DNA of 64,000 bases, taken from contig JAQWAQ010000003.1 in assembly GCA_028707635.1 (NCBI GenBank), positions 804 through 64,803 of the forward strand, read 5' to 3'. The position numbers and the translations under genes are program-made. Origin of the DNA: Negativicutes bacterium. Lineage in GTDB: Bacteria > Bacillota > Negativicutes > JAAYSF01. Under the pieces are notes generated by a model that was not told where the DNA came from, made no database searches, and was given only the letters and a program-made list of their open reading frames with translations. How positions within the stretch are numbered: the first letter of the stretch is position 1; the number at the start of each line of letters is the position of its first letter. This document shows, in pieces, positions 1 through 64,000 of this stretch.

Positions 1-1798
1 TCTCGGCTGGATCGGCATGAGTGGCCGGATCAGCCAATTTCGTCTCCATCGCCGTTATCATTGCCTCCAGTTCAGCAATTTCCGTCTCCAGCTTTTTTAG
101 CTGCTTGCCGGTATCTTGCTTCCGCTGCCGTGGCTGAGCTGCCTTTTTCTCGGCTGGCGTAGGCTGACTCGCGGCTCGCTCGGCGGCGGCCGCCTTTTCT
201 ACAGCCGCTTTTTTCTCGCGGTAATAGCTATAATTGCCCCCATATTCAACAAGCTGCCCCTGGTCGAGCTCAACCACGCAGTTGGCCACCTTGTCAAGGA
301 AATACCGGTCATGCGACACCGCCAAAAAGGTGCCCGGAAAACTCATAATGGCTTCCTCAACAGCTTCCTTAGCCGGAATATCCAAGTGATTGGTCGGTTC
401 ATCCAAAATTAAAAAATTAGCTCCGGTCAACATCAGCTTGAGCATAGCCAGCCGGGCCTTTTCACCACCGCTCAAGTCACCAATCATTTTATAAACATCA
501 TCACCCTGAAAAAGAAACGCCCCCAGATAATGCCGCGACCGTTCCTCACTCAACCCAAACTCCTGATTCAGCTCGTCCAAAATCGCATTATCATTATTAA
601 GACCCTCATGCTCCTGCGAGAAATAACCTACCTTTACCCGGCTACCGATCTTAACCCGGCCCGCTGCAGGCTCAAGATCACCAGTCAACAGCTTTAAAAG
701 CGTTGTTTTTCCGGCCCCGTTCGGTCCAATCAGCGCCACACCATCACCACGCCGCACAAGTAGTGATACCTGATTGAAAATCACCTTGTCCCCATAGGCC
801 GCGGTCGCCTTATCCAGTTCGGCAACCCGTTCAGCGCACTCAGCCGGTGGATTAAATCCAAAAAAATCAAACCGCGAAACTTCGGGTGGCAGCACAATTC
901 GTTCCAGCCGCGCCAAGCGCTTCTCCCGCCCCCGCGCCTGCTTTGATTTGACCCCAGCCCGATAGCGGTCAATAAAGTCCTGGGTTTTCACAATGAAAGT
1001 CTGCTGTTTTTCATAAGCGCTTGTCAACGCGGCCATCTGTTCCTCTTTTTGCACAACATACTGGCTGTAATTACCGTTAAAGGCGACCAGCTTGCCGTTT
1101 TCCAATTCCAAAATCCGGCCAACAACCTTATCGAGAAAATAGCGGTCATGCGAAATAATCAACACGCCGCCGGGATAGCCCTTGAGGAAATCCTCCAGCC
1201 ATTCCACCATACCGACATCGAGATGGTTGGTCGGTTCGTCTAAAAATAAAAAATCCGGTTGCCGGAGCAACGCTCGCGCCAGGCAGACACGCGTCTTTTG
1301 ACCGCCTGAAAAAGAATCCAGTTTGCGATCAAAATCCTCGGTCGTAAAGCCCAAACCAAACGCTACCCGCCGAATGTTGTTTTCGTACTCATAACCCCCG
1401 CCGCGTTCAAACCTGTCAACAATTTTGGCATACTCTGCCAGCAACGCCGCCTGCGCAGCCTCGTCCTTCTCCGTCGAAATGGCTTTTTCCAAGCGATGCA
1501 TATCGTCCTGCCACCCCAGTACATCGCGATAAGCGCTCGCCAATTCTTGATAAAAAGTATGATCTCCCACCCCGGCGTCCTGTTCGACATAACCGATGGT
1601 TTCACCTGAAGGCAGCGAAACTTGTCCACTGTCAGCACTTTGAAAACCAAGCAGGCACCGCACCAATGTGGTCTTCCCGGTGCCATTTGCCCCAATCAGT
1701 CCCACCTTGTCGCCGCACCGCAATTCGAAACTCACATCACTAAATAATGTTTCAATCCCAAAAGCCTTTGTCAGGCCATCTACCCGTAAAACACCCAT
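1..1798 (-). CDS. ABC-F family ATP-binding protein (Uup/YdiF-like), 3' end runs off the window
   Basis: Hand translation from ATG at 1798 (RBS AAAAGGGTGA): MGVLRVDGLTKAFGIETLF, GANGTGKTT, FSGGQKTR, LDEPTNHLD, second Walker [10 protein letters not shown]; two NBDs and no TM segments. Confidence 0.9.
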   Translation of the reverse strand, partial: MGVLRVDGLTKAFGIETLFSDVSFELRCGDKVGLIGANGTGKTTLVRCLLGFQSADSGQVSLPSGETIGYVEQDAGVGDHTFYQELASAYRDVLGWQDDMHRLEKAISTEKDEAAQAALLAEYAKIVDRFERGGGYEYENNIRRVAFGLGFTTEDFDRKLDSFSGGQKTRVCLARALLRQPDFLFLDEPTNHLDVGMVEWLEDFLKGYPGGVLIISHDRYFLDKVVGRILELENGKLVAFNGNYSQYVVQKEEQMAALTSAYEKQQTFIVKTQDFIDRYRAGVKSKQARGREKRLARLERIVLPPEVSRFDFFGFNPPAECAERVAELDKATAAYGDKVIFNQVSLLVRRGDGVALIGPNGAGKTTLLKLLTGDLEPAAGRVKIGSRVKVGYFSQEHEGLNNDNAILDELNQEFGLSEERSRHYLGAFLFQGDDVYKMIGDLSGGEKARLAMLKLMLTGANFLILDEPTNHLDIPAKEAVEEAIMSFPGTFLAVSHDRYFLDKVANCVVELDQGQLVEYGGNYSYYREKKAAVEKAAAAERAASQPTPAEKKAAQPRQRKQDTGKQLKKLETEIAELEAMITAMETKLADPATHADPAE

Positions 1799-1840
1799 AT
1801 GTTCACCCTTTTAACGAAAGTCATTATATTTGATACACCA

Positions 1841-1869
1841 ATTATAACAGCATATTGCTATCTATCCAA
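1841..1869 (-). promoter_or_regulatory. sigma-A-type promoter of the ABC-F gene
   Basis: TTGGAT-17-TATAAT with extended TG. Confidence 0.55.
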
Positions 1870-1883
1870 CAATCTGCTAATAT
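1855..1883 (+). promoter_or_regulatory. sigma-A-type promoter of the ComK-like gene
   Basis: TTGCTA-17-TAATAT with extended TG. Confidence 0.5.
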
Positions 1884-1891
1884 TAAAATAT

Positions 1892-1905
1892 CGAACACAC
1901 GTTCC
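1892..1905. promoter_or_regulatory. LexA (Cheo/SOS) box
   Basis: CGAACACACGTTCC matches the Bacillota consensus CGAACRNRYGTTC, just downstream of the predicted -10. Confidence 0.65.
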
Positions 1906-1945
1906 CACGTTAAACAGTTTAATTTTGAAAGGAGGGACACAATTC

Positions 1946-2524
1946 ATGTCCCAACACCTGGCCAAACCTGAGCGCATTGCCGCCATTCTGCCTTGCTATA
2001 GCGCCACAGGCGACACCACGAAAATCATCACTACCGACGGTCTCACCAATACCAGTGACGTCCGCATCAGGACAATCGTAAGAAGGCTGGCGCTCAGCCG
2101 GGCCACCGACCTTTTGGCACTGAAAAAGCGCGCCTCCTCGGCCACCCAATGTTCCATTCTCCAGCCTCTGCCGCTGACTCCCGGTCTGGTTCTCTGTCCG
2201 GTCAAAGTCCGCACCCCACGGGTAGCAGGCGACACCAGCACCGGTTATATAAACTATTATGCCATAAAAAGTGTTGAAAAAACTTCCCAAGCCCCCTACC
2301 AGGCCATCATCATTCTGGCCGGAGGCATACAACTGCCTGTTCTCTGGACAGTACCTACCGTCAATAAGCATCTCCAGAACGCCCGTCTCGCCATGCACTA
2401 TACGCCGCATCATTCGCACTGTGGCGTTCATGAAGACGTAAAAGTCTACGCCCCCGAAATCGTCCCCATTATTCAAAAATTCGTCGAAGTCATCTGCGAT
2501 ATCGTCGCCGCAAAGCAGCGTTAA
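1946..2524 (+). CDS. comK: ComK-family competence transcription factor-like protein (192 aa)
   Basis: Strong RBS AAAGGAGG before ATG 1946. By-eye similarity to B. subtilis ComK as I recall it: IAAILP..TKIITTD vs IAVLP..SKIIEKD, PLPLTPGLVLCP, GYINYYAIK vs GWISHVHVK; similar length. Confidence 0.55.
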   Translation: MSQHLAKPERIAAILPCYSATGDTTKIITTDGLTNTSDVRIRTIVRRLALSRATDLLALKKRASSATQCSILQPLPLTPGLVLCPVKVRTPRVAGDTSTGYINYYAIKSVEKTSQAPYQAIIILAGGIQLPVLWTVPTVNKHLQNARLAMHYTPHHSHCGVHEDVKVYAPEIVPIIQKFVEVICDIVAAKQR

Positions 2525-2997
2525 TCATGGCGCACTATCGCCACCTCGCGTTTATCCCGTTCCAGCAGTGAGCCCACCGCTGCCATGAACTCTTCGCCGC
2601 TGAGCCGCTTGCCGATTTCCATCACATGCACAACCCCGCCCCGGCAGAGCGGCATTCCCTCAGCCACCGGCCTTCGCCCATATGGCACTCTGATGACCTG
2701 CACCACAGGATGAGCATCAGAGAGTCGCGCGAGAATCGACGGTGTGAGGTCGCCGGAATGATTGTCAACAACCACAATATCATAGTCAGAATCATACCTC
2801 TCAAGTTGGTTGATCAAAAAATAGAGTAACCCTTCAATTTCCTGTTCACAGTCTTGGACAATGATTAAAAAACTCGCACTCGGCAGTTCCGCCAGCTGCG
2901 GTTCAATAAACATGTCCCACATATCACGGAGCAAGAGCCAACCTCCATAAAGCGCCAAAGAAACCATAATCACACTGACAAAATACGAGAAATACAA
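2521..2997 (-). CDS. small GT2-like (partial GT-A fold) membrane-anchored protein
   Basis: N-terminal TM, SFLIIVQD, DIVVVDNHSGD; TTG start with RBS GGGGGTAGGA. Confidence 0.6.
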   Translation of the reverse strand: MYFSYFVSVIMVSLALYGGWLLLRDMWDMFIEPQLAELPSASFLIIVQDCEQEIEGLLYFLINQLERYDSDYDIVVVDNHSGDLTPSILARLSDAHPVVQVIRVPYGRRPVAEGMPLCRGGVVHVMEIGKRLSGEEFMAAVGSLLERDKREVAIVRHD

Positions 2998-3063
2998 AAT
3001 ATCCTACCCCCTTTGCATGGGATAGGATACTATATGTATCTGATAGCCAATGGGTACCACTTT

Positions 3064-3735
3064 CTATTGCAGCTCCACAATCTTATTCTTCAAAGCGTAT
3101 AGCACTGCCTGTGTCCGGTCACTCACACTAATCTTGCGAAAAATATTTGTCAAATGATTCTTAACTGTCTTTTCACTTAAATAAAGCGTCTGCGCAATCG
3201 TTTGATTGCTCATCCCCCGGCAGATTAACTGGAGCACTTCAATTTCGCGATATGTAAGCCGCTCTTCCCGACGACGCTCTAAGTTTTTTGCAGCCTCATG
3301 CTTCTTATCTTCCTGACGGCTAATCTCATTCAGCAACTGTTTGGCTAATGTCGGGTAAATAAACGACTCGCCCTGATACACTGTCCTAATCGCATTGACC
3401 AGCATTCCAGGCTCAACATCCTTAAGTAAATAACCAACTGCCCCGGCCTTAATTACCTCAATCACATAATTCTCATCATCATGAATGGTCAGTATAATTA
3501 CCTTGACCTTAGACTTGACATCACGGAGCTTCCGGGCAACCTCCAAGCCATTCATCCGCGGCATGTTTATATCAAGCAGCAAAATATCAGGCTCTAATTC
3601 GGCTGTCTTGGTAAGGGCCTCTTCGCCATCAGCCGCCTCGCCAAGCACAATAAGATCGGACTCCAATTCTAAAACATTCTTAATCCCTTGGCGCAACAAT
3701 GCATGATCGTCTGCAATTAATAGTTTGATTGGCAC
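3064..3735 (-). CDS. NarL/LuxR-family response regulator, DegU-like, no adjacent kinase
   Basis: REC domain (IADDH, LLDINMP, IHDDENYV, GYLLKD) plus LuxR HTH (LTYRE, SEKTVKNH, DRTQAV). Confidence 0.9.
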   Translation of the reverse strand: MPIKLLIADDHALLRQGIKNVLELESDLIVLGEAADGEEALTKTAELEPDILLLDINMPRMNGLEVARKLRDVKSKVKVIILTIHDDENYVIEVIKAGAVGYLLKDVEPGMLVNAIRTVYQGESFIYPTLAKQLLNEISRQEDKKHEAAKNLERRREERLTYREIEVLQLICRGMSNQTIAQTLYLSEKTVKNHLTNIFRKISVSDRTQAVLYALKNKIVELQ

Positions 3736-3819
3736 GCTGCTAACCTCCCGTCCATCTCCAAAACAAGTTTTTCGAACAAAACAAACTAACCTATTATATT
3801 TTCTACATACTATAGAAAA

Positions 3820-3844
3820 AATCCTGTCAAAAGATGACAGGATT
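3820..3844 (-). terminator. putative intrinsic terminator after pgi
   Basis: AATCCTGTCA-aaaga-TGACAGGATT stem with a T-run on the minus strand. Confidence 0.6.
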
Positions 3845-3868
3845 CTTATGGGAAAATAGACCTAACTT

Positions 3869-5323
3869 TCATCCCTTTAGTCCCTTCAACCGCGGCCCCA
3901 TCAGCCGCTTATACCCCTCAACCCCCGGCTGATCAAACGCATCCACATTAGCCAACTCACCCTCATAGGCCACTGATAAGCACAGCAAATACAAAAGCTC
4001 ACCCAACTGATACGCCGTAAGCTTCGGCAAAACAAAGGTAGCATTAAACCGGTTGTCACGTGCCAGCGCCTCTGCATTGGCCTCCCGCGCAATATCAAGG
4101 GCCTGACTTAAACGAATTCCCGCGATCTCCGCCAACTTTGCTGCCACAGGAAACACATTCGGAATCACCGGATCAGAGTCCCACTCAGCCACCTTAACAA
4201 ACTGTACCACCTTATCCCGTTTGCCATCCTGATGCTGCTGGGTCTGGGCATGCATATCCGTAGTGCCCACCGCTACCACCGGCGTCCGGCCATAGAAAAC
4301 TTCCTGACCATCACGATCAGTCCGTTTGCCCAGCGACTCGGCCAGCAGCTGCACATACCATTCGGCTACTGACTTGAGGTTATCACCATATGGCATAAAA
4401 ACTTCAATATCCCGTCCATACTTTTCCGCGGCCAAGTATTTAAGCGCCGCATTCAGCAGGGCCGGATTTCGCCAAAATTCATCAGTCTGACAGGCCTCAT
4501 CCATGGCCTTTGCCCCGGCCAGAAAGCCATCAATATCAAACCCAATACACGCCGCTGTGACAAGTCCGACCTCACAGAAAATACTAAACCGTCCGCCGAC
4601 ACCGTCCGGCACACCGAACGTTGGCCACGCCATTTCACCCGCCAACTTTTTAAGCAGCGTTGCATTTTCACCTTCCAATGGATCAGTCACCGCCACAACC
4701 TCAACCTCAATCAAATCACTCTGCTTTTTCAGAGCATCATAAGCCACCATGAAATTAGACATGGTATCAAGCGTCGAACCCGATTTTGAAATAACAATGA
4801 GACAAATTTTACATTTACTCTCAGCTTCCCTCACTAAATGCTCCACCAACTCACTCGTCCGCCGCGGGTCAATATTATTGCCGCTAAAATACAACTTGGG
4901 GTAGCCGTCGCGCTCCGCAGGCGTTTTAGCATTCCAAAACTCACCGCACTGCACATCAAACAGCACCTTGTTTCCAAGATACGACCCACCAATCCCAAAT
5001 GACACCACAGTGTCCACACGATAACGCAGTGATTGGCCAAACTCCTTCAGGCGCTCAATCGACCCCAGCGAATTTAAATGTCCCTCTTCCACATAGGGAA
5101 GTTCGGTAAACAGCACCTTTTCCGGCTCCCCGTCCTTCGAAAAATGCCCCCGTACCTCACCTGTCGCCCGCATATGCTGAACAGCCTGATGCGCTTTTAC
5201 CAGCTGCTCACCCAAAGCATCAATATCGGTCTGGTTTACCTTGCCCTCGCCATACAAGTTTGTGTAATCAAACACAAAGCCTGACTGAAGCTTTAATGAA
5301 GTACCCGTAATATTTCTCCCCAT
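3869..5323 (-). CDS. pgi: glucose-6-phosphate isomerase
   Basis: GIGGSYLG, VISKSGSTLDT, VGGRFS, QLLAESLGK, FDQPGVE; ATG 5323 chosen over TTG 5338. Confidence 0.93.
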   Translation of the reverse strand: MGRNITGTSLKLQSGFVFDYTNLYGEGKVNQTDIDALGEQLVKAHQAVQHMRATGEVRGHFSKDGEPEKVLFTELPYVEEGHLNSLGSIERLKEFGQSLRYRVDTVVSFGIGGSYLGNKVLFDVQCGEFWNAKTPAERDGYPKLYFSGNNIDPRRTSELVEHLVREAESKCKICLIVISKSGSTLDTMSNFMVAYDALKKQSDLIEVEVVAVTDPLEGENATLLKKLAGEMAWPTFGVPDGVGGRFSIFCEVGLVTAACIGFDIDGFLAGAKAMDEACQTDEFWRNPALLNAALKYLAAEKYGRDIEVFMPYGDNLKSVAEWYVQLLAESLGKRTDRDGQEVFYGRTPVVAVGTTDMHAQTQQHQDGKRDKVVQFVKVAEWDSDPVIPNVFPVAAKLAEIAGIRLSQALDIAREANAEALARDNRFNATFVLPKLTAYQLGELLYLLCLSVAYEGELANVDAFDQPGVEGYKRLMGPRLKGLKG

Positions 5324-5406
5324 GCCCGACACCCCCAAGATATAGTAAACTACCCTTCATGCACTTTACTACCCTATGCGGACTTTATAAAAACATGCTT
5401 CTTTTT

Positions 5407-6378
5407 TTAGTTTTTCCGATGCCACGCCCACGCACTGCTGATAATCTGATTAAGCTGACTCCACACCGGTTTCCACCCTAGTTCAGCCTTAATTCGCGCC
5501 GAGGAAGCAACCAGCACAGCCGGATCGCCCGCCCGTCGCTCATCCTCACGGACTGCGAAATCAACGCCTGTAATCTCTTTCGCCTTATCAATCACTTCGC
5601 GCACACTAAACCCGGCTTGCGAACCAAGATTATAAACTCTGCACTCTCCACCATGAACCAAATGCTTCAAGGCCAACACATGAGCAGCCGCTAAATCGGT
5701 CACATGAATATAATCGCGGATGCAGGTCCCATCCGGAGTAGAGTAGTCGGTTCCATAAATGCTGATGGCCTCACGCTGTCCTAACGCTGTCTTTAAAATA
5801 AGCGGCACAAGATGCGTCTCGGGATTATGGTCCTCGCCTGTCAGACCCTCTATATGCGCCCCGGCTGCATTAAAATAGCGCAACGACACATACTTCAACC
5901 CATATGCCATGGCAAAATCGGCCAGTATGCCTTCAATGATCAGCTTGGTCCGCCCGTAGACATTTGTCGGGCAAGTCGGCATATCCTCGGTAATCGGCCA
6001 CTGCTCCGGTTCTCCATAAACAGCGGCAGTCGATGAAAATACGATTTTATTTACAGCGCACTCCCGCATTGTATCCAAAAGCGCCAGCGTTGCCACAACA
6101 TTATTATGATAATACTTTGCCGGCTGTTGCATCGACTCACCCACTAAGCTGTCCGCAGCAAAATGAACAACCGTCTCAATCTCATTCTCCTTAAGCACCT
6201 GTGCTAAAAGTTCCTGATCACGAATATCGCCCTTAACAAACTTCACTCCCGCCGGTACTGCAGACTTATGGCCTTTTGACAAATTATCATAAACAACTAC
6301 ATGATGATCTTCCCGAACAAGCTCATGCACCGTATGAGACCCAATATACCCCGCACCACCTGTAACCAGTACTCTCAT
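5407..6378 (-). CDS. galE: UDP-glucose 4-epimerase
   Basis: GGAGYIGSH, FSSTAAVYG, YGRTK, LRYFNAAGA, RDYIHV. Confidence 0.95.
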   Translation of the reverse strand: MRVLVTGGAGYIGSHTVHELVREDHHVVVYDNLSKGHKSAVPAGVKFVKGDIRDQELLAQVLKENEIETVVHFAADSLVGESMQQPAKYYHNNVVATLALLDTMRECAVNKIVFSSTAAVYGEPEQWPITEDMPTCPTNVYGRTKLIIEGILADFAMAYGLKYVSLRYFNAAGAHIEGLTGEDHNPETHLVPLILKTALGQREAISIYGTDYSTPDGTCIRDYIHVTDLAAAHVLALKHLVHGGECRVYNLGSQAGFSVREVIDKAKEITGVDFAVREDERRAGDPAVLVASSARIKAELGWKPVWSQLNQIISSAWAWHRKN

Positions 6379-6408
6379 TATTAAGCCTCCAAAATTTAGT
6401 GTTTTAAT

Positions 6409-7359
6409 TTATTTATCTATTTGATTTTCTCCCTCTTCTTCCTGAAGCGTCGCTGCCAAATCGCTATTAAAAATCGGCCTCATAGTCTTGACTAAATACC
6501 GAAGAAATTTCTCCCTAAGCTCCGGCCGTTTCAGCGCATACTCAATAGTCGCTTCAAGATACCCCTGCTTATCGCCGATATCATAGCGGCGTCCCTCAAA
6601 ATTATAGGCATACACCGACCGACTCTCGGCTAGCCGCCGCAACGCATCGGTAAGCTGAATCTCACCCCCGCGGCCTGGTTTGGTAGTCTCCAGCAACTCA
6701 AATATTTCCGGCTCAATGATGTACCGGCCTAATACCGCCAATTGAGATGGAGCCTCTTCCACGGACGGTTTCTCAATCAAATCGATGGCTTTCCAAAGAT
6801 TATCCTTCACCCGAGTCGGCTGTACAATGCCATAACTGGATACTTTATCGCGCGGAACTTCCTGCACGCCAAGAACGCTTCCACCATAATCTTCATAAAC
6901 ATCCATCAGCTGCTTCAGACAAGGCACACTGGCATCCACGATATCATCGCCCAACAGAACCGCAAAAGGTTCGTTGCCCACAAACTGTTTGGCGCACAGC
7001 ACGGCATGCCCCAGCCCCTTGGCCTCTTTCTGCCGGACATAATGAATGGTCACATCAGCGATTTCCTGAACCAATCCCAGTAAGTCATATTTCCCCTGTT
7101 CCTTAAGCGTCAATTCAAGTTCAACAGCCCTGTCAAAATGGTCCTCAATCGCCCGCTTATTGCGCCCGGTAATAATAAGAATTTCCTCTATTCCAGACTG
7201 AATGGCCTCTTCAATAATAAACTGAATGGCCGGCTTATCAACAATCGGCAGCATTTCCTTCGGCTGCGCCTTAGTCGCAGGTAAAAACCGCGTCCCCAGC
7301 CCCGCCGCCGGAATAACAGCCTTACGAATTTTAGCTCTATTTTGCACTTTTATCGTCAT
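6409..7359 (-). CDS. galU: UTP--glucose-1-phosphate uridylyltransferase
   Basis: [35 protein letters not shown]. Confidence 0.95.
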
Positions 7360-7406
7360 CTCCCTATCATCTATACAATATAATACGCAGTGTTATATAA
7401 TTACGT

Positions 7407-7435
7407 AATTCAATATATCAAAACTTTTCTCCTGC
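7407..7435 (-). promoter_or_regulatory. sigma-H-type promoter upstream of galU
   Basis: GCAGGA-N18-GAATT. Confidence 0.55.
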
Positions 7436-7480
7436 GTATATACCCTGTAAAATATTACTTCCCATTCCCCTCTAAAATCA

Positions 7481-7506
7481 AAATCCCCCACTGAAGTGAG
7501 GGATTT
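7481..7506 (-). terminator. putative intrinsic terminator after manB
   Basis: AAATCCCCCAC-tgaa-GTGAGGGATTT imperfect stem plus T-run. Confidence 0.55.
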
Positions 7507-7512
7507 CTATTC

Positions 7513-8871
7513 CTAGCGATTGATCTCCGCAAGCAGTTCCTCTGTCTTGCGTTTAAGCAGCTCGCTATCACATTTAGTCTCAATATTCAACCGCAGCACA
7601 GGCTCGGTATTTGAGCTCCGCACATTAAACCGCCAATCATCGAACTCAACACTTAGCCCATCAGTCCGGTCAATACTCGCGCCTTGGGTGAACTTCTCCT
7701 CAATACGGGCGATCACATCCCGGGCATCTTTCACCGTGGAATTAATCTCCCCGCTAATTGGATAACAAGCCACTCTTTCTTCCATGAGCACCGAAAGCGG
7801 CTTCCCTTCAAGACACATAATCTCAACCAGCAGCAGCCACGGAATCATGCCGCTGTCACAATAAGAGAAATCACGGAAATAATGATGCGCCGACATCTCG
7901 CCGCCGTATACCGCATCCTCCTGCCGCATCCGTTCCTTAATAAATGCATGACCGCTCTTGCACTGAACAGGCACCCCGCCCGCCTTTTCAACTAGCTCAA
8001 TCGTATTCCAAGTCAGCCGCGGATCATGAATAATCTTGGCCCCTGGGAATTTACGCAAGAAAGCCTGCGCCAGGAAGCCGACAATATAATAACCCTCAAT
8101 AAATTCGCCTTTTTCATCAAAGAAGAAACATCTGTCAAAGTCGCCATCCCAAGCGATCCCCACGTCAGCCCCTGTCTCGCGCACCACCTTAGCCGTTGCA
8201 TCACGGTTTTCCAGCAAAAGCGGATTGGGTATCCCATGCGGAAAACTACCGTCAGGCTCATGATTTACTTTAATAAACTCAAACGGAAGGAACTTCTCCA
8301 ACACATCAATCACCGGTCCGGCGCAGCCGTTTCCCGCATTAACCACAATCTTTAACGGTTTAAGCGCTGAAACATCAACGTAGGTCAGCAAATGCTGTAT
8401 ATAGTCCGCCATAATATCCTGTTCAGTGACTGTTCCAACAAGCTCGCCATCAGCCACAGGCGCAAATTCACCACTAATCGCTAATTCCTCAATTTCCTTC
8501 AGCCCGCTGTCGCTGCTGATTGGGCGCGATTCTTCGCGAACCAGTTTCATCCCATTATAATCCTGGGGATTGTGGCTAGCAGTAATCATAATCCCGCCAT
8601 CCAGCTTCAAATGCGCTGTAGCAAAATAAATCATTTCAGTGCCGCAGATTCCGATATCGACGACATCACAGCCGACTTCAGTCAACCCTTTCACCAGCGC
8701 TGCCCGGATCGCCGTCCCCGTAAGCCGGATATCCCGCCCGACAGCCACCTTTTTTGCTTTAAAAATATCCACATACGCCCGCCCGATACGGTAAGCCAAT
8801 TCCTCATTGAGTTCATCAGGCACCCGCCCGCGAATATCATAAGCCTTAAATGCCGTCCGTTTTAATTCCAT
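7513..8871 (-). CDS. manB: phosphomannomutase/phosphoglucomutase
   Basis: ITASHNP (phosphoserine), DGDFDR, GEMSAH; ATG 8871 with RBS GAGGGG. Confidence 0.92.
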
Positions 8872-8970
8872 CTTCTGCACCCCTCATCATCATAATTACA
8901 TATGGCGTTCTCTTTTTACCCGCTTTATTAAGCTATTCCATCTCCAGAAAGAGCATGACTAATATTTACT

Positions 8971-8999
8971 AAATTCTTTTCATTAATTATTATTCCTGC
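8971..8999 (-). promoter_or_regulatory. sigma-H-type promoter upstream of manB
   Basis: GCAGGA-N17-GAATTT. Confidence 0.55.
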
Positions 9000-9076
9000 T
9001 CACGTGTGTTCTTTAAACAACAAAAAAGCAGTGTCAAGAGGAACCGTCCCGTGTGGCATGACATTAAAAAGTTTAC

Positions 9077-9105
9077 TTACGAAACTCCGTACGATTTGCT
9101 ATAAT
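9077..9105 (+). promoter_or_regulatory. sigma-A-type promoter
   Basis: TTACGA-17-TATAAT with extended TG. Confidence 0.55.
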
Positions 9106-9111
9106 AAATTA

Positions 9112-9260
9112 ATCCGATGACCAAGCCGCTCTAAGATTCCCTTCTTCTACAAGAGGGAATTATACCCTAAAGGGCACAGGCGAGCGGCTAAGTCCCTGGA
9201 TACGGTTCGGCTAAGATTTAGGTGGAGTTAAAACCCATCTAAATCAAGTCTCACTTTATC
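9112..9260 (+). ncRNA. candidate structured leader RNA or IS200/IS605-end-like element (family not identified)
   Basis: Several nested stems (AGCCGCUC 9124-31 with GAGCGGCU 9183-90; CAGGG 9177-81 with CCCUG 9195-99; internal hairpins; 11-bp hairpin 9216-9246) between a promoter and the RBS. Confidence 0.4.
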
Positions 9261-9280
9261 GCTACGAAAGGAGCTTACCA

Positions 9281-9877
9281 GTGACCTATTATCGAATACT
9301 TTCCTTACTTATTCTAGCAGCAGCTCCCCTCATGGCCACTTGGATTCCCGAGCAATGGGGCTGGGAGAACAGTGTCGTGGAATGGCTGCAGGTCACCGTT
9401 CTCGCGCTCGGTCTGTTTCTCTCCTGGAAAAAACCCAGCGGTTCTTTTGGGTTGTTTACCACACCGATTTGGCTGATTTTGATCGGACGGGAGCTCAGTT
9501 GGGGCCGGGTCTTCTTTCCACTGGGCATTGATGCGCACGGACCTTACTTTCCCGCGCTCAAGCAGCTTTGGTACGGATCGGCTGTGTATCCGATCATAGC
9601 CATACTCTTACTCGGCTGGATTTTCGCCATTATCAAATATAAATTATATAAAATTCCTGTCACTATGATAAAAAACAAAACTTTCCCCTGGATCAATCTT
9701 GCCGTCACGTTTCTAGCTGTGGCAACTACCCATGTTGCAGAACGGATACTGCATATGCAAAAGGTTGAGGAAATCGCCGAAACAATCGTATACGTCGGCT
9801 TCATCGTTCTTGCTTTACAAATAAAACAGGCTGTACTCAAGCCGAAAAACAACAAAAAGTACCTTGTCAATCAATGA
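9281..9877 (+). CDS. hypothetical multi-pass membrane protein
   Basis: GTG start with RBS AAAGGAG; about 5 hydrophobic segments; ENSVVEWLQ and GRELSWGR motifs. Confidence 0.75.
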   Translation: MTYYRILSLLILAAAPLMATWIPEQWGWENSVVEWLQVTVLALGLFLSWKKPSGSFGLFTTPIWLILIGRELSWGRVFFPLGIDAHGPYFPALKQLWYGSAVYPIIAILLLGWIFAIIKYKLYKIPVTMIKNKTFPWINLAVTFLAVATTHVAERILHMQKVEEIAETIVYVGFIVLALQIKQAVLKPKNNKKYLVNQ

Positions 9878-9920
9878 CTTGGTACTTTTTTCATTTTTCT
9901 TATCCTCGCCAGCAGATTCT
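9854..9920 (+). repeat. degenerate direct-repeat copy 1 (terminator hairpin plus remnant of a manC-like 3' end)
   Basis: AAAAAGTACCTTGTCAATCAATGACTTGGTACTTTTTTCATTTTTCTTATCCTCGCC aligns with 10469 onward. Confidence 0.7.
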
Positions 9921-9944
9921 TTTGAAATTATTTAACTTAGTTAG

Positions 9945-9979
9945 TGTAATTTTTGTAGCAATGTGATACAATAATTACA
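9945..9979. promoter_or_regulatory. palindromic operator overlapping the TA promoter
   Basis: TGTAATT-T-TTGTA-N9-TACAA-T-AATTACA covering the extended -10 TGATACAAT. Confidence 0.55.
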
Positions 9980-9991
9980 GGAGGTGTTTTC

Positions 9992-10207
9992 ATGAGTATT
10001 GCGATTAGAATTGATGAAGAACTTTATGAAGAAGCCAAGAAAACTGCAGCTGCCGAATTTCGTACAGTACCCTTGCAGGTTGCTTTTTGGGCTAAAATTG
10101 GCAAAGTTGCGCTAGAAAATCCGGATCTACCTATTGAATTCATCAGGGATATACTCATTGCCAAAACACAGAAGAAATCCGAACCATTTGAATTTATTGA
10201 GCCATGA
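9992..10207 (+). CDS. type II TA antitoxin, ParD-like (RHH)
   Basis: MSIAIRIDEELYEEAK...QVAFWAKIGKVALENPDLPIEFI; RBS GGAGGTG; overlaps the toxin start. Confidence 0.8.
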   Translation: MSIAIRIDEELYEEAKKTAAAEFRTVPLQVAFWAKIGKVALENPDLPIEFIRDILIAKTQKKSEPFEFIEP

Positions 10208-10457
10208 TGCATATAGAGCAAGAATCTACATTTAAACGGACATACAAAAAACTCTACAAAAATCAACTTGCTGAAGTCAATAAGGCCATTAGAGCAATCA
10301 TGGCTGATCCAACAATCGGCGAAGAAAAAAAAGGCGATTTAGCCGGTGTCCGCGTCTATAAGTTTTATGTTGACAACAAAATGTACCTCCTGGCTTACGA
10401 AGTAAACGAAACAATTATGCTCATGGCATTAGGCTCTACCGCGACCTGAAAAAGTGA
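10204..10457 (+). pseudogene. RelE/ParE-family toxin with a C-terminal frameshift deletion
   Basis: IGEEKKGDLAGVRVYKF, LAYEV...ALGS, then a premature TGA at 10447-49; YRDLKK* continues in another frame to 10457. Confidence 0.7.
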
Positions 10458-10468
10458 TTCCCACTGTC

Positions 10469-10505
10469 AAACAGTACCAAGTCGATCAATGACTTGGTAC
10501 TGTTT
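10469..10505. terminator. bidirectional terminator (direct-repeat copy 2)
   Basis: Perfect 15-bp stem AAACAGTACCAAGTC-gatcaat-GACTTGGTACTGTTT between the convergent toxin and manC. Confidence 0.8.
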
Positions 10506-10514
10506 TCATTTTCC

Positions 10515-11897
10515 TTATGCGCGCCCGTAAATATCCTCAAACCGCACTATATCATCTTCCCCAAGATAATCCCCATTCTGCACCTCAATGATCTCAAGCG
10601 GCACTCTGCCGGGGTTCTCCAGGCGATGCTTGGTCGATACCGGGATGAAAACACTTTCATTTTTGTTGACCATCTGCTCATTCTCACCAATCGTCACTTT
10701 AGCCGTCCCGCCAATGACCACCCAATGCTCGCTGCGCTGGTAATGAAGCTGGAGACTCAGCTGCTGACCGGGACTTACGGCAATCTTCTTCATTTTGTAC
10801 CCCGGCCCTTCGCCCAGCACAGTGTAGCTGCCCCATGGGCGGTACATAGTTGTATGTTCGTCTGCCTCACGGCGGCCGCGTTTTTTTAATTCACCGACTA
10901 AGTCTTTAACCTTTTGCGATTCGCCTTTTTTCGCAACAAGAATGACATCATCAGTCTCAACAACCAGCAAATCTTCGAGTCCGACACCGGCGATTAACCG
11001 GCTGCGCCCCAGCATAAGATTGTTTTTGCAATCGAGCGTCATACAGTCGCCCATAAGCGCATTGCCCACAGAATCCTTATCCATCACTTCATAGATTGCA
11101 TCCCAAGAACCAATATCATTCCAATACGCCCGGAGCGGAATGACCACAACCTTTTTAGACTTTTCTGCCACCGCATAATCAAAAGATATATTCGGCATCG
11201 CCTCAAAGTTCGCTATTGTATCAGCCAGATTTGTATCAACCAAGTTAAAAATGTCCGGCTGATAACATTCCAACTCTTTTAGAACACACCCGATTTTTAC
11301 AGCAAACATCCCTGCGTTCCAATAGTAATTTCCTGACGCAAGATACTTTTCCGCTGTAACATAGTCTGGCTTCTCGCGAAACAGTTCAACAGCATATCCC
11401 TTTTTGTAAGGCTGGCCGATTTGGATATAGCCAAAACTTGTTTCCGGCTTAACAGGCTTTACGCCAAAAGTAACAATTTTGCCGTCTGCGGCTAACTCGA
11501 GTGCATCACGCACTGTCTCGCCAAACTGTTCCTCTGACCGCATAATCGTATCCGATGGAGTGATAACTAAGGTCTCATCCTCGCTTACCATCAACTCATC
11601 CAAACAATACCGGGCTGCTAAAGCGATAGCGGGAGCCGTATTTCGCCCCACCGGTTCGAGCAAGATATGCACACCTTCAGCACCACAATCAGCCAATTCG
11701 GCCTGTACATGATGGTAATAATCCTTGTTCGTCACAATGACGATATCCGACGCAGCCACCAGTGCCAAAAACCGCAGTACGGTCTGCCCCAATAACGAAT
11801 GCCGTCCTTCTATTCTCAAAAACTGTTTGGGAAAGCAGCTGCGCGACAAGGGAAATAACCGCGTCCCGCCCCCACCTGCCAGGATAATTACTTTCAT
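10515..11897 (-). CDS. manC: mannose-1-phosphate guanylyltransferase / mannose-6-phosphate isomerase
   Basis: ILAGGGGTRLFPLSR..PKQF, EPVGRNTAPA, WNDIGSW, C-terminal cupin RPWG..LSLQLHYQRSEHW. Confidence 0.95.
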   Translation of the reverse strand: MKVIILAGGGGTRLFPLSRSCFPKQFLRIEGRHSLLGQTVLRFLALVAASDIVIVTNKDYYHHVQAELADCGAEGVHILLEPVGRNTAPAIALAARYCLDELMVSEDETLVITPSDTIMRSEEQFGETVRDALELAADGKIVTFGVKPVKPETSFGYIQIGQPYKKGYAVELFREKPDYVTAEKYLASGNYYWNAGMFAVKIGCVLKELECYQPDIFNLVDTNLADTIANFEAMPNISFDYAVAEKSKKVVVIPLRAYWNDIGSWDAIYEVMDKDSVGNALMGDCMTLDCKNNLMLGRSRLIAGVGLEDLLVVETDDVILVAKKGESQKVKDLVGELKKRGRREADEHTTMYRPWGSYTVLGEGPGYKMKKIAVSPGQQLSLQLHYQRSEHWVVIGGTAKVTIGENEQMVNKNESVFIPVSTKHRLENPGRVPLEIIEVQNGDYLGEDDIVRFEDIYGRA

Positions 11898-11959
11898 GAA
11901 ATGCGTCTCCTTATCCGAATTACAATAACCTGCACATTATTCCTATATTATATCACATT

Positions 11960-12352
11960 GTCTCCATCAACAATCACTCGAAACAACCTCCGGCTCTCAA
12001 GAATATTATAAAAGCCGATAACATTGCTTTGAGTATAGGCATCCAGATTATCGATAGAATACCGCACCTCTGCCTGATCTGCGAAATTGATTACGATATT
12101 GGGCTTGTACGCTTCAAAAGTCTGCGTAATTACAGACTTATCAGCAATATCCTCCTTGATAAAGGTGAATTTCCCAAAGGGGTTGTTGCTCCAAGCGAGC
12201 ATACTTAAGCTTCACATCATAATAATCATTTATATTATCAATACCAATCACCCGGCAGCCCTGTTCCAGCAGTTTCAGTATCCGATAAAACCTGCTGCGC
12301 CAGTAATGAGGTAGGTTTTAGATCTATCCAAAGATTTATAGGTTGGTTTCAT
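11960..12352 (-). pseudogene. NAD-dependent epimerase (UDP-glucuronate 4-epimerase-like), frameshifted and 3'-truncated
   Basis: ATG 12352: TYLITGAAGFIGY then frameshift; GCRVIGIDNINDYYDVKLKYARL; FTFIKEDIADK; AEVRYSIDN..SNVIGFYNILE, then the homology ends. Confidence 0.85.
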
Positions 12353-12379
12353 CTGCCTGTTCTCTCCCCCTTTTAGATT

Positions 12380-12716
12380 TTACTTTCTCCCGATAGAGTA
12401 ATATTCTACTCCCGCCGCTTTCATTGCTTCAGTTCCATAGAATATTCCTTCCATCATAAACCAAAGGAGTTCGCATAAACTTCTTATAAGTTTCTGGTTT
12501 CACAGCTTTTATCTCGCCCCACTCGGTAAAGATAAAGCAAACATTAGCGCCTTCTAAAGCTTCCTTCACGTTATCAACGTACTTTATGCTTCCCCTGTCG
12601 TTTTTACCTTCAGGATATTTTTTCTTGGAGGCATCTGTACCGACAGGGTCATGTGCCCAAATATCCGCCCCCTACGCCAATAATAAAGGTGCGTTTTCAA
12701 GTAATGCGCTTCGCAA
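12380..12716 (-). pseudogene. ugd: C-terminal remnant of UDP-glucose 6-dehydrogenase
   Basis: Hand translation: LLA*GADIWAHDPVG...EALEGANVCFIFTEWGEIK...PLVYDGRNI / AGVEYYSIGRK*; internal stop and frameshift; the 5' part is missing next to the IS. Confidence 0.75.
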
Positions 12717-12837
12717 GAATTACTTCTTGTGCGAAGTGGCAATGATCTCCGATTTAATGGATTGATAGTGGCTATTCTTGGGTGTAAGCGGTCAAGTACT
12801 TTTTTAAAAAAACGGCCATTAATTTTGACCTCGTCCA

Positions 12838-13270
12838 ATATAACTAAGTCGGCATTTAATAATTGTTTGACTCGCCGTTGGCTGCGTTGGAGCATAGTCT
12901 GTGTCTTTAATATATTTAGCAATTCAAGATGGCTTTTACCGATACCAGGCGGCCCTAAATAAATAATGTTATACGCATCTTTAAGCCAGTGCATTTCCTT
13001 TAGTGTATCTATCTGGCATTTAGAAACAGACGTCTGGAAGCCAAAATCGAAGCTTTCAAGAAGTCCCTGATAAGGGAACTTGGCTTGTTTCATGCGTATA
13101 TCCAGCGATTTCTTCTGCCTAGCTGTTACTTCGGTTTCCAGACATTACTTAAGAAATTCGGGATATGCCGGTTGCTCCTTAACTGCTTGATTAAATAATT
13201 GTGGTAAAGCCTTTTTAAATTCGCCCATATGTAGTTCGGTCAACATCGCAGCAAATTCGGTTCCTGTAAA
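12838..13270 (-). pseudogene. istB: IS21 helper ATPase IstB fragment
   Basis: AKFPY..LESFDFGFQ, LGPPGIGKSH fused by deletion to ADLVILDE; in-frame stop upstream. Confidence 0.8.
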
Positions 13271-13274
13271 ATCC

Positions 13275-14210
13275 CTCAAGTAGTTTTATTGAAGGTATCG
13301 GCTGAAGGTGCTGTTTTTCTAGGGCATGCACTTTCGCCGGTACTTTTTTTGTTGTGCCATGCTCTTTGGCATTACCTGTTCGATCCAGCCAGTCAAGCTG
13401 CGCCTGATTTCAATCTTGCAACGTAGTGAACAGTCGGTGTTTGGCGAAATTGTATTTTACGTACTTTACAGTGGACTCAACCTTGCCTTTAGACCCAGGG
13501 TCACCCTTACGACATAGGTACACTTTAAAGCGCAAAGTTTGTTTAAGTCTTTCAAATTCTTCAGTATATAAAATATCACCGTGATTTTCGCTAACAGCTA
13601 CAAGTTTATCCTGATCGAATACTAATTCTTGTGGCATTCCGCAGATATATTCAAAACAACGTCGCAGCATGGCGGTTAATCGGGCTGTGGTAAAGGGTTG
13701 ATCACTCCATTCGGCATATTTAAATCGTGAATGGGCTAGAACCGGCGCCATACAGTATACTTTTCGCTTGCGACCACCGGAAGTAGGAACGGTAATCTCA
13801 CCGAAGTCAACCTTCATTTGCTGTCCGGAAGACAGCTCATCAACAGCTTCACATTGGTGGTATGCAACGCTTTTTTGTAAGCCATGAGCTTTTCTTAATG
13901 CCGCTACATACCTGCGTACAGTACGTTCACGAAAGCAACTAAATGGATAAAGTTCTTTTAACCAGTCATGAATTTGAGCCGAACTTAAATCAGGATACTG
14001 TTTTAACCGAGCCAGAATCTGTGCTTGATATTTGTCTAGCTTGCTTGATCGGCGCTAGTTTTTTGCCTCATCTCCGCAAACCCTTGCGGATCAATATCCC
14101 AGTATTTGATAATCGTCTTGATATCCAAATCCTAGATTCCGTGCAGTTTGTGATTTGTTCAATCCTTCAGATTTTAATTACTGGATTTCACTATACATTG
14201 GCCACCTCAA
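13275..14210 (-). pseudogene. istA: IS21 transposase IstA fragment
   Basis: HTH N-terminus with a stop and frameshifts; QMKVDFGE, ELVFDQDK, DPGSKGKVESTVKYVK. Confidence 0.85.
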
Positions 14211-14483
14211 CGTTCTGTCTACCCCCTTTCTGACGCTCTAAACAAGCCAGAAAAAACTTCGACGCTTTGGGTTTTATTCCATTTTTAATGGCCAATTTTG
14301 TTCCCTTTTATTTGACCGCTTACACCTTGCTATTCAAAGCTTCCGCACGGCTGCACTTTAACATCCCAGCCATTAATAAATAGGAGCGGCACATTAGGCT
14401 GCGCCCGGCTCTCATTAATAATTTGCCTAAGCATCTTCCTTAAGCCTAGAAATTCATAAACCTTATATAAAAATGCCTCCAAA

Positions 14484-15518
14484 TCATAGTTCATCAAATG
14501 ATGTCAAAAAGTATGAACGGCGATCATCTTGATTTAACAGCAAAAATTCTGCAAATATATTGCTGAATTTATCTGCTCCAATATTGTTAAGATGGCTTTT
14601 ATCTCGAAAATACGAATTTGGAAATTTAGCTATATCAGGTTTTAGCAAGCAAAAATCATAATATTCTAGGCCTTCTTCCTCCGCGAGCCGGGCAAAGAAA
14701 TCATGTGCTTGCTGATAATTTCCAGTGTCGGCAAGTAATGACTTTGGCATGGGGGCAGTAACCAAGACAAGCTCTATATTCTCCTGCTTACAGATTTCTA
14801 TAATTTTTTGTAAATAAAAAAAACCTTCCTCGTTTTTATTCTTGTCGTCCCAGACCGATAAAGGTCTAGCCATTTCTGCGTCCCCGGCCTGATAAGAAGA
14901 AACAACAAAGCCTTTTATGCCATAGGTAAAATAGCCTGATTGAAATGGAAGATATCTTCGATAAGTGGCGTTCATCTTTTCCGCTAGAGTATTCTTCATA
15001 TATCTAAAGTTAAATTTGCTTCTGTATCTGTAACTGTGAAAAAAAACATCGGCGTAATTGTCCGGCTTAAATGCATGAAAAAAATACTCCATTTTATTTT
15101 GCGAAGGAGCAAAGTAATCATAAATAACCAAGCTTGTCATAACATGGTTTTGACTCAATTCGGACGCAAGAAATACAGGATATGTAATCTCATATATTAT
15201 CTGTTTCGGTTTATAAATACTTAACAACTCTTTGATGATATAGTAGCTGTCTTGAGGAGTTTGATTTGAAGAGCCCAAATTAAAAGAATTGATGCCCAAC
15301 TTACTGTCAAATATTGCGGGATCAAATGATTGGTAAGTATGGGAAGCGCCGACGAAAGCAATATCTATGTTTTTTTCCTGTGCGTAAAAATCGTGCATTG
15401 TCCATCGGGTAAAACCATATGCCGGAATCAGCAAAAACGCCAGGATTCTTTCGATAATGAAAAAACCGACTAAAAAGACAGTCAGGCGAATAAAAAATTT
15501 TCTATTAGAACTGTGCAT
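14484..15518 (-). CDS. membrane-anchored SGNH/DltD-like acyltransferase
   Basis: N-terminal TM; FVGASH (catalytic Ser), NLGSSNQ, FRDKSHLN (D-x-x-H); overlaps the MBOAT gene. Confidence 0.75.
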   Translation of the reverse strand: MHSSNRKFFIRLTVFLVGFFIIERILAFLLIPAYGFTRWTMHDFYAQEKNIDIAFVGASHTYQSFDPAIFDSKLGINSFNLGSSNQTPQDSYYIIKELLSIYKPKQIIYEITYPVFLASELSQNHVMTSLVIYDYFAPSQNKMEYFFHAFKPDNYADVFFHSYRYRSKFNFRYMKNTLAEKMNATYRRYLPFQSGYFTYGIKGFVVSSYQAGDAEMARPLSVWDDKNKNEEGFFYLQKIIEICKQENIELVLVTAPMPKSLLADTGNYQQAHDFFARLAEEEGLEYYDFCLLKPDIAKFPNSYFRDKSHLNNIGADKFSNIFAEFLLLNQDDRRSYFLTSFDEL

Positions 15519-16932
15519 ACAGAAACCCCTTTACAATATCAGAACCCTGGACTTGCAGCAACATAATTACGAATATAGCCGCATAGCATACACCGCATCG
15601 TACGATAAATGGAAGATAAGCATACTTCTGGAAATATTTTTCCCGGTCAAGTTCAATGCCGTGTGAGAACAGAGTAATCGCCATACCAACGGCCAAAAGA
15701 AGCAAAAACTTTCCACCCAGTCCAAACGCCAACGACCAGGTGGTAGGGTAAAAAACATATTTGCAGATAATAACCCATGCATCGTGAGCGCTTCCGGCTC
15801 TTATAAAAATAATTAATATGGTGTTAATAAGCATCGTCAACGAGATGCCTAAAACTGTAAACACAACTGGCGGCAATTCCTTTTTTAACTTTTTACGTTT
15901 CTTCGCAAAAAGAGCCTCGGCCGCGACAACAGATCCCATAAAGAGACCCCATAGGAAAGCCGCGACTGAAACCTTGTGCCACAAGCCGCTAAGAACTAAC
16001 GTAATGATTGCCGCAAAAACCGAGGCATAGATGCCATATGCTCGCCAAGCAAACTGGAGAGGAGCAAAGACATAGTCGGAGAGCCAACTTGATAAGCTCA
16101 TATGCCAAGCTCTCCAATACTCTGAAATCGTTTGCTGGAAGAAAGGCGCCTTGAAATTGTGCTTAACTTTATAACCTAAAATCTCACATATACCGACCGA
16201 AATATCCGTATAGGCCGAGAAGTCAAGATACAGTTGAATTAGATATGCAAATGCAACAATCAACCAGCTTAATCCATTGCTCACACTCATATCAGTAAAA
16301 ATTGGAGTAATAGCAAGAGCAAGTCTGTCGGCGATTACTAATTTTTTGAAATATCCCCACAAAATCAACAAAAAACCGTTGCGGAAATTATCCGGGGAAA
16401 ACTGTTTCTCCTGCCTGATTTGCGGTAAAAATTCAATTGCCCGCGTTATAGGACCTGCTACAATTTCGGAAAATAAACAAAGATGCAACAACAAATAGTC
16501 ATAGCGTTTCTCCGGCTCTATTCGTTCAAAATATACGTCAATCAGATAACTCAGGCTCTTAAACATATAATAAGAAAAACCTAGAGGAAAAACAATTGAT
16601 GCGCTAATGCCAACCGGAGAAACCAATGCGTTTAAAAATTGATCGGGAAGCCTTGTATATTTAAGCAAAAAAAATCCAGCCATGATAATAGCTATACAGC
16701 TTATCATAAATACAAACTGCTTCTGCTTGTGTTGTTTTATCATAAGCCTTGCCGACAGATAAACAAATAGCGCGAACAGAACCATAAACAAAGGTGCCCA
16801 TTTCGCCCAGCAATAGTAAAAGAACAGACTTGCCAGAAGCAGTACAAAGGATTTAATTTTCTGAGGGACACAAAAGTATATGCTGAAAACCACAATTAAA
16901 AATAAAATAAAAGAGAATGACGTAAAGGACAT
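15505..16932 (-). CDS. MBOAT family O-acyltransferase (AlgI/DltB/PatA-like)
   Basis: PLGFSYYMFK, GPITRA, YLDFSAYTDI, WRAWHMSLSSWL, LSGLWH; C-terminal FLYAQF. Confidence 0.93.
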   Translation of the reverse strand: MSFTSFSFILFLIVVFSIYFCVPQKIKSFVLLLASLFFYYCWAKWAPLFMVLFALFVYLSARLMIKQHKQKQFVFMISCIAIIMAGFFLLKYTRLPDQFLNALVSPVGISASIVFPLGFSYYMFKSLSYLIDVYFERIEPEKRYDYLLLHLCLFSEIVAGPITRAIEFLPQIRQEKQFSPDNFRNGFLLILWGYFKKLVIADRLALAITPIFTDMSVSNGLSWLIVAFAYLIQLYLDFSAYTDISVGICEILGYKVKHNFKAPFFQQTISEYWRAWHMSLSSWLSDYVFAPLQFAWRAYGIYASVFAAIITLVLSGLWHKVSVAAFLWGLFMGSVVAAEALFAKKRKKLKKELPPVVFTVLGISLTMLINTILIIFIRAGSAHDAWVIICKYVFYPTTWSLAFGLGGKFLLLLAVGMAITLFSHGIELDREKYFQKYAYLPFIVRCGVCYAAIFVIMLLQVQGSDIVKGFLYAQF

Positions 16933-16961
16933 TTATCCTACCAACTTTTCATATTTTATGC

Positions 16962-17201
16962 TTAGATTTTGCGTTCAATAGCATCGGCCATTTCGCCGAC
17001 GTTGGCAAATCCGGAAACTTCCTTCATATCAAATTTAATATGAAAATGCTTTTCTATCGTAATGATAAGGGTAACATACGTCAAGCTGTCCCAATCCTCT
17101 ATATCGGCGGCGGTTGTGGACTCTTTTACGTGAATTGTTTCATCGTCAAAAACATCCTGAAAAATAAGGTTAAGATTCTTGAAAATTTCTTGTCTTGTCA
17201 T
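16962..17201 (-). CDS. acyl carrier protein
   Basis: WDSL phosphopantetheine site; ATG 17201 with RBS GGAGA. Confidence 0.9.
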   Translation of the reverse strand: MTRQEIFKNLNLIFQDVFDDETIHVKESTTAADIEDWDSLTYVTLIITIEKHFHIKFDMKEVSGFANVGEMADAIERKI

Positions 17202-17598
17202 TTTTCTTCTCCGTTTCAATAAGTTCTATCATCCCTGCGCTCTCATTTATAAGAAAACATACTTCCCTGTTGTCTATTGCGGGCGTTTTGAATGGCTCGC
17301 CTAATAAAACATAGTTGCGATCAACAAACTTCTGCGCTGTCTCCCGAATATTCTCAGTTTCATAGCAAATATGGTATGGGGCGTTTTTATAGCGCTTCAG
17401 TAGACGCCAAGCTGCGGATTCCGGATCAATCGGGCAAATTAACTCCACCATATAACCGCCATTTGAAACAAAACATATACTTTGGTGCATATCTTCATAG
17501 TATTTGCTTTCCTTGACAATTTCGTATCCCAAAAAAAGAAATTCTTCCAGCGCATCTTCTAATCTTTTAACCAAATATCCGATATGATGTATTCTCAT
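17170..17598 (-). CDS. VOC-family protein (methylmalonyl-CoA epimerase-like)
   Basis: IHHIGYLV, MVELICP, PYHICYET, MIELIE metal-ligand pattern. Confidence 0.85.
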   Translation of the reverse strand: MRIHHIGYLVKRLEDALEEFLFLGYEIVKESKYYEDMHQSICFVSNGGYMVELICPIDPESAAWRLLKRYKNAPYHICYETENIRETAQKFVDRNYVLLGEPFKTPAIDNREVCFLINESAGMIELIETEKKNDKTRNFQES

Positions 17599-17599
17599 A

Positions 17600-18520
17600 T
17601 TAGCTTGCCTTTCTCGCTAAAATGGAAACTGTGATCGGAAGCTTGCGCTTCAAACAAAATTCTAGGTTTTTGTTGCGGTATAAAAACAATTTCATCTCTA
17701 GAATAGTAAGACCATTTTCGCAGAATAGATTCGCAAGTTCGTCCGGACTCCTGAATAGTGAAATATGATCAATTGCAGGAGCGTTAATCGCAGTTGTTAT
17801 GTGTATGAGAGTTTTTTCGTGAGCCAGATCAGAGCATTTTTTTATAAACGCACCCGGGTTTTCTACATGTTCCAAAACTTCTCCGCATACTATTGCGTCA
17901 AAAGCATAAGCACCTGATTCCATAGTCAAAAAATCAAGTTTTTTAAGTTCATATTTTTGCGGCTGTGTCATTGAATGCCATCTAAGAAAGGATTGTACCA
18001 TATGTAAGCTGTCATCACTGATATCAATACCTACAAACCGTCCATAGTCAAAGCTTTGAACCGCTGTTTTAAAATAATATCCATGACCTACCCCAACCTC
18101 CAGATACAATTTCCCCTTAAAATTATGGAAAGATTGCAGAAAATATTTCCTCATAGCGGAGTGGTTTGGCCATACGAACAAAGACAAAAGAAGTCCGATC
18201 TGATAAGAACGCATATAGTGCGTATCCTTAGAGAGCATATATTCGTTCACTTCCTTATAGGTTGAGTACCTATATTTCCCGTGCTCAATAAAATATTTGC
18301 TCTCCTCCAAAGTATCATCATTGAAAATTTGATAGCAGTCTAGGATATCTCTTTCCGTCATACCGTAAACATCACAAATAAATTGAATGCAGGAATCAAA
18401 TTCTCGCTTTTCCTGTTCAGTCATACCGCTATAGAGTTCAGCGATATGGCTTTGAAAAGGGAAACGATCTAAAAGTTGGCCTATCATAGATTCCAAACGT
18501 GAAAAATCTGATATTCCCAT
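17600..18520 (-). CDS. class I SAM-dependent methyltransferase
   Basis: YLEVGVGHG motif I, GIDIS, CGEVLEHVENP. Confidence 0.85.
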   Translation of the reverse strand: MGISDFSRLESMIGQLLDRFPFQSHIAELYSGMTEQEKREFDSCIQFICDVYGMTERDILDCYQIFNDDTLEESKYFIEHGKYRYSTYKEVNEYMLSKDTHYMRSYQIGLLLSLFVWPNHSAMRKYFLQSFHNFKGKLYLEVGVGHGYYFKTAVQSFDYGRFVGIDISDDSLHMVQSFLRWHSMTQPQKYELKKLDFLTMESGAYAFDAIVCGEVLEHVENPGAFIKKCSDLAHEKTLIHITTAINAPAIDHISLFRSPDELANLFCENGLTILEMKLFLYRNKNLEFCLKRKLPITVSILARKAS

Positions 18521-18533
18521 TGGCTTCTTCTCC

Positions 18534-20330
18534 TTATGTCAGCATTTCCAGGTGGATAACCTTATTTTTTTTTACATAGTTACTGATATTAAGCGACCAT
18601 ATGGTATTGTGGGAGTCGTCTTCATTTATGCATTCAAACCCTAGCTGTCGATAAAAATCCCTGACCATACCATTTTTCGCTGTGGGAAAGTAATAACCGA
18701 TCAAGCGATCCAGTCCAACGGCCTGTGCTTCTTCAGCGAGCCGATCCAGCATGGCCAACTCCATATCCCGCTTCAACACCCGGCAACTCATCAACCAGAG
18801 TTCTATATGTAATGCGTATTCTTGGATTCTGCCAAGCACAACTGAGACAATTCCATTATCGCCAAATTTATCCCTAAGCTGTCCGCACAGACGTATATAC
18901 GCCGGATTTGTCGCGACCTGTTGCATTTCGCTTTCAGTATAGCGTTTGGTGGTCAGATTAAACTGGTTGGATTTATTAGTAAGTTGTACAATACGTTGCA
19001 TATTTATCGGTTTGAAATCCTCAATGGAACCTTGCATCGAAAGGGAATACAGGTATTCTTCATAGTTTCCAAAGCATCGCTGTTCTTGTTTCCTTGAAAC
19101 ATCCTGCCGATACAGCTCACTGCGCTTTCTGTCTTCTGCAGATAACGACACATTTTCAAAGTAGCCAGAATGATCCAGCACGGAAATATACTCTTCAATC
19201 CTTCCAATGTCAGGTGTTGCAACACTGGGCATTCGTACCGACACAATTTCGCGTTCTGCCGGATTATCGTCCACAAAGACGAGACTGTCAGTACCGATAT
19301 TCAACTCTTCGGCAATGGCATATATATTCTCATCTTTATTATTCCAGTTGGCTTTAATTACAGTAAAATCTTCAGGATTTAACAAAGAATTCGGATGCTG
19401 CAAGCCAGCCAGAGCGTTTTGCTCATCATTTTTAGAACAAATAGTCAGTATTATGCCCATGTCTTTATGAAACTTAATATACTCCTGAAATTCGGCATAT
19501 GCTTGTCCCATAGGCATTTCGGGACCTATTTCCAGATTCTCCACACCATCGTCACCGACAACGCCGCCCCAGAGCGTATTATCCAAATCTAAGACAAACG
19601 CTTTTTTATTCTTCCCCAAAATCGCTTTGATGATATTGGCTAGATTAAATGCAAATTCAGGGATAGCATTCACATTAAGCGCGTATTTGTACATATACCA
19701 ATAGAAGGAAGAATGCCACTTATCCAGCCCATATACTGCTGATAAATAATCAATGTCATGAATATAAAAATCTCCATGATTACGGGCAAATCCATAAATT
19801 TTTTGATTGAGACGGGAAACATAATTTGATTTTCCCCTTAGATCGCTTATGTCACGATTGCCAAGCAGTCGATAATTCGGACGTTCAAAATTATTTTGAA
19901 TAATGGGACATTGATATGTCTCTTTCAAGTTAGTCCACAGCGAAACGAAATGGTCGAACTGTGCTTCCAGCATACGTTCAACCTCATCATCACTATTTTG
20001 CTGTGAAGGCCAGTTTATTATATTACGGCTACTCGTATGCACAAATATAATATCTGGTTTGAAGGTTGCCAATTCCTGATTTTCAAACATCGCATCCTGC
20101 CAATAGCGATTGTACTCACTTTCATAGAAAACAGGACGAATACCATGGTTTAACAAAAACAACTCTAAAATAGAGACTATTTCACTGGTTGTTGATCCCC
20201 CTAGGACAGCAATACGTTTCTCAAAAAATTCCTTTGATGAGGAAAGGAGCTTTTTGCGCAAAGATTTTTTCTTTTTCAGGATGAAATCGCTGTCAAATGG
20301 AAAATTCATGATACACTCACACATCCCCAT
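18534..20330 (-). CDS. fkbH: FkbH-like HAD-IIIC glyceryl transferase/phosphatase (start may be ATG 20309)
   Basis: VLDLDNTLWGG (HAD DxD), FVDDNPAER, QLTNKSNQFNLTT, DKFGDNG, WLMSCRV. Confidence 0.9.
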   Translation of the reverse strand: MGMCECIMNFPFDSDFILKKKKSLRKKLLSSSKEFFEKRIAVLGGSTTSEIVSILELFLLNHGIRPVFYESEYNRYWQDAMFENQELATFKPDIIFVHTSSRNIINWPSQQNSDDEVERMLEAQFDHFVSLWTNLKETYQCPIIQNNFERPNYRLLGNRDISDLRGKSNYVSRLNQKIYGFARNHGDFYIHDIDYLSAVYGLDKWHSSFYWYMYKYALNVNAIPEFAFNLANIIKAILGKNKKAFVLDLDNTLWGGVVGDDGVENLEIGPEMPMGQAYAEFQEYIKFHKDMGIILTICSKNDEQNALAGLQHPNSLLNPEDFTVIKANWNNKDENIYAIAEELNIGTDSLVFVDDNPAEREIVSVRMPSVATPDIGRIEEYISVLDHSGYFENVSLSAEDRKRSELYRQDVSRKQEQRCFGNYEEYLYSLSMQGSIEDFKPINMQRIVQLTNKSNQFNLTTKRYTESEMQQVATNPAYIRLCGQLRDKFGDNGIVSVVLGRIQEYALHIELWLMSCRVLKRDMELAMLDRLAEEAQAVGLDRLIGYYFPTAKNGMVRDFYRQLGFECINEDDSHNTIWSLNISNYVKKNKVIHLEMLT

Positions 20331-20483
20331 TCAATTAGATTGATTGTAGTTTTGAAGAGCCTCTCTTAATCACTTGCTAAGGCCAACAAATCAATGCTCA
20401 AGCATTCGCTTTCGTGGCGCACAACCATTCAAAGCCGTTCTCTAAGGCGCTAAGGTAACACAATACGATTGCGCTTCACTCCG

Positions 20484-20513
20484 TTATTCTACACTATGGT
20501 GGATTATTCCTGT
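20484..20513 (-). promoter_or_regulatory. sigma-H-type promoter upstream of the fkbH cassette
   Basis: ACAGGA-N18-GAATAA. Confidence 0.55.
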
Positions 20514-20569
20514 ATTTTCGAGCTTTTTTAACTTCCTTAATTGAAAAGCGAGACGCCACTTTGCAAGGC

Positions 20570-21935
20570 TGTAAACGCTAATATATAAATGAGCCACTTT
20601 GGCACAAAACGCTCACGAAAAAATGAGCCACCTTAAGTAAATTAACCTTTAAAATAGACTTAAGTGAGTCTGTTTTGGAGGTGTAAAAGGTGGTAATCAC
20701 ATTGGACGACTATGCTGAAATACGCAGGCTATTTAATTCCGGCATCAGCAAGCGTGCCATTGCCAAAAAGCTCGGCACTTCTAAAAATACAGTAGATAAA
20801 TACTGCCAAGGAGATACAGCTCCATGGAACAGAAAAAAGTACAGCCGTCAATCAACAATTATCAGCGATGACGTAATGGAATTCATTCGACAATGCTTAG
20901 AAGAGGATGAACGCGAAGGTGTTCGTACGCAGAAGCATACCGCTAAGCGGATATTCAACCGGTTAGTTGATGAATGCAATTTTACCGGAGGAGAAAGCAC
21001 AGTTCGAAGAACTGTAAATCAATTAAGGGAAAAGGTGCAGAAACCTTTTATTCCCCTGGAATTTTCTCCTGGTGAAGCACTTCAAATAGACTGGGGAATT
21101 GCTAAGATATACTTAGATGGTCATAAGATGGATGTTAATCTGTTTTGTGCCGGGCTCTGTACCAGTGATGCTCCCATCGTATTCGCTTTTGAAAAGCAAA
21201 ACGAAGAAAGCTTTCTTGAGGCTTTAGTACGAGCCTTCCAGCATTTTGGTGGAGTCGCTAGACGTGTATTCTTTGAAAATGCGAAAGTAGCCTGTTAAAG
21301 AAGGATTTGGCTCGCGTGCTATTAAACAAGATCGATATACGGCTCTCGCTGCTCATTATGGATTTGAAACTGTTTTCTGCAATCCATCTGAAGGACATGA
21401 AAAAGGCTTGGTTGAAGGGCTGGTTGGCTGGGCTAGATGAAACATTCTAGTACCTATCCCCAAAGTCGAAAGTCTGGAAGAATTAGATGGCCAGCTTTTG
21501 AAGCGTTGCAATAAATATCTGGATCACATCGTCAGAGGCAAGACATCAAGCGTAGGCGCCCTTCTTAAGTTTGAAAAAGAAGCTCTTATGAAATTGCCAA
21601 GCTATGTATTTGACACAAGCCGCAGCGTTAATACTTACGTGGACAGTTATTGTACAGTGCGTTTTGACACTAATAACTACTTTGTACCTATTTCTCATTG
21701 CGGTCATGAGGTGGCTGCAAAAGGTTACGGTACAAGGGTTGTAATATATCACCGCAGTACGGTAATTGCTAAACATAACCGCTGTTATGGCAAAAGGCAA
21801 ACCATTTATGAATTAGCTCATTATCTCCCTCTTTTAGAGAAAAGACCACGCTCTATCTTAAATGCTAAACCGGTAAGACACGCTTTACCACAGGATATCT
21901 TAGAATGGTTAGCTAGTTTGCCGGTAACTTTTTGA
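20570..21935 (+). mobile_element. second, different IS21-family remnant (left end plus broken istA; no istB or right end seen)
   Basis: TGTAAACGCT left end with a repeated AAATGAGCCAC motif; istA follows. Confidence 0.8.
20690..21935 (+). pseudogene. istA: IS21 transposase IstA, frameshifted
   Basis: ALQIDWG, RVFFENAKVA, +1 frameshift near 21293, GHEKGLVE, in-frame TGA near 21437, TVRFDTNNY. Confidence 0.85.
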
Positions 21936-22104
21936 TTGTCAAACACACTCTGTCAAAGAATATCATATTCTTTTAACCTAGAAAAGTGCCTGTCCCCTTG
22001 TCTGCACGCTAGTCTTGATGTGCCGGCCCTTGGGCGTAAAGAAAAGAATGGTGGCCGGATACTTAGGATTGATTGTCCGGATGATACAGGAATGCCGGTC
22101 TTAA

Positions 22105-23655
22105 TTAACGAAAATAGCCATAATTATTGAAAACCCTAATAATCATACCCTGAAAATACTTCAATTCAGCGCTTTTAACTAGATAGGATACGGCTATGTA
22201 TGTGCCCGCGCCTACGAGCGACGCTATACTTAGCCGAAGTGGCAACCCTAACGCAAGCATTACATTCTCTAGGTATTGGAACATCAGCCCAGAAAACCCA
22301 ACCATGAAGAAACACGCAACAATAACTTTTATCATAGAGACTGCGATTTGCCTTTTTTCCAAAAAAATCATACGGCGCTTTAAGATAATCACTAATATAA
22401 GCATCCCTATTGAATTTGCAATCGAGTTGGCCAGAGCCAGTCCGCCATGCGACAAATAGTTTATAAGTATAATTCCCATGCATAAATTAACCGAAACAAT
22501 TATAAATGAAACAATCACCGGGGTTTTCGTATCCTGTTGCGCATAAAATGCCCGATTAAGAAGTTCAATTATTCCTGTACCGAGCAGTCCCAATGTAAAA
22601 AATTGCAATGCCGTTACGGTAAGTGCTGTTGCCTGTGGCGTAAAAGCACCCCGTTCAAAGAGTATTTGAATTATCGGCTTGCTAAATAATATTAGGTACG
22701 CCATCAACGGAATCATGATGAACAATATCATACGGATAGCTAAACTCAACGTATTCAAATACTTTTTTTCATCCCCGGAAAAGTACAATGTTGACAGTCT
22801 TGGGTAAAGCACAGTAAGAAAGGGTATAATTAACATGGCAACAGTGGCAGTATTTAACCCGTTTGCATAAGATAGTGCAGAAATGCTTCCTTCCGGTAGG
22901 CTTGAAGCGAGTATTCTAACAGTAAATAGGTTTAGGTAGTCAACCGATGCCCACAACCCTAAGGGAATGGCCAAAGAAAAAACTCTTATGACCCCCTCAT
23001 TCTTTATATCTATATTAAATTTAAGCCGTATACCAATTCTTCTTAATCCAATCCATTGTATCATTACCTGAAGTAATACCCCTAACGACACAGCCATAGC
23101 AATTGCTTGTATATCGAAATAGGAATGGAATGCAACTAAAAATGCTATAACCGAAAAATTATATACAAGACCTGCAAAAGGGGGAAAGAAAAATTCTTCT
23201 TCCGCTTGTTGCACAGCGCTGAAAACACCGAGCAAAGCGCTCATTACCACTATCGGTAGTAAAATTTGAAATAATGACGCTGCCATGCTTACTGTCTCTT
23301 GGTTAAACCCTGGCGATATTATTTTAATAATCGTTTCCGCGCTTAGAAAACTAATGCTACAAATTGCCGTCAGAATTAGCACCAGAGTAGTTATTAATGT
23401 ATTAATAAGATTTCTCGCATCATTTATACGATTCTGAGATACATATTGACTGTATATCGGGATAAAGGCTGTTATCATGCCAATCTGCAATATTCCTCCA
23501 AAAGTAATCGGAATCATATTTGCGACAACGAATGCATCCATTAAGGAAGTAGCACCAAAATATTTTGCATAAGCCACCTCTCTTAAAAAACCAAGTAACT
23601 TACCCAAAGATGACACCCCAGTAATTAGTATGGTGGCTTTAATGAGTTTATTCAC
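22105..23655 (-). CDS. murJ: MurJ/MviN-like lipid-linked glycan flippase
   Basis: KLLGFLRE..YFGA...DAFVVA, AFIPIYS, RAFYAQQDTKTPV, GLALANS; about 13 TM segments. Confidence 0.8.
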   Translation of the reverse strand: MNKLIKATILITGVSSLGKLLGFLREVAYAKYFGATSLMDAFVVANMIPITFGGILQIGMITAFIPIYSQYVSQNRINDARNLINTLITTLVLILTAICSISFLSAETIIKIISPGFNQETVSMAASLFQILLPIVVMSALLGVFSAVQQAEEEFFFPPFAGLVYNFSVIAFLVAFHSYFDIQAIAMAVSLGVLLQVMIQWIGLRRIGIRLKFNIDIKNEGVIRVFSLAIPLGLWASVDYLNLFTVRILASSLPEGSISALSYANGLNTATVAMLIIPFLTVLYPRLSTLYFSGDEKKYLNTLSLAIRMILFIMIPLMAYLILFSKPIIQILFERGAFTPQATALTVTALQFFTLGLLGTGIIELLNRAFYAQQDTKTPVIVSFIIVSVNLCMGIILINYLSHGGLALANSIANSIGMLILVIILKRRMIFLEKRQIAVSMIKVIVACFFMVGFSGLMFQYLENVMLALGLPLRLSIASLVGAGTYIAVSYLVKSAELKYFQGMIIRVFNNYGYFR

Positions 23656-23690
23656 ACAATACCCTTCCGTCCTTCTAAATCAAAGAACAT

Positions 23691-24152
23691 CTATCCAATG
23701 TATTCTTTATACTTCTGATTGTATGTTTCGTTCGTAATTCGGTCAATAACTTTTGCAGGTATACCCGCAACAATGCTATAGGAGTCTATATCTTGTAAAA
23801 CAACTGCATTTGCTCCGATAACCGAATGATGTCCGATTTTTATATCTCCCAATATCCTAACTCCGGGGCCTATATAAACGTTGTCCTCAATAACCGGAAC
23901 ACCATATCCGCCACCTTTTCTGCCGATTGTAATTCCTTGTCCAATTATGCAATTAGCACCAATCACTGCTCTAGAATGGATCACAACTCCAATACCATGA
24001 TAAGCAAGTTTGGTATTTTCGCCTATTTCACAACTGGATGGTATATAAGAATTATGGATAAAGTAATTAATAATATCGCAAATGCGTGCAAGCATTCGAA
24101 GCTTTCGTTTATGCGCCCAATGTCCTATTCGGTAAACGAATAAATGTTTCAT
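23691..24152 (-). CDS. hexapeptide-repeat O-acetyltransferase (CysE/WcaB-like)
   Basis: HGIGVVIH, GVPVIEDNVYIGPG, VAGIPAK. Confidence 0.85.
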   Translation of the reverse strand: MKHLFVYRIGHWAHKRKLRMLARICDIINYFIHNSYIPSSCEIGENTKLAYHGIGVVIHSRAVIGANCIIGQGITIGRKGGGYGVPVIEDNVYIGPGVRILGDIKIGHHSVIGANAVVLQDIDSYSIVAGIPAKVIDRITNETYNQKYKEYIG

Positions 24153-24227
24153 TACATATTACCTCCGACTTACCATAGTAGAGAATCTATTTTTGAATTG
24201 CTACTTCAAGATATGCATAGTACGTTG

Positions 24228-25442
24228 CTAGATTTTATCCAGCAATTTTTTCATTTTTCCCTTCTCTTCTTTAGTACTCCATACAATTAAAGCAACAAAT
24301 ACTGCTATTATTAAATTAGTTTGTATCTGTCGAAAAGTTGCCTCAACAGTACAAAATATTAAAATTTCCATAATGCACATAACAGAACAAGCGTAAACAG
24401 CATCTGGTGGAGATTTACTCCTAAATCGTATCCACATTGCCTTAATGAGCGGATAAACTACAAAGCCTAAATATCCGGCAAAACCAAACAAACCTAAATC
24501 CATTAGTAGATAAGCCCATAAGTTATGTATATAGGCTACTTGGCTCCCGACATGGTCTGCGAAACCTGGAACAGGATATCCTAGTCCTTTACCTAATAGA
24601 GGAGAATCAACAAAATTAGTTAATGCATATTCAACTTCAAGATAACGTCGTGAAGAGAGTTCATCACCAATATTTTCGAATCTTTTCTTATACATGTATG
24701 CTAATCCACTATCAGAATTTAGAATCAAACTGTCCGAAATAAGTAGTCCAAAAGTAAACAATAAAAAAATTATTCCTCCAAAAACTATAGTTCTTGGTTC
24801 TAATTGCTTAATATAATAAAGAATTGGGATTATTATAATTAAAAGCGCACTTCTATACCCAGATCCAATAACTAATGCTAAGAAAATAGTACAGAGAATA
24901 ATTTTTATCTTCGAAAATCTTTTATCGTCATTAAATAAAGAACATGCAAATCCTATCATTCCATATGGCAGGGATAAATCTGGTGTTATTAATGTTAATC
25001 TGGTCATTTGACCAGGACTAAAAATAATAAAACCCAGTGTGAATAATATCTTTATCATCCAAACTATGCATGACAAATGAATTGCATTCAATAAAAACTT
25101 AGCCTTTACCTCGCTAGTTATTGGCGACAAAAGAAAGTAAATCGATAAAAATAGAAATGGCGTAACGCCTCGAATCCATTGACTTATCTCAACCCCATTA
25201 ATTTGCGTAACAAATAGAGATATTAAAATACTAACGAAAAAACATCCCAAAAAAATATGCTGCATATTTATAACGTATTTATTAACGTATACTATATTCA
25301 CTATTCCACACAAGTAAGTTATACCCACAAAGCCGACAAAAACAATTAATAATAGATTAACCTCATCGGGAACAAATGGTAGTAATGCTGCTAAGCTATA
25401 TAAGAAAACAATACATCCTTTGAAAAAATAATTAATGTTCAT
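24228..25442 (-). CDS. O-antigen polymerase Wzy / O-antigen ligase-family membrane protein
   Basis: About 10 TM segments, SGYRSA, GKGLG..YIHNLWAYLLMDLG; ATG 25442 with RBS GGAAGGA. Confidence 0.75.
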   Translation of the reverse strand: MNINYFFKGCIVFLYSLAALLPFVPDEVNLLLIVFVGFVGITYLCGIVNIVYVNKYVINMQHIFLGCFFVSILISLFVTQINGVEISQWIRGVTPFLFLSIYFLLSPITSEVKAKFLLNAIHLSCIVWMIKILFTLGFIIFSPGQMTRLTLITPDLSLPYGMIGFACSLFNDDKRFSKIKIILCTIFLALVIGSGYRSALLIIIIPILYYIKQLEPRTIVFGGIIFLLFTFGLLISDSLILNSDSGLAYMYKKRFENIGDELSSRRYLEVEYALTNFVDSPLLGKGLGYPVPGFADHVGSQVAYIHNLWAYLLMDLGLFGFAGYLGFVVYPLIKAMWIRFRSKSPPDAVYACSVMCIMEILIFCTVEATFRQIQTNLIIAVFVALIVWSTKEEKGKMKKLLDKI

Positions 25443-25635
25443 AATGTTCCTTCCATACAAAAACCAACTTCCTCAACCAGTCATTAGGTGATTTCCTTCT
25501 CATACCAACGAGCTACATTTTAGCTAGTTTTTGAGCTTAACGATTGTTCATTAAGAGGCAAATTTCCTACTACTCATTATTATTTTAAAAATTATACGAT
25601 TAGTCACGTTTTAAGTTACTAAATATTTGGAAGTA

Positions 25636-25711
25636 ATCTATCATATCTACGGTTATAACACTAGATACCATAGATATGATAGATGCATTTAGATGCATTT
25701 AGATGCATTTA
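25636..25711. repeat. 14-bp perfect inverted repeat overlapping three tandem 10-mers
   Basis: ATCTATCATATCTA (25636-49) and TAGATATGATAGAT (25671-84); (AGATGCATTT)x3 at 25681-25710. Confidence 0.85.
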
Positions 25712-25751
25712 CAATAGTTAAGACACTAAAAAGCCTACTTCTCTTCTTTGC

Positions 25752-26972
25752 TTATAACTTATAAGTACCCTCATTAAAACAGATATTTTTAGTATCAAGT
25801 ACAATCTTATCTTTCAGCTTATTCATCTGCTCTTTGATCTCATCATGGGATACCATAATTACAACCAAGTCAACTTCAGCTAAGAATTTATCAAAATCAT
25901 AGTACTGGTTTTCTACCAAAGACTGCTTAACAAATGGATCATATACTTTAAGGCCTGGGGCAAGGTGCATCTTCATTCTTTCGAGAAGTTGCAAGCTAGG
26001 ACTCTCTCTTATATCATCGACATTCTCTTTATAAGTTAAACCATATAGACCAACTCTAGTTAAATCAGTCATACTTTTTTCTTTCATGATATCGTGTACT
26101 CTTTTAAGCACAAACTCTGGCATAGAATCGTTAATTTTCCTAGCCGCTAAGACTATATTAGCTAATCCAGGGTAGTCTCCCACCAAAAACCATGGGTCAA
26201 CAGAAATGCAATGACCGCCAACGCCTGGTCCTGGTTGAAGAATGTTTACACGAGGATGCATGTTCGCAATCCTGATGATTTCATAAACATCCATGTCATC
26301 TAAACGACAAATTTTTGTCAGCTCATTTGCAAATGCAATGTTGATATCTCTGAAAGTGTTTTCTACTACCTTAGTCATTTCAGCCGTTCTGATGTCAGTT
26401 ACAACAATATCCCCGTGACAGAAAGTTGAATAAAGCTCTTTAATCTTCTTTCCCACGGCTTTATCATCCGCACCGATAGTACGAGAGTTATGCTTTAATT
26501 CATAAACCATATTACCCGGAATAATTCTTTCAGGAGCATGTACTAGGTTAATGTCTTGTCCAACTTTACAGCCATTTGCTTCTATTATAGGTCTTATAAA
26601 TTTATCTATTGTCCCAGGAGCAACAGTAGATTCAATAACTATTGTTGCTCCTTCCGTACAAACCTCCATTATACTTTTTACTGCTGCTAATACATAGCTT
26701 GCGTCAATTTTCTTACTGACTTTATCATAAGGAGTAGGTACTGCTACGATATATACATCTGTTGCTATGTATTCAGATGAAAATTCAATGCCTTTTTCTA
26801 CCGCAGCGTTAAAAAGATCGTCAAGGCCTTCTTCCTCGAAGGTAGTCTTGCCTGACTTTAGCGTAGCAGCTAATTCCTTATCGTAATCTGTTCCTACTAC
26901 ATCCACTCCATGAGATGCAAGCATTAAGGCTGTTGGTAGTCCAATATATCCCAATCCAACGACGTTTACCAT
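25752..26972 (-). CDS. wecC: nucleotide-sugar dehydrogenase (UDP-ManNAc/UDP-GlcNAc 6-dehydrogenase)
   Basis: GLGYIGLP, PERIIPG, KVVENTFRDINIAFANE, GGHCISVDP, YKENVDDIRESP. Confidence 0.85.
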   Translation of the reverse strand: MVNVVGLGYIGLPTALMLASHGVDVVGTDYDKELAATLKSGKTTFEEEGLDDLFNAAVEKGIEFSSEYIATDVYIVAVPTPYDKVSKKIDASYVLAAVKSIMEVCTEGATIVIESTVAPGTIDKFIRPIIEANGCKVGQDINLVHAPERIIPGNMVYELKHNSRTIGADDKAVGKKIKELYSTFCHGDIVVTDIRTAEMTKVVENTFRDINIAFANELTKICRLDDMDVYEIIRIANMHPRVNILQPGPGVGGHCISVDPWFLVGDYPGLANIVLAARKINDSMPEFVLKRVHDIMKEKSMTDLTRVGLYGLTYKENVDDIRESPSLQLLERMKMHLAPGLKVYDPFVKQSLVENQYYDFDKFLAEVDLVVIMVSHDEIKEQMNKLKDKIVLDTKNICFNEGTYKL

Positions 26973-26992
26973 ATGGTTTTCCTCTTTCTATT

Positions 26993-28837
26993 TTATTTGT
27001 TCAGCTTAATCTCAAATTTAAAATTACATTTATCGCTCAAACTGCATTTAACGACAATACAGTTGATTTCTTCTTTTTTAAGATAATATAAACTCCTATA
27101 AGCTTTACAAACCTCTACATTAACTGAATCAAACTTAACAACACATAGCTTTTCGCCTTCATCAAATACCTTAAACCCACCTGGAGCTAGTTTTACTTCA
27201 TACGGCGTGTGAAAAAGAAAGCTACAACTATCACCATTTCCGATTACTTCATCTGCTATCTCGTATCCCCGCTCTGTCTGCACAATCCGTCGGGTATGCT
27301 TGTAGCCGTTCTTGGAAATCATAGTACTGATAAAGTTGTCTTCTGTGAAATCCACATCCACACGGCTCGTCCAATTATATATCATGAAATTACTATAGCT
27401 TCCCATTTGCTCTACACCCTGCACTTTTACAGTGTTGTGGGCCGCGGTCTTAGCTAGGTTCTTCCCAATCTCATTTGCATAAGAGTATGTACCGCTGTCA
27501 CAGAGAATGTTTTTTCCCTTGTGCCACAAATCTAGATGCATACCATCCATGTGAGCAGGTCTGGTTTTAAAGTCTTGCAGGCAAATCATTAGAAAACCGT
27601 TGTTATGTCGCAATGTATACAATCCCGCATCATAAAATGCTATTGACTTCTTTTCGATTCTTACAACCGGTAGGCTATCAGCATCACTAAACCATATTAA
27701 TTCTTCATCATAATAGCCTTTTTTAAATAATCTTTCACCTGTTACAAGAGCATAGGCCGTATTGATAACGGGTGTAAAATCTCTATATCCACAAACTGTT
27801 ACCGGAAATATAAGCGCCCCATCATTTGAACCATAATTTGGAACATCCCCGATCTCATCTTGACATTGATACATTAGTAGTGCACTGTTTTTAATCAGGT
27901 TCTTCGATTTATCTGAAATTGACATACCTGTCTTTTCGCTTATCTTAAATACGCACTCAATAATCTGAAGTACAAATCTCTGATAGTTGAATGAGTACTG
28001 AATGTAACCACCATCCGGCATAAACTGACTTTCAATTTCTTTATTAAGTAGTTTATAAGCCTTGCTCAACCTCTGCTTATCGCCGCAGCACCAAGCTCCG
28101 ATAATCAAACCGCAAATCTCTGAAAGGGTATGATTATTCTTTATACACTTATGAGCATAAAAGAAATTGGAAAGAACTTTCTTATAACATACTTCAACTA
28201 AACGACAAACATTTTTTTCATCATCGCCTGTGGTAAGCTGTTCAAAAACCTTATACGCCATCAGTGCATTTATCATACGGAGCGTACATTCCTGTCCGCA
28301 TTTATAATTTGCGCCATATGGATATGGATTGTCTGTCAACCATTGCTTAAGCTGCTCTGAAAATGCAATGTAATATTTCTCGTCACCCGTAATCAAATAG
28401 GCTCTGGTGAAATAGAAAAAGTGTGTGAAACGAGATGCTTCCCAAATGGCCTTAATATCCCCTCGTTTAGCGTCAAAATCAGGTATCCTATACCACTTGA
28501 CACTTCTACTGGCCTCCTGCTTCGTGATTGGACTGTAATGCCAGTTTATTGGATTGCCATAGTCCATTTCAATTGATGAAAAGCCAGTAATAATACCATT
28601 TAGGGCATTGTCGGCAATTGCAACAATATCATGTTTCTTTTCTGCCGGTAAAGCTATTAAAAAATCCTTAATCCTATCTACATCGAGATTAAATATATCT
28701 ACTCTTTTTACTTCTACATTGCTTTCAAATAAATGCTCGGTGGCAGGTATCTTCGTCATCATTTTCAACTTAGCTGAATACAATAAGCGATTGACTACCC
28801 AACCAATACCATATTCAGTTAAAATTGATTTAATCAT
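26993..28837 (-). CDS. heparinase II/III-family protein
   Basis: WEASRFTHF, NNHTLSE, HMDGMHLDLW..LCDSGTYSY, AAHNTV. Confidence 0.8.
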   Translation of the reverse strand: MIKSILTEYGIGWVVNRLLYSAKLKMMTKIPATEHLFESNVEVKRVDIFNLDVDRIKDFLIALPAEKKHDIVAIADNALNGIITGFSSIEMDYGNPINWHYSPITKQEASRSVKWYRIPDFDAKRGDIKAIWEASRFTHFFYFTRAYLITGDEKYYIAFSEQLKQWLTDNPYPYGANYKCGQECTLRMINALMAYKVFEQLTTGDDEKNVCRLVEVCYKKVLSNFFYAHKCIKNNHTLSEICGLIIGAWCCGDKQRLSKAYKLLNKEIESQFMPDGGYIQYSFNYQRFVLQIIECVFKISEKTGMSISDKSKNLIKNSALLMYQCQDEIGDVPNYGSNDGALIFPVTVCGYRDFTPVINTAYALVTGERLFKKGYYDEELIWFSDADSLPVVRIEKKSIAFYDAGLYTLRHNNGFLMICLQDFKTRPAHMDGMHLDLWHKGKNILCDSGTYSYANEIGKNLAKTAAHNTVKVQGVEQMGSYSNFMIYNWTSRVDVDFTEDNFISTMISKNGYKHTRRIVQTERGYEIADEVIGNGDSCSFLFHTPYEVKLAPGGFKVFDEGEKLCVVKFDSVNVEVCKAYRSLYYLKKEEINCIVVKCSLSDKCNFKFEIKLNK

Positions 28838-28842
28838 AATAA

Positions 28843-30096
28843 CTACACACTCTCAATTACATCGATTAATTTTCTAGTTAGAACTTTAAAATCAAATTCT
28901 GCTACACCTTTTCTAGCATTTACTCCCAGTTCTTCATACTGCTCTTTCGTCATGTTATGCACTTTGAGTATCGTTTTGGACAGTTCTTCCGACGTTGGTT
29001 CAGCCAATGAAAGGCCGCATTTATACTTATCTAATATACAGTAGCCCATCTTGACGGTTGAAATGACTGGTTTACCGGAAGCCATATACTCAAACAGCTT
29101 GTTTGAGCTGTTCCCTCTAGACCAGTTGTACTGTGATTGAGAGTAGTTCAAGATATTAACCGATGATTTGCTCAAAATGTAGGGTATATACTGCTTATTG
29201 ATATAGCCCTTCATCTTTACATTGGTAAGCCCTTCATCAACGACTCGTTGCTTTAATGCTTCCTGCTGATTACCATCACCGTAAATCAAGAACTGTATAT
29301 CGGTGTTCTCTCTTAGCAAGGCTGCAGCATCAAGAATATTCCCAACATTATTGACTGGACGGATTGCACCGGCATATACCACGTTGAACTTTTCATCAGT
29401 CAAGTCCATATCATCACATGCATTTTCTTCAGTAGATTTTAGGAAAGCTTCTAGATCGACGCCGTTATTAATATAATGACATTTTTTCAAATCTACATTT
29501 CCACCGTGGGCCGTATCCCATCGTTTTTCTTCTATATAATCAGTATCGCCCTCTTTGGTGAAAATCAACGCATCCGCCTTTTTATAAATCCAATGCTCTC
29601 CAGCGGTTAGTATTTTACCTAAGATGCTCTTTTCTATTGTTTTGTTAAATGAGAAGATAGCTTCAGGCCATAAGTCCCGTACCTCACATATGCAAGGAAC
29701 TTTGAACTTTTTTGCTATCTGTATTCCAGCCACCATCGTAAGTGGATGAACACTCGAAGCAAGAATGACATCCGGTTTACCATTAGCCTTTGCATAGTCC
29801 TTGGCAGCCGAGAATAAATTCAAATAAAACAGAACCATGTTCTTTACTCTCGCTATGCCATTGCCTAAAGCTGGAATGGTTTTTACAAAAACAAATGGGA
29901 TACCATTTGCCGTGTCAGTTGCATATTTCTTGCCTTCGGTATCTATACACTCTGCCTTATTGTGGTATGTATTTGCACAGAACACCGTCGCATTATACCC
30001 TTGCTTAATAAGATTTTCTGCAAACCAGTAATGCCTTCCACCGCGATTTTTATACATATCTGTCGCATAGTGATTCCATAACCAAATGTTCCTCAA
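28843..30096 (-). CDS. GT4 glycosyltransferase (WbuB-like)
   Basis: CEVRDLWPE, YAGAI..NN, NKLFEYMASGKPV; TTG 30096 with RBS AGGAGAG. Confidence 0.88.
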   Translation of the reverse strand: MRNIWLWNHYATDMYKNRGGRHYWFAENLIKQGYNATVFCANTYHNKAECIDTEGKKYATDTANGIPFVFVKTIPALGNGIARVKNMVLFYLNLFSAAKDYAKANGKPDVILASSVHPLTMVAGIQIAKKFKVPCICEVRDLWPEAIFSFNKTIEKSILGKILTAGEHWIYKKADALIFTKEGDTDYIEEKRWDTAHGGNVDLKKCHYINNGVDLEAFLKSTEENACDDMDLTDEKFNVVYAGAIRPVNNVGNILDAAALLRENTDIQFLIYGDGNQQEALKQRVVDEGLTNVKMKGYINKQYIPYILSKSSVNILNYSQSQYNWSRGNSSNKLFEYMASGKPVISTVKMGYCILDKYKCGLSLAEPTSEELSKTILKVHNMTKEQYEELGVNARKGVAEFDFKVLTRKLIDVIESV

Positions 30097-30162
30097 ATCT
30101 ATACTCTCCTTGATACCGTACCATCTAGGGCGACACAATTTAATCTATTTGCACCTAAATCT

Positions 30163-30780
30163 TTACTTAACTCTTCTCGCTAGAACTCCAACATAAGTCC
30201 CAGCCTCTCTTATATCCTTAACCACTACAGCTCCTGCACCAATAATAGTTCCCGCAGTTATTTCAACATTATTACTCACCACTGCACCGACACCAATCCA
30301 GGCACATTCCCCAATGCTCACTGTACCGGCGATATGTGCACCTGGAGAAATGTGAACATAATCTCTAATAATGCCGTCATGATCAACAGTAGCACCTGTG
30401 TTCACTATGCAGTTCTTACCTATTCTGCAGCCACAGTTAATAACTGCACCGGCCATTACAACTGTACCTTCCCCAATCTCAACTTGTACACCGATAACAG
30501 CACTGGGATGTATCAATGTTGGTATAGTAGCACCCGCTATACTGAGCTGGTTGTGTACCTTTTTTCTTATTTCATTATTTCCTATAGCTATGAAGATGTC
30601 ATATTCCCCAATGAGTCTTAATGCTTTGCTTGATTTGCCAATAACATCAAATTCTAGTGAAGATATAATGGTCTCATCATCATCAAGAAAAGCAATCTCC
30701 TGCCATGTATTCATTTTTAGTGCAATGTCGGCGATCACTCTACCATGACCGCCCGCACCAATGATGAGAAGTTTTTTCAT
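30163..30780 (-). CDS. sugar N-acetyltransferase (PglD/EpsM-like)
   Basis: IGAGGHG, AIGNN..R, TLIHPSA, NTGATVDHD hexapeptide repeats. Confidence 0.88.
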   Translation of the reverse strand: MKKLLIIGAGGHGRVIADIALKMNTWQEIAFLDDDETIISSLEFDVIGKSSKALRLIGEYDIFIAIGNNEIRKKVHNQLSIAGATIPTLIHPSAVIGVQVEIGEGTVVMAGAVINCGCRIGKNCIVNTGATVDHDGIIRDYVHISPGAHIAGTVSIGECAWIGVGAVVSNNVEITAGTIIGAGAVVVKDIREAGTYVGVLARRVK

Positions 30781-30877
30781 ATATTCACACTTGCCTTTGC
30801 ACAGCTAATTTTCACCGCGGCTATATTATTAGAAATGTTTTCTACTTTGTCAGATTTCTCGGTAGCAGCTCCAGAAA

Positions 30878-31543
30878 CTAACGTCCCTTAGTCCCTTTAA
30901 ATTCCTCCATAGTAGCAGCATTTTCAGAACTTATACCTTCTCTTTCAAACACCTTAACCACCGTTTTGAATATTATCTTCCAGTCGCCTAGGAAGGTAAT
31001 GCTCTGCGTATATTTAACGTCAAAGTCAAATTTATCTTCCCAGCTAATGGCATTCCGGCCATTAATCTGCGCATATCCGGTAAGACCAGGCCTAACATCA
31101 TGTCTATGCTTTTGGTATGCGTTATATAAAGGTAGATATTGAACCAGTAATGGCCTTGGCCCCACAATGCTCATATCACCTTTTACTATGTTGATCAGCT
31201 CCGGTAGCTCGTCTAAAGATGTGGATCGTAATATCTTACCGAATCTCGTCAACCGCATTTCATCAGATAGAAGGTTCCCGCTTTCGTCTCTTTTGTCTGT
31301 CATTGTTCTGAATTTGTACATCATAAATATCTTCTCATTCAGCCCCGGCCGTTTTTGTTTAAAAAGCACTGGGCTGCCTATTTTAACTTTAACGATTAAA
31401 GCTGTAATAAGCAATACCGGCGATAAAACGATTAGTGCGCAAAGCGACAATACAGAATCCATTACTCTTTTAAAATATTTTCTATATAACCCTATCTTTT
31501 GATGTGGCTTTACAGTCGGTTCAGTTCTAGTCACTGCCTGCAT
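30878..31543 (-). CDS. initiating phosphoglycosyl transferase (PglC/EpsL-like)
   Basis: [35 protein letters not shown]. Confidence 0.92.
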
Positions 31544-31545
31544 TC

Positions 31546-32715
31546 CTATCTCCACAACTTTTTTATTATATTAACTACCCTATATAAATCTTCATCAGTC
31601 ATCTTCGTATCACTTGGAAGACATACACCACTTTTAAAAATCTCCTCACTCACGCTGCCACTTTCACACTGACTGATAAAATTGCACTCACTATAGAACG
31701 GTTGAAGGTGCATTGGTTTCCAGATAGGTCTTGATTCAATGTTTTCGCTCTCCAACGCAATCATAACATCTAGTGGCTTAACCTTTCCATTCAACGTAAT
31801 ACAAGAAAGCCAATAGTTCGGCTCATTCCAGTCATTTACGGGCATCATTTTAATGCCGTCTAGCTGGCCTAACTCTCGCTTGTAAAATTCGAAGATATGC
31901 TTTTTCTTCTGTACTCGTGCATCTAAAACTCGCAACTGACCTCTGCCAATCCCAGCAACGATATTACTCATTCTGTAATTGTAGCCCAGTTCTGAATGCT
32001 GGTACCATCTGGCTGCATCTCTGGCTTGTGTAGCCCAAAATCTGACTTTAGCTATACGTTCTTCAGCATCTTTCTCGTCATTTGCTACAAGCATTCCACC
32101 GCCGGACGTTGTAATGATTTTATTGCCGTTGAAGCTAAATATCCCATATTTGCCAAATGTTCCTGTATATTTTCCTTTATATAATGTGCCGAGAGATTCA
32201 GCAGCATCTTCGATTAAGGGAACATTGTATTTATCACATAGTTCTACTATCTTATCTAGGTCTGCCGATAAGCCGTAGAGATGCACCACTAAGACAGCCT
32301 TAACTCGCCCTTCATATTTTTGAAACGCCTTGTCAAGCGCTGCCGGTGACATATTCCATGTTTCCTCGTCTGAATCAATAAAAACTGGTGTTGCATTCTG
32401 GTACACTATCGGATTAGCCGTGGCTGAGAAAGTCAATGAAGGACAGAATACGATATCTCCCTCACCCACGCCAACCGCCTTAAGCGCAAGATGAATCGCC
32501 GCTGTCCCCGCGGATAACGCAGCAGCACACTTCGCCCCTACTTTTGATGACAATTCATTCTCAAATCCATTCACATTAGCTCCAAGAGGCGCAATCCAGT
32601 TGGTATCAAAGGCTTCCTTTATATATGCTTGTTCGTACCCCTCGTCACTCATATGAGGTGATGAAAGGTAAATTTTGGCTGAATCTTGCGATGCTATATC
32701 ATTGCTTTTTCCCAT
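31546..32715 (-). CDS. DegT/DnrJ/EryC1 PLP aminotransferase (PglE/EpsN-like)
   Basis: [34 protein letters not shown]; ATG 32715 with RBS GGGAG. Confidence 0.92.
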
Positions 32716-32881
32716 TTTCGGTTTTCTCCCTTGTTTAAGAGTTTCTATGAAAGGAGAGGCCTTGCCATTTGTCAAATATCCCAAACAAAGGTGCTAGCCT
32801 CTCACATGTGACCCGCGTCTGGTGATACGCAGTTCCTGTTGCTGTGTTTCCCTTACTTGATAATTCTGTCCGGTATTACCC

Positions 32882-34792
32882 CTAGTTCTCAGAAAATCTC
32901 TGTACAAGGCTAACATCCTGTTGATTAACTGTTTTATAATGAATATTTCGAACATCCTTATCCTTTTGCTTTTTCCGCATACTTTGGTAGGTCGGGACTA
33001 ACTTCTCAAGTAATATATATATATCATCTGAACTACTAGCAGATTGCAATCCAACAAGTCCTCTCTGCAACTTTTCCTCATTGACAATTTTTAAGTTGGC
33101 CTTGAAAATCTTCTCATGTTTCGTTGATGACGTTCCTTCTTCTGCAGTTAGGAGTTCTTCAAAAAGTTTTTCCCCCGGTCTTAGCCCTGTAAATTTTATT
33201 TCTATATCTTTGTTTGGTACGAACCCTGAAAGTTCAATAATATCATTAGCCAAATCAACGATTTTAACAGGTTCACCCATGTCCAAAACGAAAACCTCAC
33301 CGCCCTGGGCCATAGATCCGGCCTGAAGCACCAATTGCGTCGCTTCAGGAATGGTCATAAAGTAACGCCGCATTTCCGGATGAGTGACTGTCACAGGGCC
33401 GCCGTTCGCGATTTGCTTCTTAAATAATGGCACAACGCTGCCTCTGCTCCCAAGCACGTTTCCAAATCGCACGGCGACAAATTTTGTGGTGCTAATATTG
33501 CTCATATTTTGCACAACAAGCTCAGCCACACGTTTTGTGGCACCCATAGCACTCGTTGGATTGACTGCCTTGTCCGTAGATATCATAACAAAGACTTCTG
33601 AATTAACCCTGTCAGCCGCCTCTGCTACAGTCTTTGTTCCAAAAACATTATTACGTACCGCTTCTATCGGTTGAGCTTCCATCAGAGGAACGTGTTTATG
33701 CGCTGCGGCATGAAATACAACTTGGGGTTGTAGTTTTGCAAAAACGCCATTGATTCTTGCCTTATCGCGCACATCTGCAATAACAGGGGCAAGTTTTATC
33801 TGTGGATACTTGTTCGCCAATTCCCGATGTATCTCATAAATACTGTTTTCCCCTTTCCCAAGGAGAACAATACTGGCAGGACCCATTTGGGCTACTTGGC
33901 GGCAAATCTCTGATCCAATAGATCCACCGGCACCAGTTACAAGCACACTTTTCCCTCTTAAATAGCCGGATATTCTTTCTAGGTCTAATTGCACAGGATC
34001 ACGCCTTAAAAGATCTTCAACATCAATTGTTCTTAGTTGGTTTACACTGATCTTCCCATCAATTATTTCATAAATTCCTGGCACTGTCTTTATTTCACAT
34101 TTAGTTTCCTTGCAATTATTAATAATCTCCCTAACGATTGATCCTTCAACGGATGGCATTGCAATGATTATTTCGTTTACCCTATTCTGCTTTACTATTT
34201 CTTTGATGTTGTCACGTGTGCCTAACACTTTCACCCCAAGAAGCCTCTGATCTAGCTTGTTTTTCGAATCGTCAATAAACCCTATTATCTTCTTAGTATC
34301 ATGAAAGCGACTCTGAATTTCCCTGGCGATCATCGCTCCTGCATCGCCAGCGCCAACAATTAACACTTTTGATAAACTACCCTTTTCTACTTCTGCCTTA
34401 TGGCGGATGTGATAATAAACCCGAATTGCCAACCTGCTAGATCCAATAAAAGCGATAGAAAAAGTCCATGTTAATACATGGAAGCTTTTAGGCAGTCCAG
34501 CATTAATAAAAATTAAATACACCGTTATTATTGCAGTGCTCACTGTAACAGCACTAACAATAGATATTAAATCAGTTATGCTAGCATAACGCCATAGTCT
34601 GTGATATAAACCAGATCCGTAAAAGACTCCCAATCTTAGTAAGACAATAACAGGGAGATGTTGTATTAAGATGCCATAATAGTGCGGAGGGACATTTCCT
34701 TCAAATCTAATATATATGGAAGAAAATGAACCTAAGATAACAATAGCCATATCAATCAGCATCAGCAGCAAAGAACCTCGTTTAATTTGCAC
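32882..34792 (-). CDS. membrane-bound UDP-GlcNAc 4,6-dehydratase (PglF/CapD/EpsC-like)
   Basis: 4 N-terminal TM segments, GAGGSIGSE, HAAAHKHVP, STDKAVNP, RFGNVLGSRGSV, GLRPGEKL. Confidence 0.93.
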   Translation of the reverse strand: MQIKRGSLLLMLIDMAIVILGSFSSIYIRFEGNVPPHYYGILIQHLPVIVLLRLGVFYGSGLYHRLWRYASITDLISIVSAVTVSTAIITVYLIFINAGLPKSFHVLTWTFSIAFIGSSRLAIRVYYHIRHKAEVEKGSLSKVLIVGAGDAGAMIAREIQSRFHDTKKIIGFIDDSKNKLDQRLLGVKVLGTRDNIKEIVKQNRVNEIIIAMPSVEGSIVREIINNCKETKCEIKTVPGIYEIIDGKISVNQLRTIDVEDLLRRDPVQLDLERISGYLRGKSVLVTGAGGSIGSEICRQVAQMGPASIVLLGKGENSIYEIHRELANKYPQIKLAPVIADVRDKARINGVFAKLQPQVVFHAAAHKHVPLMEAQPIEAVRNNVFGTKTVAEAADRVNSEVFVMISTDKAVNPTSAMGATKRVAELVVQNMSNISTTKFVAVRFGNVLGSRGSVVPLFKKQIANGGPVTVTHPEMRRYFMTIPEATQLVLQAGSMAQGGEVFVLDMGEPVKIVDLANDIIELSGFVPNKDIEIKFTGLRPGEKLFEELLTAEEGTSSTKHEKIFKANLKIVNEEKLQRGLVGLQSASSSDDIYILLEKLVPTYQSMRKKQKDKDVRNIHYKTVNQQDVSLVQRFSEN

Positions 34793-34840
34793 TATCTACA
34801 CCCCCTTGTCCATTGGTTTAATGCCCATATAAACACAGAA

Positions 34841-36076
34841 TCACAATTTAGCATGTATACCTGTATTTCCTTTTGTATATTCATATAAGAACGCAATAAC
34901 GATCCCGCTAAACAATCCTATTGTAGCTGCCAAAATAAGATTTAGGGCCTTTTTAGGCCGAATAGGCTGACTAGATGCACTTGCTGGATCAACAATCCTG
35001 ACATCTGTTAACTGTGCACGAAATACTTCATACTTGCTTTTCAATGTACTGTGCTTTTCTTGGGCAACATGACTGTTTCGCATAAGATTAACTAATCCTT
35101 GTTCGCTAGAATTAAATTTTGCAATCTCGCCATTTAATTGGCTTGTTATTTTATTCAAAGTTTGTTTTTGTCGTATAGCGACTGCTTGTTCAATTTCAGC
35201 CAATAAAACGGATTCTATCTCCTCGTATTGCTGAACGCTTAAACCCGGAGCATCAATATTGATTACACGTTCCAGATCATCGTTCAAGTCTTTTTTTGTT
35301 TGCTCTATTGCTATTTTTGAAGAAACAACTTCTGGATGACCTTCCCCTAATTCACTTATTAGGAAAGCAAGCTGAGTTTCTTGTTTGATAATCTTAGTTT
35401 TATAGTTATCAATTAAGACCTTATTGGGGAAGACAAAAGGCTGACTGATCTGCAGCTTGACTTTAGCTACTGCCATACGTGCAACATTCTGACCGGATAA
35501 CTTGTCCAAAGCCACAAGCTTTTCAATAGTTGGTTTAGTACCATTAGAAAGTTCTTCAATTTGGTGATCTTTTTTATAGGTTTGAAGCTTAAGTTCATTC
35601 TCTTCTAATTCTTTTTTGGCTTTATCAAGTTGTTGCTCAATTGATTTTCGAACTAAGGAATTTTCCAAGCTTTGCATTTCTTGAAGACTATCTATAAAAC
35701 TATCAACAAGACCTGTTGCTACAAGCTTTGCACCTTGGCTTGAACCTGCCTCTACCTTAACAACCATGATATCAGAACCTTTTACAGGTTTTACGATCAC
35801 CTTGGGTGATCCAATATTAATACTTTGCCCATCTCCTGTCTTTGCCCGCTTGACTGCTTCATTCATGACTGATTTGCTTTTTATAATCTCTGAATAAGTG
35901 GTAACTGTCTTGTCTGATCCTGCTCGCAATGTCAAAGATGCCTCATATACAGGCGGTGTTGTATAATTTATAATTGCAGCAGCCAAAACGAAGACGACCA
36001 CTGTAGCTAAGATAAATTTAAAACGCCGTTTAAGGAATCTAAGTATATCAATTAACTCAATAGTTGATTCTTCCAA
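34841..36076 (-). CDS. Wzz/GumC-type chain-length determinant (no kinase domain)
   Basis: Two terminal TM segments, periplasmic coiled coil, HPEV, VDPA...PIRPKK. Confidence 0.8.
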   Translation of the reverse strand: MEESTIELIDILRFLKRRFKFILATVVVFVLAAAIINYTTPPVYEASLTLRAGSDKTVTTYSEIIKSKSVMNEAVKRAKTGDGQSINIGSPKVIVKPVKGSDIMVVKVEAGSSQGAKLVATGLVDSFIDSLQEMQSLENSLVRKSIEQQLDKAKKELEENELKLQTYKKDHQIEELSNGTKPTIEKLVALDKLSGQNVARMAVAKVKLQISQPFVFPNKVLIDNYKTKIIKQETQLAFLISELGEGHPEVVSSKIAIEQTKKDLNDDLERVINIDAPGLSVQQYEEIESVLLAEIEQAVAIRQKQTLNKITSQLNGEIAKFNSSEQGLVNLMRNSHVAQEKHSTLKSKYEVFRAQLTDVRIVDPASASSQPIRPKKALNLILAATIGLFSGIVIAFLYEYTKGNTGIHAKL

Positions 36077-36143
36077 TTTACATCTCCCTTTACTTAAATA
36101 TGCGTTTCAGACGCTTCCTCCACATACAATTTCTAAAAATACT

Positions 36144-36173
36144 TTATTCTCCAACAAAAAACAAATCTCCTGT
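36144..36173 (-). promoter_or_regulatory. sigma-H-type promoter upstream of the O-antigen operon
   Basis: ACAGGA-N18-GAATAA; an extended -10 TGtTATAAT also lies at 36181-36189. Confidence 0.55.
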
Positions 36174-36296
36174 TATTTTAATTATAACAAATGCTGGATA
36201 TTGTCATAAATTCTTAGAATAGTAATATTTTTGTAGAATAGTGTAGAGGCTCTCTTAATATTCTCAATCTCTCAATAAGAGCCTCGTCTGTTTTCA

Positions 36297-36337
36297 AAAG
36301 ATTCAGCACGCCTTATAAAAAAGCGTGCTGAATCTTT
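36297..36337. terminator. terminator hairpin downstream of the ligase gene
   Basis: Perfect 15-bp stem AAAGATTCAGCACGC / GCGTGCTGAATCTTT. Confidence 0.75.
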
Positions 36338-36386
36338 CTGTTTATAAAGCCCATAAGTCGACACCAATTAATTCCTGTTCAATTTG

Positions 36387-37586
36387 CTACTTTAATTGAT
36401 CCTCACCAAACATTGAATTATTCTTTTGCAAACAGAAAGCTAACCCCAATATAAACCAATAGATTCGCATTACTTCGCGATGACCAAAATTAAATTCTGT
36501 CATTCCATAAATTAAAAAACTTAAGGTTACTAACAAACCAGCTTTCATAATAGTGTGTCTCTGTCTCATCATGAATGCACGAAAGATACTGTAATACATT
36601 ATTATAAAACCACCAAATCCGATAATCCCGGTTTCAGCTAGAAAGTGAAGTAAATTATTATGCGCATGAACATGTGACTTTGGCCCCTTAGATTTGGGAG
36701 AGATATATCTCTCCATTTCAAATTTATTAAAGTTACCTAAGCCAACTCCGGTTATAGGATAATCTTTTGCCATTTTTATAGAACTTTCCCAAATTAAAAA
36801 TCTTTCCATATTGGATTTATTTTTTATTGAAGTAATTGATTTAATACGGTTTTGTATTGTGCTTGTTTGCCATAACATCCCACTTAAGACACAAAAGATT
36901 ATAGTTAACACAATACCCAATTTCGGATTCCTGAAAAAAACTGATAATAAGTGCAGAACAAGTACTACAACAACAGCAACCCAAACACCGCGTGTTCCAT
37001 TATACACCAAGGCTATAGCAGCTAGAGCAGCCACTGCGCCACAAAACAGCCTCACTTTGTTGTTGCACAAGTAATCCTTTTCTAAAGCTAATACATAATA
37101 GAAAGGGATGCTAATTGATAGGAGTCCTCCTAGAAACATGGGATTACTAAAAAAAGAACCTGCCCGAAAATTCCCATGAATTCCTTGGTATATCGCGTGA
37201 ACTGACGGTATACTTACCGCTAAACCTAAAGCTAATATTACAATAATCAACTGACGCCGAGTTTTCACAAAGAGAAAAGGTAAGAAGAAGGGCAGCATTA
37301 CTTCAAAAAAATCAAAAGCAACGTTTAAGCTTTTCACTTGGTCATTAGAAAACGCACTAGATATTACCATACAAAAGATAAATACTGCCATTCCTTTTAC
37401 TATTATCGGTTCCGGTGGCACGATATCTTCTTTATATCGGAAAAATTTATATGCAGCAAGTATGATCATACTAATAATACTTACCCACATAAGAGAAGTC
37501 GATAGATGGTTAGCCAAAACGAATAATACTATGAAAAAATATCCAAACTTATTAATGATCGTCAGATTCTTCAATTTGCTTATCAT
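36387..37586 (-). CDS. O-antigen ligase family protein (WaaL-like)
   Basis: FFSNPMFLG, NGTRGVW, ERFLIW, GVGLGNF, HAHNNLLH..ETGIIG. Confidence 0.85.
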   Translation of the reverse strand: MISKLKNLTIINKFGYFFIVLFVLANHLSTSLMWVSIISMIILAAYKFFRYKEDIVPPEPIIVKGMAVFIFCMVISSAFSNDQVKSLNVAFDFFEVMLPFFLPFLFVKTRRQLIIVILALGLAVSIPSVHAIYQGIHGNFRAGSFFSNPMFLGGLLSISIPFYYVLALEKDYLCNNKVRLFCGAVAALAAIALVYNGTRGVWVAVVVVLVLHLLSVFFRNPKLGIVLTIIFCVLSGMLWQTSTIQNRIKSITSIKNKSNMERFLIWESSIKMAKDYPITGVGLGNFNKFEMERYISPKSKGPKSHVHAHNNLLHFLAETGIIGFGGFIIMYYSIFRAFMMRQRHTIMKAGLLVTLSFLIYGMTEFNFGHREVMRIYWFILGLAFCLQKNNSMFGEDQLK

Positions 37587-37816
37587 AAATAATTCGACTC
37601 CTTTATTGGACTTACCCTGCCATAGAGAGCAATAGCGTCTTCTAGCTCTAAAGTATTAAAAGCTCAATAGTCTAACTTTTTTTAATGATAGATATTTACA
37701 GTGAAATAGTCAAGCAGCATTTTTTATTTAAAAACTCCGGCTTTTTTGTTAATATAAGATGAACCTATACACAATCAACCGTCTAGATCTATCATTAAAG
37801 GAAGTGCATCTTACAA

Positions 37817-39784
37817 ATGTCAGCATGGGCACGGTTTTTCAAAAACATTCAGCAAGACTTCAAGCTATTTATCTTCACTCTTTTTGTGTTATGCCTATAC
37901 CGAGTAGCATTTATCGGACTCTTACATCAATATTTAGGCGATACAACAGCTCTATCTGACATACTTATGTCGCTCTTTTATGGCTTACGATTAAGCTTGA
38001 AAAGTGCTGGTATAATTGCCCTGCTAACCTTTCTATGCTGTACAATCACAAATTTATTCATTAAAAGTAAAGAGGTTGAAAAAGTCCGGTACTACTTAGG
38101 CTCCATCTACACTATTTTACTTACTCTTCTTTTTCATACCCGGATTCCCTACTACGAAGAATTCCACTCAGCTTTCGACCAGATTATTTTTAACACCTTT
38201 AAGGATGACACTATCGCGTTATTCGATACGCTTGTCAAGCAGTACCAACTCCCCTTGCGGCTGTTCTCGGTTGCTGTTATTTCCTTTATTCTCTGCCGAC
38301 TTCTTAAAGTATTTTTGGCAACTAAGACATGTCCTTCACCAAAATTTTCCAGCAAACCTCGCAGATTAGTCTTTCGCACAACAGTCATTCTTATGATAGC
38401 CACGTTCATGGTATTCACCCGGTTTGCCGGCAGCTTTAGCTACGCCAGAGCTATCCATTGGGAGAATTCAGCATTAACCAAAGATGCGTTTCTCAATGAA
38501 GCTATTTTAGATGATGTTCAAGCCTTATATCGTGCCTATGCCGGCTATGAACGACTACGCAACGCCGAGGGACTTGACATTAAAGCAGATAAAGTCGCCG
38601 AATATGGCAGGCAACTGGCAAACCGCTCAATAATGACCAACAATATTGACGATTACTTTAAAAAAGAAGCCCAAGGTCCTAAAATTCAAAAACCGCGACA
38701 CATATTTGTTATCATCGGTGAAGCTTATGCCGAATGGCCGCTTCTGCCAAAATATAAAGACCTAAATATAGCCAACGGCTTAAAAAATATTGCTGCAAAA
38801 GAAAATGCAGTAACTGTGAAAGCCTTCCTACCCACCGGACCAAACACTGCCCAAGCTGTAAACGGAATCGTCACCGGGTTAGCTGAGGTCAACCTTTACC
38901 CTAACTACCACCCTGAGACTTATAAGCAACCGTATGCTACCGCAATAGCAGCCCAAATGAAAAAGCTCGGCTATAAAACATATTTCTGGTATGGTGGCTT
39001 TTCATCTTGGCAAAAGATAAAAGAGTTAGCCTTGTCACAAGGCTTTGATGAATTCTACGGCTGCAATGATTTGCAAGACAATTCCGGTAATGCTTGGGGC
39101 ATGGAAGATAAGTTTTTTTTAAAGGAAATTGCCGCGAAAACAACAGACGACCAACCAAGTTTTCACGTCATTTTAACAACCTCAAATCACCCGCCTTACA
39201 CGGTTAATTTAGTGCAGGAAGGCTTTGATGAAGAGACAGTGAATAGCGTTCCGGAATACTTTAAGGAAACAAAAGACTGGCAGCAAAAACTCGGTCACTT
39301 CTGGTACGCTGATAAGATATTAGCTGACTTTGTCAGTACAATGCAAAAAAAATACCCGGACAGCTTATTCGCCATCACCGGCGATCACGCTAATCGGGTG
39401 AATATTGAGCCAAACCCGAGCCTTTACGAACGCTATGCAGTTCCTTTTATCTTATATGGAAAGGGTGTCAATAAATCAATCATTCCTGACAATGCGGCCG
39501 GGACTCACCTAGGTATTGCGCCAACGCTATTTGAGCTAATCGCCCCGAAAAGCTTTGAATATTATTCCATAAGTGATAGCCTAACTAAGGGTAATACAAT
39601 TGGAACAAACCACGAATTATGGATTACCGCCAACAATATTGGCAAAACGGGAACCCCTACTATCGAAACTCTTCCTAACGCTAACTCCAAGAAATCAAGC
39701 CCTACTATCGAGATAATAAAGCAATATTCAGACTCAATTCAAGCCCTCTCCTGGTGGAGAATAAAAAACGGGCGAAATATCTAG
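37817..39784 (+). CDS. LTA synthase family (sulfatase/alkaline-phosphatase-fold) membrane protein
   Basis: About 5 N-terminal TM segments, IIGEAY, GPNTAQ (catalytic Thr position), TTSNHPPY, ITGDH. Confidence 0.85.
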   Translation: MSAWARFFKNIQQDFKLFIFTLFVLCLYRVAFIGLLHQYLGDTTALSDILMSLFYGLRLSLKSAGIIALLTFLCCTITNLFIKSKEVEKVRYYLGSIYTILLTLLFHTRIPYYEEFHSAFDQIIFNTFKDDTIALFDTLVKQYQLPLRLFSVAVISFILCRLLKVFLATKTCPSPKFSSKPRRLVFRTTVILMIATFMVFTRFAGSFSYARAIHWENSALTKDAFLNEAILDDVQALYRAYAGYERLRNAEGLDIKADKVAEYGRQLANRSIMTNNIDDYFKKEAQGPKIQKPRHIFVIIGEAYAEWPLLPKYKDLNIANGLKNIAAKENAVTVKAFLPTGPNTAQAVNGIVTGLAEVNLYPNYHPETYKQPYATAIAAQMKKLGYKTYFWYGGFSSWQKIKELALSQGFDEFYGCNDLQDNSGNAWGMEDKFFLKEIAAKTTDDQPSFHVILTTSNHPPYTVNLVQEGFDEETVNSVPEYFKETKDWQQKLGHFWYADKILADFVSTMQKKYPDSLFAITGDHANRVNIEPNPSLYERYAVPFILYGKGVNKSIIPDNAAGTHLGIAPTLFELIAPKSFEYYSISDSLTKGNTIGTNHELWITANNIGKTGTPTIETLPNANSKKSSPTIEIIKQYSDSIQALSWWRIKNGRNI

Positions 39785-39948
39785 TTATAGCCAGTTCTAG
39801 TAATGATGCTGCTAGAACAGCGAAGTGCATTTCATCTCCAGAAATGCTATACTCATAATGTATGGTGGCAAATACTGGGGTACTGACTTGTTTTGATCCA
39901 GACAGTCACTTTACTAACCTACACAAAAATTTTAAAGGAGTAAATATT

Positions 39949-40914
39949 TTGCCTAACGTGTCTATCATTGTACCAGCTTACAATGTTTCTCAGTACATTG
40001 AAAAAACGATAAACTCCATTCAGGAACAGACCTATGAAGACTGGGAGGTAATCGTTATAAATGATGGGTCATCTGATAATACCTCTGACGTCGTAAAAAA
40101 GCTAGCATTGTTAGATGAGCGTATAATTTTAGTGAATCAAAACCAAGCAGGCGTATCAGCAGCTCGAAATGCAGGTATACGTTTAGCTAAAGGAAAGGTA
40201 TTAACATTTTTAGATGGTGATGATCTATGGCGACCTTCATTTTTAAGCGAGATTTTAATAATTTATAATCAAGGAAACGACCTGGTTCTTTGTGATTTTC
40301 AACATTTATATCCAAACAATATAATTAAAGATCACCCGAGTATAAAAATATCAGATAGTATACTCCTAGCTACTCTTAACGAAAATCTTAATTTCCATAT
40401 TGGGGCGCTACTCGTAAATAAGGAAATAGTTGATAAGTATAAAATACGCTTTACCATTGAGCACAAAATTAGTGAAGATATAGAATTTGTTTTGAAATTG
40501 TTAACAGTTTGTAAGTGCAGTTATTTACAAAAGAAATTGATGCTATATCGAAAACAACGCCCAGGCTCTGCAACCGAAAAAGGTTGGGATTACCACACAA
40601 GGATCTCATCTGTTTGGGCAATGAAAAAAGTTTATCAATTCATTGAGCAAAACTATACTGACCCTAATAAAGAGTATATTCTCAACACTTGTAATAATAA
40701 GATCAGACTTTCTATGTTCAGATATCTCTGGAAACTAATTAGACATGGATACTATAAGAACACTATTGAGTTATTAAAAAATGAAAACTGGGATAAGGAA
40801 ATAAGCCTTATCAACAGAAAAAATTTAAACAATGCTGATAAATTGAGACATACTATAATTCTTAATGAAAATTTAATTTTATGGAAAATAATTTCTCTTT
40901 TCAAAAAGCCCTAA
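39949..40914 (+). CDS. GT2 glycosyltransferase
   Basis: VSIIVPAYN, INDGSSD, ARNAG, FLDGDD; TTG 39949 with RBS AAGGAG. Confidence 0.88.
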   Translation: MPNVSIIVPAYNVSQYIEKTINSIQEQTYEDWEVIVINDGSSDNTSDVVKKLALLDERIILVNQNQAGVSAARNAGIRLAKGKVLTFLDGDDLWRPSFLSEILIIYNQGNDLVLCDFQHLYPNNIIKDHPSIKISDSILLATLNENLNFHIGALLVNKEIVDKYKIRFTIEHKISEDIEFVLKLLTVCKCSYLQKKLMLYRKQRPGSATEKGWDYHTRISSVWAMKKVYQFIEQNYTDPNKEYILNTCNNKIRLSMFRYLWKLIRHGYYKNTIELLKNENWDKEISLINRKNLNNADKLRHTIILNENLILWKIISLFKKP

Positions 40915-40930
40915 ATGAGTATTAGGGGAC

Positions 40931-41887
40931 TTATCCTAAGTAACGCATCATACTCCAAATAAGCGGATTTTCGGTCTTAACTATGTTATATTTCATGCGA
41001 TCAACCATCTTTAATTCGCTAATTGCTAGATTACTTAAGTCTTTTTGAAAGTTTACATCACTTAGCAAATTGAATACATCATCTTTATTTCCAGCTTTAA
41101 ACATTTTCCAAAGTATACGGTAGCTATCATAGGCTATTCTTTTGTACAAGGACTGCAGAACTTCATCAATGTCTACACCTCTGTAATGATTCTTTATAAA
41201 GGCAATAACTCTATGATTTGCTGTGAGCACTTGAATATGTTTTCTCCAATTGAATGCCGAGTTACATGCTGATCCTTGACGCACTCTATATAACATCAAT
41301 TCTTTAGAAATCGCTTGAGCCTTTGTTACACTTAAGACTTTCATTATAAACTCGAGGTCTTCTCCCATGCTACAGCCTTCAGCGAAGGAAATCCCATATT
41401 TAGTCAAAATATCACGTTCAATGACAACCCCGCCGATATGGAGCCAAACAATCCCTTTTATATTCGCGAGGAGTATGTTGCCGCTCATATATTGAAATTT
41501 ATACTTTTTACGTTTATTGTTGTACAAGCGACTAAACCCGCAAAACACTATGCCTATACCCTCTTTTTTTGCATTGACAAGTTCTTCTAAAAAATTGGGT
41601 TCCCAAAGGTCGTCGCCATCTAAAAAAGAAATATACTCCCCATTAGCCAACGACATCCCCTTATTACGAGCACTAGCCACACCCTGATTACTTTGCTTTA
41701 CTAACCTAATTCGATTATCTAATGTCACCAGAGCCTCTACGATAGAACTAGTACGATCGGTTGAACCATCGTCTACTACGATAAGTTCCCAATCCTGATA
41801 TGTTTGTTGCCTAACAGAATTAATTGTTTCGGCAATATAAATATCGACATTGTAAACTGGCATAATTATTGAGATTAATTTATTCAT
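40931..41887 (-). CDS. GT2 glycosyltransferase
   Basis: ISIIMPVYN, VDDGSTD, ARNKG, FLDGDD. Confidence 0.9.
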   Translation of the reverse strand: MNKLISIIMPVYNVDIYIAETINSVRQQTYQDWELIVVDDGSTDRTSSIVEALVTLDNRIRLVKQSNQGVASARNKGMSLANGEYISFLDGDDLWEPNFLEELVNAKKEGIGIVFCGFSRLYNNKRKKYKFQYMSGNILLANIKGIVWLHIGGVVIERDILTKYGISFAEGCSMGEDLEFIMKVLSVTKAQAISKELMLYRVRQGSACNSAFNWRKHIQVLTANHRVIAFIKNHYRGVDIDEVLQSLYKRIAYDSYRILWKMFKAGNKDDVFNLLSDVNFQKDLSNLAISELKMVDRMKYNIVKTENPLIWSMMRYLG

Positions 41888-43131
41888 TTTAGATCAGCTC
41901 CTATACTAACCGAAGATTGAGGAACTTTACAATTAGAAAGCAATTCACCATAAGTTGCACTATACACTCCGCTGCATATATCCCAAGAATAATGTTGTAT
42001 TATATGGTCTCTACAGCTTTTTCTCATTGCTTTGAGTTTGATACTTTCTTCAGCTAAAACCGCTTGAATTTTTATTCTCAACCCTTTTGTACTGATATCA
42101 TAATTTAAAAACCCTGTTTCCCCATCCAATATAGACTCAGCGGCACCGCCGATTACATTACATAACACAGGGGTACCAACCGCAGCTGATTCCAATGCAA
42201 TTAGCGGGAATGCTTCCTCTCCAATCGAAGGGAGAACTGTCAAATCAGCAACTGCAAGTACATCAGACATCTTTTTATGTTCAATGAACCCCGTGAAAAC
42301 AACGGGGATTTTTATATTTCTCGATAGTTCCTCTAGCTTCTTAAGATACCTATTCTTCCTAGTTTCACCAAACCAACTTGAGCCGGTTAATAGCAACGTC
42401 CATCCTTCAGCAAGATCCCCCTGCAATGCTTCTAACAAGACATGAACTCCTTTTTGCTTGGTTAGTCTTCCAGCAAAAAGGAGTATTTTGCTATTTGTCG
42501 GAACACCTAACTCTTCTCGTATACCATCAGGAGGCATTGGCTTAAAGTGGTCAGTATCAACACCATTATAGAGTACCCTTAACTTCAGTTTTGCTTCTGG
42601 AAAGGCCGCAGCTATATCATCTACTATATACTTACTTACTCCGGCAATTATATCGGTGTTCTTTACAATATCATCCGCGAGACAACGATTCATTCTAACT
42701 AAATGTCGGTTATGCATATGAAGGATAATTTTAACATTGGGAAATCGTTGCTTAATAAATAAAACATATAATGGCGAATTATGAACATGTACAATATCTG
42801 GTTTCACATTGCCAATCTCTTCAAGCACACCGTTTATATATGGGCTTTTATAAAAAACACGCGGTAATTTGATAAATGGTACTTTAGCTAGTCTCAACGG
42901 AACTTTATCCCGTCGCAAAGAACACATTCGTGCAATGTGTCGATATTCGATCTCTTTTTCAACATGTACTAATGGCAACGAAGAATCCGCAGGGGAAATC
43001 ACCGTTATTGAGAAGCGGTCTTTTAAATAATTCGCTGCCTGATAAATAACAGACTCTACCGCACCACCTTTAACCGGAGGAACCGGTAATGATTCAGGAG
43101 CAATGAAAAGCACATTACTTTTACCATTCAT
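41884..43131 (-). CDS. GT4 glycosyltransferase
   Basis: GGAVE, YNGVD, FAGRL..QKG, EAFPLIALES. Confidence 0.88.
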   Translation of the reverse strand: MNGKSNVLFIAPESLPVPPVKGGAVESVIYQAANYLKDRFSITVISPADSSLPLVHVEKEIEYRHIARMCSLRRDKVPLRLAKVPFIKLPRVFYKSPYINGVLEEIGNVKPDIVHVHNSPLYVLFIKQRFPNVKIILHMHNRHLVRMNRCLADDIVKNTDIIAGVSKYIVDDIAAAFPEAKLKLRVLYNGVDTDHFKPMPPDGIREELGVPTNSKILLFAGRLTKQKGVHVLLEALQGDLAEGWTLLLTGSSWFGETRKNRYLKKLEELSRNIKIPVVFTGFIEHKKMSDVLAVADLTVLPSIGEEAFPLIALESAAVGTPVLCNVIGGAAESILDGETGFLNYDISTKGLRIKIQAVLAEESIKLKAMRKSCRDHIIQHYSWDICSGVYSATYGELLSNCKVPQSSVSIGADLK

Positions 43132-44240
43132 GATTGATCTTTCCTTGAGATTAATTTGTATAAGTTTTCCACTTTCATTCCAAGACTACTCAAAGTGAAC
43201 TTTCTTAAAGCGGTTTCCCTTCCACGTTGTCCCATATTGTTACTCAATGAACTATCTGATAATAGTTTAATAATATACTTAGCCAAATTCTCGGTATCAC
43301 TTGGCTCGATCATAAAGCCGTTTTCGCCATGTTCTATCATTTCAGGAACTCCTGCTATCCCTGTAGCTACAACAGGCTTTTCCATCAGCATTGCCTCAAT
43401 TAAATTGATAGGCAACCCCTCCATGTCAGATGGTCGAGTAACGATGTCCGATATAGCTATTAGTTCAGGTATGTCTTCCCGGTATCCGGTAAATATAAAA
43501 TAATCACAAAGTGCCTTTTCTTGTATTTGAGCCTTAAATTTAGCTTCATGCTCGCCACTGCCGACAAACAAAAACCTGACCTCTGGTATGTGCTTTATTA
43601 TATTTGGAGCAGCTTCTATAATATATTGGTGTCCTTTAGAAGAATATAGGCGAGCGATTAGGCTTACAACTTTATGATCCGCGCTTATTCCCAAACCTTC
43701 TCTTAATTTCCTTAGCTCTTCTCGGGAAAAATTACATGGATCATATCTATTTTCATCAACACCGTTCCAAATGGTGTGTACCCTATTAGCATCAAAACCA
43801 AATTCGGTAATAAAGCGTTGCCTGAGAAATTCGCTAACTGTAATAATGTGACTAAAAATGTTGCTGTGCATTTTTTTTAATAATGCTCTTTTCCAAGGAT
43901 CATGAATTGTTACAACGAATGGAATGCCTGTTTTCATCTTTATATATGCCCCAAAGTACCCAGCCGTTCTTTGATGAGCATGAACGATATCTATTTTTTG
44001 GTCTTGTACTATTTCACAAAGTTGTTTTCCTACTTTTAAGTATAGGAGCGGGTTAGTAGACCTAAAGTTAAATACCCACTGTTTTGAAACAAGCGCATCC
44101 AGTTGTTCAACCCTTTTATCTCCATGTGTAATGATAAAAACACTATGCCCCTTCGCTTTCATGGTGCGAATTAAGTCAGCAACATGTGTCTCTGCACCTC
44201 CAACCTTCCATGGTTGAGAAAAAAGAATTAATATATTCAA
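43128..44240 (-). CDS. GT4 glycosyltransferase
   Basis: GGAETH, WNGVD, ARL..SKG, EGLPINLIEAM. Confidence 0.9.
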   Translation of the reverse strand: MNILILFSQPWKVGGAETHVADLIRTMKAKGHSVFIITHGDKRVEQLDALVSKQWVFNFRSTNPLLYLKVGKQLCEIVQDQKIDIVHAHQRTAGYFGAYIKMKTGIPFVVTIHDPWKRALLKKMHSNIFSHIITVSEFLRQRFITEFGFDANRVHTIWNGVDENRYDPCNFSREELRKLREGLGISADHKVVSLIARLYSSKGHQYIIEAAPNIIKHIPEVRFLFVGSGEHEAKFKAQIQEKALCDYFIFTGYREDIPELIAISDIVTRPSDMEGLPINLIEAMLMEKPVVATGIAGVPEMIEHGENGFMIEPSDTENLAKYIIKLLSDSSLSNNMGQRGRETALRKFTLSSLGMKVENLYKLISRKDQS

Positions 44241-45280
44241 AACTCTGTCTCCTTAAAATTTGATATTAGTCGCTTCACTTCACTATAAACCATGCTAGGA
44301 TCAATGCCTTCTAAACATATATTATTTTTAGCACAACTTCTCTTCCAGCAGCCTCGACATTCCCAAGCCGTGATAAGCACCTTATGCCCGTCGCCGTATG
44401 GTCCATTGCGGTTGGGGTCGGTGGGGCCAAACAGGGCAATTACCGGAGTATTCACAGCTGCCGCCAGGTGCATCGGGCCAGTATCACCGCCGATGAAAGC
44501 TCGGGCTTGTTGTATTATATAAGCCAGTTCTTTAAGATTGGTCTTACCAATGAGGTCGACTGGCGGAATATTCGCTTCAGCAGCTATTTCATTATACAAT
44601 CGGTCATCTTTGGGCCCGCCTATAACAACAGGAATAATACCGTCATCAAATAGTTTGTCAACCAGCGCCGCAAAGTGGCTTGTCGGCCAGCATTTGTTCG
44701 GCCAGTTTGTGCCTGGGGCTAGTACTACATAAGGCTTAGTGATATCAATTCCGGCTTTATCTGTTATCGCTTTGGTTTTGGATGCTTCCTTTTCAGTGAC
44801 ATTTACTTCAAAGTAAGGCTTATCTATAATAACACCAAGATGACGGACAACGTCAAGGTATCTATCGACAACATGTCCTTTCGAATGCTCGCCATCAATT
44901 CTTTCGCTGACTAAATGACTTAATTCTCTAGCATTACAGTAGACAAGTTTTTTCTTGGCTCCGCTTAGCAACGCGATAGCTGCACTTTTGAATAAGCCTT
45001 GTAAATCGATAGATAAGTCAAATTTTCGTTTGTGAAGTTCGCAGGCCAATTTGGGGCCGTGTTTTAAAAATCCGCTAATAGATTTGAATTTCTTTTTTTC
45101 AAAAAGGATGATTTCATCGATATTGGGGTTGTTGGTTAGTAAATCATAGGCTGGCTTCTCCACTACCCAGGTAATGCGGGCTTGCGGATAGCAGGCTTTT
45201 AATGCTGATGCAACCGGCAAAGCGTGAATGACATCGCCGATGGCGCTGAGTTTTATAATAAGGATATTTTTATAGTTCAT
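44237..45280 (-). CDS. GT9 LPS heptosyltransferase (WaaC/WaaF-like)
   Basis: IKLSAIGDV, DLQGLFKS, GDTGPMHLA, LFGPTDP. Confidence 0.9.
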   Translation of the reverse strand: MNYKNILIIKLSAIGDVIHALPVASALKACYPQARITWVVEKPAYDLLTNNPNIDEIILFEKKKFKSISGFLKHGPKLACELHKRKFDLSIDLQGLFKSAAIALLSGAKKKLVYCNARELSHLVSERIDGEHSKGHVVDRYLDVVRHLGVIIDKPYFEVNVTEKEASKTKAITDKAGIDITKPYVVLAPGTNWPNKCWPTSHFAALVDKLFDDGIIPVVIGGPKDDRLYNEIAAEANIPPVDLIGKTNLKELAYIIQQARAFIGGDTGPMHLAAAVNTPVIALFGPTDPNRNGPYGDGHKVLITAWECRGCWKRSCAKNNICLEGIDPSMVYSEVKRLISNFKETEF

Positions 45281-45294
45281 AAATACCTCGAAGG

Positions 45295-45765
45295 CTAATT
45301 ATCATTTTGAATTTTCTTTATCACATTCGACGAAGACCGTCCCGGAACTTCGGGGATTAGTTTGATTCGTCCGCCGTATTGGGTGATGATTTTGGCTTCG
45401 GGAAGTTCTTCCACCTTATAGTCGCCGCCTTTTACGTAGATGTCGGGTTTAATTTCGGCGATAAGGCTTTCAGCTGTACGCTCACCAAAAAGTATTACAT
45501 AGTCTACACTTGACAGGGCTGCCAGAACTTCGGCTCGGTCGTCCTCATTGTTGATTGGTCTTGTTGGACCTTTAAGGCAGCGTACTGACTCATCGCTGTT
45601 CAAGCCGACAATAAGGCAGTCGCCCAGTTCCCTGGCAGCGGTTAGATAGCGTACATGTCCCACGTGCAAAATGTCAAAACAGCCGTTGGTAAAAACAAGT
45701 GTTTTACCCGCGGCTTTTATATTTAAGATAATCTGATTTAATTGGTTACGCTTTACGATTTTCAT
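45295..45765 (-). CDS. rfaE2: D-glycero-beta-D-manno-heptose 1-phosphate adenylyltransferase
   Basis: FTNGCFDILHVGH, GLNSD, KGGDY. Confidence 0.93.
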   Translation of the reverse strand: MKIVKRNQLNQIILNIKAAGKTLVFTNGCFDILHVGHVRYLTAARELGDCLIVGLNSDESVRCLKGPTRPINNEDDRAEVLAALSSVDYVILFGERTAESLIAEIKPDIYVKGGDYKVEELPEAKIITQYGGRIKLIPEVPGRSSSNVIKKIQNDN

Positions 45766-46756
45766 GATGTTCTCCTATCGCTTCGCGCAGTTCATCAGGC
45801 GTAGTAGTAGCAGTACCGGGCTTTTTGACAACGACTCCGGCGGCAAAGTTGGACAGCCTGGCGGCCTCACCGTAGCCAGCTCCAGCTGCCAGTGCTAAGA
45901 TCATGGCCGAAACGACGGTGTCACCGGCTCCTGTCACGTCATAAACTTCGCTTTTATTGGTTACCGGGATATGGGTGAATTTTTCGTCTGCTTCAAACAG
46001 GGTCATGCCATCCGGCCCTTGGGTAATTAGCACCGCCTCAGCATTAAGACGATCAAGCAAGGTTTTACCGGCATGAATCAGTGATTGGCTGTCAAGCGAC
46101 TCTAGCCCGACGGCAGCGGCGGCTTCAGACTCATTTTGCTTTACGACAGTCACACCTGTATACGCCATGACATTATATCGAGAATCAACAATGCAGGGAA
46201 TACTAGACTTACGGCACAAGTCAATTGCTGTGCGTAAGATTTTTGGAGATACAGAATGGCTGCCATAATCACTCAGGACTACGGCAGACATTCTAGGGAT
46301 ATTCTCTTCGATATATTTTAAAATTCGTAATTCTACTTCTGCTAATAACGGTTCCTTTTTCTCGCGGTCAATCCGGACAACTTGCTGACGAACTGTCGCT
46401 TGACCACCGGCCATAACACGGGTTTTGGTAATAGTAGGGCGGTTGGAATCCTCAATGAGTCCATGAGTATTGACACCCTTGCTATTTAAGACCCGTACCA
46501 GCTCCTGACCGGCAGAGTCTTGCCCAATCACGCCGACAGCGTAAACCTCCCCCCCTAATGTCGCTGTATTGTGGACAGCGTTAGCCGCACCGCCAGGCAC
46601 TACGTTTTCTGCCGAGTGCTCTAGGATGAGAACGGGTGCTTCCCGCGATATACGAGAGATTTTGCCTTCAAGATAAACATCAGCCACCATGTCGCCAATA
46701 ACCATGATTTTTTTACCCTGGGCTTTTTTAATAATGTTAATCAGATTGTTATGCAA
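45746..46756 (-). CDS. rfaE1: D-glycero-beta-D-manno-heptose 7-phosphate kinase (PfkB fold)
   Basis: RISREAPV, PGGAAN, DVTGAGDTV. Confidence 0.92.
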   Translation of the reverse strand: MHNNLINIIKKAQGKKIMVIGDMVADVYLEGKISRISREAPVLILEHSAENVVPGGAANAVHNTATLGGEVYAVGVIGQDSAGQELVRVLNSKGVNTHGLIEDSNRPTITKTRVMAGGQATVRQQVVRIDREKKEPLLAEVELRILKYIEENIPRMSAVVLSDYGSHSVSPKILRTAIDLCRKSSIPCIVDSRYNVMAYTGVTVVKQNESEAAAAVGLESLDSQSLIHAGKTLLDRLNAEAVLITQGPDGMTLFEADEKFTHIPVTNKSEVYDVTGAGDTVVSAMILALAAGAGYGEAARLSNFAAGVVVKKPGTATTTPDELREAIGEHHENRKA

Positions 46757-46771
46757 TCTTCAGTCCTCCAA

Positions 46772-48199
46772 TTACCATTTAACAGTGTCTATACTAACTT
46801 TTAATTGGTCTCGCTTCTCTCTGTAGGTAATTTCCAAATCCCAACAGTGTAGGTTGCGACGCCATGTATAGTCTTGGTCGTAAACAAGTTTGTTTTCCAG
46901 GTCATAGACTTGTGAAAAGACAATCGTATTTTGATGGTCAAATTTATATGATACACCATTTGTCCACTTCTTATTTACGTCTTCTTCATCAAAGTCAAAA
47001 ACATTGGATGTCTTTTGCGTATAACCATATCCAGTCCATGTAGTAAGCTTAGGTGACCAAGTCTTAGTAAGGCGAGCACCAGCACTCCACGAGTCCGCAC
47101 TATAGTCATTATAACTTTCGCGAAGATGCCGTAAACCAAAGCCCACATTAAGTTTTAAAGTATCACTCAGATCAATCGTATCATGACGGAAATTCAGTCG
47201 ATAGTCTTGATGCCAACTGGTCTTTCTAGCATCAGTCCACTTACCATAAATACCCATAAATGTATAGGTAATAGGCGAATTGCCAACCCGTTGTCGATGA
47301 AGATCAAACCTAAATTCAGGTTCCTTTTTGATCCACTCATCATCGCTATCCTGATAATTTCCGTAATTAATTCCTACGGAATACATTTTTTCTCTATCAA
47401 CAAGACCATACGCTGGTTTAAATCCAGCCGATGAAAAATAAGTTAAATCTGCATAGGCACTTGTATTGCCAGCAACAGGGACCTCCAGATATTGACTGAT
47501 ATAAGCACCATCACCACTATCATAACCTATTCGGGGAAACTCGCTTTGAGCCCCTTCTTTCAATGACTTTTGATATTTGCCCATAGAATAAATAACCGTA
47601 TTCTTAATCCAAAACTTCGCATTGTAAGCAATCATCTTATCACCAGGCCATATTTCAACCTTATCTGCGCTAACATGATAGTCAGGTACTTCGGCTGGGC
47701 AGACCGTCATAGTACCGTCGTTAATGATGATTTCACTGGTAGACACCATTTCAATATTACGACCGGTAACAAACTGTCTGTTGACCTTTCCTGAAGCCTG
47801 CTGCAAAGTACCGGTATTGTCTTTATAGTCATATTTCAAACCGCCGGAACCAATAAGATTAACACCTGGTTGTGTCATTGTTGCTTCGCTGTCTGTCCAA
47901 ACAAGACTTTCCTTAGTATTGCCATTGAGAAGATCTGTCGTTAATTTAACTTCATTTTGAGTGACTCGTACATTGCCTTTTACAAAGACTTGTCCCGTCA
48001 AATCGCTGAAGGAAAGTTCGTCCCCTTCAATTGTAATGGGTGCTTGCGGTTTTGCCGGTGTAGCGGATTCTACCGATGACGCGACTTCCTTTTTATTGTC
48101 AGTGGTCGCTTCTGTATCGGCTGCATAACCAGGCACGGCTGCACCAAAAACCATGATCAGTGCTAATAGGCCAAAGACAGCCTTTTTTGTGTCAAACAT
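46772..48199 (-). CDS. lptD: LPS-assembly outer-membrane protein LptD-like
   Basis: Signal peptide, OstA-like beta-jellyroll N-terminus, aromatic beta-strand C-terminus ending in W; position in the lpt cluster. Confidence 0.7.
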   Translation of the reverse strand: MFDTKKAVFGLLALIMVFGAAVPGYAADTEATTDNKKEVASSVESATPAKPQAPITIEGDELSFSDLTGQVFVKGNVRVTQNEVKLTTDLLNGNTKESLVWTDSEATMTQPGVNLIGSGGLKYDYKDNTGTLQQASGKVNRQFVTGRNIEMVSTSEIIINDGTMTVCPAEVPDYHVSADKVEIWPGDKMIAYNAKFWIKNTVIYSMGKYQKSLKEGAQSEFPRIGYDSGDGAYISQYLEVPVAGNTSAYADLTYFSSAGFKPAYGLVDREKMYSVGINYGNYQDSDDEWIKKEPEFRFDLHRQRVGNSPITYTFMGIYGKWTDARKTSWHQDYRLNFRHDTIDLSDTLKLNVGFGLRHLRESYNDYSADSWSAGARLTKTWSPKLTTWTGYGYTQKTSNVFDFDEEDVNKKWTNGVSYKFDHQNTIVFSQVYDLENKLVYDQDYTWRRNLHCWDLEITYREKRDQLKVSIDTVKW

Positions 48200-48279
48200 A
48201 ATTATCTCCTATCTATTCAGCAAGTAGGATATGGAAAATATATCTAAATACAATTAAAGTCTATCCGGTAATCTTAATT

Positions 48280-48308
48280 TTATTCTACAGAACCTGCACT
48301 TTTCCTGC
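48280..48308 (-). promoter_or_regulatory. sigma-H-type promoter upstream of lptD
   Basis: GCAGGA-N17-GAATAA. Confidence 0.6.
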
Positions 48309-48332
48309 AATTTTTTATCCGGGAAAATGTAG

Positions 48333-48357
48333 AAACGCCACCGATTAGGTGGCGTTT
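48333..48357. terminator. putative terminator
   Basis: AAACGCCACC-gatta-GGTGGCGTTT. Confidence 0.65.
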
Positions 48358-48390
48358 TGTCAGATAGTTCTATTGTTTAACGTATCTTGC

Positions 48391-49326
48391 CTAGTTCAAT
48401 ATGGCAGGTTCGCTTACCTGCAGACCAAATATCTCTGTATCGGCTTGTGTCTGGATATACATCTGGGCACCGACAGGGATCTCTACTTCCTGCCCATGAA
48501 TAAAGGCACCGCCAACTACGCCGATTGGACCTAAAATGATCATACCGGCAACTGTGGCACCGGCTGCTTTGGCAAGGGATTTGGTTTCTTCTTTAGCTTT
48601 ATCGCCAAGAACTGTATTGATCGTACTGCCATCAATGGCTTCAATGTTATCAAAGGAAATTTCAAGCTTAGCATCACGACCAAAATTCTTAGAACGCTCT
48701 ACTTTCGTGACCTTGCCCAGCCCCTGAGCGCCTTGAGGGATCACCAGATACCCATCCGAATAAACATCTTCAGCGGCCTGGAAGACGACAACATCACCCG
48801 GACGGGTGGTTTTCGTATTGAGCGGTGTCGCAATTTTAATTTTCACGAGTGTGTCTTTAAACACAGTAATATTAGTCAGATTCACTTGACCGTCAGTATA
48901 AGAAAGCTTCATCAGCTTATTAATGCGATCGTCAAACGAGTCTGTTTCGGCATTGCCGAGTAAAAGCCGTTCTAAATTTTCCAGCCTGGTCTTGGCCGGT
49001 TGTTCTGTAATATCATGGGTAAGCGCCCATTCAACGGCATTTAATTTAGTAATAAACGACGGAGCTAGGCTGGAATTTTCTTTGGTGTAGATATAGATCC
49101 GATCAAGTTTTGCCATTAAAGCATCTTGCGTTTCAACACCATAAATGTCTCTTTCCAGCTTAGAGGTACGGTCGATGAGTGAACCTGTCTGCTCACTGCC
49201 ATAGAATATTTTTTCGACTGCAATGATTTTATCCAGCAGAGTCATTTCTTGAACACTTTGTGCCGAAGCCAAAGTTGAAAATACGAATAGAATAAGCAGT
49301 ATACTTACGATAATCTTGCGTTGCAT
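48391..49326 (-). CDS. exported hypothetical protein (repeated helical N-terminus, beta-rich C-terminus)
   Basis: ATG 49326 with RBS AGGGAGG; signal peptide; repeated 'LERxxYG' helical units. Confidence 0.75.
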   Translation of the reverse strand: MQRKIIVSILLILFVFSTLASAQSVQEMTLLDKIIAVEKIFYGSEQTGSLIDRTSKLERDIYGVETQDALMAKLDRIYIYTKENSSLAPSFITKLNAVEWALTHDITEQPAKTRLENLERLLLGNAETDSFDDRINKLMKLSYTDGQVNLTNITVFKDTLVKIKIATPLNTKTTRPGDVVVFQAAEDVYSDGYLVIPQGAQGLGKVTKVERSKNFGRDAKLEISFDNIEAIDGSTINTVLGDKAKEETKSLAKAAGATVAGMIILGPIGVVGGAFIHGQEVEIPVGAQMYIQTQADTEIFGLQVSEPAILN

Positions 49327-49431
49327 GATAGACCCTCCCTTTTTTGCCTTTACACACATATTTCGCGAAAATGAAGAAATATCCTGCCAAAAGAATTGTA
49401 AAAGGCGACCATAACATATGGCCGCCTAAAA

Positions 49432-49866
49432 TTAAATTTTTACATCAATTTCCGCTGATACTCCCACACCTTGAACGCGGGAAAAATTGACAGGATTCTT
49501 GCTGTCGATCGGAATGAGCGCTTTGACCCGGAACTGCTTGCCATTGAAGTTTCCTTCAATCTGAAGCACTGACTCGGTTCGATCCACTAAATCTTGTGGA
49601 CCGGTAACCTGCGCAGCGCCTATGTAACCACCACTGCCGAGGGTGATAATAGGAACGACTTTGGTTGCATAATCAGTCCCTGCTCCATGCTTGAATGTCA
49701 GCGTGTTAATAAAATTATTTAACGGCCCGGAGAACTTGTCAACAACAAAGCCAATCCCGCCGACTTTTAGGATATCACCTAAGCTGAATGCCTGGGTCGC
49801 TGGAACGGCGGCAACGGATAGAAAACAAAGTACCAGAAGACCGGCGATAAACTTCTTCTTCATCAA
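49432..49866 (-). CDS. exported hypothetical protein (144 aa)
   Basis: RBS AGGAGG; AxA signal peptide. Confidence 0.8.
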   Translation of the reverse strand: MMKKKFIAGLLVLCFLSVAAVPATQAFSLGDILKVGGIGFVVDKFSGPLNNFINTLTFKHGAGTDYATKVVPIITLGSGGYIGAAQVTGPQDLVDRTESVLQIEGNFNGKQFRVKALIPIDSKNPVNFSRVQGVGVSAEIDVKI

Positions 49867-49896
49867 AACATCCTCCTTTTATATGACTCTATAGTC

Positions 49897-49925
49897 AATT
49901 CGTTGCAAACTATAGCAATTCCTGC
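49897..49925 (-). promoter_or_regulatory. sigma-H-type promoter
   Basis: GCAGGA-N18-GAATT. Confidence 0.55.
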
Positions 49926-49962
49926 CGAATTATAGATTTTTTAACAATACATTTAAATAAAA

Positions 49963-49999
49963 AGAAATCCCACCAAGACGATGTCTTGGTGGGATTTCT
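49963..49999 (-). terminator. intrinsic terminator after the porin gene
   Basis: 17-bp perfect stem AGAAATCCCACCAAGAC / GTCTTGGTGGGATTTCT plus T-run. Confidence 0.85.
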
Positions 50000-50008
50000 A
50001 TACTTCTG

Positions 50009-50971
50009 TTAGAATTTATAAGTCACTGTTGTACGGAAAGAATTGTAATTGTCGGTGCCATGGACTTCTTCCATGTCTTTATAGAATACATTAAAGGTAG
50101 TATCCTGGGTCAGTTTGTGGTTGTAGCTGTAATACATCCCTTTACCTGATGGATCAAAGTCTGTCCAGCCTCCCATATCACCATTGGCTTCCACTTTGCT
50201 GTACATGGCTGAGAATGAATTTTTAGCATCGAACGCATAGCTTGCACCCAAAACATATGCTTGATTGTTATCATCAGCATTCGATTTCGTATACTCAGCG
50301 AAGTAGCCTACTTTGCCTTGATTAAAGGCAGCATCTAAGGCCCAGTGATTAGTTGTGTCGCCGCCGTCTACATCATAGCGGGCAAGAGTTCCACCGACAG
50401 TCCAGTTTTTAGCAGGATTATAGGAACCATGTACACTATACACTTTATTATCAGGGCCGCCTACATTGTAATTATTATAGCCGTTTTCCACACCAGCGAT
50501 AAAGTTTAAATTAGTTGCACCAAGTTTAGTAGAAGCACTTACACCATCAATGGAACCCATGTTGCTGCCGATATAACCTTCAGTGCTGTACAGCAGTGCT
50601 GTCGCACCAATAGTTGCGCCTTGACGACCAAGGTTGTATGTCACATTATCGCCTTTTAAAATAACACCAAAGCGGTCAATGGTCGAGATGGAATCACGAG
50701 TTGCAGAAGCTCTAAAATCAGCACTGCTTAAGCCGGCATGCAATCTTTGTGTTGCAAAGCGGGCATAAAGATCAGTATTCGCATCCAGAGCCAGTTTGGC
50801 ATTTAGCAAGAAGGTGCTTCTAGCGCTTTCCGATGTACCGTTAGCATCCGAATCATTCCAACGGTAGTGCACTTGTGCTGAACCGTCGAATTCAACAGGA
50901 GCGGCCATTACTACACCCATCGACATAGCCATTGCTGCAGCCACAGCTGCTGCGAGAAGTCTTTTTTTCAT
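50009..50971 (-). CDS. outer-membrane porin, OmpM-barrel-like, lacking an SLH domain
   Basis: Signal peptide followed directly by amphipathic strands (FDGSAQVHYRW); C-terminal TVTYKF. Confidence 0.75.
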   Translation of the reverse strand: MKKRLLAAAVAAAMAMSMGVVMAAPVEFDGSAQVHYRWNDSDANGTSESARSTFLLNAKLALDANTDLYARFATQRLHAGLSSADFRASATRDSISTIDRFGVILKGDNVTYNLGRQGATIGATALLYSTEGYIGSNMGSIDGVSASTKLGATNLNFIAGVENGYNNYNVGGPDNKVYSVHGSYNPAKNWTVGGTLARYDVDGGDTTNHWALDAAFNQGKVGYFAEYTKSNADDNNQAYVLGASYAFDAKNSFSAMYSKVEANGDMGGWTDFDPSGKGMYYSYNHKLTQDTTFNVFYKDMEEVHGTDNYNSFRTTVTYKF

Positions 50972-51106
50972 TAAGTTTTCCCCCTAAATATTTTTTATTG
51001 CACGCCATCCTACGGGGGCAAACTACTTTACAAAGAGTAAGTGTCCACGTTTCCTTAGTCTTTTGTGAGTAGTCAATCGCCCGCAGATTACAATACAACG
51101 AATAAC

Positions 51107-51135
51107 ATATTCGACGATATCATGCTAATTCCTTC
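51107..51135 (-). promoter_or_regulatory. sigma-H-type promoter
   Basis: GAAGGA-N17-GAATAT (GTCGAAT). Confidence 0.6.
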
Positions 51136-51175
51136 TGTGTGATTAACATTTTTTAAATAATATTGTTATGCAAAA

Positions 51176-51209
51176 AAAGAAGCTCACATCACATGATGTG
51201 AGCTTCTTT
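51176..51209 (-). terminator. intrinsic terminator after ompM
   Basis: AAAGAAGCTCACATC / GATGTGAGCTTCTTT plus T-run. Confidence 0.85.
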
Positions 51210-51220
51210 GCTCGTTCTTT

Positions 51221-52510
51221 TTAGAAGTAGAAGTTAACTTGTACGCGTGTACGTTCGTTATCTGTATCTACCTTGCTGTCAGTGTATTCGCTATTGAAAG
51301 TTTGGAAACCTTCCATAACGATGTTTTTAGCAAGAGTATAACTTACACCCAAGCCAAAGCCTTCAACACCTTCGTTGAGGTTAGCAGCAGTTCTATCAGT
51401 TTGTGCTAGTATCATGTTTGAACCAGTCAATGCAACAGGAGTTGCGTAACTTTCCCAGTTGAAGTACTCAACAAATGTGCCCCAGCTTTGCGGTACTGAT
51501 TTGTTAGCACCTTTATAGCTGATTCTAGCAACATAAGCCTCAGGATCACCAGCAACATCACCATTTTGGAAATAGTCACCAGTTAACGCCCAATCTTTAG
51601 CAAACTTTGTGGTAAAGCCAGCACCGATTATGGAATAATCCACGTTGCGGATGCCTTTAGTTTCAAAGTAAGTTGCATTAATGTTTGTAGCTTTGCTAGT
51701 GTTATATTTTGCTTCAGCATAAACTGCATCTTTTACACCTTGAGTTGCAGCTTCAGTAGCAGTTGCAGCTTTGTCAGGGTTATAAGCAGCAAAATCAGCA
51801 TAACCAGCAGTTACTTTTAATGCATTACCAGCAGTAAATTTAACACCGTCAACCATACCAGTACCAGTAGTATCTACAAGGTAGCCAGTTTGGCCAAGGA
51901 ATTCAGCATAACGACCAATAGTAGAAGTTGCACCAGTGTTGAATACATTTTTAGTAGTTAAAGATGCAATAGCAACTTTTGCATCGTCACTGCCAGTTGT
52001 ACCTTGTTCATTGTGATTCATAGCGAAACGGCCATTGAATGTAGTGTTTTCATTCACAGCAGCAGTCATGTTGATACGGAAACGTTCGTAGAATTTGCTG
52101 TCATCAGCAGCTTCGTCATCATTCCAACGAAGACGAACGTCGCCAGTGAATTTAATATTGGATTGGTTAGCTTCCAATTTAGCTACGCGAACGCCAAGGT
52201 TTTGAAGTTCGGAGCTGAATTCAACAGCTAATTTGTCGACAAGAGCTTTTGTTTCAGCATCAGCTTTGTCGGATTTAACCATTGCTTTTGCAACGATTTG
52301 AGCCATTTCGTAACGAGTCATGTTTTTGTCGCCACGATATGTGCCGTCATTATAGCCGTCAACAATGCCAGCGTTAGCTAATTTAGCTACGGCATCATAG
52401 GCCCAGTGTTTTGCAGGAACATCAACGAATGGATTAGCAGCGGCAAATGCTGTACCGGCGATGCCAAGTACGAACACAAGCGCTAAAGTAATGATTAGAC
52501 TCTTTTTCAT
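51221..52510 (-). CDS. ompM: SLH-domain outer-membrane porin OmpM
   Basis: NPFVDVPAKHWAYDAV..L...GIVDGY, MTRYEMAQIVAKAM, coiled-coil stalk, barrel, C-terminal F. Confidence 0.9.
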   Translation of the reverse strand: MKKSLIITLALVFVLGIAGTAFAAANPFVDVPAKHWAYDAVAKLANAGIVDGYNDGTYRGDKNMTRYEMAQIVAKAMVKSDKADAETKALVDKLAVEFSSELQNLGVRVAKLEANQSNIKFTGDVRLRWNDDEAADDSKFYERFRINMTAAVNENTTFNGRFAMNHNEQGTTGSDDAKVAIASLTTKNVFNTGATSTIGRYAEFLGQTGYLVDTTGTGMVDGVKFTAGNALKVTAGYADFAAYNPDKAATATEAATQGVKDAVYAEAKYNTSKATNINATYFETKGIRNVDYSIIGAGFTTKFAKDWALTGDYFQNGDVAGDPEAYVARISYKGANKSVPQSWGTFVEYFNWESYATPVALTGSNMILAQTDRTAANLNEGVEGFGLGVSYTLAKNIVMEGFQTFNSEYTDSKVDTDNERTRVQVNFYF

Positions 52511-52760
52511 GTGTTTGCCTCCTTAGGTTTTCTTGTTTTTTAATTTGATGAGCCTGGCCTAAGAAGGGAACTGTTATTGAGTTTCCATGTTGCCTCAACT
52601 ATTCCCTTATCAGAGAGCTCATATCTATACACCTACTTCAAAAACTGCTCTCGGGGTACCTAAGGTACACCTCCTTCCTTCCCCTTTCAGTTCTCTTCAG
52701 TGAAAGATCAATTTAAGAGTGACTGGAATCTTATAGCCAATCATTTCCTCACGATGATAT

Positions 52761-52789
52761 ATATTCTAGATAAGGATATGTATTCCTGC
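52761..52789 (-). promoter_or_regulatory. sigma-H-type promoter of ompM
   Basis: GCAGGA-N17-GAATAT. Confidence 0.6.
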
Positions 52790-52805
52790 TTAATTTTAAA
52801 AATAA

Positions 52806-53210
52806 TTATGTGAAATACCGCTCGGCGAGAATTACGGCTACGTAATCGTCGACAGGTACCGGGGGCACTTGCATGGTGATCGGTATGAAGCGTTTTAAGC
52901 CGCGCGGAGGATTTTCCTGCCAATAGCGGACACGAGCGGCATCGGTTGAGCGATGCTCGTCCACTAGTTTTACGACTAATTGCTGATTGTTGATGCTGAT
53001 CTTCTCAAGGATTTTTTTGTTCTCCCGGCTGGTTGTACGGTTGCCAAGGATCACGGTGAGTGTACTGTATTCTTGCGCCAGCTTGGTGATAATTTCGGTA
53101 AGCCTCGCTGTTTCAACCACGCTTTTGTATAAGACTTCTTGGGTCTGCCGGACTACGGCTACCCCGCATTTTTCGCGGCCGGGGTCGACAGCGATTACCA
53201 TATCTTCCAC
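52806..53210 (-). CDS. YqgF/RuvX RNase H-fold nuclease-like protein
   Basis: IAVDPGREKCGVAV, LVDEHRST, VDDYVAVILAE. Confidence 0.82.
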   Translation of the reverse strand: MEDMVIAVDPGREKCGVAVVRQTQEVLYKSVVETARLTEIITKLAQEYSTLTVILGNRTTSRENKKILEKISINNQQLVVKLVDEHRSTDAARVRYWQENPPRGLKRFIPITMQVPPVPVDDYVAVILAERYFT

Positions 53211-53235
53211 GGTACAACCTCCGTTCCTGAATAGT

Positions 53236-53263
53236 ATATTCCATAGTAGGTATTATATTCCTC
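53236..53263 (-). promoter_or_regulatory. sigma-H-type promoter
   Basis: GAGGA-N17-GAATAT. Confidence 0.45.
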
Positions 53264-53271
53264 CTAAAAAG

Positions 53272-53303
53272 CAAAAAAAATAAGGCGCCCATGATGGGCG
53301 CCT
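53272..53303 (-). terminator. intrinsic terminator after the second ompM
   Basis: AGGCGCCCAT / ATGGGCGCCT stem plus T-run. Confidence 0.75.
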
Positions 53304-53317
53304 GGGATAGAATCTTA

Positions 53318-54472
53318 TTAGAATTTAATGTTAACGGCTGCACTGGTGCGGGCACCAAGCTCAGTTCCGTTTTGATCTTCAAAGTCTTGGTATTTAACAA
53401 CAAGCTTGGTGTTTTTGTCAAGACCTTTGTCGTATTGGAATTCCATACCTTTGAAGCCGTTTGCACTGTTAAGGGCTTCTACGTCGTTGCTAAGAGCACC
53501 GAAACCAGTGAATGCTGCGCTGTCTACATCTCTGTAGGTAGCTGACAAGCCGATTTTGTCGAATTTAACGCCATAAGCTTTTGCAGTAGCATTAGCATCG
53601 TTGTTGTCGAAGTATTCAGCTTTTGCAGTTACGTTGTCAGCAAGTTTGAAGGCAGTAGTCAAACCATAGATTTCTTGGTCGTTAGAGTCGTTTTTGTAGT
53701 AATCAGCACCGAAGTCTGCGCCAAGAGCGTTGAAGCCATATTCAGCAGCATAGACGCGGTTTTTGCCGTCTTCACTGTCGACAGTATTACCAGCAACAAG
53801 TTTCAGGTTACCAGCTTTAGTAGCAATTGCATTCATTTGAGTATCAAACAGGTAGCCGCCACCAAGCAGAACGTCTTGACGACCAATTGTGTTAGTCAGG
53901 CCAAGCGCATTGAAGGTTACATTAGCAGTATCAAGTTTGAATTTGCCACTTGTGCTGCCATCATATGCGATGTTGCCGCTGTTAATACGAGCATTGAATT
54001 TCAGGTTATCGCTTACGTTACCGTCGAAAGTTAAACGAGCACGGAAGTCAGTGTTGTCGTGAGCTTTACCAGCTTCATTTTCAGCGGAGAAATAACGAAC
54101 ACGAGCGTCACCGGAGATTTTAACCATGTTATCTACTTGGTCTTGAAGACCTGCAACTTTAACGCCGAGATTGTTCAGCTCTGTGCTGAATTCTTGTGCA
54201 AGTTGGTCAACAGCTGCTTGTTGTTCAGCGTTCAGGCTTTTGTTCATTGCTTTTGCTACAATTTGAGCCATTTCATAACGAGTCATAGTTTTGTCACCTT
54301 TATAGGTGCCATCATCATAACCGTCAACGATACCGGCTTGAGCAAGTTTGTTTACTGAATCATAAGCCCAGTGTTGTGCAGGAACATCGGAGAACGGATT
54401 AGCGAAGGCAGGTACCGCGAAGGCTACTGTTAATGCGGCTGCCACAGCTGCTTTTAAAAGTCTTTTTTTCAC
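53318..54472 (-). CDS. ompM: SLH-domain outer-membrane porin OmpM paralog
   Basis: NPFSDVPAQHWAYDSV, MTRYEMAQIVAKAM, barrel, C-terminal F; GTG start with RBS GGGGG. Confidence 0.9.
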   Translation of the reverse strand: MKKRLLKAAVAAALTVAFAVPAFANPFSDVPAQHWAYDSVNKLAQAGIVDGYDDGTYKGDKTMTRYEMAQIVAKAMNKSLNAEQQAAVDQLAQEFSTELNNLGVKVAGLQDQVDNMVKISGDARVRYFSAENEAGKAHDNTDFRARLTFDGNVSDNLKFNARINSGNIAYDGSTSGKFKLDTANVTFNALGLTNTIGRQDVLLGGGYLFDTQMNAIATKAGNLKLVAGNTVDSEDGKNRVYAAEYGFNALGADFGADYYKNDSNDQEIYGLTTAFKLADNVTAKAEYFDNNDANATAKAYGVKFDKIGLSATYRDVDSAAFTGFGALSNDVEALNSANGFKGMEFQYDKGLDKNTKLVVKYQDFEDQNGTELGARTSAAVNIKF

Positions 54473-54641
54473 TTTGAAATCCCCCTAAGTTTTTTTGTTC
54501 GCGGGTGTTGCCACCAGGCACTTCAGCTTGGTTCCATAGGGGGCATGATTGTTATGAGTATCCACGTTTCCTCAAACTTCATTGCCGCCAACGGAGTTTC
54601 TGCGTTATGCCACCTGCCGCTTTTACAGGTTCTAGTTTACA

Positions 54642-54670
54642 TAATTCGACGCCAGTGTTGTGTTTCCTGC
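54642..54670 (-). promoter_or_regulatory. sigma-H-type promoter
   Basis: GCAGGA-N17-GAATTA (GTCGAAT). Confidence 0.6.
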
Positions 54671-54978
54671 TAGAATAAGTGGTGTAAATATTGGTAATTG
54701 TTAGTTTTGACTAATCAGTCAAAACGCATCGAAAAAATAAGATCTGTCAATAAATAGTTTACATATTTAAATTTACAAATGACGGTTTTTTAGTTGGTTT
54801 TTATAATAAACTCTTAATGTATATAACTTGACTATATGGTCATTTGTATTTAAAAAAATATTTTATTAACATAATCTTATACTTTAAATTTCGACATTTT
54901 GAAGTAAAGTCCTTTTTTTGAATGGCTGTTTTGGGGTGGTAAATTATGGGAGGATTAAGTTTACATAAATATTATAAA

Positions 54979-55251
54979 GGTACTTTTTGCATTGCCCAAA
55001 AAGTACCCAAAAAGTCTACGGCCTATCTTGCAGAAGACTTGAAAAACCAGCGCGTTACTGGAAATCCGTAAACTCGCTGCGCTCAAACAACCGGATTTCT
55101 TAACCGTACCGTGCTGGTTTTTCATCTGCGGAACGTCTTCTTCCAGAATGGCCGGTAAGGACGAAGAAACCAGAAAAGCCGAGGTGGCCGGTGGGAACGG
55201 GGATACTATAAGCTAATGAACTCGTTTCAGCAGAGCTGAAACATCGGGGGG
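54979..55251. repeat. structured intergenic repeat, copy A (with accessory hairpin at 55220-55251)
   Basis: 37-nt core AAATCCGTAAACTCGCTGCGCTCAAACAACCGGATTT at 55062-55098 inside a long nested stem. Confidence 0.9.
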
Positions 55252-55374
55252 CAGGATGGAGGTACGCCACTTCTAGAGGTGGAATCTTGACGCAGCAATT
55301 AAGATAAAAACCGGCCTTGATTCCTCTTAAGCACAAAAAAAGCGGAAAGCATAATCCGGGTCATATCCGGACCA

Positions 55375-55430
55375 CTACTTTCCACTTTTTACTTTCTACT
55401 TTCCCATTACCACTTACCACTTTCCATATT
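55375..55430. repeat. heptamer tandem repeat (consensus CCACTTT, 8 degenerate units)
   Basis: ctacttt ccacttt ttacttt ctacttt cccatta ccactta ccacttt ccatatt, abutting the DUF3084 stop codon. Confidence 0.8.
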
Positions 55431-56684
55431 CTATTGTACCTTTTGTACGCTGATTTCGATGTGCAGAGGTCCGACAGTGTGGACGTCGGTTTTCGCGGTG
55501 GCGATGAGTTGGACTTTTCCGCCGTAGTGGCTGACCTTGTTAATTGTCTCATAAAGCTGTGCTCCGCTCATTGATCCTACTGTTCCTTGAATGGGATCAG
55601 GCAGGATGCCCTGCTTGGTTGCTACAGCGTTAACTTTCTGCAAGAAGGACAATACTACTTCCTCGGACTGGTGATTTTCCCGGCCAACATCCACAACTTC
55701 GGAATAAACGACCGAATCTTCGGAGTAAACCAAATGGTTGGGGAAAAGTTGGAGCTGACCGATGACTGGCTCACCATAAATGGTATTCCCTGTGGCCGTG
55801 ATGCGGACAATGACCGATTCGTCAGGGTTGGCATTCATAACATCGACCGCATGATCAATATCGGATTTAGCCAGCCATAAGACGTCCAAATTTTTATTTT
55901 CTATACCAAATCTTTCAATAATGGTTTGGTTAGCTTGATAGGCAATTGTACCAATAGCTTGTTTTGCCGAATCTGGCTTGCCGCTTGATTGCAAGGTAGT
56001 TGTATAAAGAACTTCACCGGCTCTGAATACGACTGCGCCTTCACGAACAAATTGCAGCCCATTTTTTAGATTGTCGGTCAATTTACTGAGTTCATCAACA
56101 TCTTTTTCCAATGAGATCTTGGATGAATTCAGCTGCGTGATACGGGTGTCAAGCTGAGTTTTAGTGGCCTGAAGTTCGGTAATTTCATGCTCGGCTTTAT
56201 CAAGGTCACCGCGAGCTAAGGCATAGTCAGACTGAACTTGAGATAAGGCAGCTGCTGCCTTATCTCGCTCAACCGTGACTGATGCCAGTTCGCGCGAGAT
56301 TGAGGTGAGCTTAGCTACTGTTTCCTGAACCTTAGCATTTAATCCTGCATACTCTTTGGTCTTGTCTTCAAGAGCCTTACGACTGATTTCCAGTTCAGCA
56401 TTCTGAGAAGATACTTCCTGCGAGAGAGAAACAAGCTGGGCTTTGAGGGCATCCATGCCGAACAGCGCAGTCCGCACATCACGCGATACCAGACTTAATA
56501 CGCCAAGCGTAGAAGCCGAAATCAGAATGCCTGTGATAATTGTCACAATAATCGACGTATATTTAGGACGCAGGCCAAAGATAGTGAGTTTTTTCTTACC
56601 AACTTTAGTACCCAACTTGTCGCCGATGTAGGCAATAGCCCCACCCATTATGGCGATGACGGCGATAAGCATTAATCCGTACAT
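55431..56684 (-). CDS. DUF3084-domain coiled-coil membrane protein
   Basis: GGAIAYIGDKLGTKVGKKKLTIFGLRPKYTS N-terminus, two TM segments, long coiled coil. Confidence 0.8.
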   Translation of the reverse strand: MYGLMLIAVIAIMGGAIAYIGDKLGTKVGKKKLTIFGLRPKYTSIIVTIITGILISASTLGVLSLVSRDVRTALFGMDALKAQLVSLSQEVSSQNAELEISRKALEDKTKEYAGLNAKVQETVAKLTSISRELASVTVERDKAAAALSQVQSDYALARGDLDKAEHEITELQATKTQLDTRITQLNSSKISLEKDVDELSKLTDNLKNGLQFVREGAVVFRAGEVLYTTTLQSSGKPDSAKQAIGTIAYQANQTIIERFGIENKNLDVLWLAKSDIDHAVDVMNANPDESVIVRITATGNTIYGEPVIGQLQLFPNHLVYSEDSVVYSEVVDVGRENHQSEEVVLSFLQKVNAVATKQGILPDPIQGTVGSMSGAQLYETINKVSHYGGKVQLIATAKTDVHTVGPLHIEISVQKVQ

Positions 56685-56729
56685 GGTTGTCTCCCCCCTC
56701 TCGTGTATTTCGGAAGTGTAATAACTATC

Positions 56730-57818
56730 CTATTGTGAAGCTTTTCTTACTAGGAAGAAGCCGGCGATGATTCCCAGGATGTTCGGCAGCCAGGCCGCCA
56801 GCAGGGGGGCGATGGCTCCGCCTTGACCGAGGGCCCCGGTGATGGTCATGATGGTATAGTAGATGAAGATAACGATTATACTAATTCCAAGACCAATAGA
56901 GGAACTTGAGCGATGCGGCTGCAGGCCGAGCGGTGTACCGATCAGCGCAAAGACAAAGCTTGCCAAGGGAACTGTAAAGCGCTGGTAGAGTTCGACTTCC
57001 AATTTATTGGTACTGACATACTCTTTTTGCAATATGTTAATCTGCTGCCGCAACTCCCTGATGCTCATTTCCTCGGCTTTCTTCTGCTCATTGGAAATGG
57101 TTTTTGGACTTTTGTTAATTGGCATGACCTGCTGGTCAAACCGCATTGTTCGTTCAAGCTTACCTTCAACAGACAGGTCGTGAATAATGCCGTTATACAT
57201 AATCCAACGGTCAGTTTTCCAAACCGCCTTTTCGGCATTTTCTACTCTCATTAGCTTTCCGCTTTCAAACTCCTGCATGGTCACCGCGTACATGGCGCCT
57301 GTCTTTTCATCATACTTACGCGCATAGGTCAGGCGCTCCAAATAATTTCCGCTGACATCTTTTATGACAATATGCTCCTGTGATTTAGGAGCCGTATTTT
57401 TTTCAATCTCATATTTAACAATATAATTATAGGCCGCATTAGACCGCGGTACAACATACTCATTAAAACCAACAGCAAAAATACTGACAAAGAAAGCGAC
57501 AACAAAGACCGGGGCTGCCAGTCTGTAAAAACTTAAACCGCCTGACTTCATTGCGGTGATTTCACTTGACCCTGACAAGCGGCCAAATGCCATAAGTGAA
57601 GCCAGCAGCATTGACATAGGAAAGGTCAGCACGACAATGCCGGGCAGACTATAGACAAACAGTTTAACTACTGTTAGCAAAGGTGTACCGTACTTTGTTA
57701 CGTACTGCGCAATCTTAAACAGTGTGCTTGTCCCGATAAAGATGCTGGAAAAGGCACAGATGCCGAATATAAATGGGCCGAGTAGTTCTTTGGTTATATA
57801 TTTGTCTAATATGCGCAT
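56730..57818 (-). CDS. LPS export ABC transporter permease LptF/LptG
   Basis: MRILDKYI, LSGSSEITAMKSGGLS, 3+3 TM segments around a periplasmic domain, AAWLPN. Confidence 0.9.
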   Translation of the reverse strand: MRILDKYITKELLGPFIFGICAFSSIFIGTSTLFKIAQYVTKYGTPLLTVVKLFVYSLPGIVVLTFPMSMLLASLMAFGRLSGSSEITAMKSGGLSFYRLAAPVFVVAFFVSIFAVGFNEYVVPRSNAAYNYIVKYEIEKNTAPKSQEHIVIKDVSGNYLERLTYARKYDEKTGAMYAVTMQEFESGKLMRVENAEKAVWKTDRWIMYNGIIHDLSVEGKLERTMRFDQQVMPINKSPKTISNEQKKAEEMSIRELRQQINILQKEYVSTNKLEVELYQRFTVPLASFVFALIGTPLGLQPHRSSSSIGLGISIIVIFIYYTIMTITGALGQGGAIAPLLAAWLPNILGIIAGFFLVRKASQ

Positions 57819-57854
57819 ATAGCTCTCCTCATAGTAAGGTTCAATCGAGGGGGG

Positions 57855-58574
57855 TTACAAACTAAAGTTTTGGCCAAGATAAAACTTGCGAGCGACTTCA
57901 CTGGCGGCAATAGTTTCACTGTCGCCTTCAATGAGGATTTCACCTTCATTTAGGATATAAGCCCGGTCGACAATACTGAGCGTCTCGCGGACATTGTGGT
58001 CGGTAATCAGGATGCCGATACCGCGTTTACGGAGGTAGTGAATGATTTCTTGAATGTCAGCGACAGCTATCGGATCAACACCGGCAAAAGGTTCGTCAAG
58101 CAAAATAAAATTAGGGTCTGTCGCTAAACAGCGGGCAATTTCCACCCGGCGGCGTTCACCGCCTGACAGCTCAGAGCCTTTGCGCTGCCTGACATGACCA
58201 ATATTAAACTCACTGATCAGGCTTTCGGCCTTTTCCTGGCGCTCGGCTGATGAAAGCTTCGTTGTTTCAAGAATGGCCAGAAGGTTATCCTCAACCGTCA
58301 GCTTGCGGAATACCGAGGCTTCCTGCGGCAGGTAGCCGATCCCATATCGCGAACGCTGGTACATGGGCATAGTAGTAACGTCTTCGCCATTCACAATGAT
58401 ATTGCCTTTGTTAGGTCGTTCAAGACCGACAATCATGTAAAAGGTTGTGGTCTTGCCAGCCCCGTTTGGACCAAGCAGACCAACAATTTGCCCTTTATTC
58501 ACTCGCAGGCTGACACCATTAACGACGTTACGATCTTTATATGTTTTCACCAGATGGTTAGTTTCAATATACAT
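57855..58574 (-). CDS. lptB: LPS export ABC transporter ATPase
   Basis: [48 protein letters not shown]; ATG 58574 with RBS AAGGAG. Confidence 0.95.
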
Positions 58575-58620
58575 GAAGGGGACTCCTTTCGGGAAAGTGG
58601 ATACGACGGGAACACCTACC

Positions 58621-58794
58621 GTCCTTTTGTCCATTGCCGCAAAAGGACCAAAACGGCTAGGCCGGTCTTACAGAAGACTTGAAAAATCCGCCCGTACTGA
58701 AAATCCGTAAACTCGCTGCGCTCAAACAACCGGATTTTTTAACCGTATCTTGCTGATTTTTCATCCTGCGGAACGTCTTCTTTCAGAATGACCG
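58621..58794. repeat. structured intergenic repeat, copy B
   Basis: Same core at 58701-58737. Confidence 0.92.
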
Positions 58795-58810
58795 AGGGGA
58801 ACGAATATCC

Positions 58811-59527
58811 CTACTGCGGTTGGACTACGAGCTTGGTGCGGCCGGTGGCGTCCATGGCTTTATCATCCATACGAATGGTTAGGGTCTCGCCTGTTAAGAT
58901 ATTTCCATCTTGGACAGCACGAGCATTGCCTGTCAGGACGGCCTTGCCTTGTCCACCTTCTTTTGTACCGTAATAAGTGGCATTGTCGGATACAGCATCA
59001 AGTTTACGTACATCGCTGACGATGTGAACATTGCCGTTACCAACGGCTTTGTCCTGCTCAATGAAGGCTTCAATCTGATCAGCTGTCATGAAACCGTCCG
59101 GCATAGTGAGGCGGGCTCCGCCGGGCACAACAGCATATTGCCTGTCTGAATAGTAATCAATTTTAGGTCCGGTGAGGGTATTATCACCCTTGACCAGGAC
59201 AGCACCACCTGTCGCACTCATGTGATTGTTGTCATAGGAGCGTACTTCTGCCGAGGTCAGGGTAGCATCTCCCTTGACGACCTTGACGCCTCCTGTCACA
59301 TAGGCCTCTCTGGTTTTTGTATTGTATTCGGCACTAGTTCCGGTCAGGACGGCGTCATCCTGAATCATCCTTACCCCGCCTTGTGCGGTCATAAGGCCGG
59401 TCGCCGAGTTATATTCAATCGTTTGGGCTGCCAATTCAACCGGTTTGTTCTGTTCGGCCTGCAGATTGGCTGCTGCGCCGAAGGTAATGAATACGGCGAT
59501 TAAGGCTGCGCTGATTTGTTTTTTCAC
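58811..59527 (-). CDS. lptA: LptA/OstA-family periplasmic protein
   Basis: Signal peptide, repeated beta-jellyroll strands, position between lptC and lptB. Confidence 0.8.
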   Translation of the reverse strand: MKKQISAALIAVFITFGAAANLQAEQNKPVELAAQTIEYNSATGLMTAQGGVRMIQDDAVLTGTSAEYNTKTREAYVTGGVKVVKGDATLTSAEVRSYDNNHMSATGGAVLVKGDNTLTGPKIDYYSDRQYAVVPGGARLTMPDGFMTADQIEAFIEQDKAVGNGNVHIVSDVRKLDAVSDNATYYGTKEGGQGKAVLTGNARAVQDGNILTGETLTIRMDDKAMDATGRTKLVVQPQ

Positions 59528-60072
59528 TTAGAAGCCCCTCCTTTTACTACCCGGGCATTGCCTTCTACTTTTACTTTTTCCATCTTGGCGTCACTTTCAA
59601 TGTTGTCACCAGTGATGACAGTATCATCTTTGGTTAAAACTACATCGCCTTTTCCGTAGAGATAGCGCTTCTTTCCTTCCCAGCGGGCTTCGCGGGCGGT
59701 AAAGGTGGACCCGTCACTAGATACGGCTTTAACATTACCGACCATCAAAATATCCTTTGTTTTGGTATCAAGATTGGCTTCAGGCGCCGTTATTTCAATA
59801 CTGCTGCCATCTTCTCTATAAAAAATGCCTTTGAGGTTGATCATTTTTACTGCACTGGTCTGCGGGTCAATCTCCGTTCGTTCGGAGTTCAGCTCCCACA
59901 GGCGTTTGCCATTATCTTCCTCAATAATCGAGTTGCCGATAAAAACAGGTTTGGTATCGTCGGTTTGGGCCGTTTCCGCCGGATTAGCCGGATCTTCTCT
60001 GGTAAAGTAGTACAGGCTTCCCAGCAACAGGATCATCACACAGGCAATAATTAAATATTTCTTATTCTTCAA
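59524..60072 (-). CDS. lptC: LPS export periplasmic protein LptC
   Basis: Single N-terminal TM plus jellyroll (WEL.SE, ITA.EA). Confidence 0.8.
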   Translation of the reverse strand: MKNKKYLIIACVMILLLGSLYYFTREDPANPAETAQTDDTKPVFIGNSIIEEDNGKRLWELNSERTEIDPQTSAVKMINLKGIFYREDGSSIEITAPEANLDTKTKDILMVGNVKAVSSDGSTFTAREARWEGKKRYLYGKGDVVLTKDDTVITGDNIESDAKMEKVKVEGNARVVKGGASK

Positions 60073-61013
60073 ACCTGCTCACCGATCCTCTCTTGCACGG
60101 TTGGGGAAGCTGGGCCGGTATACGCAATGCAGGAGTCCTCTTTAAACGGCGTATTCCAACGTTTTTGGAACCACAGCCATTGGTCAGGATACTGCCTAAT
60201 GGTGTCTTCGGTTATTTTCGTCATGCGCTCAGTGAGTTTGTGTAACGATTCTGGATCGCCGCCAATGTTCTCATAATAGAGCGGCGGATAGATCATAACA
60301 CGGTGCCCGCCTTCGGGGCGACGGACGATGAATACCGGTACAACAGGAGCTTTAAACTTCCGGGCAAAGACGGCCGGACCTAAGGGTGTAGACGCCATTT
60401 TGCCGAGAAACTTTAAAAACACTCCGCTATAGCCAGCATCCTGGTCGGCTAAAAAGCCAAGCACCTTGCCTTTTTTGAGGGCTTTGGCTGCTGCAATCAG
60501 TTCGGTGGTGCCGCGGGCAAAAATTTCGAGGCCCACCATTTCGCGATATTCATTCAAAATCCGGGTATGCTGATCATTGGGCTGGCGCTTAATGACGGTG
60601 GTCATTGGAAAACCATCCATCGCCAGGGCTGCCCCCAGCCATTCCCAGTTACCGACATGAGCGGTGAGAAAAACCACTCCATGCCCTTCGGCGACTGCGT
60701 CTTCCAGATAGTGACGATTTTCAATGGTAACATATTTTTTAATTTTTTCCGGAGTGAGTGATGGTATGTACATCACTTCTAAGAAGGTCTGGCCGAGATT
60801 GAGGAACAGCTTTTTAATGATCCGAGTGCCTTCAGCCGGCGATACACCGGTACTCTCGATCAACTGTGCGAGCGCGCGCCGTCTTTGCCGGGCAGCAATA
60901 TGATAATAGAGTTTGCCAAGCTGTCTGCCGAGAAATAAAACTGCTCGGTAGGGCAGCAAGCAAACGATTCGGCTAATTGTTTTGAGTAAATGGTATTGCC
61001 ATTCATTCGACAT
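60069..61013 (-). CDS. lpxL: lipid A late acyltransferase (LpxL/HtrB family)
   Basis: TAHVGNWE, FLADQD, DQWLWFQKRW; ATG 61013 with RBS AAAGGAGG. Confidence 0.88.
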   Translation of the reverse strand: MSNEWQYHLLKTISRIVCLLPYRAVLFLGRQLGKLYYHIAARQRRRALAQLIESTGVSPAEGTRIIKKLFLNLGQTFLEVMYIPSLTPEKIKKYVTIENRHYLEDAVAEGHGVVFLTAHVGNWEWLGAALAMDGFPMTTVIKRQPNDQHTRILNEYREMVGLEIFARGTTELIAAAKALKKGKVLGFLADQDAGYSGVFLKFLGKMASTPLGPAVFARKFKAPVVPVFIVRRPEGGHRVMIYPPLYYENIGGDPESLHKLTERMTKITEDTIRQYPDQWLWFQKRWNTPFKEDSCIAYTGPASPTVQERIGEQV

Positions 61014-61041
61014 GGCGGCGGGCCTCCTTTCAAGAACTATC

Positions 61042-61290
61042 GTCCTTTTGTCCATTGCCGCAAAAGGACCAAAACGGCTAGGCCTATCTTACAGAAGCCT
61101 TGAAAATTATCGAGGTACTTTTGGCATCGCCCCAAAAGTTACCAAAAGGGCTAGGCCTGTCTTGCAGTCGACTTGAAAAATTATCACGCTACTGGAAATC
61201 CGTAAACTCGCTGCGCTCAAACAACCGGATTTCTTAATCGTAACGTGCTGATTTTTCATCCTGCGGAACGTCTCCTTTCAGAATGGCCGG
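61042..61290. repeat. structured intergenic repeat, copy C (partial copy 61042-61112 plus full copy 61114-61290)
   Basis: Same core at 61196-61232. Confidence 0.92.
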
Positions 61291-61349
61291 TCAGGGACGA
61301 AATGCAGGTAAGTGACGGACGGTACGGGGGTACGGTTTTCTGGTTTCCC

Positions 61350-61394
61350 CCACTTTCCACTTTCCACTTTCCACTTTTTACTTTCCACTTTCTA
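61350..61394. repeat. heptamer tandem repeat (CCACTTT)x6
   Basis: ccacttt x4, ttacttt, ccacttt, then the kdsC stop codon. Confidence 0.85.
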
Positions 61395-61937
61395 CTGCCT
61401 TGTTTCTATAACTCCTGGCTTTGTGTAAAGGGTTATGACGTCCTCCCACTTGCCTTGGGCTTTTAGGATAAATTCTACTATTTCACGGACAGCGCCTTGG
61501 CCGCCTTCTCGGGTGGCTACGTAATGCGCCCGTTCTTTGACTTCGGATATGGCGTTAGCCGGAGCACAGCCAAACCCGACTTTCATAATGACGGCCAGAT
61601 CGTTGAGGTCATCGCCAACATAGCCGATTTCATCGAACTTGAGATTATGCTTTTCCGCAAGTTCGGTGAGGACTTCCACTTTGTCTTTGGCGGCCTGATA
61701 GATATCGCCGATATTTAGTTCGGCCCCGCGGAATTTCACCATTTCACTTTCACGTCCGGTAATGATGGCTGTTTTAAGACCAACCTTGTGAGCGGCCGAT
61801 ATCGCCATTCCGTCATGAGTATGGAATTGCTTCATAAGCTCACCCTCGCGACCGATGTAAATCTGACCGCTTGTTAAGACACCGTCAACGTCAAAAATGA
61901 TGAGTTTGATTTTAGCGGCACGAGTATTACAATCCAT
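61392..61937 (-). CDS. kdsC: KDO 8-phosphate phosphatase
   Basis: IFDVDGVLT, DG.AI, IITGR, VGDDLND, GG.GAVRE. Confidence 0.93.
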   Translation of the reverse strand: MDCNTRAAKIKLIIFDVDGVLTSGQIYIGREGELMKQFHTHDGMAISAAHKVGLKTAIITGRESEMVKFRGAELNIGDIYQAAKDKVEVLTELAEKHNLKFDEIGYVGDDLNDLAVIMKVGFGCAPANAISEVKERAHYVATREGGQGAVREIVEFILKAQGKWEDVITLYTKPGVIETRQ

Positions 61938-62911
61938 TATACCACCCCTTGACGTAATAAGTCAGTAAGGTGAATAATACCAATTGCTTTATTGTCCTTG
62001 TCCACAACCGGCAAAACAGTAATGGGGCGAGGTTTATTTTTCTCCATAATATTCAGCGCCTGCGCTGCCAGCTTATCTGCTGTAATGGTTCGCGGCGTTT
62101 TGGTCATGAGAGCACCTACTTGTCCGTCAAGGAATTCGTGCCCGGTTCTTTCCAGCCCGCGGCGAATATCACCATCAGTCAAAATACCCATTAAATTCCC
62201 TTGCTGGTCAATGACCGAGGTCACGCCCAAGCCTTTAGCGGTAATGACAAACAGCGCTTCTTTCACTGTTCGATCCGGGGTAATGACAGGGTTATCTTCA
62301 CCCGAATGCATGACGTTTGCAACTGTCAACAACAATTTGCGACCTAAGCTGCCGCCTGGATGGAAGAGGGCAAATTCTTCGGGTGTAAAGTTTTTGGTAC
62401 AGAGCAACGCTACCGCTAGCGCATCCCCCATGGCCAAGGTAGCCGTGGTGCTGGCTGTTGGGGCGAGTCCTAAGGGACAGGCTTCTTGCTCTACTTTGAC
62501 ATCTAAAAAAACATCGGCGTTTTGGACCAGTGTCGATTGTTCGCGGCCGCACATGGCAATCATCCTGGCTCCGATGCGTTTAATGGCTGGAATAATGCTA
62601 ACGACCTCACCGGTTTCGCCGCTGTTCGATATGGCCAATACAATATCATCACTTGTTACCATGCCTAAGTCACCATGAATGGCTTCAGCCGGATGCAGAA
62701 AAAAGGCCGGGGTGCCGGTACTTGCTAACGTAGCGGCAATCTTCCGGCCGACATGGCCTGATTTTCCCATACCGGTGACAATAACACGGCCCTTGCCTTC
62801 CATCACCATGGTGACAGCGGCGGTAAACTGGCCGTTTATCCGAGGAATGAGGCTTTCGATGGCCTCTGCTTCCATTTTAAGAACTGTACGAGCTTGTTCT
62901 ATGATTGTCAT
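61937..62911 (-). CDS. kdsD: arabinose 5-phosphate isomerase (KpsF/GutQ)
   Basis: GMGKSGHVG, HPAEAIHGDLG, LAPTASTT, FHPGGSLG, tandem CBS domains; ATG 62911 with RBS AAGGAGG. Confidence 0.93.
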   Translation of the reverse strand: MTIIEQARTVLKMEAEAIESLIPRINGQFTAAVTMVMEGKGRVIVTGMGKSGHVGRKIAATLASTGTPAFFLHPAEAIHGDLGMVTSDDIVLAISNSGETGEVVSIIPAIKRIGARMIAMCGREQSTLVQNADVFLDVKVEQEACPLGLAPTASTTATLAMGDALAVALLCTKNFTPEEFALFHPGGSLGRKLLLTVANVMHSGEDNPVITPDRTVKEALFVITAKGLGVTSVIDQQGNLMGILTDGDIRRGLERTGHEFLDGQVGALMTKTPRTITADKLAAQALNIMEKNKPRPITVLPVVDKDNKAIGIIHLTDLLRQGVV

Positions 62912-62951
62912 AGGAGACCTCCTTAACTGGGAAAGTGGTAATGGGTAAACT

Positions 62952-63178
62952 GTCCTTTTGTCCATTGCCGCAAAAGGACCAAAACGGCTAGGCCGGTCTT
63001 ACAGAAGACTTAAAAAATCCGCCCGTACTGAAAATCCGTAAACTCGCTGCGCTCAAACAACCGGATTTTTTAACCGTATCGCGCTGATTTTTCATCCTGC
63101 GGAACGTCTTCTTTCAGAATGGCCGATGGGAACGGGGAACGTAACCTCGTTTCAGCTGAGCTGAAACATCGGGGGGAA
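62952..63178. repeat. structured intergenic repeat, copy D (with accessory hairpin at 63146-63178)
   Basis: Same core at 63032-63068. Confidence 0.92.
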
Positions 63179-63190
63179 GATGGCCAGAGT

Positions 63191-64000
63191 CTATTTATGT
63201 TTTCTTACTACGTTATCGATAGCTAAAACGTCTTTTAATAAATCTTCGAGTTTGTCCACATAGAGCATGTTAGGGCCGTCGCAAAGGGCTTCTTCAGGGT
63301 TGTCATGAACTTCCATGAAGAGGGCATCGATACCGACAGCAACAGCGGCGCGAGTGAGATATTCTACGAACTCTCTTTGTCCGGTTGATGCAGTTCCAGC
63401 GCCGCCTGGCAGCTGAACGCTGTGCGTCGCATCAAAAACAATGGGGTAGCCGAGGGAACGCATAATGGCTAAGCCGCGCATATCGACAACAAGGTTATTG
63501 TAGCCGAAACTGGCGCCGCGTTCGGTCAGCAGGATATTCTCATTGCCTGCTTCGCGGATTTTATTAATTACATTTTTCATATCATTCGGGGCCATGAACT
63601 GGCCTTTTTTTACATTGACAGGTTTGCCAGTCTGCGCGGCTGTGTAGACCAGGTCGGTCTGCCGGGATAAGAATGCTGGAATCTGCAAAATGTCAAGGAC
63701 TTCAACTGCTGGTGTAATCTGATTAATGCAGTGAATATCACTGACAACCGGAACACCTAATTCGGCTTTTATTTTTTTCAAAATCGTCAGTCCTTCTTCC
63801 AAGCCTGGACCACGGAAAGAAGTAAAGGACGAACGGTTGGCTTTATCAAAAGATGCTTTAAAAATGTAGGGAACGCCAAGCCTGTCAGCGATGGCTTTGA
63901 TGGCCCGGCCGATTTTAAGCGAACGGTCATAACCTTCAATGACACAAGGTCCGGCAATTAATACTAGCGGCTGCTTGCCGCCAACTTCAATTGAGTTTAT
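63191..64000 (-). CDS. kdsA: 3-deoxy-8-phosphooctulonate synthase, 5' end outside the window
   Basis: Open frame to the window edge: [56 protein letters not shown]. Confidence 0.95.

Follow-up and report, generated by a model that had tools for sequence, protein, structure and literature searches.

In an uncultured Sporomusaceae bacterium, a structured repeat recurs between the genes of the kds-lpt operon, always in the same orientation, which raises the question whether it serves the operon in which it resides or has been brought there by a process of its own. In the 64-kb stretch of DNA analysed here (the window), a direct-repeat search finds four full copies of about 190 bases each and one 3' fragment, all in a single orientation in the intergenic spacers of this operon. 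Neither this search nor a scan with a covariance model of the apical hairpin yields further copies in the window outside the operon, the matches of the model being the four full copies alone, and the 23-mer GTAAACTCGCTGCGCTCAAACAA occurs exactly four times in the window, confined to the copies, and in none of 100 shuffles.

Copies and their operon setting

With genes named after the Pfam matches in L122, a 98% relative, the operon reads kdsA, kdsD-kdsC, acyltransferase-lptC-lptA and lptB-lptFG-DUF3084, and a copy follows each of these four blocks. The genes as well as the copies lie on the minus strand, and every copy is placed after a stop codon and before the next ribosome-binding site. Copy D (62949-63139, apex loop 63040-63059) occupies the kdsA-kdsD spacer and is 97% identical to copy B (58618-58808, apex loop 58709-58728) in the lptA-lptB spacer. 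Copy C (61113-61303, apex loop 61204-61223) lies in the kdsC-acyltransferase spacer, where it is directly followed on its 3' side by a partial copy of 75 nt (61032-61106, minus strand) comprising only the base of the 3' arm and the pseudoknot module described below. Copy A (54979-55170, apex loop 55070-55089), a long bulged hairpin scoring 51.7 bits with the covariance model, is found downstream of the DUF3084 gene.

Further modules on the minus strand accompany some of the copies. The accessory hairpin CTCGTTTCAGC..GCTGAAAC (on the mRNA strand CCCCCCGAUGUUUCAGC-UCA-GCUGAAACGAG), which an earlier note on this DNA had assigned to copies A and D, is indeed present 5' of copy D (63146-63176) and 5' of copy A (55221-55251), and can also be found 5' of two copies in L122. 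A module of heptamer tandem repeats, (GAAAGUG)n-GGGGGAAACCAGAAAACCGUA, succeeded by a C-rich arm, resides 5' of copy C (61310-61409) and in L122 3' of the kdsA-kdsD copy, and a second heptamer stretch with GGUAAGU / GAAAGUA units lies upstream of copy A (55372-55434).

The distance from the end of the pseudoknot to the next start codon is 32-45 nt. No robust intrinsic terminator was found in the elements on either strand, the only terminator-like match being a weak one inside the 3' arm of copy A, and in the pseudoknot module a U run precedes the hairpin, unlike in an intrinsic terminator, where a G+C-rich hairpin is followed by the U run. As they contain no terminator, the elements are expected to be read through.

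A folded core with an invariant apex

On the strand of the operon mRNA, the apex comprises about 20 nt of the form U-G-U-Y-U-G-A-[GC-(GNA)-GC]-G-A-G-U-U-Y, i.e., a GNA-triloop mini-hairpin with tandem G.A on its flanks. It tops a stem of about 10 bp that is free in sequence, underneath which an A-rich bulge of 4-6 nt on the 5' side is followed by a stem that is longer and imperfectly paired. Of the 56 pairs predicted when 10 Sporomusaceae copies are aligned, 25 show compensatory changes, and the changes of this kind that were listed in the earlier note are likewise seen on aligning the copies. The covariation persists when the alignment is enlarged to 114 distinct sequences of many phyla, in which 90.4% of cells are paired in comparison to 48.4% in shuffles and at most 49% if the partner is slid, and in which all 11 of 11 pairs have compensatory changes. 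Copies, alignments and covariance model thus agree with the original description of a structured, covarying repeat whose invariant loop holds a GC-GNA-GC mini-hairpin, and the family is defined by its folded core and not by its sequence.

The 3' pseudoknot

In most lineages the main hairpin is followed on its 3' side by an H-type pseudoknot with a U/C-rich linker that mirrors the purine strand of the pseudoknot's stem, as it would in a major-groove triple helix. The 3' hairpin is present in at least 79 of 120 instances among the matches listed; in copy A it extends from 54979 to 55007, and in copy B stem S2 lies at 58621-58648 and linker L1 together with S1a at 58649-58658 (both minus strand). 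The pairing score of S1 is 4.65, versus 4.02 +/- 0.09 for permuted loops (maximum 4.27 in 500 permutations), and the pairs differ between lineages (CTTGAT/ATCAAG, CTTGAA/TTCAAG, TCGCC/GGCGA, TGCCC/GGGCA) as well as within the window (AGCCG/CGGC vs GCCC/GGGC).

As to the linker, all but two of the asymmetric tracts read by eye mirror the purine strand, among them TTTTTCT with AAAAAGA, TTTTCTT with AAAAGAA, TTCTTTT with AAGAAAA and TTCTCTTT with AAGAGAAA; the two others, the second copy of L111 and L014, run against the parallel rule. The code of the pyrimidine-motif DNA triplex consists of T.AT, C.GC and G facing T-A, and in L081, L111 and L006 a G of the linker stands opposite a T of the purine strand. 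Most tracts are mirror-symmetric, so that an automated register test does not separate a parallel from an antiparallel triplex and the putative triplex is based on the handful of asymmetric lineages read by eye. Judged from these sequences, what had at first been seen as a small hairpin belongs to a pseudoknot that probably includes a triple helix, in which the pyrimidine linker would run parallel to the purine strand.

Empty sites and exchange of copies

In relatives with 84-88% KdsD identity the sites are empty: the kdsC-acyltransferase spacer measures 23-34 nt in L124 and L126, the lptA-lptB spacer 27 nt in L124, and at two of the insertion sites of the window the spacers of L124 and L125 are 27-34 nt long. 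A scan of L124 to L127 with the covariance model revealed no copy anywhere; other long hairpin repeats occupy three of these spacers in L127 and two in L126. In turn, L122 carries four copies at the same four sites, all in sense orientation, but the subtypes have changed places. With the L122 copy at a different site, in the kdsA-kdsD spacer, copy C shares 97.7% identity, and the partial copy, which is absent from the kdsC-acyltransferase spacer of L122, is 97.1% identical to the 3' part of its lptA-lptB copy. Copies at different sites are thus 97-98% identical, in comparison to 90-93% for the flanking genes.

These data show that the copies entered the kds-lpt operon after this lineage had split from the relatives with 84-88% KdsD identity and have since been exchanged or replaced between the sites of the operon. 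Presence or absence among close relatives, together with copies that are more alike between genomes than the DNA flanking them, is the behaviour of a mobile or duplicative repeat, in line with the non-autonomous element initially proposed, for which the empty spacers of L124 to L126 supply the comparison with relatives. In the window the old spacers were wholly replaced, and the ends of the element and target-site duplications are therefore not definable there.

Distribution across phyla

The exact 20-nt loop is found at 120 or more genome loci, whereas about one occurrence would be expected by chance in 596 Gb, and these loci belong to about nine phyla. According to record titles, the matches listed include 42 from Pseudomonadota, 33 from Bacteroidota, 20 from Bacillota, 15 from Desulfobacterota and five from Nitrospirota, with Rhodothermales, Patescibacteria, Binatota and Melainabacteria as further groups, and phage and plasmid collections are nearly devoid of the element. 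The loop nearly always tops a stem of about 10 bp, and stems unrelated in sequence between lineages nevertheless pair. As the loci were gathered with the exact loop, its invariance partly reflects this selection, and the independent test is provided by 20 copies found by the model. In these, the triloop is GCA, GAA or GUA, the mini-stem can be lengthened with its pairing kept (GGC-GAA-GCC, GGGC-GAA-GCCC), and G2 stands opposite U or C.

The structure that carries the core varies by lineage and may be a unit with terminal inverted repeats, a hairpin with pseudoknot or a pair of near-perfect arms of about 150 bp. In Flammeovirga the core lies within a 392-bp unit ending in 16-bp terminal inverted repeats that themselves end in TA, and in Lachnospiraceae and Desulfobacterota the near-perfect arms reach up to about 150 bp. 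In many lineages tandem repeats with a period of 6, 7 or 12 adjoin the element on the 5' side of the favoured strand.

Known families and linked genes

A search of the whole window against Rfam 15 gave no match at the gathering score, and at E <= 10 positions 54700-63400 matched only archaeal and eukaryotic families at chance level. Likewise, no Rfam match covers the element when 18 loci of Bacteroidota, Proteobacteria, Bacillota, Nitrospirota and further phyla are searched, and a likeness to the orphan motifs Flavo-1 or Bacteroidales-1, as suggested in the earlier note, is not borne out. Nothing in curated RNA families, Pfam families or the searchable literature accounts for the element, and the family appears to be previously undescribed. 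A linked HUH/Y1 transposase, which had been envisaged, was found neither in the 64-kb window nor within 8 kb of the 120 other copies among the matches listed; the same 120 loci of 8 kb share no conserved neighbouring gene, and the window holds no RAYT gene.

With respect to classes of known hairpin elements, the foot of the hairpin varies by lineage and has no shared GTAG/CGTC, the loop being the conserved part, which does not fit the tag of a REP or REPIN. Integron attC sites are not indicated either, since the foot sequences, where attC sites have conserved R''/R' and L''/L' boxes, are unconserved and the window has no integrase. A retron non-coding RNA would be adjoined by a reverse-transcriptase gene, and no such gene neighbours the copies of the window or those of the loci among the matches listed.

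Strand preference and rival explanations

One strand of the element is preferred. Among the matches listed, the better-folding orientation is the same in 106 of 116 instances, G-U pairs number 498 on the favoured strand as against 205, and outside the apex there are 43 C(GNA)G mini-hairpins versus eight of the complementary type. Relative to the surroundings, in turn, the biases are weak: at low-GC loci the upstream gene is co-oriented with the element in 25 cases versus 12 and only four elements lie between divergent genes, and orientation with respect to GC skew (39 vs 60) runs opposite in direction to IS200/IS605-type elements. Biases of this size give no clear indication of an RNA route, or of one coupled to the replication fork.

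The explanation we favour, and hold to be probable, is that of a widespread non-autonomous repeat family which has recently spread, which has a strongly constrained folded core and whose copying is aided by a factor in trans, any effect on the operon being secondary. A trans-acting factor would recognise one folded strand by its bulge and its invariant apex, and spread would proceed by copy-and-insert or gene conversion. Insertions in sense orientation between cistrons would be transcribed within the polycistronic mRNA and might there form very stable intercistronic structures, which could shield the upstream transcript segment at its 3' end and the downstream segment at its 5' end, presumably as a side effect that the host tolerates or exploits and not as the family's reason to exist. 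Whether the active strand folds as RNA or as single-stranded DNA is, on present evidence, about equally balanced.

A single-stranded DNA element, whose strand would fold when exposed by replication, transcription or transfer, is a serious contender, although we rate it at somewhat below even. Apex and bulge would then be where a DNA enzyme recognises the element or initiates, be it an HUH-type nuclease, a recombinase, or a primase/polymerase as at single-strand initiation signals, and an intrastrand DNA triplex would form in the 3' module, as would fit a linker code of T.AT, C.GC and G facing T-A. C(GNA)G triloops outside the apex are likewise more frequent on that strand, orientation to flanking genes is near-random, and the near-perfect arms of Lachnospiraceae and Desulfobacterota resemble a product of DNA copying and not of selection on RNA. 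The apex GCGNAGC belongs to a class forming an extraordinarily stable DNA mini-hairpin, d(gcGCAgc) having been studied as DNA (PMC3201870) and GCGNAGC hairpins being known from the complementary-strand origin of phage G4, ssiA of RSF1010 and the hairpin promoters of phage N4 (PMC13037366), and bacterial genomes are known to hold intrastrand triplex repeats (PMC4666352). However, no recombinase, HUH or Y1 gene is linked to the element in the window or in the 120 loci among the matches listed, the skew preference is weak and the reverse of that of IS200/IS605-type elements, plasmids and phages as the home of single-strand initiation signals are essentially without the element, and U.A-U triple-helix pseudoknots and G-U wobbles would suit RNA equally well.

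That the copies were selected by the host as cis-regulatory RNA to split the kds-lpt transcript, acting as processing site, exonuclease barrier or insulator such that the segments differ in stability or translation, appears unlikely. The position of all window and L122 copies, in sense exactly between stop codon and next ribosome-binding site, the short distance from pseudoknot to start codon, the read-through and the preference at low-GC loci for sites downstream of a co-oriented gene with a depletion of divergent spacers would all be in keeping with it, and in the element-free relatives L127 and L126 it is again these spacers that bear long hairpin repeats. Indeed, eight sense copies in one operon would also be expected of a host-selected cis element. 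However, the short spacers of L124 and L125 imply that the operon works without an insert, copies in other genomes flank unrelated genes and are often antisense to them, copies are exchanged from site to site, and local regulation cannot account for a 20-nt loop that is invariant over about nine phyla. More doubtful still is a non-autonomous retroelement with an RNA intermediate, for which a reverse transcriptase encoded elsewhere would read the 3' triple-helix pseudoknot and the apex and copy from the 3' end. Triple-helix pseudoknots serve telomerase RNA, the G-U bias is compatible with an RNA stage, tandem repeats adjoin the element in many lineages, and the sole truncated copy retains the 3' end without the 5' part, which is the pattern of 5'-truncated retrocopies. 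Yet this single copy is an anecdote, the tandem repeats lie on the 5' and not on the 3' side of the favoured strand, no locus among the matches listed has a linked reverse transcriptase, target-site duplications are not definable, and the Flammeovirga unit has the terminal inverted repeats typical of cut-and-paste DNA elements.

Implications

Since the carrier differs between lineages, the core may also be carried along as cargo and have its own function, instead of being the determinant of mobility. It is conceivable, if not the expected outcome, that it constitutes a new functional nucleic-acid domain present in at least nine phyla, with its own partner or catalysis and moved by varied vehicles; such a domain would consist of the invariant apex at a fixed distance from the A-rich bulge, usually followed by the putative triple-helix pseudoknot. 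It would then represent an unrecognised structured RNA (or single-stranded DNA) system and more than a selfish palindrome. A 20-nt motif that is identical from Patescibacteria to Proteobacteria amid free covariation in any case points to a partner or a fold under very strong constraint. If the active strand is RNA, a widespread structured class is gained, with a triple-helix pseudoknot of a kind rare in bacteria; if it is single-stranded DNA, the hairpin signals that have so far been described only at origins of phages and plasmids would gain a relative that resides on chromosomes in multiple copies. In practical terms, the elements give rise to spurious ORFs in annotations and break assemblies, as exemplified by a contig of 222 bp whose coverage is roughly double that of the neighbouring ones, and they reshape the spacers of essential operons within a few percent of sequence divergence.

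Comparison with known systems

Similar in habit are the RAYT-mobilised REP/REPIN/BIME sequences, which are likewise short, non-coding, intergenic, multi-copy, hairpin-forming, modular and mosaic, with genome-specific stem sequences, and which often lie between the genes of an operon and are able to stabilise the upstream mRNA. What REPs conserve, however, is their stem, the foot of which bears a GTAG or CGTC tag (PMC3733652), whereas the present element combines free stems with a loop that is invariant across phyla. It is also five to ten times longer and includes a pseudoknot/triplex module as well as a fixed bulge, and its surroundings yielded no RAYT gene. Bacterial MITEs such as Correia/NEMIS, ERIC, RUP and BOX share with it the non-autonomous nature, a length of 100-400 bp, the intergenic location, the co-transcription and a presence that varies among close relatives, and the Flammeovirga unit has terminal inverted repeats as well, of 16 bp and ending in TA. 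MITE families, in contrast, do not extend beyond a genus or family and have terminal repeats as their defining feature, while the present core occurs in about nine phyla and is characterised by a folded internal motif, the window copies being without definable terminal repeats or target duplications.

Integron attC sites are active as a folded single strand, as the present element would be; in both, the stem sequence is free, the active strand is distinguished by bases left unpaired on one side, and a single orientation is kept along a gene array. However, attC sites combine conserved R/L boxes at the foot with a variable loop, which is the reverse of the situation here, where integrase and cassettes are lacking and the flanking genes are essential core genes in conserved order. 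The intrastrand triplex repeats BoxC and TMECO described by Holder et al. (2015) are tied to rearranged loci (PMC4666352). TMECO forms a G/C-rich purine-motif triplex of about 35 nt, is found in Proteobacteria only and has no hairpin with a conserved loop (PMC4666352), while the triplex putatively formed here would be of the pyrimidine type (T.A-T / C.G-C), placed within a pseudoknot, and one module of a larger element. Finally, the GCGNAGC hairpins of initiation sites present the same class of mini-hairpin at the tip of a larger, strand-specific fold (PMC13037366); those of G4, ssiA and N4 are single-copy phage or plasmid signals with a known enzyme partner, whereas the present element is chromosomal and multi-copy.

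Copies in the kds-lpt operon

The repeat that had been claimed from the sequence alone is real. A direct-repeat search yields four full copies in a single orientation, all on the minus strand: copy A downstream of the DUF3084 gene (54979-55170), copy B in the lptA-lptB spacer (58618-58808), copy C between kdsC and the acyltransferase gene (61113-61303) and copy D between kdsA and kdsD (62949-63139), together with a 75-nt fragment oriented likewise (61032-61106, minus strand). Exactly four occurrences of the tip 23-mer are present in the window as against none in 100 shuffles, and a search with an apical-hairpin covariance model found no further copies in the remaining 56 kb. Since the operon genes lie on the minus strand, the reading UGUUUGAGCGCAGCGAGUUU is that of the mRNA. 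Judged by L122, a relative with 98% KdsD identity, the operon runs KdsA (DAHP_synth_1), KdsD (SIS+CBS), KdsC (Hydrolase_3), lipid A acyltransferase, LptC, LptA, LptB, LptF/G and the DUF3084 protein. Every copy occupies the interval from a stop codon to the next ribosome-binding site, and the operon mRNA would carry the copies as large intercistronic structures.

An LPS/O-antigen gene cluster makes up the remainder of the window, which comes from an uncultured Sporomusaceae bacterium, and the 64 kb contain no transposase other than two fragments, one of IstB and one of a resolvase-like HTH. These two, a truncated IstB (IS21 helper) ORF (12584-13093) and a resolvase-type HTH_7 ORF (20690-21298) in the polysaccharide gene cluster, are remnants of other mobile elements without relation to the repeat. 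The repeat families D4 (52260-52445 and 54225-54410) and D7 (50933-50995 and 54434-54496) likewise lie outside the element, being 5' ends and upstream regions common to paralogous SLH-domain and porin-like genes (51221-52510, 53318-54472 and 50009-50971).

A family spanning several phyla

Scanning the 20-mer AAACTCGCTGCGCTCAAACA against one genome per species returned at least 120 loci where about one would be expected by chance (596 Gb, two strands). Assigned by record title, the matches listed comprise 42 loci from Pseudomonadota, 33 from Bacteroidota, 20 from Bacillota, 15 from Desulfobacterota and five from Nitrospirota, besides single loci from Rhodothermales, Patescibacteria, Binatota, Melainabacteria and an unclassified bacterium. 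Cultured carriers include Hungatella hathewayi DSM 13479, Ralstonia sp. 25C, Flammeovirga aprica ATCC 23126, Rhodoferax ferrireducens and Extensimonas vulgaris DSM 100911. In nearly all listed loci the 20-mer forms a hairpin loop, on stems unrelated in sequence to those of the window copies. Constrained folds show a constant geometry, with an apical stem of about 10 bp, a bulge of 4-6 nt on the 5' side (e.g., GUUAA, AUCAG, AUUAA or AAAAA) and a further stem. When 114 distinct sequences were aligned to the model, 90.4% of cells were paired, as compared to 48.4% after shuffling and at most 49% with partners slid, the loci having been gathered by the exact loop and the alignment fitted to the model. 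Compensatory changes are found in 11 of 11 pairs, most positions displaying all four Watson-Crick pair types, and the covariation described in the earlier note is stronger in this larger alignment, not weaker, which answers the refuting condition that the note had set.

Natural variation of the loop was read from 20 copies found by the model instead of by the exact pattern. Within the triloop the middle base can change (GCA, GAA, GUA), apex position 4 is U or C, and the last base, opposite G2, is also U or C. The two-pair mini-stem can lengthen with pairing kept (GGC-GAA-GCC, GGGC-GAA-GCCC, and GCC-GAA-GGC in L110, one of the listed loci), and two of the four L122 copies have GCGAAGC. Based on this variation the apex can be written as U-G-U-Y-U-G-A-[GC(GNA)GC]-G-A-G-U-U-Y, which is a GNA-triloop mini-hairpin with adjoining tandem G.A and U-rich strands beyond.

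A pseudoknot module and a candidate triple helix

The small hairpin that the earlier note placed beside the long stem is conserved across phyla (at least 79 of 120 listed instances), and is part of a pseudoknot module. This module consists of S1a, a linker rich in U and C, S2a, a loop starting with S1b, and an S2b rich in purines. The complementary segments S1a and S1b differ in sequence by lineage, with CTTGAT/ATCAAG, CTTGAA/TTCAAG and CTTGAC/GTTAAG in Bacteroidota, TCGCC/GGCGA, TGCCC/GGGCA and TGGC/GCCA in Proteobacteria and Desulfobacterota, and, in the window, AGCCG/CGGC in copies B and D versus GCCC/GGGC in copy C. The longest S1 helix has a mean length of 4.65 bp against 4.02 +/- 0.09 with permuted loops (500 permutations, maximum 4.27), which demonstrates the pseudoknot pairing.

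The linker is the mirror image of S2a, not its repeat, and so lies parallel to S2b, T being opposite A and C opposite G, as in TTTTTCT|AAAAAGA, TTTTCTT|AAAAGAA, TTCTTTT|AAGAAAA and TTCTCTTT|AAGAGAAA (linker|purine strand). This is the pairing code of the pyrimidine-motif triple helix known from DNA. The parallel rule holds at 12 of 12 positions in L096, and in L081, L111 and L006 the linker has G opposite T of the purine strand where a plain mirror copy would give A; a second L111 copy and L014 are asymmetric exceptions. Automated register scoring did not separate parallel from antiparallel arrangements because most tracts are mirror-symmetric, and a triple helix in the 3' module is therefore rated as no more than likely.

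Mobility and neighbouring repeats

No copies were found in relatives with 84-88% KdsD identity (L124/L125, L126 and L127), the kdsC-acyltransferase and lptA-lptB spacers of L124 being only 34 and 27 nt long. In L122, with genes at 90-93% DNA identity, the four spacers occupied in the window also hold copies, but of different subtypes. Window copy C matches the kdsA-kdsD copy of L122 at 97.7% identity, the window fragment matches the 3' portion of the lptA-lptB copy of L122 at 97.1%, and window copies B and D share 97% identity; the fragment and a heptamer tandem-repeat module each occupy one spacer in the window and another in L122. These swaps and shifts imply that copies were inserted, replaced or converted after the two genomes diverged. 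Presence/absence polymorphism and copy exchange are both shown.

The heptamer module consists, on the mRNA strand, of (GAAAGUG)n (window 61310-61409 and 55372-55434; L122 about 9880-9990), followed by GGGGGAAACCAGARAACCGUA and a C-rich heptamer arm able to pair with the heptamers. In the window this module flanks copy C on the 5' side, but in L122 it is found on the 3' side of the kdsA-kdsD copy. Other phyla have tandem repeats with a period of 6, 7 or 12, situated 60-250 nt 5' of the loop and made of lineage-specific units such as TTTTGACTTGGT (12 times) or GCCTTG (seven times). Spacers of the element-free relatives hold other long hairpin repeats, with arms of period 8-9 nt and the cap GCGCGATAATTATCGCGC in three spacers of L127 (kdsA-kdsD, kdsC-acyltransferase and lptA-lptB), and with arms built from AAGTRAC-like heptamers in two of L126 (kdsA-kdsD and lptA-lptB); the kds-lpt spacers look like hot spots for several kinds of hairpin repeat. 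In the gammaproteobacterial locus L076 the hairpin GGATTCCCGCCTTCGCGGGAATGACG comes after the copy (about 1400-1460 and 2400-2460), and we take this hairpin to be a common proteobacterial repeat yielding 'IPAFAGMT'-type spurious peptides. Different repeat families appear to cluster together. In L028 (Nitrospirales) a copy lies between Rfam matches to group II intron domains D1-D4 and D5-D6, 5.7 kb apart (features at 2148-2434, 2775-2822 and 7806-7879), and may have inserted into the intron.

The core also occurs within larger structures. In Flammeovirga, core and pseudoknot lie within a unit of about 392 bp with the ends TACATTGTAAACTAAA...TTTAGTTTACAATGTA and 16-bp terminal inverted repeats that have TA at beginning and end (L023 4059-4452; L038 3329-3720 and 7364-7757; L064 883-1267), which looks like a cut-and-paste MITE bearing the core. 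In Lachnospiraceae and relatives (L048, L045, L098, L103, L073), as in the Desulfobacterota loci L005 and L120, the apex caps very long near-perfect inverted repeats without pseudoknot, with arms of up to about 150 nt and predicted energies of -150 to -300 kcal/mol. Many proteobacterial loci have two copies on opposite strands, 200-400 bp apart.

RNA or single-stranded DNA

The fold favours one strand. The loop-UGUUUGAG... orientation is the more stable in 106 of 116 instances folded on both strands, 498 G-U pairs span the loop on the favoured strand versus 205 on the other, and C(GNA)G mini-hairpins outside the apex number 43 as opposed to eight of the complementary type (e.g., UCC-GCA-GGA in the 5' arm of Sporomusaceae copies, CCC-GAA-GGG and CCCC-GCA-GGGG in Burkholderiales).

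Whether this strand acts as RNA or as single-stranded DNA is, in our estimate, about an even choice. The G-U bias and the pseudoknot argue for RNA, and so does the fact that the eight copies of the window and L122 all lie in sense orientation. Also in favour of RNA, upstream genes show a modest excess of co-orientation (25 versus 12) and the element is depleted from spacers between divergent genes. Apart from these last two signals, orientation with respect to genes is near random, which speaks for DNA, as do near-perfect arms of about 150 bp in some lineages and a triplex code that includes G opposite T-A. The apex, moreover, falls into the GCGNAGC class, a classic, extraordinarily stable DNA mini-hairpin that occurs at single-strand initiation sites (PMC13037366, PMC3201870). 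Orientation gives weak signals both with neighbouring genes and with GC skew (39 versus 60), and DNA and RNA folding energies, computed for both strands of one copy, do not discriminate.

The initial observation is confirmed and considerably extended. On the best-supported reading the repeat is non-autonomous, has spread recently and has as its core a one-stranded fold under strong constraint. A putative conserved trans-acting partner probably reads this core. Like the triple helix, the route of spread and any effect on the operon are inferred.

Comparison with known elements

Neither the window (Rfam 15, gathering score and E<=10) nor 18 loci of other phyla (gathering score) gave an Rfam match over the element, and Pfam searches with ORFs and translations across it were negative. 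E. coli genomes had no match, plasmids and phages at most weak partial ones, and IMG/VR viral contigs no exact match. Clustering all ORFs of the 120 listed loci revealed no gene consistently nearby: clusters at the element itself are nothing but spurious ORFs crossing it, and the few real gene clusters lie 1-4 kb away in at most eight loci. Where genes separate paired copies, they are ordinary ones. Such crossing ORFs, in the window at 54961-55125 (-), 61107-61259 (-) and 58447-58710 (+) and in many of the listed loci, have translations with TRCAQT or NSLRSN. In G+C-rich genomes they reach 130-320 aa and would end up annotated as hypothetical proteins.

The element has no robust intrinsic terminator, the sole terminator-like match being weak and in the 3' arm of copy A, and a terminator was rejected as no U run follows the hairpin. 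A riboswitch was dismissed because the element is not co-oriented with the downstream gene, a hammerhead-like core because only the tandem G.A beside a stem is in common, a boxA mimic because boxA varies between phyla while the loop is constant, and a promoter in a single-stranded hairpin because the arms lack a -35/-10 pair. parS, CIRCE and other conserved DNA operators were set aside as well, since we know of no sequence match to them. A full-text search on the loop (in DNA and RNA letters), the translated peptides and the concepts found no description of the element in the literature covered; the nearest published items are the tagged REP superfamilies (PMC3733652), G/C-rich intrastrand triplex repeats (PMC4666352) and DNA mini-hairpins (PMC13037366).
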